Origin: Amphiscolops sp. MND2022
Taxonomy: Eukaryota
Reading direction: 5' to 3'
DNA: 64,000 nt
NCBI GenBank assembly: GCA_964187785.1
Contig: OZ076409.1
Span: 47,680,001 to 47,744,000 of the forward strand
Shown here: positions 1 through 64,000 of the stretch, piece by piece
How the letters are laid out: each line of letters begins with the position of its first letter
Numbering within the stretch: position 1 is the first letter of the stretch
Translations under genes and position numbers: made by a program
The notes under the pieces: model-generated
What the model was told of the DNA's origin: nothing
The model's database searches: none
Seen by the model: only the letters and a program-made list of their open reading frames with translations

Positions 1-656
1 GTCCCCCCTTTCAGTTTTTTCGGCATTGTGAGACTTTTTTCAAAATTTTTTTTTCACCAAAAGTGCCCCTCCAATTTTTTTGATGATTTGCGACAGAATG
101 GATGAAAAATCTCAAAGTGTCCCCTCTGGTGTGCCAATTCGGTTCGACTTTTGGGTTTTTCCGGTACCGTATAAAAGAATACTTTGACACTTTGAAGTCC
201 TTTTGCTGTTTTTGACCCTTAGATATGGCGCCGACTTGGGCCGTTCCCGGCTTGTTTTTCAATACACCTGAAGTGTCCAAAATAGTTCTACCAAAAGTTC
301 TACACAATTTTAAATTGCACCGGTTGGCTCAGGGAACTGAACCAAAAAGGTTTTTTTCCGCGTTACACATTACCGGGCGAGACTGAAGAGTCCTCCCTTT
401 CAGCTTTTTTTCCGGCATTGTGCGACTCTTGAAATTTTTTTTCACCAAAGGGTCCCCCTTCAGTTTTTTTGAGTTTTGCGACAGAATGGATGTTTAAAAT
501 CACAAAGGGTCCCCCTTTCATTTTTTTCGGCATTGTGAGACCTTTTTTCAAAAAAAAATTTCCGGTGCTGTAGAAGAGAATACTGTGACACTTTGAAGTC
601 CTTTTGCTATTTTTGAGCCTTAGATATGGCGCCGACTTCGGCCGGTCCCGGTTTGC
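1..656 (+). mobile_element. Two adjacent HINE-like family A pieces (ending near 256 and 656)
   Basis: 3' end GATATGGCGCCGACTT(G/C)GGCCG(T/G)TCCCGG; internal AAAGGGTCCCCC/TTTTTCGGCA motifs. Confidence 0.8.
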
Positions 657-964
657 TAACTTTTATTTACGATTTCTTCAATTCCGTTGAATGAACTGTT
701 CTCAGAATTCAGATGAGAGTATGGAAAATTAGTTTAGAAGAGCACGCCGGTGAGAGGTTAATTTCTTTCCCTCTATCCCATATTATAAAATGCGACAAAT
801 TAGTTGCTCCTATAATATAAAATGTATTTTGCTAGGTTAACCTCCAATCCCCCATGCCGAAGACAGTTAGTCAATATGACTCGGTTATCAGTTCCTGTTG
901 AATCCCGTTAGATGAAATCATCGGTCAATGGTTCTTGCATATGGGAGATTTTTGGTGTAAAATT

Positions 965-1535
965 CATTGACCTAGATAGGTTTGTATGTAAATGGGTTCT
1001 AGTTTCTCTAATCGTCCCTCTACTTGAATGAAATTGTGATATATTTGTGCAATATATTGAGTAAGAACATGCACATGCATTTGTGATGATAGTGGATCAA
1101 GTATTTGAAAGCCAGTGCGTGCATAATGATCCAGAGCAAGCAAGGGGAAGTTCATTATGTGGTAGCTTACTCTGGCGCGTTAGTTGGACTGCCATAGCAG
1201 CACCAGAATTGAGGAAAGCTTCCTCCGCTGCCTTCACGTTTAAATTCTTTTTGATAAGATGTGTTACGCTGTTATAGACGCTTACGTGAAGTAGCACCTG
1301 CTTGTTTGGAGGTTTTTTCCATCTTTTTGTGTTTTTTTTTGCTTAGCAGCAAATGCAATAGCTGTATAAACATTGAAACCACTGCTACTCAGTCATTCTA
1401 AACAAAACGAATGCTATCGGTGCTGTTTAAATCCAGTTATATATTACGCAATCTTCTGTGAGTAATCCTGAAGTACAAAATGATTTCATGAACTACTATA
1501 TCACTGTTTCATTCATTTTTCGAATCAAAATCCAT
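965..1535 (-). pseudogene. Decayed intronless BTB-BACK-like remnant
   Basis: DIVVHEIILYFR...MFIQLLHLL (BTB-like), then after frameshifts LIKKNLNVKAAEEAFLN...KLPHNELPL and ILDPLSSQMHVHVL (BACK-like); by-eye match. Confidence 0.4.
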
Positions 1536-1591
1536 TGTTATTGTTGCCTCTATTCCTCAATTGATTATCACTAAATAGTTATTATAATAAA

Positions 1592-1816
1592 ATGGCCGAA
1601 GCTGTTAAAGTTATTGTTAGATGTCGACCCATGAACCAACGTGAGAAAAATTTGGGGTGCGAGGAAATAGTTTGTATGAACTCAGGTATCCAGTGTGCGC
1701 TTGTCAATCCAGATAGTCCGAATGATCCACCCAAAGATTTCACATTCGACGGTGCTTACTTTACTGACAGTACCACCGAGCAGATTTATAACGACGTCTG
1801 TTTTGACCTCGTCGAG
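1592..1816 (+). CDS. KIF17: Kinesin exon 1 ([13 protein letters not shown]...FTFDGAY)
   Basis: ATG at 1592; donor GAG|GTAACT; phase 0. Confidence 0.93.
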
Positions 1817-4800
1817 GTAACTAAACAATTTAGCGTCAAATTTCATGGACTGGACATGGGTTATAAAAAGTTCGAAATATGGAAATGATTATTAGTGTTG
1901 AATTACCACACTAGATACTTGTAAGGGCCAATGAGACATATATTGTCAATAATCCGTCCAACTAAGGTTTTACGAATTTTTTTCCTAATGTATTATCGCT
2001 TGAAATAAGCGCTCATAGATGCTCTTGATTGCCAATGGCTGTTTTATATTGATCTAGAATTGACTTATATTCTTCAATTATTTGTTGAGTTTTCAATGGC
2101 TTCATTGTATTTCTTTAACCTCAACTCAATAAAATCTTTGTCACATCAAAAAGTGGTTTTCAGAAACGTTGAAATTTCTAGAATGTTCTGGAAGGTTACA
2201 ATGGCACAGTGTTTGCGTATGGGCAAACTGGCTGTGGAAAGTCCTTCTCCATGCAAGGCATTGTGGATCCAGCCACTCAACGAGGCATCATTCCTCGTGC
2301 ATTTGATCACATCTTCGAGGCCGTGTCTGTCACGAAAGACAAGAAGTTTTTGGTGCATGCGTCCTATTTGGAAATCTATAATGAGCAAGTACGAGATTTG
2401 CTGTCCAAAGATGCTAAAAAACAGTTGGACTTGAAGGAACATCCCGACAAAGGTGTCTATGTTCATGGTTAGTCTCCAGCTTGCTATTACGTTTTAGTTG
2501 TCGAAATGCTTCAACAAATTGACAAGTTTTTTGTTTTACATTGTCAATTAACAACTCAACTTTGATGTCTAGTATCTAATTTGAGTCAGCTTTGATGTGA
2601 TTTTCAGGTTCTGGCCATACGTGACTCTTAAAACGATATATGTAAATTTTTCGCAGCTTCCATAGTTGAAGATTTGATTACGCAACGAGAGCTCCTTTTT
2701 GAACGATTGGCAAAAGCTCGGAATTTTTTTCAGCGCCTTGTTCAGAAGTATTACAATTCCGATGAGTGAAACTTTTGTTCCGTTTTCGTGGTTCACATAG
2801 CATCGTTTGATTATCTAATTATCTAAATTATCTAAGATTTAGGACGCTTTTCTTTTAGCGCTAAGAATCAAATTGTGCAGCAGTAATCATTAATCGGAGA
2901 CGCATTTGATGATGTGGTGTGAAATAATACTAAACCGTCTGGAACTACAAAAGATATCTGAAAAGAACTTGCGAGTTGGCTTGCTTGTCAGTGTGGTTCG
3001 GATCCCGCACTGGACTTGAAAATTCTCTGTTTGCAAAGGCAGAAGAGACCAAAGGGTATCCCTTTCGTTTTTTTTTTCGGCGATGTGCAATTTTTGTTGG
3101 ATTTTTCTTCGCTAAAAGGTCTACCCGTAGTTTTCAGCTTGGAGAAAAGAATAATGAATGAGGAATCAGTATAAAAATACATCAATAAAAGGCGACATAA
3201 TCCATTGAATCAAAAAATACCTAATGTTAACCATGTATGTGGGAGACATCTGCCTAGCATCTCCTAGAAAGGGTCATTTTCAGCTTGGAAAAAGCGTTTT
3301 TCGGGTCAAAAAGTTTCTTCAGCATTAAGTGATTTTTGCCCCCCTTAGTGGAAGTTTGCATCTAATTAGTGTCGAACTCTTGAATCTTTTCAAATTGAAC
3401 TGTAACACTAGTTTCCTGACATAACATATAACGACAAAAAGTGGTGTATATCAAAAGTTTTGAAGAAGAAGAAGAAGAAGAAGATTTATTATTATTTGCT
3501 GCCCTAAGGCGTACAAAATACAATCAAAAGTATAAACTCAAAAAACAACTGTTTTCTGAGTAGGAAATTTCCTACTGTTTAAGCATTGTTTGTCTTTTTT
3601 TGTTGAATTTCATGGCTTTCAACCATTGTAGTCCAGTTTAGCTCAATTTTGATTTTGCTTGATTATTGATTTATTTTGTCCGGAAATCTACAGAAATAGC
3701 ATATGACCTATTTTTGGTTAGTCATTTCGGAATTATATTACGTCTCACCAAGAAAAAACGGTCAGTACATTCTTTTTTTTGAGTGGCCTTTTCGGAACCT
3801 TATATGCGCATATATGTATGAACTAGGTTTTCACTTCTTAGAGGCATTTTTGTTGTGATTATTACGCTACATTTTTTTTTAAACAAATGAATTTGGAAAT
3901 CGTCCGATGGATTTCGAAAAGGCGAATTGTAACAGTATGCGAAAAATATCGCTGTGCCACTGTCCTTGATAGTATAAGTGGTCAAAAAGCTGCTGTATTT
4001 ACTTAAACTTTATTTCATCTTACATCAGTGGAAACACTACTCTGATGCCCTGATGCTACCATGGCTTGGCATGAGAGCCACATCATTTTTACCTTTATGG
4101 ATTGTTGAAGTTAGGGTCTTGGTTTTGCTGCTTTTAGGGTTGTCTCTGAATGAAGTGCGAAACGTGGACGAGTGTCAACTTCTGATGGCCAAAGGCTGGA
4201 ACAACAGGTCTGTGGGGGCCACACTCATGAATGCAGACTCATCTCGGTCCCACTCCATCTTCACCATCAACATTGAGATGATAGCCGCTATGGATGCCGC
4301 CAGCCAAAGCAACAACTCCGATCATATTCTGGCTGCCAAACTGAACCTCGTCGACTTGGCTGGTAGTGAAAGACAGTCTAAAACTGGTTGGTTCACTGGC
4401 TGTTCTATTGAATATTGAATGCTCTCATTAATTCCAGTTATTCTTGCCCATTTCATTTTTACGACCGAAAAAAATGTGAGATTTTTGGCAGTTTTGTCAT
4501 TTTTCTTCAACACCAAAGTGCCGGAAATTTCCTACTGTTTAAGCATTGTTTGTCTTTTTTTGTTGAATTTCATGGCTTTCAACCATTGTAGTCCAGTTTA
4601 GCTCAATTTTGATTTTGCTTGATTATTGATTTATTTTGTCCGGAAATCTACAGAAATAGCATATGACCTATTTTTGGTTAGTTTCACAAAATCGCTCATC
4701 TCTAGTTTCCCACTCGATTTCTCGATTGGTCTGATTCTGGAGATTTTTTGTTTATTATTTGCTTTTTCGATATATACAGTTCTCGTTTGATATGCATCCA

Positions 4801-7800
4801 ACAAATTTCTCCTTATTTGACCCGCTTTCGCAACTTTGGATCATTGAATATAAACTAGGGGACGCCGCAAAAAGGCCTATTCTTAGGGATAATAAAACTG
4901 CCGATTTTGAAATTATAACAAAACAGCCAATTCTAGAGCGCATCAAAATGGCCGATTTTCGAAGCGTAGCAAAAAGTACCTGCTTAGCTACGGAGGCACA
5001 CCTATAGTGCCTTAGATGCAGGAGAGAATCGAAGTGCCATGACTTGACTAACTGTTTTGACGAAGGCAGAGTCATACAGCCAATTGTTTTTGCGGTTTTA
5101 GAAAGGCTAATATCAAAAATAAATTGGCACTTTTGTTACATTGAAAAATCGGTCATTTTGTGGTGCATCCGGATAGTTTATTTTCAACATAACAAAAGAG
5201 AGCCGATTTCTAAAAATCTTCAGGCCAATTTTTCCATCGGTCTTAAATCAGTCCTAATCTAGAGTCCCCCATTGCTGCTGTATGGGTTGATTTGTAGCAT
5301 ATATCTATAGGTGCATCTGGAGACCGTTTGAAAGAAGCAACCAAAATCAACTTATCTTTGTCGGCTCTGGGCAACGTAATCAGTGCTTTGGTGGATGGCA
5401 AGTCTAAACACATTCCATACAGAGACTCGAAGTTGACTCGCCTATTGCAGGACTCTTTAGGAGGCAACACAAAGACGTTGATGGTGGCTTGTCTGTCTCC
5501 TGCTGGGGACAATTACGATGAGACTTTGAGCACTCTGAGGTGGGCAAGTAACTTAAAAGTTTCCTTTTCCACTAGAAGGGAATTTTCAGTTGCTGCTTGC
5601 TAATTTAAAAAGTTCCCGATGTTTGTACTTGTTGGTTGTTTGTCGAGCAGATCTCAGACTGAATTGTCTTTTTACAGACTAACCCTTAGATCCAATAGCA
5701 TTCACATCATTGGTTTGATCGCTACTCAAATTTACCGCTATCGCTAGCAACCGCTAGTAATCGCTGCTATCTGAAACATGTAGCGACTTTTTCATAAATT
5801 TTAGCGAAGAGGGTCATTCTATTTTGACCAGTGACCGCTTTCTCTTCTTGCAGATCATGAGAATTTTTAGGAAAGTGTTCAAATTAAAATTCAGCTACAA
5901 CTAGCTACCGTTTTTCGTCGGCGCTTCATGAAGTGAAACGCGACTATTATAGTGACTCTTTTTAAAGTTTTTTTTTCAATCCACACGAACTGACGAAAAT
6001 AGTTCTTAAAAGTTCTACGAAATTTTATGGTCCCAAATTGAATCATTTGGCCCAGCGAACTGAACCAAAAAGGGCTTTCTTCTTTTTCCGCATAACACAA
6101 TACCAGGAGAGACTAAAGGGGAGCATAGCATGGCGTAGTGGTTAGGGGAGCATGGCGTAGTGGTTAGAGCATTCGGCCTGTACTGGGGCGGATGCTCGGC
6201 CTGTACCATTCAGTTATGGTCCCCCTTTCAGTTTTTTTGGCATTGAGAATTTTTTTTCGAAAATTTTCTTTTTACCTAAAGGGTCCCCCTTCAATTTTTT
6301 TGATATTTGACAACAATGGATGTCAAAAAATCCGAAAGGGCCCCCTCTTTTAGCGCGCCGGCGTGCCAATTCGGCCCAACTTTCGTACTCTAAAAGACTT
6401 GACACTTTCAGGTACTGCAAAAGAATACTTGACACTTGACGTCCTTTTGCTATTTTTGAGTCTTAGATATGGCGCCGACTTATGCCGATCCCGGCTTATT
6501 ATAATCAGCGGTAGCGATAGCTGAATTACGCTTAGCGGCCAAACCACTGATTCACAGGTTCACCTCTCCTCGTTTGACTATCCGATTAATTTCTACGTTT
6601 AGCGAAATCTCACCCGCTATGGATTTTTGTCATTGATATTAACTGATTTTTTTTGTGGGAAGTTTTCCACGTTGTAATCGTTATATCACGGGCTACTAAA
6701 CAAGTTCATTTTGAAAACTCTTGAACTGTTTGCTTTGGTAAGTTTCCAAAGCCAGCTTTCATTTGTCGAAATTGGTGGCATTCGTAACAAATTAATGTTA
6801 TAAGTGACAATGTTGTCTTGAATTTCTGCTATTTCTGAATCATATAAACTCCATTAATTTATATTAAAAGTGTTATATTTATGAGTTAAAAATCGCTGCC
6901 CAGGTAAATGAGCCCCGAAAGGGTAGATTTTAAAATTAAGATGCCAATTACCTTTTGTTATAACATGGATTTTTCCTCGAAATCGTATGTAACAGAATCA
7001 TTAGTGATAGACAGTATTGAGAATCAATCCATCTTGACTACAAATTCTGAATACTTCATTAGAAAAATGGCCAAGTTGGTGCATTCTACAACTGAAATCT
7101 GCAACTCTATGTCACAATTAAATCCCACTGTAAGCAATTGCTTGGCAGCAACTGAGTCTTGTAATGCCCAAAAACTTGAGCAATGTACAAGCTGCTATAA
7201 GCCTCACCTGAAAAAAAAATAAGCAACACGAAGATAAATCAACTTCATTGCTATGAATATTCCACTGTCGAATGTTTGTGACGGGCATGTCATTTTAACC
7301 ACTGTCGATTTGGACAATCTCTGAGTGGTTAATTTGTCCGCGGAAAGTGTTCACGGTATGATCCTACACTCATAGACGAATTACGTGACATTTTTAGTGC
7401 AAGATTAGCCCGTGCGATTTCGACCATATACAAAACAAGCAGCACAAGCCTTACTTGTTTCAAATCCAATCAATGAGCCATGCCAAAAGTAGGATTGCTT
7501 ATAAGCAATATATAAGCAACTGTTATATATAACAGTGTTTAGGCGTAATAGAGCGTCCTAACTTGGTGTTATTCAGCACATTTTGTTGCATTTATGTAGC
7601 TACTCAAATTAATTAAATCTTATCTTTTTGAGCACTGTATTCAATTCATTCTGAATTCAAGGAGACTGAGAATACTACATATTTGATCCAACTGTCATTC
7701 GGCTAGTTTACCAAACAGCCCTTGTATCGCCAAATCTTTTTGGTTCAAGTCATGAGAAGTAGGGCGTTGCATATTCCCAAGTTACCATGTCATTATAAAT

Positions 7801-10800
7801 CTTAGTCATCAGAAATTGACGAAGTTGGGTTTCAAAGCAACTAATGTAATTTCGGCCTATTTCAATTGAATGATTTATATTCGCTCTTAGCGTTTTGTCT
7901 GGCCTAGCGTCTGCAATGTACTTTTACATTTGCTTTATTGTGGTGTTTACTATCGATAATAACTGTTTTTGATATTTTCATGTTTGTTTGAAGGTACGCT
8001 AATCGCGCGAAGAACATTAAAAACAAGCCCAAGATTAATGAAGATCCCAAAGACGCCTTGTTGCGACAGTACCAAGAGGAGATCATGCAGCTAAAAGCCC
8101 TTCTACAGGGAAAGCCTATCTCTGCTCCTGTTGCAACTGCCTCTGCATTGATTTCTCACCCTAACAACAGTAAGCATTCACTTGTTTATCTCATTGTCTT
8201 CGCAAGATTATTGCATGTGAATAAATAGTACAATTTGGTTCTCTAGGGAATAATGCGGCAGATGAAGGCGGTAGATTGGAGATGGAAAAAGAGAAAATTA
8301 AAAATGTAAGTGCGAGTAACCTAATATGTTTCCTAATTCTATCCTTGAGTAGTTGTATTGATTATTGCTGCTATATGAGGTTTAATGGCAGTTACCATTT
8401 GATGTTGTAATTCCAGCAATATGAGTCACAGTTGAGGCAAATGGAACAGCAAATAGCAGATCTGAGTCAGGCTAAAAACATGGTAGAGCATGAACTATCA
8501 GCTCTCAAAGAGGCTGCTGGGTCTTCGAAAAGCAGCCAGAAGAATAAACAACAGCCAGAGATTACGTCACCCACTGACACTGTTCATGACGAGGGGCAGA
8601 ATGGAAGGGAGCTGAATGAGATTGTGCAAGATGTGGAAGCGCTCCAGGAAGTCGTTGACGAGGATCAAGCGTTCGAAGAATTTGTTACCCAATTGGATGA
8701 CGAAGACGACGAAGAAGGTGAATGCAATAGGAGTGGCAGTGGCCGCCTGTTGGAAGTCAAACTTGATGAAAGTGTAGCCAGTGTGCGCAAAAGTCCTGAG
8801 CTTAGTAAGTATTAGTTAACTTGAAAAGATTTTTGATGGCAGGTAATCATATTTCCTGAAATACATATCCTCAAGAACATCGATTATTATTTGCGAACTT
8901 GTCTCATACTGATGGTAGGACTTCTGAAATTAGAGGAATGTTAACTAGACAGAAATCCAAGAAACTTTAATTTCTATCATATTTTGGAAAATTGGGCAGA
9001 CGTTGAGAAATTTGCAAAATCAGAAGAAATTTGCAAAATCAGCAATAGGCGTTCTAAACTTCATCAAACAGGGTTTGCATTTTTTCATCACAGGACTGTA
9101 AGTTGGTTATACATGTACATTTAGTCTTTCTGCTTTAAGCAGATCAAGTAGCGCCAGAAGCGTTGGACTGCCTGTGAATGACAACTTTTCAGATTAAATT
9201 GGTTTGAATTTACTATAGTGTTACCTTTTTGCAAAGAGGTCTTCATTTTCTCAAATTTCAAAATTGTATAACATAACTGCTACGTTTAAATTTTGTTTCC
9301 GCCAACGTGAAGTGAGACCGAACGTCACATCAAACTTTTCCTATTTATCGTAAGCTTTGTGCTCAACATAACTATGAAGATTGAATTTTAGTTGATTTAC
9401 AAAACGTGTTTATTGCAAGTACTATAACACCGGTGGATAACGAAATATTGTAAAATTGCGTTTCTGTGTTTACTTGTAAGTAGCCTAGTCTGGTTTGTGT
9501 AATGTCAGTTTCTACAGTTAGCTGTCATCCCTGTTTATAGAATTTATTTGTGCTTTTCTACTTTCCAATGGGATAATATGTTCCATTACCTTGAAGTCTG
9601 GACATTGAAAGCTGAAAGTATAAAAATCTTGCTAAATATAATATTGGGGGTCTAACTTATCTGATCGATCGCGGAAGGAGTTATTGTACGTATTTGATCT
9701 GGTCGTAAAGTCGGATGAACAGGGACCTGCTCATCGCTATTGTGATGAAATATTTGTTGGTTGCAAAAACACCCGGTAGGATCCGTAATAATTTGAGAGT
9801 AATTTCCAACATCTGAGAACTTCTGGCAAAGGTTAAAACTTCCCTAGGTGTTACTTACTAACGCTCAATTTACACGCCCAAAATGTTTGGAGACGAAATT
9901 TTTGAGATCAACCAAATAGAATTGAGAAATACGTTACAGTCTTCCGAAAAATGTGACATTTGTGTCGATTCAATTCATGTATTCTACTTAAACACTAGTT
10001 TGACAAGGTGGACTTTCTTGGTAATAAAACCAAATTAGTGTTCATTAGCTCGGCTTAGATTCCGTGAAAAGTTGATATTGTTCCAATGAGTGTTTTTGCT
10101 GTTGTAGGGCGCAAAGTGTCAAGACCCAAGTCTTCAGCCCCCAGTCTCATTTCAATCTCAGAAACCGAGTTCGAAGCTGGTGAGTAGCAAAACGATGACA
10201 GCTTTGTATCATTCAAGATCAAATTAAAGTAATGCCAAATGAGAATATATTCAAAATGAAAGTTTCAACTGCTGGCTTATATTAGTCACTGTTTGCTTAC
10301 AAGAAATGTGGGTAGTTACCGTTCTTGGCCTTTTGATTATGTAAATATATATGTAAGGTTTTCTGAGAATGTGGGTTTTTTGCTGTTTCCAGTTGGGGGA
10401 AAATGGTTTTCAAGTCTTATGTGTATCCCTTCGGGTATTTTTGGCGCTGTAAAATTGATGAAATTTTAACAATATTGTCCTTTTACCCTTGGTTCTCCGT
10501 ATGATACTGCTTATTCGGTTTTCTCTTCAAACGTTCGCAAGTGTTTGCGAAGCCCGGCTTCGCCTCTGTGTTTGAATTTCTGATGATATAGTCCATCTGG
10601 GCATGTAAAACATTTTTCGCTGTAAATCACCTGAGAACTTTGTTGAAGAGGAAAAAAATGTATATGTGAGCATGCTTAAGATAACAAATGGAAACTTTGC
10701 ACAAATTGCCTATCGCTTCAATCAATCGTTTAGTATTGTCTTCATTTTTCCAGAAATCTTGCCCGTTCCATCTATCATTTTAAAATTGATTGATTGTTTT

Positions 10801-13800
10801 GTTTAATACTTTTACTGAGCACAGCAAAGGAAGGAGGCCTAGTCGTACAATCAATATTTCCTATGGTTTTTTTGTTCGGGAGTTTTTCCCTATAATCGAA
10901 AACTTGATTCGCCGTTTAGGAACTGATTCTTTTTCGTCAAGTAGATCATGGTTTCCGCTGGTGATTTTTGTGTGCCTTGAGAACATTTTCCAATTAATAA
11001 TAACCTAAAAGTAGTAAATTTTTGACTGGGCAAATTAAATCCCATTTTGATATTCACCTGTGTTCGAGAGGAAACATCATATTTGTTGTACAACGTTGCT
11101 TCTATTTTAATCCACTTAGAAAGAAATGGGTGTGATAAGTTTCTGACCTCTTTATGAGCTCCTATAAATCTTTATTGATTTTCAGCAGTGCCCTCTCGAA
11201 TTAAATTTAAATACTTAACACTTTGCATACTCAATGCATTGAATTGTGCTCTATTCAATTCGGAATTCAGATTCATTAACCCTTCAAAATGGTACAATGG
11301 CTGCTGTCAATCTTCTGATGGTTTTGTGGATTTCAGTGGCAACTGATTTATCAAGTATATCATTGGTGGTTTTAACACTTCACCGCAGACAAACTCACGA
11401 CATCCCTAATAAAGAAAATACTTTTCATTCAAGCTCCAGTTTTTGTCCTTTTCTAACTTGTGTCTCCTTATACAAGAGTTTAATAGTGGCCCACTTTGGT
11501 TAATGCTCCACAAATAGAACAAATTCCAGCTTACAACTGCAACACTTGTTTTATTCTCTTCTTACATTCTAATTCGATGATATTTTACGCCTCAAATGAT
11601 AAGCGCTCGAGCTGAATTTTGTTCAACGCAGAACTGTTGCTCTTTTAGTGGTGTAGTTTTTTGAGATGATGTCAGTTTTTGGCGTTGGCCGTTGTTATTG
11701 GTTGGCTTCTTGTGTCGTTTTTGGATGTTTGCTGTGTAAAGCCAAAGCAACACATCGAAGCAGATGCATCATCCGACAACGTTCGAATTCATTTGATAGT
11801 ATCAAACTACTGATATTTTAAAGTTAACCGGCAAAACAATTGAAGTGTCAAACCGAAGAAAAAACGATGATGACTGCACGGTAATCGCTTTGAAAGAAGC
11901 TTCAAAATGCCAGCTCTTGTTTCATCTTTTGATTGATGAAGGAGTTCGTTTTTATTTGAAAACAGTTTAATGTTTTGTGTATTGCCGAAAAGAGACTGAC
12001 AGACACAACCAGAAAAATATTTGTATCAATTATATGAGTATGCCAATTTACAACAAAAACTTCCAGAACAGAAACGAATGCCTTCAGTGCAACAAACCTT
12101 TCAAGTTCAACTTATCTTCAGAAAAAGTCCCTGGATGGAGTTACCACTACAAATGCTTCACTTGCTGTAAGTATATTGGAATGTAAATTACCTCAAGCCA
12201 TGGAAAGCTTGAAATCAGTGACATTGTTTGCTTCAGCTGTTTGTGCCAAACTGATTGAAGAAGAGTACTTTGCAGATCCTCTGTCATCTCAAAATTCAGT
12301 TTATTGTGCCATCTGTGCCCAAAGTGAATTTGGAGAAGCTCTGCACAATTACCCCAAAGACTTTTTCCAACACGACAAAGTGCGCAAAATAAGACACGGA
12401 AAGTTGCTGCCCTTGGTGGGAATCAAGCGCAAACTCAAGTCAACTGCTTCTGTTCTGGGAATTCCTCAGTAGAACTGCATCAGATATACTCTCTGCCCTT
12501 GAAGACACTTTGTACTACTAAACTTGTCAGCTTTAATTGCAAGAGATAATTTATTCTTTGTATCTTTTTATGAGATGTCTCGGTTCAGGTTTTCCTCTTG
12601 GAAATACACAAGGGTAACAAGCTATTTTTGCTTGTGGTAAAGTTTTAACAGTCTTATTGATTTCAATATGACAGCCTCTTGAGTGAAAATTTACCTGATT
12701 CCAGCCGAAAATATTAAGGTATCTTGTGTTAATATATGGAACTGCAGACACCTTTTTTGGGGATATACTCTCTGCCCTTATAGTCTCTGGGGTGTTTTTG
12801 TCTGCTCTTTTCTTGCTGCTGCAATATGAGCTGTACGTACGGCTTCCGCTGTAATTTTAATTGAATTGTGTTCGAGGCTTTAAAATACTGTTTTCAAGTC
12901 GCGCTTTCTATTTCTATCTTTTTTTTGTCGCTAAAACGTCTTTGCAGTCTTTTTAGCAACAAAATTTCGCCTAAATGGTCGCAACCCTAAATGGACCGGG
13001 GAAATTTCAGAAGCCATCCAAAAATCTGATGCTTAAATTTTAAAGCGCAATATTGCTGGGCTGGGGGCTCGCTGGCTCAGGCCCCTGGCGTGCAAAATTT
13101 ATTGCGTGAGGTCCTCCGCTTGTGAGCGGATTCGCCCCACTGGCTCCGGACTTTGCGCCAAAAACCTGGCACGCCTCGTGTCTGATTGCAATTTGTGTTT
13201 AGTGTTTCAAAACATGCTAGGGCCCCTGCGACCCAACCTTGATTAGTGGGATAAAGTAGCCACAAACGACAACTGGAGAAACTGAAAACCTGCACTCAGT
13301 TTTTCTTTTCCATACATTCTGCTAGTGCCTTCAGTAGTTTGCAGAAACTAACTGGCACGAAATAGTTCCTTGGTCCATTTAGGGTTTAGCGATATAGTGC
13401 TAAGTAATTCTGTATTTCGCTGAGAGATTCATCTGTGATAGAATAAGAATGCAAAATGTTATTACTTTTCATTGGTATTACATTCTTTTAATCAACTAAC
13501 AAAGCTTATAGATCGAAATTTATACGCTTTCAGCCAATTTCAATTGCAGTGTCGGAAAATTTAGGAAATGGGATTTTCGTTGTCAAAAAATAACATCTTT
13601 TATTTAATATTTTGAAAATGCGCACGATAACATGGCAGCCCCCATTTTGACAGTTGCAAGGTCTGCAATTATTACAGGCTTCGTTAGAAAAAAGTATTTT
13701 CTTACTCCCCAGGAGTTGAGAAATACTCCATCGAAAGACTTGATTTATGGCGACTTGGTTGGCCATCTGAAAGCAAGCGAACCTAAAAATTATCGACGAG

Positions 13801-16800
13801 AGACGTCAGATAAGAAATACGCAAATGTTTTTCCAGCAAAAAGATTCTCCATTTTACGAAGTGCTGAAAAGTATCAATTTCAAGACATTTTGCAGAGGAA
13901 TCTCGCAGCAAGTAATGAGAAAATGCAGGAAGTTGAATTTTAAAATCAGATGTTTTAACTGGAAAATTTTCAAATTTAGTCCCAAAAAACGTCGAAGAAC
14001 CTCCCTCGTCTTCCGAAAATTCTAAAATTCTTTTTGAGATGAAAACCACGTGAAAGCTTGTGAAGGGGTAAAAAAACAGCGTTTAAAATGAATTTGCGTT
14101 ATATCTGAATTTATGAGCTTATAAAGATTGGTAAAAAAATTTGTGTAGTTTTATTATAGCTCAATTTGAAAAAATACGGAATTAAGATTAAATATAATGG
14201 TTACATTCGGACCCCCGTCTTCTTGTCAAGACGTGAATTAATTTCGATATGAAATCAGTACTTTTGATGTAACGTTAAAAATTCTGTTTGAACGCATTTG
14301 TTTTACGTTTATACATGGTATATCAAACAAACAAGACGCCCGCTAAGCACCGGGATATTTGCTAAAAATGGAACGCATCAGCACGGGTTCGAACCCACGA
14401 CCTCGTGTCTGCCAGGCAGACGCACTACCAACTCCGACATGGTGACTAGAATTTACTAAATGGAGTAATAAAGTGGAGATTTGTAAAAAAAAACGCAACA
14501 CAGATTTTGATTTTCCTCCCCAGAAATATGTGGGCGGAAAATAATAACGCCTGGAACGGCCCAAGTCAGGCCCGCTCAGGGTTCAAAATTAGCAAAGTGT
14601 TTTGAATATGCAAAAGGACACTATAGTGAAAATTTTTATTTAAAATTCCAAAAATACCCGAAGTAAAAGATACCTATAAAACTCAAAAATATCTTTTTCC
14701 CTAACTCGAAACAACAAAAAAAATTCTCGCAAAAAGTCTCCTAGTGCCGAAAAAACCAAAAGAAGGCCCTTTAAGTTCGCAAAACACTTTTCAAACCTAG
14801 GACTTCAAATGACCCTTTGACCAAATGAAAAATTTTTGAAGTCCCACAGTGCCGAAAAAATTGTAGGACCTATCCACAGTAATTGAGAAAAATCTCATCA
14901 GTCCCACAGGACCAATGAATAACCAACGAGTTCACCTCTAAGACTCGGAAAACGGTTTTCATCAACAAAAAACCTCAAAAAACCAATAGTCTGAAAAAAA
15001 TTCTTTCGATATTTGTGAAATTTTTCAACTTTTTTCAGCTTCATCAGGAAGTCGCATGGTGCCGAAAAACCTGAAGAGGCCCTCTATGCTCGCAAAACGC
15101 TTTATGTCTTAAAAATTGAAGAAGGACTTGCAACTAACGAAAGTAAAACTTGCCATTGTAAGAGTCACTTTTCACTAGTAAAAAGCGACGACTGAACGTT
15201 ATTTGAATAGTTTTTTTGGGAAACTTAGTTGTTCTGAGCTGGATTCAAAGCCATATCTGCGCTGAAGTCTCTCGCCCGAATCACTCGACTAAGGGACGGA
15301 AATTGAAGTTGAATAATTGACAGAACTGTTGGGAAAAATAATTTTAAAAACCACTAAAAGGTTCTCCAGGACACGATTATTCAAAACAGGCATGATTTTT
15401 TTCATGAAATGGCAGAATATTTTCATGTTTGACATTTGGGGAAGCCTTGAGCAAGTCTATGCTAAGCTGAGTTTTGCCTCGATGTGTTGAACGTAAGAGG
15501 AAATGGGTTGAAATTTCCAGATCGATTGTCAGTTGATGTCCAGTTAATTTGAAACTAGTTGTGCTGATGCGAATAGTTTGCTTCTAGGATCACCAAGACT
15601 TATCAAGAATTCACTATCGAATGGCGAAACCCGAGCTGTGACAGAGGACAACGTGATGTCAAAATTATCAGAACCAGAGCAACTATCCAGAGATCACGTG
15701 AGTGGCTACTCTTAATCCAAAACCTTAGTTTGCTTTAAAAGGTTCATCAAAAAAGAGGGCCATGTACATCAATTCGGATGGATTAGTGGCACGCCTGAAT
15801 GAAAGCTGAGTAGCTGGAAATATCATTCAGAAATTCATATTTACCGCGCATTGCACAGGCCTTTCAATGAAAATTTCAAATTTTTCAAACTGTTCATACG
15901 GTTTTTATTAAATTTTTTGTACAGTCATTCTACAGTCAGAGGTGCTCCTACGTGCGCAATGGCATCAAAATCCTATGACTGGGGACTGTCCATACAATTC
16001 GAACGAAATTTTCTACAGTTATTCTTCAAGGGATAAATTTATGCGAAAGCCAAAAAAGAACTATTGCTAGTACACTCAAAATAAAGTAGAAGTATCAAAT
16101 AAACGTCTGGTTAAATTTATAATGTACTTTAGGTTTTAATAGGAACTTTAGTAGGACTTTCAACATTTCACACCTGAAACTGAAACCTGTAGCTGTTTTG
16201 ATGAAATGGATAGTCACTAGTAAACAACTCCATTCATGATATCTGTAACATTGAGTATGTATGTACCAGAAAATAGTGATACCAGGGCATGACAAAATTA
16301 GGGTGTGCAAAACTCTTCGTACTGGCAGTCGACATTAGGCCGGTATTTTGCGAAAACCCCATTTTTTGAATTGTCTCCATTTTCTGACGAAAAACTAGAA
16401 ATTCTCCGTAAAGTATTGTTTGTGCGCCATAACTTTGTTTCATTTTGATTCAAAGTGAGTTTCATCGCTGCCATGTTTGTATAGTAGCTGTCAAAATTGT
16501 GTTTTGTATTACAGACTGCTGGTGCGGGAGATGTGCCCAGGAGTGGACAGAGTCAGAACTCAGCCGAGAAACAACCATTACAAGGGCCCCCTTCCAATTC
16601 TAAAGAAGAAACTTCTCTACCCGCTGCTGCTGCTCCCCTCACACCGGAACAAGAAGCTGCATTTAAAAGGTAAAGAAATTGTAAAATACTCAAAATGTCA
16701 AGTAAATGTACCATAGTAGATACCCTTTAATCTTTGAATTTCTTTAATGAGATATAGTTTTTCAAAGATAACCAAAATGTCTAACTGTCTTGTCTATATT

Positions 16801-19800
16801 CAACACTTCGAAAATTAAATAGAAAAGTCTTTTCCATGAGGTAATGTCTATTTCTTTTAATATTAGCGGTTTCCCCTTTGATGTCAAAGATACGTGAGGT
16901 TTCATTCAGAACCTTATCATAGTTATTGCACATGACGAAGTCAATGTGCATTGCAGTCCAGCTAAGTAAGTTTTTTTTCCACTATAGTCAACTTCATAAT
17001 GAGCGCCTTTTAGACAAAAGCCAAAACCCCAGAGAGATTCGAACCTGCAGCCTCCCGATTGCACGGCATAAGTGTTGACCACTGTGCCATAGGGACGTTA
17101 TTGAACAAAGTTGAACTGTTGAATATATACGCATGCGATTAAAATAATATATATACGTATTATTATTCGGCGTCCACCCCGCGGTAATGGGGAAATTAAC
17201 TTCTTTCTCTCTCTCTCTCATATTAAAATAATCGATGTTTTCGTCATGTGTTGCGAAGCACCGCTTCGCCTCTGTGTGATCTATTGAAAGTTTTGTGTTG
17301 ATTACAGACTACAGGAGCTGGAGCGTATGTTCGACAAGAAGTTCATTCAGGGAGGAGAGAAAGCCAACAACAGTGGGTTGCAGGAGAAGCGCGCTAGACG
17401 GAAGAAACATGCAGAGGAGACAAGACGCAAAGCCCTTAGAGAGGCTGCTGAATCGGAGAACATGGACACTGTCGTGCAAGTGTATGACAACGTCATGAAT
17501 GAGATACAGGATAAAGTCAAAACTGAGGAGAAATTGCGCAAAAAGGTGACTTAGCTCCACGTGATAACCAATTCATTTTTATTAGTTTTGAGATCAAAAG
17601 AACAGGTTGGAAAAGTCTTGGAACAGGGAAGGGGATCTCGCAATTAACAATTTGAAAAATTTGTGCAAAAGTTTCTATTTCGAAGTGAATATTAGCTTCT
17701 CTTCTAAACCAAGGTGTAGACCAATAGAAAAGTGAATGGAATTTGTCTTAAAATTTTTCACTTAACTCATTCTCCTTGTTCAGTTTTTTTAGATGGAAGT
17801 GTTGATATTCAAATGGGTGGTCTATATTAAAGCTATGAATTAAATTTGGGGGGATGCCTTCGGAGAACAGTAGAAACCCAGCGGTTGAATGAATCATTGT
17901 CGTTCTTCATTAAAAAGAAAATTTATTCTGAGGGCTTCTGAAATCTTATAACAGTAGAATGCGTTTATATCGGATGACTACATAACGGAATTTGGTTTAT
18001 AATCAGGCTTAGGCGTTTCATGTTTAAACATAAAAACACATGTTTAAACATATAAGCGGCAGTTTGATGGAAATAAACATAGTGTTTTACACTTAATTTT
18101 ACATGACGCAGCGTGATTCCGAAACCCCGATTATGGACAAATTCAGAAAATTAGCGATGTTATCAATGAAATTGGGTCTGTCGGTGAAAATATGGCTCCA
18201 TATGAATTTTCCATCTTCAAACATTTGCCAATAGTCAGCGTTGAAGTGGAACGCGTATTTTCAAGACTCAATGCGGTCTTGGACCCTCATAGAAGAAAAT
18301 TTTTGGTTCCAAACTTGAAATCTGTTCTTGTTCTTATGTGGAATTCAACTGAGAGTTCCTCAGAATAAATTATAACGGACAAATATAAAAATCCTGGCTG
18401 GAGCCATGTTCATTACATGGTTTCAATTGGCTATTATATAGCGGAATTGTGTTTATAACTGACAAAAATTCCATTTCCTAAACACAAAATTTGTGTTCAT
18501 ATAACGGATCTCAACATGGTTTGAAGGCGAATAAGGATTATATTTTTGAGAAAAGCGAAGCATGGTAATACAGCGTTATGACCATATACAGCGCTCTAGA
18601 AAATAGTTGACTTTTTAACTGAACAACTTTCATTTACATGGATTCTGCATAAAGTTTATTTTCTCGAAAAAGTTTCTAACGGACTTTTTTTGTACAATTG
18701 TCCCGGCAAATCCATATAACGAAAGTTTTTATTATGGAAACATTTTTTATGTCCGATAATGTCCGTTATGAGGGCATTCTATTGTAATGATACGGAAGTT
18801 CTACTTGGGTTCTCTAGTTTTTCCGTTATAAACGCTTTTTCATATACTGCCGGTATTGGAGCAATTGGTGCAGGAAAGGATGACACCAAACCTTTAGCCG
18901 GAAACGGCCCTAAGGTTCAAAAAATTAAGCCACCTTTTCCCCAACTGGAACCTGTAAAAAAACCCATCTTGCTCAACCGAAAACCTCTTAAAAAACGAAA
19001 AATTTAGAAAATTGTCCAAAAAATGTCTCCGGTAAGTCGCATAGTGCCGAAAACCCTATGGGACCCTTTGAAGTTTTTGACATACATTGTTGCAAAATAT
19101 AAAAAAATTAAAAGGGGCTCTTTGGAGACATTTAAAAGTTTTCGAAAAAAAGTCTCACAAAGCCGAAAAAGGGACGGAAGTCTCATAGTGTCGAAATAAC
19201 ATGGAAAGGGGATCCTTCTGCTTTGGAATGGTTTTGTACTTCATGTTAGAGGCTTTGGATGCGTTCAAAATGAAGTACTAAGTACTTATGGTAAAAGTGC
19301 ACAGTGCACAAAAAGTGAGCCGATCGCGTTGAACTGACGACAAAACAACTAGCTACTGTAAGAGTCGTGCTGTTTCTTGGAAAACGCCGACTAAAAACCG
19401 ATTATTTTTGATGCACCATGAATAAGTAATAAGTGATCGTTCCTTATTGCAGATTCAGGCGGCCGAAGTAGAAATAAGAGACCTTCAAAGTGAGTTCGAA
19501 GACGAAAGACGTGATTATTTGGAGACAATTCGCAGTCAGTCAAAACAGATGCAGTTAGTGGAAGCCATTTTGGAGAAAATCCAGCCTCTGATTCAGAGAG
19601 ATTGCAACTACTACAATGTCAGGAAAATCAAACAAGATGCCAAATTCGATCTTGAGACCTCCTCCTGGAAACTTCCTGATATCCAAATGACTAAAACCAA
19701 CTTACCCAGTTTAGGTTTAATATCCCAGTTTTCCTCAAGTAGTTTTGAAAGATCAACGAAGGAGTAATGTTTGAAGTTTAGCGTTCATTCTGTTCAGCCA

Positions 19801-22800
19801 GTAATTAATTCGAAATCTCATTTCTAGTCAAGTATCATCTCATTACTATTCAATCTCAGTCCAAAGTTTGAATGCTTTCAATGAAACTTGTTGTTTGCTT
19901 TTTCGCGAAGTTCGAGACGTGAATTGGCTCAGAAATCTGTCTAGAATTGAAAGGAATAGAATATAAATTTACTCCCGGGCTTTTTTAAATCGATTGATTT
20001 CCCCAAAAATCGATGAAAAAGCGATATATTTTTTTTGTGAAAGTTTTTTTAATTACCAGTAACGGAAATCACTTTCCCTACTTCGGGTGGTTCTCAAAAG
20101 CTGAAAAGTTAGCCACAATCTAGAGTAAATGTTGGATAACACTGAGTTTTCTTATTAAGGATCGAGCTTTTTCAACGTTCCAGGGCAAGATAAAGGTGCA
20201 AATGTGGGATCTTTTTCAAGACTGGACAGAAGTAACACTAATTCACACGCCCATCCTCATAAACAAGATGCGAACGACCATTATCAACATACACAAAAGG
20301 TTAGACAACTTGTTTATTCTATCTAACTTTGGAACTCTGGTATAAAAACTTGATGATTTTGGTGAGATTACACTGAGAAAGTTTACGCCATTTTTTTAAT
20401 GAAAACGTTTCATTTTTAGCACTTCATTTCTGATTCGATAAAAATCCTCGAAATTCTAATAACTGATATACTATTGTATTGGCGTGAAACAAGTATGTCG
20501 AAAATGTTTCGAGACGAAAAAGCGTAAAAAATTGACTTTAAAAATCATTGATTTGAAATGTCAATAACTCCAGAGCTGTGAAATCTGCAACTTTGAAATT
20601 CGGGATTTTTCAAGAACTATTCAGCGGTTTGAAAAAGTTGCGTTGCCACTGCAATGCTAATGGAACTTTTGTTCGTAACTGAGCTTCTGTGTTTAGAACA
20701 AACACGTTTTATTTTGTTTGTTTTTGATATACTCCACATCTGAAAGCAGTTTTTCAGTCGGCGCTTTTCTAGAGAAAAGAGTCAACTGTAGTCATGGTTT
20801 TTCGTCAGTGTTTTTTAAAAAAAAATTTCGATACACCTGAAGTGACCAAAATAGTTCTACTCCAAAAGTTCTACAAAATTTTAAGAAGCCGCCAAATTGT
20901 ACCCGTTGGCCCAATGAACTGAACCAAAAATGTTTCCCGTGTAACATACAATACCGGACGAGACCAAAGGGTCCCCACTTTCAGGAGTTTTGCGACAGAA
21001 TGGATGTTGAAAAATCCCAAAGGGCACCCCCCCCTTTCGGTTTTTTTGGCATTGAGAATATTTTTCAAAAAAAAATCATAAAAGGATTCCCAATTCACCA
21101 ATAGTTTAACATTTTGAAGTCCTTTTGCTATTCTTGAGCTTTAGATGTGGCGCCGAGTTGGGCCGATCCCGGCTTGTTCAGAAAAGAAATGGTTTTTCGT
21201 ATGTTTTTCGATTTTGTTGATTTTATTTCTAGGTTATCCTGGAATTTTCCTGTTTTTTAACTACTCCAGACTTAACTTGTTCAAAAATCTGCTTTCAACT
21301 GGAGTAATCCTGGCAACGAGATCTTTTACCGAGAGTATCTACTTTTCCTTGAAATTCAAGGCAAATAAATATAAATTAATGGGGTTGTTTCAGTTTCACG
21401 ACGAGAATTACCACCAACAACAATTCCAGAACGATGACGTCATACAGAGTTACATGAAGCCGAAGAGAGCGCAAAGATTGTTGGAGGAAGGAGCAGGTAT
21501 TTGTTTGTAATTTCCTCCTTGTTCATTTCTGAGAGGGGCGGAGGAAGATTGAATGGAAATACATGGCTATTATGCTTGGAATTTTTTACAATGCAAATGA
21601 TTATTGAGATTTGCGAATCGATACCAAAGCATTGGGCGGCAGAGAGAGTGCAGAACAGCTGCTTTCTGATATGAGAAAAGACCCTCGGTAATCAATGTTT
21701 ATTTCCACACACGCATTTAAAAGTTGTTTGAATCCTTTTCCTTCAAATTCCCCTCCCTATTTTTTGTTTCTTTTTCTATCTTAATCCAATGAATGGAATG
21801 AAACAGCAAAGAGGCAAAAGAGCAGATGCCTTATAAATTTGACACTAAAATTGCAAATTGGTTGGAAATAGAATCCCCCCTCGAATTACCGAGTGAAAAC
21901 GGTATCAACGTGTGTGTGAGTGGGCAAATGGTTGAAGTAGACTAATAGTTGTCTAAATGAAGGCGTCTCGTATTGCATTGCGGTGAATCGCTGGTAGGTA
22001 GGTAGGTTAGTGGAACGTGCCAGACATAACGTAAATCACCAGAAGCTATCATCGACGGCCAACTTTCAGCTGAACTACACCTACACATTGCCCCCTTCCA
22101 GGGTGGCGTAGTCTTTGGCACAACGGAAGCCGCAAAGCGGTGACGGAGACAGTGCTAGTTGATGGCGCATGTTGGTGTTGGCTGCAGCAGGAAACATTTT
22201 GGCTGTTTTAAACAAATGGTTATAAATGTATCATAATTCAATACAAATACCCGGTAGCTACTACCGCCTAATCGCAGCACCACCCGAGCCACATCATGGA
22301 ACGCGAACAGCCTTACATATGCACACCAAAATTTTTGGTTCCAACAGGTTGAAAAGAAATTTTCTGTTCTCGTCAGCCTTGCGCTTTTCGCCATTGTATC
22401 TCGACTGCTTGCTTATTTTGCTATGTCGACAAGGGCGCTCCGACCCTATTTTTATTCCAGTTTTTTCTATCGTGATGTTCTGTTGTGATGACACTGCATG
22501 CCAATCCAATGCAATTCAACCGAATTCGTCGTACCGACTTTAAGCGCCGTTTCTTGTCTTTTCTAACCTATCCTCCTTGCTTGTGACATATACACGTGCG
22601 GCGAAGGGTAAAAAAGACGCGGTGAGATTGAAGATTTTGTTTTGTCCACGTGCCGCTGCTGCACAAGAAAAGTGGTTGTGGTAGTCAAGCAAAGAATCGA
22701 AATTGGGTGAAAGCAAAGAAATGAAAAGACTGACAGCATCGATTTGAACAGATTTCTTGTGTACTGAGAGCCAAAAATATTGAAGCTGACCTAATATGGA

Positions 22801-24334
22801 ATAGAACCGCTTGCTCAACCCTTCACTTTTCCCTCATTTTTAATTGCGTCGTGAACTGATAGAAGCTTCTTGTACACACTTCAGCCACCACTACTTCAAT
22901 TTTCGAACTTGACCTACCTTTTTCACTTAACGTTTCATCTTTAGTGCTCCGTTTTTGAGAAACAAAGAAATTTTATCATCTGTGCGATTTATTTTCTGTT
23001 AAGCTGTCGTCACTATTAATGTATACAATACTTTGAAGTGTGTCAGGTCCTTGTTTTAAAAAGTGACAGAAATTTGAAGAAAAAGCTGCAAATACACGAA
23101 CTTGGAAGATAAGCTGTCTCTGCCGTCTGTAAATTGCTCCAGTCGTCATTGTTTGACTATCGGGACTGTCTTTTCTCTTGCTTTTCATGAAATGTGTTAG
23201 AACCAGCCTGCCAGAGCGTGCATGTACATTTCTTGCATCATCCGAATTGAGTTCACTTGTTTGCCTTAGCTGACATCTTTATCTACGTGCACGATCCTCG
23301 GTTGTCAAATCGATTGTTACGGAATGAAGCTGAATTGATTATTGATAGGAAGAGAGTAGGCAATATCTTAAGTGAAGTCAGGTGGAGAGAAAAGACGGAG
23401 AGAGCAACGACCAGTAGAACTATCACCCGTAAACACACTTTATATCACGGGCAAATGCATTAGAAACGGAAGGGAGTATTTAGTCATAGGCTCAACACTA
23501 GTTACCAATGAAAATATCATCGTTCTGGTCCCAGTCAATCTCTTACCATTACGTAATGAGTCGATAACCATTACGCAATCGTTCAATTTCCAATTTTGTG
23601 TCTCCAACTTTCGCTCTTATAATCCTCCTTTCTTCAATTTCAAATCGTGGTTCCGAAAACTCTGCTGATCATTGCCTTCTATTTTTTGTGTTTGTTCCCT
23701 TTCAATTTTTTCACTCAAGAGTTGTTGTATCTTCATTTTCATTGGATTTCTTCTCTGCTGCCGTTGTCCGCTCACCCGTCGTTACCGTGGTTCCATTTAA
23801 TTTAATCTCTCCGCTCTATTAAATTATTCATTTCGAACCACCGCCCTTTTACACTACTCATTTTACTCTACTGCCATTGCTTCTCTTTCGTCCTTGATAC
23901 ACACAGGGAGAGAAATAACAGTTAACCGAAACAACCAGCGCACAAAAATGACCAAATGTTACTTTATTCGACGAATCTTTGGCAGGTGAGATTCAATGAT
24001 AGTTTCTGTTCTTCGAATTCTATTTGTTTCAGCTTCTCGTCACGAAAACTCACACAGAATGATGACATCACAGCAGCAATCAGCTGGATTGATTGACAAC
24101 AGTTTGTATGGGAATGGGGGAGGGGGTGTCTTGTCCTCGTCGACTCCCTCGTCCTCACGAAACCATCTTTCGTCTCTCATTGAGCAATCCTATTCTACTT
24201 CCAATCTTATATGCTCGCCCCTAGAAATGCCCAATCCCAAGAACGTTCGGCTCGAAAAACTAGATATTAATGCCGAGCGCCCGCTATCTTCCAAAAATAG
24301 GAAGAAAAAGAAGGAAAAAACTTTTGTGTCTTGA
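1592..24334 (+). CDS. KIF17: Kinesin-2 heavy chain, KIF17/OSM-3 type; 15 coding exons, about 989 aa
   Basis: Exons joined by hand with GT-AG borders and consistent phases: 1592-1816, 2182-2467, 4138-4386, 5311-5539, 7994-8169, 8247-8305, 8417-8804, 10108-10179, 15588-15697, 16515-16669, 17308-17545, 19453-19714, 20184-20299, 21394-21496, 24033-24334 (2970 nt). Motor motifs: [32 protein letters not shown]. Kinesin-2 neck [24 protein letters not shown]17-like tail blocks [46 protein letters not shown]. Confidence 0.9.
2182..2467 (+). CDS. KIF17: Kinesin exon 2 (P-loop)
   Basis: tttctag|[42 protein letters not shown]; donor G|GTTAGT. Confidence 0.95.
3462..3545 (-). repeat. (GAA)n tract next to TTTATT; possible non-LTR retroposon 3' tail on the minus strand
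   Basis: Minus strand reads AATAAA followed by about 7 (TTC) units. Confidence 0.35.
3563..4682 (+). repeat. Identical 160-bp direct repeats (3563-3722, 4523-4682) flanking kinesin exon 3
   Basis: Base-by-base identity at an offset of 960. Confidence 0.95.
4138..4386 (+). CDS. KIF17: Kinesin exon 3 (switch I/II)
   Basis: ttttag|[27 protein letters not shown]; donor G|GTTGGT; phase 1-1. Confidence 0.95.
5311..5539 (+). CDS. KIF17: Kinesin exon 4
   Basis: ctatag|[41 protein letters not shown]; donor AG|GTGGGC. Confidence 0.95.
5911..6500 (+). mobile_element. HINE-like family A copy with a tRNA-like insert at 6121-6215
   Basis: TTTTTCGTCGGCGC ... GGCGCCGACTTATGCCGATCCCGGCTTATT. Confidence 0.8.
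7994..8169 (+). CDS. KIF17: Kinesin exon 5 (neck)
   Basis: ttgaag|[43 protein letters not shown]; donor A|GTAAGC. Confidence 0.93.
8247..8305 (+). CDS. KIF17: Kinesin exon 6
   Basis: ctctag|GG ... AAT|GTAAGT; phase 1 to 0; open frame. Confidence 0.8.
8417..8804 (+). CDS. KIF17: Kinesin exon 7 (coiled coil and acidic linker)
   Basis: ttccag|CAA; same frame as ORF 8432-8815; donor A|GTAAGT. Confidence 0.85.
10108..10179 (+). CDS. KIF17: Kinesin exon 8
   Basis: ttgtag|GG CGC AAA ... G|GTGAGT; 72 nt, phase 1-1, open frame. Confidence 0.7.
12020..12472 (+). pseudogene. Cys-rich LIM/zinc-finger-like remnant in kinesin intron 8
   Basis: CLQC-x18-HYKCFTC, then CFSC and YCAIC across a stop and a frameshift. 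Confidence 0.35.
12985..13384. mobile_element. piggyBac-like MITE
   Basis: AACCCTAAATGGACC / GGTCCATTTAGGGTT inverted termini (CCC...GGG); TTAA sites degraded. Confidence 0.6.
14328..14545 (-). mobile_element. Short HINE-like family D element with a tRNA-derived segment
   Basis: Minus strand: 5' hairpin TTTTCCGCCC..GGGAGGAAAA, B box GGTTCGAACCC, 3' CCCG-N8-CGGG then CGTCTTGTTT. Confidence 0.55.
14543..15196 (-). mobile_element. HINE-like family A copy (diverged)
   Basis: Reverse-complement termini and internal GTGCCGAAAAA motifs. Confidence 0.7.
15588..15697 (+). CDS. KIF17: Kinesin exon 9
   Basis: cttctag|GA TCA CCA ... CAC|GTGAGT; phase 1 to 0, open frame. Confidence 0.7.
16515..16669 (+). 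CDS. KIF17: Kinesin exon 10
   Basis: ttacag|ACT GCT ... [17 protein letters not shown]; phase 0 to 2. Confidence 0.78.
16923..17277 (+). mobile_element. HINE-like family C copy with an antisense tRNA-like segment
   Basis: CACATGACGAA ... TTCGTCATGTG subterminal IR; 3' hairpin GCGAAGC-ACC-GCTTCGC; close match to 35688-35982. Confidence 0.82.
17308..17545 (+). CDS. KIF17: Kinesin exon 11
   Basis: ttacag|A CTA CAG; RLQELE...[23 protein letters not shown] (KIF17-like); AAG|GTGACT. Confidence 0.9.
18117..18368 (+). pseudogene. hAT-related transposase C-terminal fragment
   Basis: Open 83-codon frame [11 protein letters not shown]...[38 protein letters not shown], matching the hAT dimerisation pattern S.xERxFS; no start; intronic. 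Confidence 0.7.
18893..19397 (-). mobile_element. HINE-like family A copy
   Basis: ACGCCGACTAAAAA at 19384-19397; degraded 3' hairpin near 18895-18910. Confidence 0.72.
19453..19714 (+). CDS. KIF17: Kinesin exon 12
   Basis: ttgcag|[18 protein letters not shown]...[13 protein letters not shown]...WKLP; G|GTTTAA. Confidence 0.9.
20184..20299 (+). CDS. KIF17: Kinesin exon 13
   Basis: ttccag|GG CAA GAT ... AAG|GTTAGA; phase 1 to 0, open frame. Confidence 0.72.
20751..21178 (+). mobile_element. HINE-like family A copy
   Basis: TTTTCAGTCGGCGC ... GGCGCCGAGTTGGGCCGATCCCGGCTTGTT. Confidence 0.82.
21394..21496 (+). CDS. KIF17: Kinesin exon 14
   Basis: tttcag|[22 protein letters not shown] (KIF17 tail-like); G|GTATTT. 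Confidence 0.82.
24033..24334 (+). CDS. KIF17: Kinesin terminal exon 15
   Basis: tttcag|[20 protein letters not shown] followed by a basic tail [12 protein letters not shown] ends at 24334. Confidence 0.78.
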
Positions 24335-24590
24335 ACACTTATTTGAGCATTTAATTTAGAACAGTGTAAAGCATCATTATTTAAAGGACGATTATTGTAA
24401 CTTTAATTTCATTTCTGACTACAAAGATGTGAGTAAAAACGTGAAACAAATACTATTTGCTGAGATTAAGGTTTGAGCGAAACGTAGCTCCTTTATCAGA
24501 TAAGAATTTCATTCACTTATTAATCATGAATTAGTTTTGTTAACTGGTCGAAACGCAGCACACTGGATCCGCGTCGGAACGACTAATTAT

Positions 24591-24944
24591 CAGAGACCGT
24601 AAAAAGTTTTTACTTTTTTAAATACTTTTTTAACTTATTTTGAGTAGTTTATTTTTACTTTTTCTTTTACTTTTTTGCATAATTTGGACAAGTTACGTAC
24701 AAATTTTGCTGCAGCTGTGCAGTGGCCATTACGACACAGATATTGTACAAGCAATGATGCAATAACACTATCGCATGTCATTTCATTTCTAAGAAATGTT
24801 GCTATCGCTAGCAGTCCGAATTCAGGTTATTTCCTATTCATGCGAATAAATTGAAAATTCATCCAGAAAATCACTTTTTTTCATACTTTTTTCGCGAAAT
24901 TTTTTACTTTTTTAGCAAATGTTTTTACTTTTTTACGGTCCCTG
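24591..24944. mobile_element. hAT-type MITE
   Basis: TIRs CAGAGACCGTAAAAA / TTTTTACGGTCCCTG; 8-bp TSD CTAATTAT (24583-24590, 24945-24952). Confidence 0.88.
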
Positions 24945-25080
24945 CTAATTATCAACGTCAGCGGAACGACCAGTGGTGTTTTTGACAATCGTGATTTCTT
25001 GTATGCGAGTTAAATCAGGAATTAGATTGACAGTCGGGACCAAAACACGCATTGACTATTGAAGGGTTTTCTGATAAACG

Positions 25081-25483
25081 TTTTTAGACAGCGTGTTTTC
25101 GTTTTAAAGAAAAATTCCCGACTATAGCAGTGACCTTTTTTTCTTCAGACTGAAATCCTCACACTGATCGGTCCACTTTTTGGAAACAATCCTGAAACCA
25201 CCTGAGGCCAAGTCCGGCCAAGGCAAACTTAGTCCAAAGGGTCCCCTTTCATTTTTTACATTTAAACGTAACCTCAATGTCCCCAAAGGGTCCCGCCTTC
25301 GAGTTTTTTGTCATTTTGCAACAAAATGTATGTTTATAAATCAAAAAGGGTCCCCCTTTTACATTTTTCGGCACTATGTGACATTTTTCGAAAGAAAAAA
25401 ATTTAAAGTTTTTTCCCAAAAAAAATGTTTTGCGCTTTTTGAGCCTTACATATAGCGCCGACTTTAGACGTTCTCGTCTTGTT
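25081..25483 (+). mobile_element. HINE-like family A copy
   Basis: 3' end TATAGCGCCGACTTTAGACGTTCTCGTCTTGTT. Confidence 0.8.
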
Positions 25484-25820
25484 TTGATATCCGGGATTCA
25501 ATCGATCATAACACTGGGCATTTTAAAAAAACGGTTCTCATAGTTGACTCAAAAATTGAGGCTCTTTTTGGAAATCTGGTTCTAATCACAGTGAAAAGTC
25601 AGGAAATTGCAATCAATTTGTAACTTGAAAAAAGCAATTCACAATTCCAAAAGCAATTACAGAAAGAGGACGTGGTCAGATCTGTCTTTCAGGCTAATTC
25701 GATGACAAATTTTGTTTTTCAAACTGTTTTTGATGAGCAGATTGAAAAAAGATTAGCAAAAAAGTAATATTATGATCATATGACCCCTAGAGGAGCTCCA
25801 AGGGTTAAATTCATTTTTAA

Positions 25821-26901
25821 TTTTTTATTTCTGCGGTAGCAGGAATATTATTGAAATCTCAAGGTGTCTACTTTTTTTCAGTACAATTCTTCTCGTGATA
25901 CTGAAAAATTCGGATATTTTGTTCAGCAGTGACTATAAGCGTGAGAATTAAATTTCTCAAGCTGCCGACGACAATTCAATTCTCGTGCGGTGGAATGAGC
26001 GAGTGGTAATTAATCATTCGTACGCTGACCTCATTGAGATGAAGCGAGCGAATGTTCGTAATTATGCTTTCGTATGCTTTTCGAGTTATTGAGATGGAGC
26101 GAATGAGTGTTATTATTCGTTAGTCGAGAGCTTCGCCTGCATTCAAATGCGAATGCGAAACTTCGTCTACGCTTAGTAGGTATATTTGCTTTAGTCCGAG
26201 ATTTAATGGCGGTATAAACTGGTAGAGTGATTAATTGTGCGCTAAATAATGGTTAAACAGGAGTGTATTGGTATTCCAGATATGATTCTATTATTAATGA
26301 AAGATTGAAACAGAAATAATAGTGTGCCCCGAAGGGGCCTATTTTTTAATATATCTGCTTTAGCAGGAATATTATTGTAACCTCAAACTCTCTACTTTTT
26401 TTCAGTACAATTTTTCGGACGATACTGAATAATTCAGATATTTTGTTCGGTAGTGACTGTAAGCGTGGGAAATAAATTTCTCAAGCTGGCGACAACAATT
26501 CAATTCTAGTGCGATGGAACGAGCGAGTGGTAATTATCCATTCGTATGCTGGCCTCATTGAGATGAAGCGAGCGAATGTTCGTAATTGTGCTTTCGTTGC
26601 CCCGAGTTATTGAGATGAAGCGAATGAGTGTTAATTATTCGTTCGTTGAGAGCTTCGCCTGCAATCAAATGCGAATGCGAAAGCGAAACTTCGTCTACGC
26701 TTGTTGTGTTATATTTTCTTTAGTCCGAGAAGAATTAAAGGCGGTGTAAACTTGTACAGTGATTACATGTAATTGTGCGCTAAATACTGATTAAACAAGA
26801 GTGTATTGGTATTCCAGATATGATTATTTTTTTGAAACAAAAAAATTCATTAAAAAAAGAAAGATTAAAGCAGAAATAGTACTGAGCCCCGGAGGGGCCC
26901 T
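25821..26901 (+). mobile_element. HINE-like family B, two tandem copies (about 25821-26343 and 26346-26901)
   Basis: Subterminal IR ATTTCTGCTTTA / TAAAGCAGAAAT; 3' hairpin GCCCC-G(G/A)A-GGGGC. Confidence 0.85.
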
Positions 26902-27476
26902 TTTTTTAGTCGGCGCATTTTCCTTTAAGGAAAAAAGCCCGACCATTACAGTGGCTAGTTTTTTTTTTCGTCAGACCACAGAGCTCATCGCGTGTGTATC
27001 TTTTTTTACAGAAACTGATAAGTTCACTCAGGCCAAGTTCGACCAATGCAAACTTACTGCAAAGGGTCCGTCCCCCTTTCGTTTTTTACCTTTTTTGCGT
27101 AACCTACAAAACCGGAAGACTCCAAAGGGTCCCCCTTTCAATTTTTTTTCGGCACTGCGATTTTTTTTTCGAAAATTTTTAAGGTCTCAAAAGAGTCCCC
27201 CTTTCGGGTTTTTTGATATTTTGCAACAGAAAGTATGGTAATGAATCCCAAAGGGTCCCCCTTTTCATTTTTCGGCACTATGCGAAGTTTTCGAATTTTT
27301 TTTTGTTTCCAGTCGGGAAAAGTGATTTTCCAGTCATATCGAGCATGAAAGGCACACTTTGGGTGTCTCGAAAGTGTTTTCAAAGCTTTTCATGAATACA
27401 TCCTGGGCATATTTAGAAAACTCTGCGCTTTTTGAGCCTTAGATATAGCGCCGACTTTAGACGTTCCCGTCTTGTT
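26901..27476 (+). mobile_element. HINE-like family A copy
   Basis: TTTTAGTCGGCGC ... GCGCCGACTTTAGACGTTCCCGTCTTGTT. Confidence 0.85.
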
Positions 27477-29871
27477 TTAAAATTACAGAGCTTTAAGCCT
27501 TACGATGACACTAAAGCCCTTCTGTGTTTTTTTGGCGCTAAACGACGTTTTCGAAAAAAATTGAATCAACAAAAGTCCTTTTTTGATTTTTTCAATGTTT
27601 TCCTGTAGAAAAACGCTTTTTTGAGTCTAAAATACACTTCAAGTATTCTTGGGCCCTGTGAGATTTTGAGGATTTTGAGAAATCTGTTCTTTAACTATTT
27701 GAAGCGCTTTGCGTTGTTGAGCCTTGAGCGAGTTTTTTAATTGAATTAAACATGGCCGTATTCGACAAAGTGGTATCCTGAGTTGGTAAATCAGATATTT
27801 TTTGAATTGTTTTCAAGACAAATTAAGCATTTGAGCAAGGAAGCTGGACAAGATGGCCAATTTTCTGAACTTGACCCAACTCGTTTTTAATAAACAATGC
27901 AAAACTACAGTTATTTCGTGACATCCAATACTCTTATTGATCGAAGCTGATGAGCATTAGTTAGAATAAGGATTACTAATAAAAAAATCAAAACAGCATT
28001 ATGATGATAATTTTTATCGGAGTTTCTCACACTCGAATTAAGGTAACTCAGAAATTAGACGCCGCCATTGAGCTATTTAGCAAATTTTCAGTCATGTAGG
28101 AATTTTTCAGCGTCTATATCAGCAATTCAAATTAGCGGCAACTAATAGAATATCCAAATTCTAACCGTCAGAGTATTCAAGGAGTCTTGAGATGAATTTC
28201 AAAGATATTTAATTCTCACCTTCGTAAATCCCGCATTTAAGAAAAATTAGTCTTCCAGAACTATCTTTCAATTTAATAGTTTGATGAACTACTATTTTCT
28301 GCGAAATAGCTGTTTCTTTTTGTCGAGTTTGGAATTTTTATACCCGTCAATTAGGAATAAATTCAGTTCGAATGGAATGCATCGATTTCAAAACCAGTTG
28401 AAAGATTCCACAAAAGGAAATTCTGTACCATTTTCAGCATCTTATCAATAATTCAGCATTTTCTAAATTGTGTTTACTTTTGTGGTATTCGTTTTCTGAA
28501 ATGCTCAAAAGAGAAAAGTACCAACCATTTCTTGACAGCGTCATATCAAATATTTCATCGGATTTATTTTCGCCCAGCTATCGAAATTGAGCCGACATAG
28601 CGATAGGAAGGCTGGGAATCTTGAGAATTTGTACACAGGCAGGCCTTATGTTTACTCTGCCTCACTAACGGGACGCATTGCATTAAGGAATTTTTTACGT
28701 TGCTCAATCAAAAAAGTTGGACTGGAAATTTTGGTTGTCATAACTTCCGAATTTTTTCACTTTCGTAAAAATTGAATAAAACCAATTGGCAATAGGTTTC
28801 AATGAGAGGTTAGCAGGTTAGAACGATAGTTTTTTCTGGATTTTTGACCAACGCTTGAGTGGCTAATTTCTTGTTGCACGAAATATCTTTTAAAGAATTC
28901 CAGAAATTTTTTAACGTATAATTGCTTTTTGATATTTTATTAGAATTAATTCGAGCTAATATTGCACCACGGGTACCTATTTTTGATAACCTATCAGGTT
29001 ATGTGACGTTAACGCAATATATACCTGTATGTCTGAAAATGCGGATTTTGTGTCATTAAATCGGTTTTTGGGTCGTTGGCAGATTTCGAAATGAGTTAAA
29101 TGATTCTCCAATATGATTTTGTTCAAATTGTTCTTCTTCAGCGACTTGTATCTAAAATGTATCCAAGACTAAAACCATTGACTAGAAACATCAACAAGGC
29201 TAAAATCCCCCCATTGAGGTTTTTCGACACTGTAACTTTTCGAAAGTTTTCATGTCATCAAAGGATCCCATTTCGGTTTTTCCACTGTTTTAACTTTGAT
29301 TTGGAAAAGTCGTTTAATGAGCCGAAAGGGGCCCCTCGGCCCCTCTTTGCGTTTTTCGGCACTGTGTGAGTTTTTACGGGATTTTTTCGAAAAACAGTTT
29401 TTCACCAAATTAGTATTTTTGGATGATTTCAGTCAGAGAAACGCGTTTTTCGATGCCACAGGGTGCGCCTTTGAATTTTTTGATGTGTGAAGTTTTTCAG
29501 AATATGCTTGAAATCACTCTGAGCATATTTGAAACTTTGCACCTTTTGAGCCGTAGGCAAGGCGCTGGACCAAAAACCGGGTTTGGGACGTTTTTGTCTT
29601 GTTATTTTCACATCAGTGTATTACCGTACTTTAAGTAGCAGACAATGTGTAATCCGTATATGATTTTGTATATATTATGGTACACCAATTTTAATTTGAA
29701 TGGATAGCACTGCAATCAAGTTGGATGCCAACTGGACGTAAGTAACCAATTGAAAACGACGTTAAACAACCATTTCAATTCCAAAAGTGAATCTAAGCAG
29801 ATTCCAAGTGACTAGAAAGGCTAACAATTTTTTCGCTAAGCCAATGAAAAGTTTAGTCGAATCTATCCCAA

Positions 29872-30242
29872 TTTTTAGTCGGCGCTTTTCTTAAGAAAAG
29901 AGTCGACTATAGTCATGGCTTTTCGTCAGTGTTTTTTTAAGACCAAAATAGACCTGAACTGACCAAAATAGTTCTACCAAAAGTTCTACAAAATTTAGAG
30001 AACACGCCAAAATGTACCTGATGGCCCAAGGAACTGAACCAAAAAGGTTTCCCGCGTAACATACGATACCGGACGAGACCAAAGGGTCCTCCCTTTCAGT
30101 TTTTTTCGGCATTGTGGGACTTTTTTCGAAAAAATTTTTTTCGTAGAAGTGTTCCCAATTCACCAATACTTGGAAATTTGAAGTCCTTTTGCTATTTTTG
30201 AGCCTTGGATATGGCGCCGACTTGGGCCGTTCCCGGCTTGTT
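29872..30242 (+). mobile_element. HINE-like family A copy
   Basis: TTTTTAGTCGGCGCTTTTCTTAAGAAAAGAGTCGACT ... GGCGCCGACTTGGGCCGTTCCCGGCTTGTT. Confidence 0.85.
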
Positions 30243-30971
30243 ATATTTCTGCGATAGCAGGAATATTATTGAAATCTGAAGATCTCTACTTTTTTTCAGT
30301 AAAATTCTTCGCATGATACTGAATAATTCAGATATTTTGTTCAGCAGTGACTGTAAGCGTGAGAATTAAATTTCTCAAGCTGTCGACGACAATTCAATTC
30401 TCGTGTGATGGAACGAGCGAGTGGTAATTATGCATTCGTACGCTGACGTCATTGAGATGGAGCAAATGAGTGTAAATTATTCGTTCTCGGAGAGCTTCGC
30501 CTGCATTCAAATGCGAATGTAAAACTTCGTCTACGCTTAGTTGTTATATTTGCTTTAGTCCGAGATATAAAGGCGGTATAAACTTGTACCGTGATTGATG
30601 ATTACGTACCAAATAACTTAAGAGCAAATAACATGAAAACAAAATTAGTTTCGAATAACATGAAAATAAAACCGAATACCCTGTTAAACAATCGATTTCA
30701 GAAAATTTTATCGGTAATTTGCACAATTTTTTCAGTGAATCTTTTGAATTGTGAATGCTTTTGACCACTAAAACTTTCTCGTAAACAATTTTATTTTTCT
30801 GTTTAGTGAAACTAATTTCAGTTTTATGTTATTTGCTCTTGTTATTTGGGAAATCACCTGATTAATTAAGCGCTAAATAATGATTAAACAGGAGTGTATT
30901 GGTATTCCAGGTATGATTCTATTTATAATAAAAGATTAAAGCAGAAACAGTGTGCCCCGGAGGGGCCTATT
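30243..30971 (+). mobile_element. HINE-like family B copy interrupted by a MITE
   Basis: Colinear with the other family B copies apart from 30597-30858. Confidence 0.85.
30597..30858. mobile_element. MITE nested in a family B element
   Basis: About 55-bp imperfect TIRs (CCAAATAAC..AAGAGCAAATAACAT); 5-bp duplication TGATT; empty site visible in sister copies. Confidence 0.75.
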
Positions 30972-32059
30972 TTAAATGAAAAGGGAATCACTTTAAATGA
31001 ATATTGGACAATGAGAACGAAAGTAGTTGTCGTTTATCACAGAAAACGAATTCGTCACTACTCAGGCTTTCGTGTTCGTTGTCTACTGAAAAATGATGTT
31101 CGCTGTGATTAATTCGTTCAAGTTGGAATTAACTTCATTTCAATTGAAAATGAATTGCCTCGTTTTCTTTCATTTGTAATAAGTGTTCACTTGGAATGAC
31201 GCCTTTTCACATAACGTGGAATTTTTAACCGGCAAAAAGACGATCAATTATTATGAGAAAAGTTGCTTCACTCAAAGTAAAACTGGTGTAGTATGGATTG
31301 GTTTCCTACATAGAATGAAAGCGTGACGCCCGAATCCGAGTTTTCCCAAGATCTGAGTCCGTTTTTGGGAATCAATTCTTCGTTTCCGATAGCAGCTTTG
31401 TGTTATATGTAATTCGTGTAATGTGTTTTTTTCAAACGGCAGAATTTTAGTTGGCGCTTTTTTCTAGCTGTCTTTGTAGTAGCTTGTTTCACAAGGAAAA
31501 AACGGAGGCTCAGTAGCCCAGTGGTTAGAGCCTTAACTCGAAAAGCTGAGGAATCGTGTTTGAATCCCTTTTAGCTACAAGGAAGTTTTGTAGTTTTCAA
31601 ATACTTTTTTGGGTTAAAATGTCCGAAAAGTTCCAAGATAGAGGAACTAGCTATTCAGGGTGCTCTTTTGGAGAGAAAAGCTTGGTTGAAAAAGTCTCTT
31701 AAACGGATCCCAAAATAATTGAAAGTCATCTAAACTTATCTGAAATTTGGAACAGTTTGCTAGTATTTTCGTGAGTTCAGTTCCCACAAAATTAGAGGAA
31801 CAAACCAGCGATCCTGGTTGCTTTTAAGAAGAGAAATGAGTTTAATTTAAAAAGTCTTAGTATGGTACCAAATTAGTCAAAAACTTCAAAACATTTCTAT
31901 TCATCTTCTTGCATTTTTTGTAAATTTTAAATTATTTTCATGGGTTGGATAGACCGAAAAGAGTCAATATGTCTGAATTAGCTATCCATGACCCTTTTTA
32001 AAAAATCGTATGGTTGAAAAAGTGCAAAATACTTGAATAATTCTAAATGTTTTTTGACA

Positions 32060-32760
32060 TTTTTAGTTGGCTCTTCTGGAAAAGTGCCCGACTCTTACAG
32101 TGGGTAGTTTTTTTATACGCGTAAGGTCCACTTTTTTGTTCATTTGTTTACTTGAACTACGCATGTCCAAAACATACTAGATGGGTCAGAACCTCGTCCA
32201 AAACAAAACCGACGTTCAGAACCTCGAAAACATACTAAGGAACATACTTTTTTTCGAAAGTTTTTTTTTATTGCAAAGGGTCCCCGTTCAATATTTTTGA
32301 TGTTTTGCAACAGAATGGATTTTCAAAAAGCCCAAAGGGTCTCCCCTTCTACACTTTTCGACATTGTGAGATTTTTCAATTTGATTATTTTTCGTTTTTT
32401 AAAGTTTCTCAGTGAACTAGTACTGTCGTTTTTCCGGCAATATGCGACTTTTTTCCAATTTGTTTTTATTGAAGCCCACTCGACTTTTACCAGCAGCGGA
32501 ACGGTTTGTGAACATAGAGGACTACTTAGGGTTTCCGGCACTATGCGACATTTTCCCAAAGGGAAAATCCAATTTTTTCAAAAGTTTTTGTTTCCAGTTG
32601 GGAAAAAAGTGGTTTCCGAGTCTTATCGAGCATGAGAGGCACCCTTTGGGTGTCTCGAAACTGTTCTCTGAGCTTTTCATAAAAATGCCCTGTGCATATT
32701 TCAAAAACTTTGCACTTTTTGAGCCTTAGATATAGCGCCGATTTTAGACGTTCCCGTCTT
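32060..32760 (+). mobile_element. HINE-like family A copy
   Basis: Degraded 5' end; 3' end GCGCCGATTTTAGACGTTCCCGTCTT. Confidence 0.78.
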
Positions 32761-32905
32761 TAAAAAAATATCGTAAAGTTTCCGGACGTTTTCAACTGAT
32801 GAAGAAATTTCAACAGAGAACCAGCTAGCTAACCCGTACACTGTAATAAACTGTGATCTAATGTTTCTTCATTGGATAGAAAAGGTACCCCAAAACTAGG
32901 AAGTC

Positions 32906-33386
32906 TTTTTAGTCGGCGCTTTTCTTAAGAAAAAAGCCCGACTATTACAGTCACTCGTTTTTTTTATTTAAGACAGACTCGAAGCGACGAACGTTAAAAT
33001 TAACGTTCAACTACTAAATACAGTACTAAACTACTGGACCGGTAAAGGCAAACGAGGAGCGCATTCATTTACTTTTTAAACGTTACCTACAAGCCCGGAC
33101 GGGACTAAAGGGTCCCCCCTTTCGATTTTTTTTCGGCACTGTGCGACTTTTTTTTCGAAATTTTTTTAAGGTCCCCAAAGGGTCCCCCCTTTGAGTTTTT
33201 TGTTATTTTGCTACAGAATGCGTGTTTATAAATCAAAAAGGGTCCCCCCTTCTACATTTTTCGGCACTGTGCGACATTTTCCGAAAGAAATTTTTTTTTC
33301 GAAAATTTCAAGTTTTTTTCCAAAAAAATGTTTCGCGCTTTTTGAGCCTTAGATATAGCGCCGACTTGAGACGTTCCCGTCTTGTT
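32906..33386 (+). mobile_element. HINE-like family A copy
   Basis: TTTTAGTCGGCGCTTTTCTTAAGAAAAAAGCCCGACT ... GCGCCGACTTGAGACGTTCCCGTCTTGTT. Confidence 0.85.
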
Positions 33387-34269
33387 TGCCTTTTAGGCAA
33401 TTCTTGTAATAATTTTTGATGTTACGAGATATTTAAACTTCCATAGATTCCAAAGACGAATCAAACGTCATCTGATTTGCTTTTAAGACGAGCAAATAAG
33501 AGTTTCAGGATTAAAAAGGCCTGAAATAACAAAAATGACACCGAAGATAAAGCTTTTCAATGTCACACTTTTCGCTCAGTTGAACAATTTTCTAGGGTTT
33601 GAAAATCCAGAGAGTTTCAAGTCAACGCAAACTTTTCATCATGCTTCTCAGTAAAATTTGATAATTGATGATTGTTCAAAAAGCAAATTATGCCTCCAAA
33701 AAATCGAAAACAAATTTTTTGAGATGTCGACTTTTTCAAGAAATTCCTGTACAAATTTTGAATTTTTTATGGTTATGAAACTCTTCATACTTCAGAAACA
33801 AAACATCCATTGCTTTAGGAGACTTTTTATAGAGGAATTGGTAGTTTGTTACTGAAAAACCTGTATGCACAAAAATTGCACAAATGCTTTATTAAAGTTT
33901 TTGACTATTCGATGCAATATTGCCAACTTCTGGACATTTTGGTAGGTATTCTTCTCAAAGGACCTGGTAGGTATTCTTTAGGACAGAATTGTAATTTGAG
34001 AAGCACCCTGAAAATGAAAAAAAGTTTTTTTGACAATTCAGTGGCAATTTTGATCAGTTTTTGAGAGCTTTCGTAGCTTACAAAATGGAGCAAAATGAAC
34101 GAAGAACAAAACAAACAACTATCATGTATGTTTTCAGAAGAGAAAGTAAACGCTTTTCATCAGAAAAGGTTGCAAAAGCCCACAAAAGCCACTTTTTCTT
34201 TTAACGTTTTAAGCCAATTATTCTTATAAAATACTAAATATACTTTTGTGTTTTCCAAGCAAGGCGTCA

Positions 34270-35230
34270 CATTAATTGAAAGGTGTAGAAATTTCCACGC
34301 TCGAGCGTTTTCGGGATCAGCGGACTTCTTGTTTTCAAATGAACCTATAGAAATAGCGTTTTTGGATTTAGAGTATTTATAGTGATATAATCCACATTTA
34401 ACTTCGGAAATGGCGCTTTTTGTTGTGCAGGATTCAAATCTAGCCAGCGCTAAATCTTTTCAAATTGAATTAAACTATTTGCAGTTTTTGATTTAACTAG
34501 GTTCTAGTCTCTTAGCAGCCTGAAGAGACTATTGACAGAAGCGAACGTGTGCTTACTGCGAACGAGTTCGCTGAGAGCTTTGCCTCCATTCAAATAAGCA
34601 TACATTCTTATTCTTCCAAAGTTATCACCGCTCACTGGTAGTTTTTGTGTATTCAAATAGCAAAGGTTATAGTCGAAAGTTTCGATACGGTCAGTTAAAA
34701 CTACAATTTTAACCTCATTGGGAATTATTTGTGTTTTAACCTCATTGGGAAATATTTTGTTCCCAGGTTTTTGGTTTGTTTGGAAGTGTTTAATGTCATT
34801 ATATTGTAATGAAGATTTTTTCAGCTTTCCCCATTTTTCATTTTCGACTGTTATTATCGAATCCATGACTAGCTGAAAATTGTCAATCTCTTCTAGAGCA
34901 CCTGCGGTTTGCATTTTTTGACACAACACACAATGAAAGGCTAAGACAAGAACATACTTTGCTTTTGTTTTGATTTATGCCAAAGCTGCTCGTTTTAAAG
35001 CTGTTTATATATTTCTGCTGGCACGTAACCTTTGTTAAGCCTTTGTTAGTGGTTTGAATTCGCTGAGGAAAACACATAATTCGACCTCTCTTTCAAATAT
35101 TTGGGCTACTTTACGCTTGAAAGGTTTGGTTGTCAGCAAGATTGATTTAACCAGCTCATTTCTGTGTCTTGAGCAAGACTCACCTTCACGTGGATATATA
35201 AACTTTAGGGTTTCGTTTTCTGGTACGTAT
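34270..35230 (-). pseudogene. Decayed intronless BTB-BACK-like gene
   Basis: One frame with scattered stops: ETFDYNLCYLNTQKLPVSGDNF (BTB-like), then LFRLLRD*NL...FEKI*RWLDLNPAQQKAPFPKL...TLNPKTLFL (BACK-like); by-eye match. Confidence 0.55.
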
Positions 35231-35687
35231 CAATAACAGTTCTTTAAACATAAGTCAGCTGTCGCTGTAACAGATGTCCATTTGAGAAAAACTTGAGATT
35301 ATAAAATTTTGCGAAAAAAAATGTATTTTTATTCTGTGTCATTATGATGTATAGCGTTTATGAACGAAATAAAAAGCGTTCATCTTTAATATTTTTGTGT
35401 CAGCTTGACGTTAGCTATTTCTGTAACGCGGATATCCAACTTTTTTAGACCAGATTGTCTTCACAAATTGCTCTCGTGCAGCTAGTCAAACTCTTATCAG
35501 GTAGGACTGACAGTTATTCTGACATAAAGCAAAAGAGTTTTCTTTATTCAAGTGACAAAGATTTTAGTCCAAAATTTGGATGCTTTCAGTGAAACTTATC
35601 AAGTTTTGCACTTCCGAAAAATGTAAACGTATTTTTTGGTTAATCTGTGAATTGCGAAAGGTCTTGATAATAAAATGATCGATGAAC

Positions 35688-35982
35688 TTTTTGCACATGA
35701 CGAAGTCAATGTGCATTGCAGTCCAGCTAAGAAAGTTTTTTTTTCCACAATAGCCAACTTCATAATAAGCGCCTTTTAGAGAAAAGCCAAAATCCCAGAG
35801 AGATTCGAACCTGCAGCCTCCCGATTGCGCGGCATAAGTGTTAACCACTGTGCCATAAGGACGTTATTGAATAAAGTTGAACTGTTGAATATATACGCAT
35901 GCGATTAAAATAATATATATACGCATATTAAAATAATCGTTGTCTTCGTCATGTGTTGCGAAGCACCGCTTCGCCTCTGTGT
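35688..35982 (+). mobile_element. HINE-like family C copy
   Basis: Same termini and interior as 16923-17277. Confidence 0.82.
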
Positions 35983-36886
35983 AAAAAATTATTTGGAAAT
36001 TTCCTGCGGTTGCAAAAATGTTATTGTGCCTTCAAAGCGGCCGAAGTTGGAACATTATATTAAAAGTAGATGGAAGATTATATATCAACCGAATTGAAGC
36101 GAGACAAAGTATAGTGTTTTATTCTGTTTTAGTTATTGTGGCTTTGGGGGGTTGGTATAGAGTAACGTAGAGTGCCCCTTTGCTGTTAATTTTTCTTGAT
36201 TTTTTTTCTGTCAAAGCAGTGAACAACGATGTCAAAACGATGATACTAAAATTGTCCCTTGTAACCCATGGTTTATCGTTATTCCCCAATTCGTACAAAG
36301 GATCCACAATTTCTAGAGTGATCATTGTTGTGGCTAGGTATGACCAGGGGTGTGAAATATTGTATTTAAATATATTTTTTTCAAAAAATGTATATTGTTT
36401 GATTCAATTTCAGCAATGAATATATTGTATTTATTGTCCTGCAATATTTTAGAAAAACAATAGATAGTGAACTATTTTATTGGGCAGGGAAACATTCATT
36501 TACAAGGCATACATCGCAATGTTGTTTATTTGTATAAAGAAAGACTACACTCTCGAAATTAATAGGAAGCGAAAAGCTTAGTGAATTTCTCCCTTAATAG
36601 TCTTTCACTTCTATAGTCCGTTTAAAATGCATATTAAATGAAATTTTATTTCTATTTTGCAATATTTTTTTGCGAATATATATTGGAGAGCTCTGACAAT
36701 GTTTGCCTTATTTCAATAAATATATGGTATTTTTGCTCCAACTAAATAAATTCATTAATTGTATTTAATTGCAATATATTGTAATACAATATAAATTTTT
36801 ACACTTCTGGGTATGACCTGCTGTATAATGGAAGGATAGTGGGTGGATACATTGCCATTGTTTGTAGTTGTTGTTGCAGATTCCAT

Positions 36887-37264
36887 ATGGGCAAGCAGAA
36901 CAGCAAGTTAAAGCCAGACGAATTGGCCTGCTTCCGAGCCCAGACGCAGTTTACAGACGAGGAGATCACTGAGTGGTATCGCGGCTTCCTCAAGGACTGC
37001 CCGAGTGGGCAACTCTCGGTGGATGAGTTCAAGAAGATATACGCAAACTTCTTTCCCTATGGAGACGCCAGCAAGTTCGCGGAGCACGTTTTTCGCACTT
37101 TCGACGTCAATGGAGATGGCAAAATTGACTTCAGAGAATTCATCTGTGCCTTGAGTGTGACCTCTAGAGGTCATCTGGACCAAAAACTTAGATGGGCATT
37201 CAGCATGTATGATCTGGACGGAAATGGATATATCTCCCACGACGAAATGCTTGAGATTGTCACT
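36887..37264 (+). CDS. NCALD: Neurocalcin coding exon 1
   Basis: 126 codons; acceptor ttgcag at 36874-36879, 7 nt before the ATG, implies an upstream exon. Confidence 0.93.
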
Positions 37265-38134
37265 GTTAGTAATTTTGACGACCTCTTGTTTCTACTTGTG
37301 TGTCGACAGGATTCACACTGAATAAGGAAAAAAACACTGAATTTCCTCACATTATGATAAAATACAGAAGATTTCACATATACGAGGGCAGTGTAAAAAT
37401 TCAAATTAATGGTAATAATGACAATTATTGTGAATTAATTATTCAAACTATTATTTAAACCGATACTCACTTCAACATTTCCGGCTATATTGCTATCTAT
37501 CGACTTGACTTATGAACTTCTCAGTAAAATATTTCTTTAGTCTCTTCTTCAGTGTATCATACGTTTGATACGATGGGTAGGATATGATGGGTGATTGACA
37601 ATTTTCAAATTTTGCTATCCTGCTGTAATGAAATTTTTTCACGCAGCTTTATATTACGGAAGTGATCTATTCATCAACTCCTTTTTTCGTGAGTTCTTGA
37701 AAATTTCAATGCGTGAGTACAAAAGTGAAAGTTTTTGAATGGCTGTTCATTGAAAAACTGTTCATTTCAAGAAGTAAAATGTACATAAAATCGAAAAAAT
37801 ATTGGAAAATTGTAGTAGGAACTATCTGGTATCTGGTTGATAACAGCTAGAAAAAGCTCTGAAATATCCGGTATCTAGTATCCGGCAAATTGTTACCCGG
37901 TTACCACCCTACTTGACAGTGTTTGTTTCATTTTAGGCCATTTACAAGATGGTGGGATCCGTGATCAAAATGCCTGAAGATGAACAGACTCCTCTGCAAA
38001 GAACCAACAAGATTTTCAAACAGATGGACAAAAACCTCGACGGTAAACTGTCTCTGGACGAGTTCATACAGGGTGCTCGCAGTGATCCCTCCATCGTGAG
38101 ACTGTTGCAATGCGACCCCAGTGGAATCTCATAA
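36887..38134 (+). CDS. NCALD: Neurocalcin/hippocalcin-like neuronal calcium sensor, 191 aa; coding exons 36887-37264 and 37937-38134
   Basis: N-myristoylation start [41 protein letters not shown]-hands [36 protein letters not shown]; phase-0 intron ACT|GTTAGT...ttttag|GCC. The symbol names the NCALD/HPCA/HPCAL1 group, not a specific paralogue. Confidence 0.93.
37937..38134 (+). CDS. NCALD: Neurocalcin coding exon 2
   Basis: [19 protein letters not shown]...[15 protein letters not shown], then stop; AATAAA at 38415 and near 39172. Confidence 0.93.
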
Positions 38135-40689
38135 CATCCTCACCCACTAACCTCATTCATGTATACCTTCTCCACCACCCCCCCCCCTTGCTCCCCCTAA
38201 GACTGCACTCCCAGCGAGACACAAAGTGGAACACCCGAAAAACTAACCAAAACGCTCAATATGACTTCTTACCCAAAACTAGTTTGTTTGACTACTTCAT
38301 TCAAGTAAGTGCTCAACTGATTTTGGTTTCATCATAGCTCGCCTGCTTAGACTGACGAACACAAACGGCGCCTGTTTTGATTCATCGTTTTTTGAAGTTG
38401 GTGACAATTTGTGCAATAAATAAAATGACCTCGATGTTGTTTACTAGCAAAAGTGTTTTTAATAATGTGGTTAATCAGTGAAATTTTGAGTAATGATGAA
38501 CTTTCAGATTTTCGCAATCAGTTAGATGGGTTAGATATTCTGAAATATTCGATGTATTTCCGCTGTTGATTGCTGGTGAATTTAACGCTTATAGTTAGTT
38601 GTTGCTACTGCTGTTAAAGGTACAATTTGTCAGTCACAGTGCTACACGAGCGTCGCAGTTTGCCTTCACATTTATTATAGGCTTGCATAATTTTGGTCTT
38701 TTTCGTCTGTTTTTGATGGAAGTCAAATCACAAGTGTCATGTGTTTTCAAGTGTGACTGAGTAATGTGGTCACCATGACTATATAGTGAGGGGTTTTGCT
38801 AGTACGTAAGTGGGCGTGGTGCAAACAAAGGTCACGGAAATTAAAGGTCAAAGTGCTTCTGAACTAATTGATCCCATCCAAATAATAGACCAATTTATTT
38901 TGAACATGAGACCTCTGCTCACATGCAATAGGGTGCAATTGAATATTCTTTCTTTCATTTGGCCTCTCTGTATGTTGTTTCTTCGTTCTATCTTTTCTAT
39001 TTTTATTGCTGCCATCTTTGAATGGTCGCCTTCTCACTGTAGTAGTTGGCTGCCTGTTTTCTCAAATGACGTCATCTCAGTCCTCATCCTCTTTCTTCAT
39101 GTTCGCCCTTTAGTGTACATGCCCCGCCCACTCCTGAAATCTTTCAATTGTGAATCAACTCAGCTGGTATGAATAAATAATTTTTAGATTCATTATTTTG
39201 CTAAGTAACTTAATTTGCCGATGCCTTCGAGAAGAATAAATATTTTATTGATGAAACATTTCTTTTCTAATTTTCCAAGCGCGTGATGAACAGAAAATGC
39301 AAAAAACGACAAGTCCGAAGTTTTTCTGCACCAAAGCTGGTATTGAGTACTGTAACACCGTGGCCACTTGAAAAGATTTACCCACCGATGTGATTTTGGC
39401 CGATGTTTTTACGGGAGCTGCTGCTAGCAAATTGCTAGTAGCAATGGATAAAGTCATGCTTGACCGAACAAACGTCATTCATTTGATGTTTACATACTTG
39501 GGTACTTATTTCTACGATGAAAAATCTGACGGATGTCATTGAAATTACTAGAAATTTAAAAATAGAAATTGGGAAATTACGGTAGCGTCTCCATTGAAAT
39601 TTCGGAACAAGATTGTGAACTTTAAAGCTACAATCTTGAGGATAGACTTCATAAATCTTTATTCATTCCAGAGTACAATTCATTGTTATTCTACGATGAA
39701 ATCTTTCGTTTAAGTACCTTCGATCCAATATTGACACGGTACAAAAACAATTTGATTTTTAGCTATATCAATCATAGTTGCTGTAACTGCGATAAGTTAG
39801 CTAAATAGTAATTTCAATAATTTAAGTTTTGGGACTGACAGTAAATTTACTTCGGCCTTTTTCAATGAGGAGATTCACATTTCCGGTGAAACAAATTACC
39901 ATAAACTCTAGTGCTTTTCGAAAGCAATTTTCCTGCGTCTACTAGAAGTAATATCAACTGGCACGATCACGTCAAATACATGTAGTTTTGAGAACATATG
40001 CTATTTCTTATCGATAGGAAATATTTTATGAATTCCCTGAAAGGACAAATGTTTTCAAACAAATAGTGTTGTTTTCTGGCGCAATGCCTGAAAAACATTT
40101 TCGAAATATGAGCTCAAATCACCTGTCACTGCAAAAGAGTCTTAATTTGAAAATATAATCTCAACTTGTGTATCTCCTATTTTAGTGCTCAAGAAGTTTG
40201 ACGAAAGCGACTGTAAAACGTTCTGCGGTCACGACGCGTCTGAAAGTCTCGTGATTTTTCACTTATTTGCTGTTTCGGAACACGTTTTGTGCATGTCTAA
40301 GTATCAACATAAGGCGGAGAAAAGTAGAACAATGCCAGCCGTTTTCAGTTGAAAAATGTCTTGCTAATTATCAGGTCTTGCTTCAGCTAGACAACTATTG
40401 CAACTGGCCAGGACTTTCTTGTTTAAATACTGTGGCATATGTCAAAATAAACCAGACAGTAGTAATGCACCTGCCCGAACTTTCACTGGGACTGTACTCA
40501 CTCTCATGTCATTACAGTGTGTGACGCTGAAAATTTAATGAACGACATTCAAAATTTAGGAACCAATCAGGTGAAAGATTGAATTCATTGAAAGAATAGT
40601 CAACTTTCAACAAATATTCAAAATTTCAACGTTTACAGCACCGAATGATTATAAAACTGCAAAAATTAGCTTGAGTTATTACAAAGATT

Positions 40690-41190
40690 CGTGTCCGTTT
40701 AAGTTCGCCACTTTTAAGTTCGCCACATATAAGTTAGCCCGTAAATCTTAGCCATATTTAATTTAGCCACCATATATGTTCGCCACATACAAGTTCGCCA
40801 CATTTTCGGCCAATCAAATTCGAGCATTCAAAATTACGATAACGTAGTCAGATATGTTCACATACCCCTAGTGCCCTAAATGCAGGAGCGAAGCGAAGCG
40901 GAGCGACGTGCCATATGGCCATGCCTCAATGTTGCTACTTGGCGAAGGGAGCAAAGCGACCGAGCCATACAACAAGTATGCTAATCGCCACTAAATATAA
41001 CCAATTGAAAATAATCGCTGATATGGAATTCTTTCATTAGCTGAAATGTGGCGAAAATAAACGTGGCGATCTTATATGGTGGCTAACTTAAACGTGGCGA
41101 TCTTATATGGTGGCTAACTTAAACGTGGCTAAGTTTTACGGGCTAACTTATACGTGGCGAACTTAAATATGGCGAACTTACAACGGCACC
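40690..41190. mobile_element. Foldback-like MITE with long sub-repeated TIRs
   Basis: Arms made of AAGTT(C/A)GCCAC sub-repeats in inverted orientation; 8-bp TSD CAAAGATT (40682-40689, 41191-41198). Confidence 0.88.
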
Positions 41191-42065
41191 CAAAGATTAC
41201 ATCGTCACAGATTGAAGTTTGCGTTTAAAGTAGAAAACAGAACTAGAATACATTCTCACTTTTGCACAACGTTTTCAAAAAGAATGCAACAGGGATGAAA
41301 AAACACCATCGAGTTCGAAAAAAAATATTACAGACAGCATAAGCTCTTGCGAGGAAACAGCAGACAAGAACACTATGATCACAAAAAAAGGTAATCGAAG
41401 AATTCAGGGATGAATTGGAAGTCTGAATGAAAGATATCTTCATCATCTGGGTATTGGGCGGAGCTGGTGTAACAGACGAGAAAGACCGTTACAGACAATG
41501 ATCCAAACCGAATAGGTATTACAACTATATCATCTTTTCTTTGTACATTTCATACCGGAATGGAATTAATTCCACAGCAGGCCCAGTTCAATGTGACGCC
41601 TGCCGAACTAGGTGCCTCAAAATGCCTATCATTGATAGGTCGGTCAGCAAGGGACTACGAATTATAAAAACTAAAATGAACCAAACTACAATTGAGACTA
41701 TCACAGATTTAACATGTATGACAGATTACACGATTTAGAAAACTGAAACGAGGGAAGAAGCCTGGAACATGTGCGGGAGTGACAAAATAAAAAGAAATGA
41801 TCAGAAAAGCCTGGTTTCAAAAAGACAAAGAAGATCCAGGACTACACGAAGACAAAGTGAGAAGCCAACTGTTGCAGCAAATGCTGAATGCCCGAGTGGT
41901 CGAAACAACACACCTGCCTAACCAATTCCGTTGAATGGAGAATGCAGAAAGTAGGGACACTGAGATTTGTAGATGACCCAAAAGAACACAGTCCCAATGA
42001 GAAACCACGTCATCACGTGAAGCAGATAAGTAGGATTACAACAAATTTCAAAACTTACCAACAGA

Positions 42066-43730
42066 TGTCGCAGGCTGCCGCCTGTGACGGTACTACAGTA
42101 ACAACTACGGCCGAGGAACAAGAAATTGCACCCGGAATGCTGCCAACCTTCTAATATCAAAAACTAACAAACATTTCACTAAACGGGAATTTACCTTATT
42201 TTACATCCTAACATACTCTTTTGTAATATCAATATTCTATAGAACGCTTTGTTATTAGTCTGTTAACATTCAAGTAGAAATGCTCAAAATGAGGTTTGAA
42301 CTGGCGAAGCAGTGATTGAAACATGTAGTGCAATAGTATGCTGAAGCTGAAGGCAACTCATTAGCAGTAAAGGAAAAGAGTTCAAATAGGATAAAGTGCT
42401 ATTCCGGCGACGTTGCTTGCGCACGTCGTTTGAACCAATCACGTTTCACCATTCGCTATGCTAATTTTATACTTTTATACTAATGGCCGAGTAAGGCCTT
42501 TTCACGTTGCTGAACAGTACATGAAAGGAACACGGTTAAATGGCTAGTTCCGTCTATTTCTTGTGATATGCTAAAATAATAATCACCATTACTCACAATC
42601 AAATAGTACCAATGATCTTAGTACTTTTCAGGACTGACTAATATTTTGCGCAGATTAATTGCTATTCATCGTTGCTTAATTTTGAAAGATTAATTTGTGT
42701 GCTTTTGTTGGATGAAAATTATTTGCTATTCGTGTGTCAAATGGCCGGATTAGGCTGATTTCATGTAATATTATATGACATGATGTTGTACAGTCATGAC
42801 GCTCTAGATAACCCTCCGACCACACGTGTATAAAGGAATGTAACTTTGGAATGTGTAAGGTGTGGTCTAACATTGATGTGTCAGTGTTATTTGATATTGA
42901 TATGTTAACATCTTGCGCTGTTTGTATACATAACCGTTCAAATTCCTTTGATGAGTACTAACCTTGTGACGTAGGATTTTGATATTTGCTGATCTCATAA
43001 TTTGTGAAAAATGTGATTGTCATGGCTCAAAGAGTATATATTCCTTCGACTCCTTGGGCTTGACACACAATTCCTACGAACTTGAGAGATTTCACTACGT
43101 TTGATCAAAATATAACTTTTTGATGAATTAATTTAATTGTTACTATCGGGTTTCTTGATGCCTACTACAAGAAAGCAAAAGAAAGCAAGCAAATCTAGAG
43201 AAGTAGATGTGCTATCTAACATAGAAAATCTCGAGGTTATGTTAGGTGGAAATCACTTAGCAAGGGACGAGAGCGAAATTAGTAATCACGGCAGTAGGCC
43301 TGAAAGTCCCAGCTATGACACATTACTAAATCAAAATGGCAATTCTCACCATAACTCTCATGAAACAGTAAATAGGACTTTTGCCCAAAATGGACAAAGT
43401 TCAAGGGAAGCAGATTCGGGCAGTGAATTTAATAGGCTGTCAGGAGTGTTAAACCAAAGAATAACCGAGGAATGAGTGATTTCATGAGCACAGTAAGTTC
43501 TCAGATTCTGATTGCCATAAATGAGGCTATTAGTGGCCAGATACTGCCTCAGATACAAGCTACTCTGAAATCCGGACAAGGACCTATCCCTGAACGGAGG
43601 TGGGAGAATCCGGCTTGAAGACCGGAATACAGATCTGGAGAAGCTTTGGACCGTAGGTTTAGAAGCGACTCCAGTGATGAGTGCTACAGGTTTCCAAATA
43701 GAAACAAAGACCTAGAGAGTACTCATGACA
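42066..43730 (+). mobile_element. Solo LTR (1665 bp) with an internal broken ORF
   Basis: TGTC...GACA termini flanked by the 5-bp duplication ACAGA (42061-42065, 43731-43735); it interrupts the gag-protease region of the host gypsy element. Confidence 0.7.
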
Positions 43731-44459
43731 ACAGATGTACAAAAAACATTTACAAGACTACGCTTTTGGGTTATACCGTACCAATCAAAGTTTTAACAAA
43801 CAATGGAACACCAGTCACGCTAATACCAGAATGTGTACTCAACAACAGCATCGAATTGAGACAGTTAAAACCAATTATGGAGAATATAAATGAATAAAAT
43901 ACAAAAAACATCAAGCTTGATATTGATGGACAAACAAAAGCTTTCGTGGAAACAATCAAAGAGACACTGGAACTGCCGCTCCTGGAACCGAAAACCCAAA
44001 TTTCACTGGTGATAGGACACGATTGAATGCAGCAACATATCAGCAGAAATTATAACAAAACAGAACAAAAACTTGACAATATCTAGAACAATAGTTGAAG
44101 GCTGAAAGACGAACTGAAGGCGTGATTCTTCTACAATCACAAAAGAAAAAAACAAGGCGGTGAAAACTATCCTGATAGAAGATGCTACAAAAAAGAAGAC
44201 CAGTTTTGATACTCTGACAAGATCGAGTGGACAATGAAGTAAAACGTTTATTAGACAAGATATTCGAAGAAAGACACGGAAATAACGGAATTTTGTTTTG
44301 CGAGTCCGACCGTGACAAAACTGGAAAAAAACAAGTCAGACGAATAGCTCCAGATTCCGAAAACATAACAAAATGACAATGAAACAAAAATCAAAACTGC
44401 TGAATACGGAAGTATAAAGTTCCAGAATACCACGTGAAACATCTGAAAGCAATGATAGG

Positions 44460-47400
44460 TGTTTCGCATCAAATCTCTCTTCACAGATCTGTACCAGCTT
44501 AGTTCCTTGTAAAAGAAACTAAATTTGAATCATTAACGTTTCTTCCTGAAAGTACCAACAGCAATATCTAACAGTAGCGCGGGTTGACATCATCATTAGA
44601 TATTTCATATGCAAAATAAGGAAATGAATCATTAATGAATTTCAAGTACTGAACATGTCGCCCGCCTTGATTTCCTCTTCGGAAATCAATCTAATTTCAA
44701 GTCAGTAGCTGGGCAGTGGCAGTTTTCGTAAGTTAGAACGGCTCGTTTTTAATCTCCACTCCTTGTCTTTACTTTACCAACCCTCGCAATGGAATCTCGC
44801 CCAACGTAAAGTTGCTTGACAGGTCCTAACGGCTATTGTTTTGGTGGAACATTGTCGTCAGTTATGTACAATAGATATCCAAGCTTTCGGTTGGGGACTT
44901 CAATTACTTCTTTCTTGGAGACTGGCGACATACACTTTACTCCATCGCTTCCAGAAATGTGTCAATTTTGCTTGGATACAAGCCCATCTTGTTTTTAAAG
45001 TTGCAATGCGAAATTGAGATTGCATCTTGGCTAACTTCTACTGTCGATGGCAAAGCTTCCAACTTTGCACCCATACATAACTCTGCTGGAGTGAGTGGTA
45101 ATTCATCTTTAGAATTATCACTCAGAAAACTAATGGGGCGAGAGTTCAAGACCATTTCAATCTGACAGAAAAGGGTCTGCAGTTCTCATAATTTAGGACA
45201 CATTTACCCATGACACGTCTCAGGTCTTTTTAGCGCTTTTTATGCCGCTTCCCACAAGCCATCAAAATGAGGAGCCCTGGGAAGAATAAATATCTAAACA
45301 ACTGACAATCCTGTTTAAAAAGCCTGCAAAGAATCGCTATGATTGGCTACAAGTAGCTTTTGAAGTTCGTTCAGCTCTGCTTGCGCTCCAGTGAAACTTG
45401 TTCCGTTATCGCTAAATATACTCTTGGGACAGCCTCGGCGTGAAACAAATCTTCGTAGTGCAGCAATAAAGCCTTGCGAACTCAAGTCGGACACTAACTC
45501 CAAGTGCACAGCACGGCTGGCAAAACAAATGAAAAATACCCTTTTCACAAATTTTATCCAACTTCGAGACTTCTATTTTACATAAAAATGGTTTTCCGAC
45601 ACCAACATCTTGGAATGCTCTAGTTGGATTATCTATTCATTCCTTCGGCAAGTCACCCATCAAAGGATTCATGTCTCTGGTTTGGAAGCCACAGCAAGAA
45701 ACACAGTTTCTGACAATTTTGCGTATCAAGTTTCTACACATGGGAATTGTTGCTATTTCGCTTTATCGTTGAGTCCTACCATTAGCTAAGCGTCCTCCAA
45801 CGCAGAGAACTCCATCAATCAGGAAAGGATACAGCATTTGAAATTTCTCTATTTTTTCACTTGTGGACTAGTTTGAAGCGTTTTTATTTCATCGGAGAAG
45901 AATTTTTTCTGCTCCTGTACGAGGAGGTTGTTCATGGCTTCAGTTAGCTCGCCGGTTATGATGGAATTGAGATACTTGGCTTCATAATTACAGACAGAGA
46001 TAAATCTTTTGACGTAAGCAACATTTCGGAGAATTCTTTTTGAGGAACGTTGCCTTGATGAATCAATAATGTCTTGAGATTCTGGAACTTGAGATAGGTT
46101 AACCAAAACTTTTCGTTTCATTTCGTCTTTCGTGGTAAGAATATCCATTTTCTTTGGCATTGCGCCGGGAATCAACCACTTAGGCCCCTTCCACCATAAA
46201 CTCAACTGTTTTGAACTGGAAGGATCTACCCTGTTTGCACAATCCGCAGGGTTTTCATGAGATGGTTCATGGTTCCATTTGAAATCAGCACATTCCTGAA
46301 TTTCTGCTATTGCTATTCTATTAGCAAAAAACGTAGACCAGGTATCTGCTTCTCAGTTCAGCCAACTAAAAACAATGGTAGAGTGCGTCCATGCGAATGT
46401 CTTGCCAATACTTAATTCCAATCTTTGTAATGATTTAACTGTTGATAAAAAAGTCGACATCCCAATAGAGCAGCACAAAGTTACAAACGAGGAATGGATT
46501 TTGATCCTATTGAGGCTACTTTTGACTTTGCGACAAGTGAAGTTTAGCTTCGCTCATCGTTGTTTTGCGAGACTACGAAACCACAAGCGGCAGAGTTCCG
46601 AAGCGTCACAAAATACATGGAGGTCAAAAATATCCAATTGATCCATTTTCAGAACGAATCTATCCTGTTCAATCAATTCAATACAACCAGGTTTTTCTCG
46701 CCTATCCACATATTCCTGCGGTAGGTCAACAGGCACGTTTTGATCCCAATCTAGTTTTGCAATCCACGCTTTTTGCATCAGGCACTTCATGGAAATTATG
46801 TCATGTGTTAACCAACCAAGAGGGTCAAATGTTTGATCAATGTCACTCAGCATTTGGCAATTGGCGATTGATTTTGCCTGCAAGGGTTTTGATTTCGAAA
46901 TGGTGAAGCGAAACTTATCAGACAAAGGGTTGCAAACAATTCCCAATGTCTTTTTTGTATATTATTCGTCTAGAAATTTGAAACTTTAATTTGCCTCCCT
47001 GTACTCAGGTGGGAGACACAGAACAAGTTCTGGGTCACTACTCGTCCATTTCCTCAAATTAAATTGAGCTTGCTTTAGAGTAGAGACTGAACCAAGTTGA
47101 AGTTCCTTTGCCTTTGATGCAGAACTAGCGCCAGTCAAAATATCATCAACGTTAAAACCACGCTGCAGTGCTTCTTAGACCTCTTTGGGAGTTGTTTCAA
47201 AGTTTGCACACTCTGATAAAGATCGAATGGAAGGATGAAAGATCGAATGAAAGGGTGAACTAGCTACACCATAGGTTACACTCATTCCAAAGGTCTAATT
47301 TTTTTTGCCCGAGAATCGCCAAAGTATACGATGAAAATATCAACCACATTTCTGTTATTCAACTTGATCGTACAGTTCAGCTACGTCTGCGGACATCGCT

Positions 47401-48998
47401 ATCTTGAAAAAACCGAATCGAACAAGAGTATCGAATTCTCTTGAAGATTCGGGCCTATCATTAGGCAACCATTCAAAGAGAAATCACTTGTTGTTTTTGC
47501 ACTTGCATCAAAAACAACTCGCAGTTTGGTTGTGGAACTATCTACCTTGAACACGCAATGATGAGGAAGATAAAAGTACTGAGGATTATTCAATTCTCCA
47601 TTTGGTACTTTTTTCATGTGTTGTAAGTCAAAAAACTCTTTTAAGAAGTCTGAGTACCTTTTGTGTAACTCAAGATCGCGTAGCAATTTTTTTCCAAAGT
47701 TAAAAACCGTCGCAAAGCGAGGTTTTTGCTCAAACCCAGTTTGAACTCTCCCTCATGGAAAGCCATTCGAACGACAAATCGACCTTCGGGATTGCGTTTT
47801 GTTGTATACTAAAAGTGATCCTCAGATTGGGTTTCTTCAAGAGTTAGAAGTTTGTGTTAAAGGACCAAAAGCTAGCGCCCAAAACTTACTTATATGTGAA
47901 TCAGTGGTCAGTGTCGTTGTAACATGACAAAAAAGTAATTAACTTCCAAATCAGCTGTCGTCGTTTTGATGGGACCAGATATAATCCAACCAAACATTGA
48001 TTCTCGCAAGTAAACACCGTTATCTTTTTCACGGTTTTCCAACATGACTTCTTCAGTGACGTGCTAGGCACATCAATAGTGCTAGGCACGGTGAAATGGG
48101 GATCGGCCATTTTCAAATTTTGAAAGTGCCGCGATTTTGTGTGACGGAATGTGGTTTGTAATCTTCGGTAATATAAACGAATTAACATCAATTTTCACTT
48201 GGAAGCCTTGCAATTTTTATTGAATAATGGCTCGTTAAGAAGCAAAAACAATCTTGTTCTGTGGCACGATATTTACAAAGAACTAATCTCTCTTCACAGA
48301 TCTGTACCAGCTTAGTTCTTTTAATATTTCTGCTTTAGCAGGAATATTATTGAAATCTGGAAACGCCTACTTTTTTTCAGAACAATTTTTCGGACGATCT
48401 GAATAATTCAGATATTGTGTTCGGCAGTGAGTGTAAGCGAGAGAGCTGCCGAAGACAATTCAATTCTAGTGCGATGGAACGACCGAGTGGTAATTACCCA
48501 TTCGTATGCTGACGTCATTGAGATGAAGCGAGCGAATGTTCGTAATTGTGCTTTCGTTGCCCCGAGTTATTGAGATGAAGCGAATGAGTGTTAATTATTC
48601 GTTCGTTGAGAGCTTCGCCTGCATTCAAATGCGAATGCGAAACTTCGTCTGCGCTTAGTAGTTATATTTTCTTTAGTCCGAGAAGAATTAAAGGCGGTGT
48701 AAACTTGTACAGTGATTAATTGTGCTCTAAGTAATGATTAAACAGGAGTGTATTGGTATTCCAGATATGATTATTTTATTAATGATTTTTTTGTTTCAAA
48801 AAAATAAAGATTAAAGCAGAAATAGTACTGAGCCCCGGAGGGGCCTATTTTGTAAAAGACATTACCTTTGAATCATTAACTTCTCTTACTAAAAGTTTCA
48901 ACAACATTGACTAATGAAAATGCGGGTTGAAACCATCATTATATGTTTCATATGCAAAATAAGGAAATGAATCATCAATAAATATCAAGTATTGAACA
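44460..48998 (-). mobile_element. Decayed Bel/Pao LTR retrotransposon
   Basis: Minus-strand pol pieces [89 protein letters not shown]. Related LTRs at 44460-44655 and about 48280-48998 begin TGTTCA on the minus strand. PPT-like CAAGGCGGGCGACA; near-TSD ATAGG/ATAGC. Confidence 0.9.
48319..48849 (+). mobile_element. HINE-like family B copy inserted in the Bel/Pao LTR
   Basis: The other LTR shows the empty site CTTAGTTCCTTGTAAAAG: insertion in a T-run with no visible TSD. Confidence 0.88.
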
Positions 48999-50413
48999 AT
49001 AGCTTCTTCAAAAAACTGAACTTGGTTTTGATTACGCCTATGAACAATCAAACTGGTTGAAGAAACAAGGAATCTGTGTAAATTCGTAACGTTTACAGAT
49101 TTATGCCATTTTGTAAAAAAAGTTTTAGGATTAGCGCATACAACCACACTTCTACAGAAACTGATCGACAAAACATTGTAATTCAAACACTCAGCATGGC
49201 TAGATGACATCATGATAGTTCCCAAATGCGACATAGGAAAACACGAATCGGAGATAGAAGAAAGACTAAAAGAGTTGAGTTTTCAAACACGAGAACGAAA
49301 GAGTTGGAAACAAAATTGACCAAAACTGAATCAGGGCACTCCAAAACAAAGGCAATAACAGAAAGTTTTATCCCGGAAAAAAAACGAAAAGATACACACA
49401 TTTTTCCTCGGTGCAATCCAATATCTGTCAAATTACATCGAAGATCTACCCACACACATAGATTTCAGAGAAAGCTAGTCAAGAAATAAAACTATTTGAT
49501 TTGGCCAGACGAACACGCCAAAGCTTTCAAAAAGTTGAAAAACTCACATCACAAATTCAAGTCCTAGGTCATTACAATCAAAACAACGACAATATACCAA
49601 TTACAGTTGCAAATACCATGGGATTGAGAGCGACAACATGGCCAGAACCAATGATGGAAGCTCAAAACCAATCAAAATTGGCCGCAATTTCTGGGACACT
49701 GAAAACAGAGACGCCACAATTGAACTGGAGCTACTTGGTGGTGTGGACAAAGGAACGTTTTGAAGTAAACTGTTACAAAAGCTCTGTTGAATTACTTAGC
49801 GATCACGAAGCGTTGGAACATTCAATTAAAAAGGATAGATCGAACAAAACTTACGGTGCTAGACTAACTAGATGGTTAAACAGATTGGCGCACAGTATCG
49901 ACAAGAAAAGAAAGCACATTGCAACTAACGTTTCTTGATTAATGGACTTTTCGAATAGAAATCTTGTAATTATTGCCGATCCAATCAAAAATTATGTTGA
50001 GGAGTACGTGATCAACTGCCGCTTTACAATTTTGATAGCCTGCCGAAGCCAGAAAGCCATTACCAAAAACGGACCAAATACAGCTTTCAGATGGATGTAA
50101 CGAGTAGTCAGTCTGAAAGCAGATACATACAGCAAACGTCAACGAGCACCAACAAGCAAAGCAATTGCAGTTCGTTGCTAGTATTTACACTGAAACTTAT
50201 CATCACTAATATCACAGAAAAAATGGACATAATACCAATGATGCTTTTGAGAATTGAATTGACAGTATATTAGGAAGAAATAGTGTAACCCGGTGATTAC
50301 AGAGTCTCAGACGGACAATGAAGAAGATATAACCCTCCAGGACATCACAGGGCCGAACGAAAACGCATAGAAGTTTCATTGAGGCCAAGGAGAAGTCGGA
50401 TACCGTGGGACAG

Positions 50414-51945
50414 AGTGTAACGAAACAATCGAGAATCAAGAGAGACAATGAAAAGTATTTCACTGCGATTGAGAAAATCAGAATCAGGCCAAACCGTTCG
50501 AAAAACAGGGCACATTGGATTTAAAAAGAGACAAATGGAGACAGAAACACTAACACCGGACGCAAATGAAACAGGACTGGTGTCAACATGTTCGGAACAA
50601 ACAATAAGTGTACCGACCATCAGTTTTAACAGGTATCTTGTCGCAACCGGTGTGTGATATGTACCAATGGAAAAGCAAACACTGTACCAATGTCCAAGCA
50701 AATACGGGACGTGACTCAAGACGAGCGAAAAGCTTGTCGCGACTTGAAGATTATTAGCACGGGTTAAACCAATGACGAGAAGTTCTCGAAAACACCATTA
50801 TGTCTTGATAAACAGTGGCACAAAGAAGGACCTGAACAGAATCAAAAACTGAAGAAAAAACTTTTCAACGATATTTGGACGACAATTCTATAATAGCAAA
50901 GCTACTCAGAACAACGCTGTTGACACTAATGCACATTGGTGACCAATAGTGGTAAAGAATACCCAAACAAAGTGCGACGAGTCTATACCAAGCAAAAAGT
51001 GAGGTACGAGAATCAAAATATGATTATTTGATTCTCTTACCTCACTTTTTGCTTGATACAGACTCGTATTTGCTTGGACATTGGTACAGTGTTTGCTTTT
51101 CCATTGGTACATATCACACCGGTTGCGACAAGATACCTGTTAAAACTGATGGTCGGTACACTTATTGTTTGTTCCGAACATGTTGACACCAGCCCTATTT
51201 GCGTCCGGTGTTAGTGTTTCTGTCTCCATTTGTCTCTTCTTGAATCCAATGTGCCCTGTTTTTCGAACGGTTTGGGCCTGTTTCTGATTTTCTCAATCGC
51301 AGTGAAATATTTTTCATTGTCTCTCTTGATTCTCGATTGTTTCGTTACACTAAAATCGTTCTCGTTGAGGCGTCAGGTCATTTCATTAGTCGTTCTATCG
51401 CACTGTCGTTGGTAACAATGGGTGCCTTTTGTTTACTTCACATAGATGTCTTCATCAAATGCTTTGCATTCTTTTCCTCTAAACACAGTTACTCTGTTAG
51501 TACGTACTGTTTGCAGGCTTCCATTCTATAAAATGTATTGTTCAAGTTTTGTTTTTGCTGTTTGCTTCATATAGACACGCTGCGGGCCAACATCTACCCA
51601 CCACCGAGAAAATCGGATCAAGAAATCCGTTTAAGTTTTCGGACTAATCAGATTTAAACACCGGATATTTGACATACTAATTTTTGTCAAACATTTAGAT
51701 GTTGGCCCGCAGCGTGTCTATATGAAGCAAACGGCAAAAACAAATCTTGAACAATACACTTTATAAAATGGAAGCCTGCAAACAGTACGAACTAACAGAG
51801 TAACTGTGTTTAGAGGAAAGGAATGCAAAGCATTCGATGAAGACATCAATGTGAAGTAAACAAAAGGCATCCCATTGTTACCAACGACAGTGCGATAGAA
51901 CGACTAATGGAAATACCTGACGGCACAACGAGAACGATTTCAGTG
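50414..51945. repeat. Compound inverted duplication A-spacer-C-C'-A'-B'-spacer-B
   Basis: A 50414-50706 / A' 51065-51351; C 50977-51017 / C' 51027-51067; B' 51348-51596 / B 51696-51945; arms differ by scattered substitutions and indels. Confidence 0.92.
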
Positions 51946-52534
51946 GACGGATGTAACTTCAACGAGACATTAAACCAATCACTGATAGAAATGATAACAA
52001 CGATAAATTTAAAGATAGTAGAAATTTCGTTCGAACGACTTTACGGAAGAAAGCTTCGAATGGAAAACAACAACTTTTTATTCTTCACAATGGATTAGGA
52101 ACAAATGTCTGACTCAGCCAAGCCAGAGTTGTCACAGGTGTACTCGTTCATGAACGGGAACGGAAAATCGGACCAGCTGATAATGATGGCACCAAGAGTA
52201 AAGTCAATGTTATTAAGAACATTCGATATTATTAACATTATTATTGACATTATCAACAAAAAATTCTTTTGGAAAGAACGCAAAACCAGAACAAGTTTGA
52301 AAGCGCATATTGTACAAATTAGCAATTAGCCGTTGCGGGGACAAAGCGTACCACAACTACTAAAACTGTCAAAACATACCTCGAATAGGGGCAAACTAAC
52401 CGCTTCCAATTTTCTTTCAGACTCCACGGTGGGAGGGAATCGATGAGAACCCTGACTCGTTCTCTCCAAAAGACTTTCTTTCCAGAAAACCTCCATTAAC
52501 AAATAACAGATGCCTGAAGCAGAAGATACAGATA

Positions 52535-53705
52535 CACTATGTGGGCAAAATGTGTTCAACCATAAGTCTTTTTACAATAAACACCATCAAACTAAGTATA
52601 TTAACACAACAGTATGCATCAATTTTTAATCATGAGGTGGGTACCCCTTCTTTTGGCTGCACTCGCGCATTCTTTTGGGCATGCGCCGATACAATTTTTG
52701 GATATATTCCACGGGTATATTTGCCCAGATACTGCAGATAGTTTCCTCTAGATTCTTGAAGGGCATTTGCATGGTTTAGAGCTGTTTTTTCACGTAAGAC
52801 CAACTGTTTGAAACATGTTCTATTGGGTTGAGGTCCGGGCTGTGGGCAGGCCAGCAGACCTAACCAAATCCATTTTCTATCTTCCATTCTTTGACATTTT
52901 TGTCCAATTTAAGTTGTAAGGAGGCAAATTTCGAATGCCTGCCGTCTCTAAAATTGATATATACTCCCGAGCATTACAGCGATTTGATTTTTCAATAGGA
53001 GCAAGACACCATTTTAACTAATGGCTGCCAAAATTGAAATGAAGTGGTCATACGATCATACAGATCATACGACCTCTACACTGTTCACTGATTGTTGCAC
53101 CTTTCACCAGTCAATTTCCAGACCCAAACTCTCACATCACTCTGTAACTTAAAACGACACTCGTCGGAAAAGACACACCTTGATCATTCCTCGGTATGCA
53201 TGCACTTTTTTTCATTTACAGATCTCAGGCGATCCTAGCGAACCTTATCTTTCAAAAAACTTTTTAGGCTGCTGCTCTTCCCACCATATTGTGCCGTTTT
53301 GAAAGTGGCCGATTCGTTTTTTCGCACACCATATTATTGACGCGGAAGCTGTTGCACTCATATCGTAATTGTTTGCAGTATAGAAATCAGTTTTCTTTCT
53401 TTCTCATTGAAGACACTTCAGTTCTTTCGTTCAGTGTTTTTTGGACGCCCACTTGACTTTTTGGGCATAATTGATCCATCAGGCAAACAATGCTGGTATA
53501 CTTGATACGCGGTTGCCTTGCTTTTGAATCCAAGTTGTTTGGCAATATCCGAAAATGTAGCTTTTCTCTCCCGAAGAGCAACGATTTGATAACGTTTTTC
53601 CAACGAAACTTATTTTCCCAAGTTTTAACATATGAAACCAAGCTTGGTTGAAACGGAAATGAAATTATGTGAACAGAAAGTTGAAAACATTTTGTCCACT
53701 TAGAG
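52535..53705 (-). mobile_element. Tc1-like DNA transposon, full length but decayed
   Basis: Imperfect 26-bp TIRs (CACTATGTGGGCAAAATGTGTTCAAC / CTCTAAGTGGACAAAATGTTTTCAAC) with TA on both sides; HTH ORF 53418-53603 ending SGRP; FSDEC and WPAHSPDLNPIEHV motifs in broken frames. Confidence 0.9.
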
Positions 53706-53835
53706 TAACATGCCAGGACGATCGCACACACAAGTTGAAAGTGGGAGCACAACTGCCACGCAAAGAAGTGGAGGACGCTTTGGTAATGAGGTACGAACTC
53801 AGCTCACCGAAGCCAGAAGTGGGAAAAGGTAGAAG

Positions 53836-53953
53836 ACAAACAAACAAACAAACAAACAAACAAACAAACAAACAAACAAACAAACAAACAAACAAACAAA
53901 CAAACAAACAAACAAACAAACAAACAAACAAACAAACAAACGAACAAACAAAC
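53836..53953 (+). repeat. (CAAA)n microsatellite, about 29 units
   Basis: Read directly; one CGAA variant near the end. Confidence 0.98.
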
Positions 53954-54629
53954 GGCACTCAATCAGAAGAAGCAACAACAGCCATGGACAATTTCGTCGG
54001 TGAGACAACAGTAACTGATCAAAGCGGTTATAATGAAACAATTCCAATTTAACACCAAAAATTTGATGATTCCATATGATAAAAAACGACAACGATGAAA
54101 ATCAGCATCAATTTTTCGGACCATGTCATCTATTTTCCCCCAGGTACAACTTGTTAGGAATATCCCCCCAACACGAAAGCATATTTTGTTCTTGAATAAA
54201 AATATTTCGCTAATAAGAGAATATCATATGATTGTGAATGCTCAGAAGATTGTCTCCACAACTCTTTGGAATCTTCAGGCAAAAAAGTTTCATAATTTTT
54301 TGATATTATTGTCCAAAATAGCAGAAATTCACGTTTGCTATAAACGAAAATCGTATCAAAAGGCCCCTATTTGGCGCAACTTTTTTCGGCTATAAAATCT
54401 AATGAGCAACTTTTAACTGACAGTCAATGTAATTGATAGGATTATGTCGACATCAATTATTTTATTGAACCAAAATTTCAACGCAAACGATGTCGACATA
54501 ATGGTATTTGAACCTTCTGTCTTACTCCCCCCCCCGCCGCAGTTTGGGGCGGAAATAGATGACATGTGTCGCGTTATGACTAACGCTTAATGAATAATTT
54601 AAAAGCAACTGCAACAATAAAGTACTCAA

Positions 54630-55115
54630 CAAAAACACCTGATTTAATAAAAAAGCACAACAATCATCCCAGGGCTACTCTTCCGTTTCTATACAAAAAG
54701 CACCTGCATAGATACAAAGCATAATGAACATCTTTGTGCTACAGTGCAGCTTATGATTGAAAAACACCTGAATTAATAAAACACTCGACAATTGTCCCCT
54801 GGCTTCAGTGCAGTTTGTATTCAAAAAACACCTGCAAAAACAAAGCAGGAAATTAAACTAACCTGAAGAAGGAGGAAGATGGGGATAAATTTAATGTAGG
54901 GCGGCCGACAGAAAAAAAGAAGCCGCAAAATAATATAATTTAGGGATACAAATACCGCCGGATTGCACAAATGAAAAATTCTATTATTTAACGCGGTGAT
55001 TCGAAATCTAAAGCTAAGCTCTGATTGGCTCAATGCGAAACAGGCCACCCATGCACTTCGGCAGAAGTGCTGAACTGTTTTTATACGGCGTGCACAGGCT
55101 GGAGCTTCATTCTTC
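54630..55115 (+). promoter_or_regulatory. LTR promoter/enhancer: phased E-boxes, CCAAT box, TATA-like box, Inr
   Basis: CACCTG at 54636, 54701, 54765, 54829; ATTGG at 55024; TTTTATA near 55079-55085; TCATTC at 55107, about 27 nt after the TATA-like box. Confidence 0.5.
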
Positions 55116-55437
55116 CCGCCAACCGCAAAGCTTCAACTTAAAGAATCTCTCTCCCTTCCTCACTTCTCCTTCTCTTCCCTCCACTTGCTCCAACTCTACT
55201 TCTTCTCTTCTCTTCACTAAATTCTTGAATTATTTCCCCCGTGGACAAAAACTTCTATCTTCCTTTCTTCCCCTCTTTTGCTTTGGCTCTAAAATTTGCT
55301 AAGTCACATCCTTCTTAGCTGAATTTTCTATCTTAGAAAATTCAGTTCAATCCGACAACCAACAGTCCCCGGTCTGGTGAGTGAAAAATAACTTAGTTTC
55401 CTTCTGTGGAGATTTCTGAATCTCCTTTTTCTAACTT

Positions 55438-56044
55438 AATTCTATCTTAGAATAGTTCCACTGATTTTACTCAGTGGTTGTTAAAATTCTATCTTAGTAA
55501 AATTCCGCTGATTTCACTCAGCGGTTGTTTAAATTCTATCTTGGAATAATTCCACTGATTTTACTCAGTGGTTGTTAAAATTCTATCTTAGTATAATTCC
55601 GCTGATTTCGCTCAGCGGTTGTTTAAAATTCTATCTTCGAATAATTCCACTGATTCTATTCACTGGTTGTTAAAAATCTATCTTAGTATAATTCCGCTGA
55701 ATTCACTCAGCTGTTGTTTAAAAATCTATCTTAGAACAAATCCACTGATTCTACTCAGCGGTTGTTAAAACTCTATCTTAACAAAAATTCCGCTGATTTC
55801 ACTCAGTGGTTGTTAAAATTCTATCTTAGTATAATTCCGGTGATTTTAGTGATTTTACTCAGCGGTTGTTAAAATTCAATCTGACAATAATTTCACTGAT
55901 TCTACTCAGTAGTTGTTAAAATTCTATCATAGTATAATTCCGGTGATTTTAGTGATTTTACTCAGCGGTTGTCAAAATTCTATCTTAGAATAATTCCACA
56001 GATTGTGCTCAGTGGTTGTTAAAATTCTATCTTAGAGTAGAATT
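55438..56044 (+). repeat. 47-bp tandem array (about 12.5 units, partly a 94-bp dimer), each unit with inverted-repeat hairpins
   Basis: TCTATCT-type cores at 55441, 55488, 55535, 55582, 55630, 55677, 55725, 55772, 55820, 55876, 55923, 55979, 56026; two units carry a 9-bp internal duplication. Confidence 0.95.
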
Positions 56045-57152
56045 AAATGAATGGTTAGCGCTACACAAGTATTAACAAAATCATTTCACCTTATTTACCC
56101 TGTAAATTTGTTTCTTACCAAACGTTTCAATACTGTCTCCATACCCAACAGAGCAGTGACTCTGAAAAACTAAAATTCGTCAGTTTAAACTATCACTGAT
56201 TATAAACATCCCTTATTCGGAGCTAATCTAAAGCATTTTCAAGATGAAGATGTAAAAACTTGCACTTCTATCTGTAATTTTTAAAAATGTTTTCTGATGT
56301 AATTTATAAAGCTACTTTGCTCGAAGTTAAAATAAATCCTTTAAATTTACTGCTGAAGTAAATAAATAGTTGATTTGCTGCTGAATTTAACTTATGATGG
56401 AATAGACACTGAGATGCCTAAAAAATTTCGCTTAGTACTATTGTCCGTTCACGTGAGATAATTCAACATATTTACTTATCTTACTTTCCTTTTAGTCAGA
56501 GAGCTCATTTACATACACTGCCTTGCACGTACTCACGCAATTTCCTTTGTTAACACGTACACGCAAGGCACTTCCTTTCTAGTATTACACAGAGTAAGCT
56601 TTGAGACTTTCTTACTCACTTCTAATCAATATTTAAATACTTGCCTGAAAATACTTTGCAAAATGCTAAGTAAGCTGAACTGACTAAAACTGATAACAAT
56701 TGAACAGTCCCTTGAAAAGAGAGAAACAGAAATCTGCAAACAGTAAAAATTTATCTATGCGTGCGACAAACTGGGCGACCAGCGAGGCAGTTTCTTCAGT
56801 AAATGAGCAATCACTTGGAATCCCTACTCGTTGCAGTTAGGGTTAACTACTTACTCAATCTGATTTCAATCTTTACTTTGTTTCTTTGTTTGCCACAATA
56901 TGTTACAACATTACCAGGGAAAACGCACATTTCCGAGATACTCATCAGCAATTGAGCACGAAGACCTCACCGCCCAGACTCAGGTATCACCTCACCGGAA
57001 AACCAGCAGTTTTTGACGCCCACCTCGCCTGGTCAACCGTCAACCTCCCATCCACCTGGCATTGAGACACTACTTCAAACCAAAATACAATCACTTACTA
57101 TACCACGAAAGTAGCTCCCCCGAAAAATTTTCTCAAAAACCCAGCTCTGAAG

Positions 57153-57701
57153 ATGTCAACAACGTCAAACACTCTAATACGCCACGACGACCCCCAACTA
57201 ACTCTATCACCTCCAATCCTTACAAAGGTGTCTACAAGAGGTGGAATGGTACTTATCCAACTGGACCAAATCACCGTTTCCCATCTGAGAACAGCCTGGA
57301 TGCCACACCCGTTTCACAGAAACTATTACTACTGGGCTACCACAGGACCCCTTGATTTGCAACCTCTCGAATTGCCACCCCTCATTGCAACAGTTAAAAT
57401 TTGTTGGAATGGATGTTCCAAACAAGAAAGTAATAAATTTGTATCTGTTTTTGTTGAAATCCGAGACCCTGACCGCAAAATTCTCTCCACCCCCTTCACA
57501 GTACGGCTCTTTTTTAAAAACTTCAAGAACAAAAACGGACAGTCACTGCACCGAAGCTTCAAATTAACGCCTTCTGGAAATAGCATCGAAGGTGGAATCA
57601 AAGATTTCCTGCCCCTCACTATTTTCAACGCTACTCTAGCTAAAGACAATATCGTCACTTTCGGCATTCTTATCAAACGACTCTCACCCCCAGCTCCGTA
57701 A
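57153..57701 (+). CDS. Intronless 182-aa ORF with a TRAF-C/MATH-like domain, downstream of an LTR and PBS
   Basis: By-eye match to the TRAF-C pattern: STRGGMVLIQLDQI, ATVKICWNG...KFVSVFVEI, ILSTPFTVRLFF, GGIKDFLPL...LAKDNIVTFGILI. No stops or frameshifts. Confidence 0.65.
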   Translation: MSTTSNTLIRHDDPQLTLSPPILTKVSTRGGMVLIQLDQITVSHLRTAWMPHPFHRNYYYWATTGPLDLQPLELPPLIATVKICWNGCSKQESNKFVSVFVEIRDPDRKILSTPFTVRLFFKNFKNKNGQSLHRSFKLTPSGNSIEGGIKDFLPLTIFNATLAKDNIVTFGILIKRLSPPAP

Positions 57702-60700
57702 GATACATTTCTACCCTCAATAGTCTTTGGTACTTTCTCGGACCCTTTCTTCTGGGCACCCCTCTGATAGCAAAATTTTAAGCAGACAACCTGGACCCAC
57801 CGGTCTTCCTAAAATACTTAGACTTAGTTTACTATATAGACATAACACTGCTTGTTCTAATGGTTAATGCAGGTGTGAATGTGGCGATATTGGGTAGAAG
57901 GGACGGATATTTGGTTCGAACCTCGCGCCAGGAGTAATGTTTGAAAACATTTGCAAAGCTAGTTTATGTCAAAAAGTTGCCCTCAGATTTTTAATAACAC
58001 TAAGCGTTTTTTCAGAAAGAACTTTTTTATTTGCTTAAAAGGTCTCTCTTTGATAATGTTGATGGTTTTTTTTAAAAAAAGTTTTGTGAGCCTGAAGGAT
58101 CACTCTTTGTTGGGTTTTTCTGCACTGCGAAACTTTTATTCAAAAATGCTTTCCATTGAATGGCGGTTAAATTGCAATGGTCACATCGGAAACGATTTTT
58201 TTTGGGGCTCATTGTTTCTTGAGCATTTTTGAAAAACGCATTTTTGAAAACAATTTTTAAAATTACAGATTTTGATTGGTTCCGTTTATGCATTTTTCTC
58301 CCATTCTATTTCACTTGAAACTACTGGAGATTGCTGGAATGTTCTTTCCTGTTGGTGTGGAGCTTTGAGTGCTAAATTTCGAAGGTGGAGGTTTTTAGAT
58401 CAAATCCCGCGCTAGGTTGAATAACTATTTTTTGAAGTTTGACGACGCAAACGTAGACAATGGTTAGGTATATTTCGGAAGTGTGATACCTTTTTGTGAT
58501 GTTTCTTTACCAAATGGTTTTCTGTTTTTGGCAAGAGAAAAGCGTTCTTTTGAGCATAGTCGGTGTAAGATCTCGATAGCTAGGTTAAAACGAATAGTGT
58601 ATCTCGAAGCTTTCAACTGTATCTCACTGCTTTTATATCAGTAATGAATTAAATATATCTAACTCAACATGTACATAAATACTACAAAAATAGAACAGTT
58701 CTAAGTTATTAATTCTGAGTTTGTTAGCCAACAACTCTACGACTCAGTTTTTCTTCACTGTGGTGTGCCATGTCACAGTGGGTTTCCGTATGGTTTTTTC
58801 GGCATTTTGCGATATACCAAAAACATTTTCCTAATTTTATATTCTAGAGGTTTTTGTTGTTGAAAACTTGTTTTCGAGTGTTAGAGGTAACCTCTTTGGT
58901 TTTTCAGTACAGTGACTTTGAGTTTATATTCTGTCTTGATGATGTCAGTTAGAAAAACTCGTTTTTCGAACCCGAAGGGTCACGCCAATTGGTTATTAGT
59001 AATTTTGGCACTATGCTATTTTCTTTTTTTTTCGTTTCATTATAATTTCATTATGTTTCATTATACTTTCGTTATTATTTCAATTAGGAAAAGTCATTTT
59101 TTGTACAAACTGTTTCTCACTGAGTAGCCGAGCTTGTGTATCTTTTCAATTCGAATTTTGCTAACACTGATTTGGGATAAATTTTGAGTCGATGAAAAAA
59201 AAATGTTTTTCAACGTTTTCTCGGTATGTTGTTTTGATCGGCACAAATTAGTGTTCGAGTTTTTTTTCGTTTTCAAACTTTTGATTCTTTCCTAAACGTG
59301 TTTTAAAATTGTTTTCTGACAATAATTTTATGACGACAACGCCCTGTATCAATGATTTTTTCGCGAATTAGGTCAAGCAAAAGATGTACAGTTGATGTAT
59401 CTTTGATTAAAGAAAACTATTTTAAAAAAAACTCTCGACGAAATCCCCTTTTTCTCCAAGATGTTGAAATTGCAGCCAATTTCTGTCAGATATTCCCGTG
59501 ACGAAGGCTATTGTCCGCACTTGGCGTGTGTCAATTTTTTGTATTCTTTAAAATTGAATAATAAAATACTGCTCTCTGACAAAAGAATGTCTTTCGTAAA
59601 AATATTCTGTACACTCTGTCGTCACTGGCGATGCCCCGCGGAAAGTTTCGGTTGTGTTCTTCCTACAATCGCGCAATGCTCGCGTCTCAGAAAACACAGA
59701 AACACAAGACAACTTGTAAAGACATCAAAGACACTATAGAAAACGGTAGACACATAATCAAAACAAAAAACAGCCACTCAAGCAGTTGATACAAAGTCAA
59801 AGAATTACTTTATAAAACCTAACTAGACTCACGTATTAGCTAGAAACGCTCCTCGCGCTGAGTGGCATTTCACTTCATGCAAACGGCAGCTTTAAAAACG
59901 ATAATGATGCGGTACATTTAAAAATTGCCATTAATTGCTAGTTTATTGGGTTTTGTCAGGAACGGAACAGTGCTCAGGTCGACCCTTTTTCGAAATTTTG
60001 AATCAGTTTAAATTGAACTATTCTCAAAGTTATATCTGAAAATTTTGTTATATTCTACGAAACAAGAAATTTGCTCTTTCAGAATCTAAGTCAATAAAGA
60101 GGCTGGTTTGTATCTGACTAATTTTGAAATCGAATTCGCTTCAAATGAAATCCTAATGGTTCGTTTTATGATAAGTAAAACGATAAAAATGCGCTTTATC
60201 CAAACTTTTGACTTCATATCTGAACTGATTTAGTTTGATATCTCAACTGCTACGAAGGCGGATATTCGCATCTTTTGCATCTCTCCATTTTAAATTTTTG
60301 TATTACCGTTTTCTGATGAACCGTAAACAACGGTGAAAAATTCCATTTATCTGAACCAATGAAGTTTTATCCAGATCACTTTCCAGGAATAATTGGGGTT
60401 TGAATTTAACCTGTTTTCAACTTCTATATCATTTCGAAATGAACTTTAGTTACATCTTATGACATGAATTATCTAACGTTAAACAATGTACTATATTTAT
60501 ACGATTGACGTTCCATACGATTTATTTTAGGTCAAAGGGTCAAAAGAGAGGAAATGAAATTTATGAGCGAGTTTGATTGAACTAATTTTCAGATTGGTAG
60601 AAACTATTTCAGTTCGAAACAATTACATGCTTGCTCTTTGTTGAACAATTGGGACTTTCAATCATTGGTTTAGAGAATCCGGTAATGTCCTTAAAAGCGT

Positions 60701-60849
60701 TGCATATATCTGAAAACTTACGTTTCTTGAACTGCGAAAAATCTGCCAATTCCCGATGAAGTGCAGAAATAGTGTCCGAAATTTTTCTTCTTCCATATTT
60801 CTGCATAAATTTTGCAGCGCTAAAAAATCCCAAAGGGTTTTTTTGCTTT

Positions 60850-63199
60850 TTCCTCACCAGGACACGACACAGAAAAGTGCGAATACTTTTGTGATATGAA
60901 TTTTTTTGCAAAAAGCCGCATACTTTTGGTAGAAAGTTTTTGGAAAGTTCACCTGAACTGTCCAAAATAGTTCTACCAAAAGTTCTTCAATTTTGGCAAA
61001 GTACTTTTTGGCTATCTGCATGTTACATTTGAGCTGCAAAGGAGTCCCCTTCGACAATAACACAACGCATGCCGGATTTAACGCAAACCGGGTATAAGGA
61101 ATTCCGGATATAACGTATACCAGATATAACGTTTCTTGGAGAATTTTTCAATGTTACAAAAAGGTCCCTTCTTTCAATTTTTAGGATATTGAGAATTGAT
61201 ACCAAGTCATTTGAAGTAAAAGGGTCCCCTTTGGAATTTTTTCCGGTATTGTGTTTTTCAACTTAACCGAACAGCTGTTTTATTCTCAATACCTTATCAT
61301 ACTTTGTTGAAACTTTTTCTGCTCTGTGCGTTTTTTCCGAAACTTTCATTTGACCTAAGCGCTTTCATAGTTAATTTCGGCCAAAGAAAAATTTAGTTAG
61401 TTTTGCGAGCTCAAAAATTCTTTTCTGGCACTATGAGTCTTCTCCAAAAAAATTTTTTTTCTCGCAAAGGGATTTTTGTGTTTCCAGGGGAAAATGTGGT
61501 TTCTGAGTCTTATGCGTTTGCTTTAGGGTATTTTTCGGCACTAAGAAATTGATAAAACTTTTAAAAAATTGTCCTTTGCATATTTAAGGAACTTGAGCGG
61601 GCCCTTCTTGGGCCGGTCCCGGCTTGTTTGAAAAGAAACGCGACTAACATATTGATTTTAATTTCGTTGTGTTTTTAAATAGCGCTTTTATAAAACAAAG
61701 GAGCCCGACTATTACAGTCACTTAGTTTTTTTGTCTTTCTTCAAGACAGACTCGAATTCGACGAATTTTTGTTCAGTTTGTTCAACTAAACAAATATCTG
61801 GGAAATGCATCTAAGTTATTTCAAAGGGTCCCCTTTACTTTTTTCTTCTTTAACACAACATAAAAAACCGGACAAGACTAATGAGTCCTCCCTTTCAACT
61901 TTTTTCGGCACTTAGTTTTTTTTGAAATATTTTTTGTCCCAAAGGGTCCCCTCTTGAAACGTTTTGATATTTTGCAACAAATTGGATGTTGAAAAATCCC
62001 AAAGGGTACCTTTGTACTTTTTCGGCACTATGAGACAGTTTCAAACACCTCATTTCCCACCTGTAATTAGGTTTTCTCAATATATATTCACAGATAATTT
62101 TTTTCACAACTGTTAGAATTTTTGACATTATATACTTACTATATTGCGGAGAAAAATTAGGCTTTTAAAAAACTTTGCGTTTTTGAGGCTTAAGTGGGGC
62201 GACGATTTGAGACGTTCCCGTCTTGTTGTAATTTTTCGTTTTTCAATACGGTCGAAGTGACTATTTCATGCCAAACGCAAATGTTTTACGGAATTCCTAC
62301 TAACTAGCAAATTGTTCGTACGAGTCCTTTCAAACTTTGACAAAAGGATTTGAATAAAAACGAGTTTTAAGCTTTATTTTCCGTGTTTTTTGGTAAAGAC
62401 TTCATTCGGATATATTTCAATAATTCAAAGAGGCCCGTTTTAGTTTTTTTGGACAATTTTGATAGAGAAAAAAAACCATTTTAAATCACAAAGGGTCAAT
62501 TTGTTTTTTTTCGGCACTGTGGAACTTTTTTGAGAAAATTTTCATTTCCGAAAAGGCTCTCGCCTTGGCTTTTAACGTTTCGGGTGGGAAAAAACTTGGG
62601 TTTCCTAATGTTTTTGGTGAGAATTAGAGCACTTTTAAGCCAAAAGGTTCCCCTTTTGATTTTGTTTCAGTAGTGCGAAATTCAGATTCATTCAAACGAG
62701 AATCCTTGACGCTTTGAAGTACTTCTGCTGTTTTTAGTCGGCGTTTTTTGAAGAAAATGAACGACTCTTACAGTGGCTAGTTTTTCTTCGTCAGTTCAAC
62801 GCGATCGGTCCACTTTTTCTGCTCATTCAGACTTTTTCTGTTCAGACTTTCAGAAGCTTCAGACTTTCAGAAGGAGAACGTAGGGTTTGAGTCTCGCACT
62901 AAACCACAAGTTTTTTACTGTTTCCAAAAGTAGAGGGTAGACCAGAGGATCCCCCCATTGGATTTTTTCGGCACTATGCGACTTTTTCCCGAAATTTGAA
63001 TTTTATCAATGGGTACCCCCTTGAATTTTTTTGAAGTTACCGGTTTGTAAAAAACGTTTATTGAGCCTAAAGGGTCTCTTTTTGGGTTTTTCGGCATTAT
63101 GCAACTTTCTTTACCAAATCCTTTTTTGAAAAATTTGAATTTTTCTCTCAGGCAAATTTTATGATGTTTCCAGTAAACTGGGACCATTCCTGGCTTGTT
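60850..63199 (+). mobile_element. Cluster of HINE-like family A copies (ends near 61628, 62227, 63199)
   Basis: 3' hairpin-CTTGTT ends; 5' TTTTTAGTCGGCG at 62731; shared internal motifs. Confidence 0.72.
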
Positions 63200-63509
63200 C
63201 AGGCTAATAATAACTACTTAGGTCGCTGCCAGCTTGTTCAACTCTGATGTTAATCGTTTCCACGAAAGCATTTGAAACGTGGAACTGAAAAACATCTGAA
63301 AAAAATACAATCTAAAATAGTACTGAATTTTTTTGAGTTTTGGTAAGTTTTTAAGGGTATTTTTTAGGCTTTTTAAGAATGTCCTCGGATGAGTGAGACA
63401 TTTTTCTTTATACACTATGGTATTGAAAAAGAGGTACCCTTGGAGAACTTTTGAAAAAAGGAACATTTTAACAAAAAACATACTTTATTCAAACAAATTA
63501 GCAGTTTAG

Positions 63510-64000
63510 TATCCAAATGGTGTGCTTTTCACCCGGGACACCTTTTCAATTCTACTTTCCATAGATTAATATAGTTTTGCTAGTTTCTTGATCAATATTG
63601 TTCAAAATTTCTAGTAATTGTTCTTCTAAATTTTCCCGAGAATCTGTCTGTTTGCGCAATCGTTCTTTAATAATGGCCCATAAATTCTCAATAGGGTTCA
63701 GGTCAGGGCTATATGCGAGGTAATCCGAGATTTTCCAGCTGTTTTCAGCAAAGTACTCCATAATTTTCGTCGCTTTATGGATAGGGGCGTTGCCTTCCTG
63801 ACAATCTAAAGCTTCAAAATGGAGAGTTTCTTGGTTTTCTGCAACACTTTCAGATATTCATCACTGTTCATGTTGTTCGAGCATTTAATAGGCATTTTGC
63901 GGTCATCAAATCGTATTGTTCCTCGAAATATAAGCGATTCTTTGTCTCTGCTAATTTTTAAAAAGTTTTCTTCATTTTACCTTGTTCCATTCTTCTTAAA
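63510..64000 (-). mobile_element. Tc1-like transposase C-terminal remnant, runs off the window
   Basis: QEGNAPIHKA...YSPDLNPIENLWAIIK. Confidence 0.85.

Follow-up and report, generated by a model that had tools for sequence, protein, structure and literature searches.

In the window, a stretch of 64,000 nucleotides from an Amphiscolops sp. genome assembly (contig OZ076409.1), we found a non-autonomous LTR element of which the 5' half is present. The element derives from env-bearing Ty3/gypsy helpers by deletion of gag-pol and carries a gene, ORF182, whose product is predicted to fold as a TRAF-C/MATH domain. An earlier note on this DNA had proposed a non-autonomous LTR retroelement with a stand-alone MATH gene, and the linkage of ORF and LTR in many copies supports that proposal. 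ORF182 is carried by at least 54 loci of the genome (features of the window copy are collected in Table 1). Complete copies measure 6.2-7.3 kb and have the same ORF between two LTRs of 1.5-2.3 kb; a 4-bp TSD was seen in 16 of 16 copies scored with both ends in view (28 examined), and a G-rich PPT precedes the 3' LTR in scored family copies. With two TG...CA LTRs and a TSD, a tRNA PBS and a PPT, the family has the hallmarks of LTR retrotransposons, although the window copy has a 5' LTR only: its likeness to the family stops at 57847, and neither the remaining window nor the following 20 kb yielded a 3' LTR.

Table 1. Features of the window copy (positions within the window).
Feature	Position	Strand	Remarks
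5' LTR	54567..56768	+	2202 bp, TGTCGC...GCGACA; ends common to other copies
Four CACCTG E-box-like motifs	54636/54701/54765/54829 (54636..54834)	+	spacing 64-65 nt; likely U3 enhancer
Reverse CCAAT (55024) and TATA-like box (55080)	55024..55086	+	~56 nt apart; likely promoter
GTGAGT splice-donor-like motif	55377..55382	+	~60 nt 5' of the 47-bp array; candidate donor
47-bp array	55438..56036	+	12.3 copies; unit a 7-bp stem with a 6-nt loop
AATAAA	56331/56361	+	candidate poly(A) signal only
PBS, tRNA-Met(CAT)	56772..56788	+	slightly degenerate in window copy
Upstream ORF	56803..56955	+	hydrophobic N-terminus of the helper 56-aa leader ORF, fused in frame to integrase tail
Integrase C-terminal tail remnant	56911..57105	+	marks the gag-pol deletion
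ORF182	57153..57701	+	182 aa, open; stand-alone divergent TRAF-C/MATH protein without coiled coil
Conserved 3' stretch after ORF182	57702..57847	+	91-98% in close copies; copy cut off at its end

The LTR boundaries proposed in the earlier note coincide exactly with those of other family copies, and the terminal motifs, CACCTG repeats, CCAAT (in reverse) and TATA-like elements, GTGAGT, 47-bp array and AATAAA that it had listed are present. The first 700 nt of the window LTR are 92% like a decayed helper LTR (locus L064). Four CACCTG motifs were observed in the window LTR against a shuffle mean of 0.11 (maximum 2), and their array is likely an enhancer in a probable U3. The reverse CCAAT and TATA-like pair, whose order and spacing are kept in most scanned family-A LTR subtypes, is likewise a likely promoter, and GTGAGT is found at a corresponding position in helpers and in LTR subtypes that have diverged. 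The place of AATAAA varies among subtypes, and three copies (L036, L041 and L050) lack the motif in the 3' portion of their LTRs; it is therefore taken as a candidate poly(A) signal only. The 47-bp array, which the earlier note had described as a hairpin array, is real but is an ordinary trait of this LTR family, being present in helper LTRs too. Stem pair 3-18 was G-C in 174, A-T in 155, G-T in 22 and A-C in 19 of 380 units, the array folds with z of about -6 on either strand, and no Rfam family was reached at the Rfam cut-off.

The primer tRNA, for which Arg had been suggested, is Met(CAT) as judged by PBS complementarity. In other copies the PBS matches the 3' 18 nt (CCA included) of a tRNA-Met gene in L124; the window PBS lacks one base and has one base changed relative to most copies. 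The site was detected by pattern in 27 of the 30 top loci. Beyond it, gag and pol are absent from the non-autonomous copies read, and an integrase-tail remnant (tblastn 42% identity, E 2e-13; blastn 71% over 82 nt) marks where they were lost. This deletion joined the helper leader to the integrase tail, and both ORF182 sublineages have one common junction. The resulting upstream ORF, which the earlier note had overlooked, has a stop at codon 51 in the window copy, but in many of the others it stays open over 92-115 codons. ORF182, which begins 384 nt past the LTR end and was correctly noted as intact downstream of the PBS, had been described as standing in place of gag. That holds for its position and not for its origin: because the integrase-tail remnant precedes it and a sister family has a homologue between pol and env, ORF182 is no gag substitute, and comparison of the copies indicates an accessory gene of the pol-env interval that the deletion brought beside the PBS.

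The TRAF/MATH-like reading of ORF182 was supported by structure prediction. An AlphaFold model (pLDDT 84.6, folded from about residue 20) shows a beta-sandwich with a helix after the first strand, the arrangement that characterises TRAF-C/MATH domains. In Foldseek its best matches were TRAF1-5 (TRAF3, E 1.4e-7, TM 0.60), and SPOP MATH was also among the matches; the Atlas assigned it to MATH clusters (0.93), with SPOP- and USP7-like MATH clusters as neighbours. At the level of sequence the protein is divergent: the window ORF182 had no match to Pfam MATH at the curated cut-off, and MATH_2 was matched by 5 of 19 relatives at a best E of 7.7e-5, below that cut-off. Compared with TRAF1-5 and SPOP MATH, which share its fold at TM 0.55-0.60, ORF182 shows 10-16% identity and extra N-terminal strands, and it lacks the coiled coil, usually with RING/zinc fingers, that stands ahead of TRAF-C in cellular TRAFs. 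The family is lineage-restricted (57 matches among 1.84 billion representatives), its named relatives come from an acoel worm only, and ORF182 has the G-poor composition of the element (0.15 versus 0.25).

The helpers have related LTRs and the same PBS as the passenger, and are ordered ORF0-gag-PR-RT-RH-IN-small ORFs-env-ORF193-TRAF312, with the PR-RT-RH-IN succession of pol domains that is typical of Ty3/gypsy (Metaviridae). Among solved structures the best match of their RT was Ty3 RT (E 2e-22; a structure match, not a tree placement), and their env, after pol, matched PF24664 (E 1.8e-31), which we take to be the chuvirus/gB-like env type; the helpers thus have the gag-pol-env layout, with a putative class III-like env, of gB-type errantiviruses. 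Every same-LTR helper that was read lacks ORF182, whereas the autonomous sister family B has a close homologue as a normal gene between pol and env. ORF182 copies behind three different LTR types are 98.7-100% identical in DNA sequence, although these LTR types are 53-67% alike; one type is 98% and another 91% like helper LTRs. Near-identical genes behind such divergent, partly helper-like LTRs argue that LTRs were repeatedly exchanged between the passenger and complete relatives.

ORF182 was likely captured from a host gene family, because in the tree it is nested among single-copy chromosomal paralogues: the retroelement copies and the chromosomal pair L074/L075 form one clade (support 100/99). 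The position of L074 as sister is weak (82/33) and another paralogue, L081, has Polinton-like genes nearby; some "host" copies may therefore be settled mobile-element cargo. A Polinton-type element holds the same MATH family, and the tree comparison points to a capture independent of the retroelement (AU p = 2.6e-5). That element bears a coiled-coil TRAF as well, as do four LTR families in this genome.

Between the old sublineages ORF182 shows the signature of purifying selection (dN 0.13-0.15, dS 0.9-1.1, dN/dS about 0.14; differences by codon position 32/22/70). Among young copies, by contrast, the ratio, whose measurement the earlier note had suggested, was only 0.5-0.6 and not significant: in 16 distinct copies singletons gave a pN/pS of 0.64 (p 0.07) and shared changes one of 0.51 (p 0.09), and the two classes did not differ. 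Among 20 copies, a set picked by ORF182 score while many lower-ranked copies are broken, ORF182 was whole in 18, TRAF312 in one and env in one; env is also intact in L131. The weak signal among young copies bears on a possible but distinctly minority reading, that ORF182 is a useless relic riding beside cis packaging signals, selected in autonomous donors since lost or unassembled. The flanks of ORF182 (about 77-80% identical between sublineages) are better conserved than its synonymous sites and the integrase-tail frame has a third-position bias too (10/13/22), so the selection may date from such donors. Cassettes have also moved between lineages, as in L034 and L131, whose env blocks are 99% identical behind ORF182 variants about 76% identical. 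Against this, deletions and frameshifts in env and TRAF312 fall at places common to different copies while ORF182 retains its start and stop, and protein searches found no autonomous copy more than 50% like it (150 of 187 and 150 of 202 candidates scored).

We consider it somewhat better than an even bet that the family is a gag-pol-less Ty3/gypsy derivative, copied in trans and swapping LTRs, whose probably host-captured MATH gene acts as a decoy against TRAF-type defence. Complete helpers would copy the passenger in trans, and packaging of both together in helper particles, followed by template switching, would account for the exchange of LTRs. ORF182 may be expressed from a spliced or reinitiated message; without the coiled coil and RING of cellular TRAFs, its product would occupy TRAF-binding motifs or rival host paralogues and pass on no signal. 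Such an effect would favour particle-making cells, and hence helper and passenger alike. A counter-defence role, as the earlier note had suggested, would be plausible. The SPOP- and USP7-like neighbours, the SPOP fold match and the retention of ORF182 where env is gone would also suit a SPOP-/USP7-type housekeeping adaptor that recruits or stabilises helper Gag, integrase or RNA-bound factors for a packaging edge. We regard this as improbable: the top fold matches are TRAF1-5, and an unrelated DNA element without Gag took the same MATH family, which points to a common host target. Less probable still is that passenger proteins hamper the helper, as those of defective-interfering elements do, and that copies persist through a lower helper load. 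Passenger loci are about as numerous as family-A env copies (65 at 90-100%), and the retained chimeric hydrophobic upstream ORF could poison the helper leader protein; yet the close homologue is a normal gene of family B, and young helpers and passengers coexist with near-identical LTRs.

With known non-autonomous derivatives the element shares gag-pol loss, helper reliance and LTR exchange. LARDs are non-autonomous, with long LTRs and an internal region without coding capacity, whereas ORF182 is open and, between sublineages, apparently under selection. Du et al. reportedly described in 2010 autonomous and non-autonomous LTR partners with LTR swapping in soybean; the window element differs from such derivatives in keeping a probably captured cellular signalling gene that is absent from its own-LTR helpers. 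The earlier note knew of no standard LTR family with this layout, but a published precedent for an upstream MATH ORF in a gypsy element is provided by the giant planarian Burro/GYPSM1 elements, which have a mononegavirus-like env region and a MATH_TRAF_C domain, the latter an upstream accessory ORF in Dugesia tigrina Burro (PMC6431247). As described there, Burro elements are autonomous and encode a single polyprotein of 4,900-5,100 aa, and their env lies between gag and pol. In the helpers here the small ORFs are separate, env follows pol and a coiled-coil TRAF is encoded on the 3' side; the stand-alone MATH gene travels in a 6-9 kb non-autonomous derivative. The gB-type env Ty3/gypsy "errantiviruses" (PMC13524379) share with our helpers gag-pol-env, a PF24664 fusion glycoprotein, LTRs and a tRNA PBS. 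Unlike them, the helpers have about 3 kb of accessory ORFs between pol and env, and the window element itself lacks gag-pol and so has no gag, pol and env set of its own. That survey allowed a pol-env gap of 500-1000 nt, and the words acoel, Xenacoelomorpha, MATH and TRAF are absent from its main text. In rotifers (PMC5408684), the non-autonomous derivative TelKA2n is described as retaining env, and one accessory ORF type occurs in unrelated retroelement classes of one genome, much as here; our cargo is MATH/TRAF and its second carrier a Polinton-type DNA element with a separate capture. The leader ORF resembles sORF2 of the MDG1 group (bioRxiv 10.1101/2025.03.14.642691) as a short hydrophobic ORF 5' of gag, but falls outside the sORF2/FAST-like definition given there (60-210 aa, one membrane span, MGxxxS/T): it is 56 aa in the helpers, lacks the motif and starts MSN/MSY, and its membrane span was judged by eye. 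The helpers here, moreover, have env.

Taken together, these results describe a probably captured signalling adaptor kept by a non-autonomous element whose current helpers are without such a gene. Non-autonomous elements are usually regarded as pure parasites without useful genes. Because one genome contains the helper, the sister family and the likely host sources of the gene, the question of whether a passenger benefits its helper is testable. Retrovirus-like accessory gene sets also occur here in env-bearing gypsy elements of an invertebrate, and a survey that admits only short gaps between pol and env would overlook such elements. More speculatively, and we think this unlikely though worth stating, the family may be a rent-paying satellite: the element would long have kept a host-captured MATH gene lost by the helpers and would supply it in trans while taking on each new helper's LTR, so that the whole forms a split-genome complex endogenous virus. 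If so, the independent MATH capture beside a coiled-coil TRAF by the Polinton-type element would suggest an undescribed lineage-specific MATH/TRAF defence pathway, countered by both RNA- and DNA-based elements. That unrelated mobile elements apparently took up one host MATH family twice, each on its own, would in any case mark that family as a candidate for a defence pathway in a little-studied group of animals.

Searches of the worm's own genome (1.07 Gb) placed repeat boundaries at both LTR limits proposed in the earlier note, 54567 and 56768, and every sequence feature listed there is present in the window. As had also been anticipated, ORF182, the intact 182-aa MATH/TRAF-C-like reading frame, is multi-copy and LTR-linked: of 187 candidates, 150 were scored, with 134 matches; pattern searching located a PBS in 27 of the 30 top loci, mostly 372–401 nt upstream of the start codon, and the other three loci adjoin LTR matches. 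The family comprises at least 54 loci, a hand-listed lower bound. Both ends were in view in 16 of 28 copies examined; all 16 are two-LTR copies of the kind sought, flanked by a 4-bp target-site duplication and containing a G-rich PPT, and they measure 6.2–7.3 kb with LTRs of 1.5–2.3 kb. In many copies the two LTRs are 99–100% identical, a sign of recent movement of the family; the window copy, whose nearest relatives are about 90% like it, is older. It ends at 57847, and no 3' LTR was found in the window or the following 20 kb. In most copies the PBS is complementary to the final 18 nt of a tRNA-Met(CAT) gene in the genome, so that a tRNA partner does exist, in place of the tRNA-Arg suggested earlier. 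A tandem array of tRNA-Met-like units at ~220-nt spacing (L130, G000 C12, 35.59–35.68 Mb) makes up most of the 394 matches found (100 of them listed).

LTRs of the same family flank env-bearing Ty3/gypsy elements, the helpers, which encode a 56-aa leader ORF, gag, PR, a TARG1-like macrodomain, RT, RH, IN, four small ORFs, env (PF24664), ORF193 and TRAF312, a coiled-coil TRAF gene. Of 4405 candidates for an env fragment, 150 were scored, and 65 of these are copies at 90–100% identity. ORF182 is absent from all 10 fully seen pol-env intervals of these same-LTR (family-A) helpers and from the decayed helpers read; two genome-wide protein searches (best 150 of 187 and 150 of 202) found no autonomous copy with a homologue more than 50% alike. 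In a sister family of three copies (L071–L073), a homologue at 50% lies between pol and env. The window element was correctly suspected of being non-autonomous: its leader remnant is joined to an integrase tail followed by ORF182. Gag-pol was therefore deleted and an accessory gene brought upstream, and the MATH gene is no functional replacement for gag.

Features of the deletion junction in the window copy
Feature	Position	Strand	Remark
Leader remnant	56798-56903	+	75% like helper leader
Integrase tail remnant	56911-57105	+	Joined to leader; ORF182 next

The fusion creates an upstream ORF of 92–115 codons in many copies, with a stop at codon 51 in the window copy. Downstream of ORF182 lie remains of env and then of the second, coiled-coil TRAF gene. 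Among 20 copies picked by ORF182 score, 18 have an intact ORF182, one an intact env and one an intact TRAF312. Several further observations concern these elements. The helper macrodomain, between protease and RT, is TARG1/OARD1-like (E 4e-10; L141:2953-3402); the four small ORFs belong to no known family, one being antisense (pol-env interval in L151–L159, L170; also L165–L169); and ORF193 and the coiled-coil TRAF follow env. A 3' TRAF occurs in four LTR families at 18–56% identity, with a weak PAM2-like motif at its start in family A. Three repeats of ~160–170 nt immediately precede env (L152:4560-5010), in the derivative too. Two loci, L034 and L131, hold a longer derivative (internal part 5.6 kb, no gag-pol) with env, ORF193 and TRAF open; this block is 99% shared behind different ORF182 variants, a sign of cassette exchange.

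The LTRs themselves have been exchanged. In 13 young copies, ORF182 DNA is 98.7–100% identical, yet their three LTR types are only 53–67% alike. Similarity to helpers differs by type: 98% to young helper LTRs for one and 91% to helper L164 for another; one type has no close helper among 19 helper LTRs compared. The window LTR is 92% like a decayed helper (L064). For near-identical genes behind divergent LTRs, some of them helper-like, co-packaging with template switching would be the simplest explanation. LTR swapping has reportedly been described in soybean. Across family-A LTR subtypes and helpers, a reverse CCAAT, a TATA-like box, the donor and the 47-bp array keep their order, and the position of AATAAA varies. 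Each array unit has a 7-bp stem in which one pair alternates between G-C and A-T and is paired in 329 of 380 units, so the symmetry is kept, be it as an RNA hairpin or as a DNA palindrome. Palindrome-rich LTR regions are described for maize Sireviruses (PMC4728375). An AG directly upstream of the leader ORF start could be a splice acceptor for the LTR donor; the spliced message would be free of array and PBS. Other repeats in the window include nested long inverted repeats, 92–100% complementary, at 50414–51945 (probably a foldback element), inverted arms of 15-bp units at 40691–41189, and a dispersed repeat present at least 20 times at 4–63125 (families D2–D4), a piece of which lies directly upstream of the MATH gene in L071.

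The TRAF/MATH-like assignment of ORF182 was borne out by structure: AlphaFold predicted a beta-sandwich with confidence (pLDDT 84.6), and the structures that match it best are TRAF3, TRAF1 and TRAF2 (E 1e-7 to 2e-6, TM ~0.6, 12–16% identity). Atlas returned MATH clusters at 0.92–0.93, with a recognition value under its reliable mark, and Pfam had no match reaching ORF182. A profile search recovered only 57 representatives among 1.84 billion; both named members in 20 clusters looked up come from an acoel worm, which points to an acoel or a related animal as the probable host. A 40-row tree places the retroelement copies with L074 and L075 (support 100/99), which are single-copy chromosomal genes, inside a broader set of chromosomal paralogues. 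With this nesting and the G-poor composition that it has acquired in the element, ORF182 was likely captured from the host. Stand-alone single-copy MATH genes cluster at G000 C5 39.8–41.9 Mb (L074–L077, L081) and on C6 (L078), likely the host family; Polinton-like virion genes are found 2.3 kb away from L081.

The same MATH family is carried, on a different tree branch, by a Polinton-type element, and a single clade for both mobile groups was rejected (AU p 2.6e-5; 19 rows, with the group defined after the first tree was seen). This multi-copy element of ~17 kb (L146:6528 to L147:3375, G000 C1, ~63.54–63.56 Mb; relatives L079, L080, L082–L090, L150) has AGTAGT ends and a 6-bp TSD; its inverted arms, 7.6 kb long and 99% identical, each hold an ORF182-family MATH gene at ~22% identity. 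Its centre holds a broken coiled-coil TRAF similar to that of LTR family D, and the long ORFs listed included neither a polymerase nor an integrase.

The window element is real, and MATH cargo in gypsy elements is already known: PMC6431247 describes it in planarian Burro elements, once as an upstream accessory ORF. Other papers report widespread gypsy elements with gB-type env (PMC13524379), rotifer extra ORFs common to several element classes and an env-keeping non-autonomous rotifer family (PMC5408684), a gene marked as TRAF-like in the legend of a figure on Polinton-related viruses (PMC8502044), and MATH genes expanded in a planarian (PMC6109357). The literature searches gave no account of the window element's family, nor of any non-autonomous element that retains a MATH gene absent from its helpers.

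Selection on ORF182 shows between two old sublineages, which have the same deletion junction: dN/dS there is 0.13–0.15. Flanks are less diverged than ORF182 synonymous sites, and hence some of this selection may be older than the non-autonomous state, our main doubt. Among 16 distinct young copies, dN/dS is 0.5–0.64, not significant. Cellular TRAFs have trimerising and ubiquitin-ligase parts that ORF182 is without, and its TRAF-C domain could act as a decoy. Among the alternatives, a relic appears unlikely, an adaptor internal to the element improbable and a restriction factor very doubtful. An element mobilised in trans by its helpers and carrying such a decoy is the joint reading that we modestly favour.

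Follow-up and report, generated by a model that had tools for sequence, protein, structure and literature searches.

Why does a tandem array in the genome of Amphiscolops sp. carry a stem-loop whose two arms change together between alternating units? The 47-bp array lies at positions 55437 to 56044 on the plus strand of the window, the 64-kb stretch of DNA that we analyzed, and comprises 12 units and a partial 13th. The first-pass annotation had read the hairpin as CCACTGA-TTTTAC-TCAGTGG in units 1 and 3 and as CCGCTGA-TTTC(A/G)C-TCAGCGG in units 2 and 4, an A-T pair exchanged for a G-C pair, and the sequence bears out both forms exactly. Tandem Repeats Finder describes the array with a period of 47 (55438 to 56036, 12.3 copies, 76% matches) and, with a better fit, with a period of 95 (6.1 copies, 86% matches), and for the 3' end it gives a period of 103 bp. 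Divided by hand, the 12 full units span 55437 to 56021 and the partial unit runs to 56044. Units 1 to 6 form A/B dimers of 94 to 95 bp, units 7 and 8 are mosaics of the two types, and units 9 and 11 carry a 103-bp duplication with a 9-nt insert.

The alternation extends beyond the stem. In units 1 to 6, five columns change in lockstep, two in the stem, one in the loop, and two in the flanks; all 10 column pairs, with a single base pair among them, have a mutual information of 1.0. When all 12 units are considered, each stem column is tracked better by an unpaired column (0.65) than by its own partner (0.35). Next-but-one units (lag 2) lie at a mean distance of 5.5 and neighbors (lag 1) at one of 9.0, as in a minisatellite with a higher-order repeat. 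Because five columns alternate together and only two of them pair, the A-T/G-C swap is a single old event carried along by the 94- to 95-bp dimer and not the product of repeated selection on a helix. The annotation had itself cautioned that one event might have been amplified as a 94-bp dimer, and the caution was justified. One event can even produce both arms at once: template switching is described, in the available text of one study, as a source of perfect stems and apparent compensatory changes (PMC8794818).

Two other causes of the alternation found little favor. CpG decay is disfavored as a strong driver of the swap, with a CpG observed/expected ratio of 0.92 in the window; each of the two changed bases is part of a CpG in B units, and in young inverted repeats 2 transitions were counted over 44 CpG sites versus 11 over 443 other sites. 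Selection of the alternation against mispairing between units has little support on the plus strand, where hairpins form with a probability of 0.51 to 0.57 in the alternating array and 0.47 to 0.55 in single-type arrays, and brings a small gain on the minus strand.

Is there covariation beyond the single pair? The units, all from one genomic copy, give no sign of it. The 7-bp stem is perfect in 4 of the 12 units, contains a G-U pair in 1, and has a mismatch in 7. A two-sided change is found at one of seven stem pairs, and the covariation score was reached by 186 of 500 shuffles, which is not significant for 12 units of one copy. The flanks can extend the stem only through a U-G pair, as had been claimed, and the outer pair of this flank helix is present in only 7 of the 12 units, among which no additional covarying pair was found. 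The second hairpin of the unit, TTCTA-TCT-TAGAA, shows no two-sided change in the 12 units; its pair between columns 5 and 16 is broken in five of them, and in B-type units the hairpin is broken without compensation. Hence, the covariation at several pairs that characterizes structured packaging or export RNAs was not seen in this copy.

Constraint on the stem was not detected either. With the 9-nt duplication of units 9 and 11 and the gap columns left out, parsimony gives 0.64 changes per site in the stem, 0.70 in the flanks (p 0.50), and 1.5 in the loop, the excess in the loop having a p value of 0.04 by parsimony and 0.20 by distinct alleles. The comparison of stem and flanks is a weak test because most breaks in the stem are changes in single units that decay after insertion could explain: from the rate in the open reading frame (ORF) described below, about 14 private changes are expected in the array after insertion, and 21 single-unit changes were counted by hand. 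Most stem breaks may thus postdate insertion and would then be silent about the active lineage. The stem is disrupted by a change that units 9 and 11 have in common, and the coupling of A-T and G-C fails in units 7 and 8. On the other side, the chance of a compensated pair among five neutral A/B differences is about 0.01 to 0.03, a value that does not yet allow for selection of this locus by scanning, and when units 9 and 11 are re-registered, 10 of the 12 units have a Watson-Crick pair at the swapped position (Fisher one-sided 0.04, with the relatedness of units ignored).

The hairpin of the unit goes only modestly beyond chance. A perfect 7-bp stem was obtained in 3 to 5% of 1000 shuffles and is present in 6% of 1128 natural 47-mers. 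The folding energy of the unit has a P value of about 0.008; when the null is built by tiling a shuffled unit, P is 0.025 (of 200). The z-scores for the whole array, −6.0 on the plus strand and −7.4 on the minus strand, are inflated, since the array is built of copies and one unit is in effect counted twelve times; folded individually, units 1 to 4 and 8 have z-scores of −3.1 to −4.3. The pair probability of the hairpin is 0.98 on the minus strand versus 0.52 to 0.73 on the plus strand, so that the plus strand has no folding advantage. Rfam gave three weak matches in 5 kb and none at the gathering score, and the array thus corresponds to no known RNA family.

These data bear most directly on the proposal that the array acts on the genomic RNA of a retroelement as a multivalent signal for packaging, dimerization, or nuclear export, with one protein bound per 7-bp stem and 6-nt loop and the repetition raising avidity. 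Retroviruses use RNA elements such as psi, CTE, and RRE for packaging and export. As in these and in the Cer1 element, hairpins here lie near a splice donor in an element of LTR type, and an accessory protein possibly comes from spliced RNA; the available text on Cer1 describes a protein, CERV, that is made from spliced mRNA and needed to export unspliced RNA (PMC10309623). The place of the array in the presumed R/U5 region, between a strong donor on its 5' side and a site resembling a primer-binding site (PBS) on its 3' side, would suit such a signal, as would the one fully compensated pair and the z-scores of units 1 to 4 and 8. The rare 12-bp stem and a further hairpin, clustered beside the donor, speak against units devoid of a selected helix. 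However, there is no Rfam match, no second covarying pair, and no strand preference that would favor RNA, the minus strand folding better; 7 of the 12 stems are mismatched, the loop, which is the part that proteins usually read, is the most variable region, and the array may be exonic. We therefore regard an RNA signal as unlikely.

The annotation had also offered a precursor of small RNAs. The array does fold well below shuffled sequences on both strands, and long imperfect helices between units are possible, but the stems of the units measure 7 bp (12 bp with the extension) and the arms of pre-miRNAs about 20 bp. With no long unbranched stem and no family match at the gathering level, a miRNA or endo-siRNA precursor is a very improbable identity for the array.

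A palindrome is symmetric with respect to the strands, and the same pattern could arise if the units were sites for a DNA-binding protein, each with two 7-bp half sites and a free 6-bp spacer, in an enhancer, insulator, or silencer. A symmetric change of the site would mimic a compensatory pair, and the spacer indeed varies more than the arms. All eight matches to CTGA-N6-TCAG in the window lie inside the array (0.87 expected), and a separate repeat with E-box-like motifs is found upstream in the same element. In Drosophila elements, leader arrays are placed between the LTR and gag, whereas the present array would lie upstream of the PBS-like site and inside the LTR, with a palindromic unit and a higher-order dimer. 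Otherwise the present case agrees with gypsy, ZAM, Tirant, accord, and Idefix, LTR-type elements whose transcribed leaders likewise contain a tandem array; in the accessible passages on Drosophila, tandem repeats are reported for the 5' untranslated regions of 19 of 49 LTR retrotransposons, and some of them have enhancer, silencer, or insulator activity (PMC8872304). A leader array in an LTR setting is therefore of an ordinary kind, such repeats being common. Against protein-binding sites, the half sites are conserved no better than the flanks, and the putative sites correspond to no named factor; we give this explanation a low probability, like that of the RNA signal.

What, then, is the element that carries the array? 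The window is repeat-rich animal DNA with fragments of retroelements and DNA transposons. A neurocalcin/hippocalcin-like EF-hand gene lies at 36785 to 38170, with two coding exons and an intron of about 670 nt. A dispersed repeat of 530 to 570 bp occurs at 25818 to 26908 (in tandem at 25.8 to 26.9 kb), 30237 to 30599, and 48318 to 48855. Minisatellites of 15 and 31 bp at 40698 to 41185 form an inverted pair (40695 to 40801 and 41079 to 41186, 87%) in a layout like that of foldback transposons, and an (ACAA)n microsatellite at 53836 to 53953 has 29.5 copies of 98% purity. Degraded remnants of transposon coding sequence are found at 45849 to 46352 (minus strand), 49100 to 52400 (plus strand), 53418 to 53609 (minus strand), and 63552 to 63857 (minus strand); their frames are, in this order, of a type that we take to be Pao-like (with no Pfam match), RT_RNaseH-like, HTH, and DDE_3. 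Nested fold-backs occupy degraded retroelement DNA at 50414 to 51945, where arms of about 290 bp (50414 to 50706 and 51065 to 51351, 96%) enclose a 41-bp hairpin and are followed by a second pair (51348 to 51596 and 51696 to 51945); this region would yield long double-stranded RNA if transcribed.

The array itself is located in a candidate 5' LTR of 2.2 kb (54567 to 56768, plus strand; 2202 bp), with TGTCGC at 54567 and GCGACA at 56763 to 56768. These TG...CA ends weigh more than they would alone because the left end adjoins an independent boundary, being the base directly after the end of a MITE-like element (P of about 1e−4 for a given hexamer at a given base). The MITE-like element lies outside the LTR at 54122 to 54566, and is 445 bp long, with 20-nt inverted ends (54122 to 54141 and 54547 to 54566) starting and ending in the palindrome CATG.

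The candidate LTR has an order of motifs that fits transcription from within. U3-like repeats of about 64 bp at 54631 to 54847 (plus strand) contain four CACCTG motifs resembling E boxes (54636, 54701, 54765, and 54829) and would make up a second tandem repeat of the element, possibly enhancer-like. They are followed at 54899 to 55112 (plus strand) by motifs that we take to be those of a Pol II promoter, namely, a GC box at 54899, a reverse CCAAT box ending at 55030, and an Inr-like TCATTC at 55107; a weak TATA-like TTTATA was seen by eye near 55080. Transcription would start near 55108, and the leader between the Inr-like motif and the 12-bp stem is pyrimidine-rich. Two hexamers that resemble polyadenylation signals (AATAAA at 56331 and 56361; 56331 to 56366, plus strand) would, if used, define an R region of about 1.25 kb that contains both the donor and the array. 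Three nucleotides past the end of the candidate LTR lies a PBS-like site that begins with TGG, TGGGCGACCAGCGAGG (56772 to 56787, plus strand), which presumably resembles primer sites for tRNA-Arg; the window contains no tRNA gene and thus no match for this site. The 64-kb window holds no second LTR, polypurine tract, or target-site duplication, and no gag or pol match to Pfam was found in the 22 frames scanned of the 42 frames of at least 60 amino acids between 52400 and 64000. A C-rich skew ends near 57800, and near 57850 the copy itself seems to be cut off; as judged from this layout, it is a truncated or nonautonomous copy.

Downstream of the PBS-like site, an intronless ORF of 182 amino acids at 57153 to 57701 (plus strand), present in many copies, has a MATH/TRAF fold. 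Its match to Pfam MATH_2 has 19.6 bits, below the cutoff of 32, and its matches in the protein atlas are MATH proteins; an AlphaFold model (pLDDT 73.9) matches the MATH domains of SPOP, TRAF, and USP7 with E-values of about 1e−4. Among 43 candidates we found 14 related clusters, one of which has 36 members and brings the number of near-identical copies to at least 36, with the 15 members among the matches listed lying on many different contigs. Nine of the 14 cluster representatives are shortened or frameshifted. In the 16 near-full-length rows of 19 aligned, the present copy has 10 private residues of 182, and the identity among several other copies is 99.5%; by this measure the present copy is old and the other subset young and recently amplified. 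Ten divergent relatives that we looked up have one or two members each. They are likely host genes, and the amplified subfamily was likely captured by a recently active element. No fusion of the MATH ORF to gag or pol appeared in a weak search, and none of the 19 profile-search matches is a retroelement polyprotein; two long ones (P0052 and P0054) are unrelated repeat-family proteins. Searches of metagenome and viral contigs, by protein and by unit pattern, returned no related loci.

The promoter and leader are dispersed as well. A gene call on a noncoding frame (P0059) matches 54971 to 55431 at 125 of 150 residues of the conceptual translation, across the promoter, the 12-bp stem, and the donor, and stops just before the array. 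Because its contig and that of a copy of the ORF (P0029) both measure 49,705, the ORF very probably moves along with the promoter and leader, in a multicopy family that comprises the 36-member ORF cluster and this leader copy. At three TGA codons of the window P0059 has W; the simplest explanation is that TGA was read as W in the gene calling, so that these positions cannot be judged. Judging by its other residues, P0059 does not retain the outermost pair of the 12-bp stem, nor a part of the hairpin that follows the donor.

Could segmental duplication, or capture in a DNA transposon, instead have multiplied a host MATH gene that consists of a promoter, a noncoding first exon, an intron that bears the minisatellite, and a single coding exon? 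The lack of a second LTR in the window and of gag/pol in the 22 of 42 frames would fit this, as would the existence of divergent low-copy MATH relatives and, weakly, the failure to find a longer fused form. In addition, the pairing of an LTR-type end with a downstream TGG is not rare, 6 of 15 nearby CA-then-TGG sites having a 6-bp inverted partner. A cluster of 36 members, on many contigs among the matches listed, with a subset at 99.5% identity and 9 of 14 representatives shortened or frameshifted, argues against it, and so do TG...CA ends of which the left sits on an independent boundary and the right 3 nt before TGG. A multiplied host gene is thus a possibility of some substance, albeit a doubtful one, and would be compatible with a neutral reading of the array. 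We consider it probable that the element is an LTR retrotransposon; the LTR-like ends, the PBS-like site, and the promoter, leader, and ORF in other copies support the retroelement setting that the annotation had envisaged.

How would RNA from this element be processed? Two of the features on which the annotation relied stood up well. The stem at 55319 to 55345 (plus strand) has 12 perfect base pairs and a 3-nt loop, with pair probabilities of 0.97 on the plus strand and 0.92 on the minus strand, and is one of only two such stems in the window (at least 12 bp, loop of 3 to 10 nt), the other being at 18020 to 18051 with an 8-nt loop. It has the words CTGA/TCAG and TTCTA/TAGAA in common with the array unit. 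The donor consensus CTG/GTGAGT at 55374 to 55382 (plus strand; GT at 55377) scores highest among the leader's 93 GT sites, and over the whole window 23 of 6836 GT sites score as high; the codons around it are retained in the P0059 copy. An additional perfect 7-bp hairpin at 55408 to 55425, between the donor and a branch-like motif, is apparently altered in P0059. The array starts 60 nt past the donor GT, close to the 55 nt or so that had been claimed.

A branch-like CTAAC followed by an acceptor-like AG at 55450 or 55455 (55431 to 55455, plus strand; background 3 of 104 points) would define a short intron of 74 to 79 nt that ends within unit 1. Farther downstream, at 56495 to 56499 (plus strand), lie acceptor-like sites whose pyrimidine content is the highest of the leader, and a distal acceptor candidate has its AG at 56917 (56870 to 56917, plus strand). 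A putative long splice from 55377 to 56917 would remove the poly(A) signals, the PBS-like site, and all 13 upstream ATGs, and the ATG of the MATH ORF would become the first; the chances of ATG-free exon parts are 0.14 and 0.10. The array had been proposed to be kept only in unspliced RNA. This fits the long splice, whereas splicing of the 74-nt intron at 55450 could place the array in an exon and keep it in spliced RNA, so that the proposal describes one of at least two options. An intron in U5 must remain in the packaged RNA or is lost at reverse transcription, and some unspliced RNA would therefore be needed under either option. Because unit 1 starts at the acceptor-like site, the array may have grown from a duplicated 3' splice-site region.

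The same sites suggest a more elaborate scheme, in which the array is a series of 3' splice sites masked by hairpins and, together with the donor at 55377, balances full-length RNA, the 74-nt splice, and the long splice to a MATH mRNA. Unit 1 begins at the acceptor-like site with its CTAAC branch motif, most units have CTGAT, a branch-like word, in the 5' arm as well as two YAG words within the 3' arms, and the long splice would leave the MATH ATG first. The donor may also suppress the poly(A) signals of the 5' LTR in the manner of foamy viruses, which, in the text accessible to us, carry their major splice donor within the LTR at a point upstream of the poly(A) signal (PMC3694450), the order predicted here for the donor and the two AATAAA. 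The likeness is an analogy only, the present element being of invertebrate type, with predicted signals and a much longer putative R region. Moreover, the acceptors of the units have a pyrimidine content of only about 0.6, units 3, 5, 8, and 10 have lost the AG, and all of these sites are motif matches in AT-rich DNA, picked after the fact. Masked acceptors are in our estimate improbable.

The MATH ORF invites comparison with the giant gypsy-like elements Burro and GYPSM1 of planarians. In the portions of the report available, these elements carry a MATH_TRAF_C domain, which in one Burro-like element forms an upstream accessory ORF, and the element maps of Burro mark tandem repeats (PMC6431247). 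The present element resembles them in its MATH domain, by fold match and with Pfam MATH_2 below the cutoff, but their polyprotein of about 5000 amino acids, a gag-pol with gypsy reverse transcriptase, is absent from the present copy, and the weak search found no fused form. Because the closest relatives of the ORF are low-copy stand-alone MATH proteins, the domain appears to have been captured separately from Burro. The element would thus work like an LTR element with an accessory MATH ORF in the style of Burro, while this copy lacks the polyprotein that would mark it as a member of that group. In the accessible parts of a literature drawn mostly from outside subscription journals, covering MATH domains in LTR retrotransposons, Burro, LTR stem-loop repeats, and LTR introns or donors, neither this element nor a hairpin-masked acceptor array is described.

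On balance, we favor the view that the array is a palindromic minisatellite expanded by slippage, that its alternation records the history of the dimer, and that the units contain no selected RNA helix. The setting would be the transcribed part (R/U5) of a long 5' LTR in a retrotransposon family with a MATH-domain accessory gene. In the history that we hypothesize, slippage in the course of replication or reverse transcription first duplicated a stretch, rich in hairpins, with which a short intron of the leader ended at its 3' side. Two copies would then have diverged at five columns in one episode, two of these columns being paired positions of the stem, either through selection at that time or through a template switch that copied one arm from the other. 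The A-B dimer would have been amplified and later scrambled off register, giving rise to units 7 and 8 and the 103-bp duplication, and after insertion the copy would have decayed by about 2 to 3%. The unit could serve as a strand-symmetric spacer of variable length, with the hairpins as a by-product that favors slippage.

The compensatory swap is, at this point, not evidence of a working RNA structure. The locus provides a more general caution: covariation that alternates perfectly along a tandem array can go back to one event that a higher-order repeat has multiplied, with alternation of unpaired columns as the telltale sign. Since MATH domains serve as adaptors for ubiquitination and in immune signaling, a MATH cargo could interfere with the control exerted by the host. 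The recently amplified mobile family with a stand-alone MATH/TRAF-fold gene has its only described counterpart, in the parts of the literature compared, in the Burro-like elements of planarians. If the hairpins were selected, the array would offer a compact model for the choice that an LTR element makes among splicing, polyadenylation, and packaging. It is conceivable, although we rate the chance as slim, that an undescribed LTR-retrotransposon family with a captured host MATH/TRAF gene sets the fate of its own RNA by hairpin-masked 3' splice-site cassettes in the LTR. In that case, the length and folding of the array would set the ratio of full-length RNA to spliced MATH mRNA, and the number of units would be a tunable, heritable control of mobility versus interference with host proteins.
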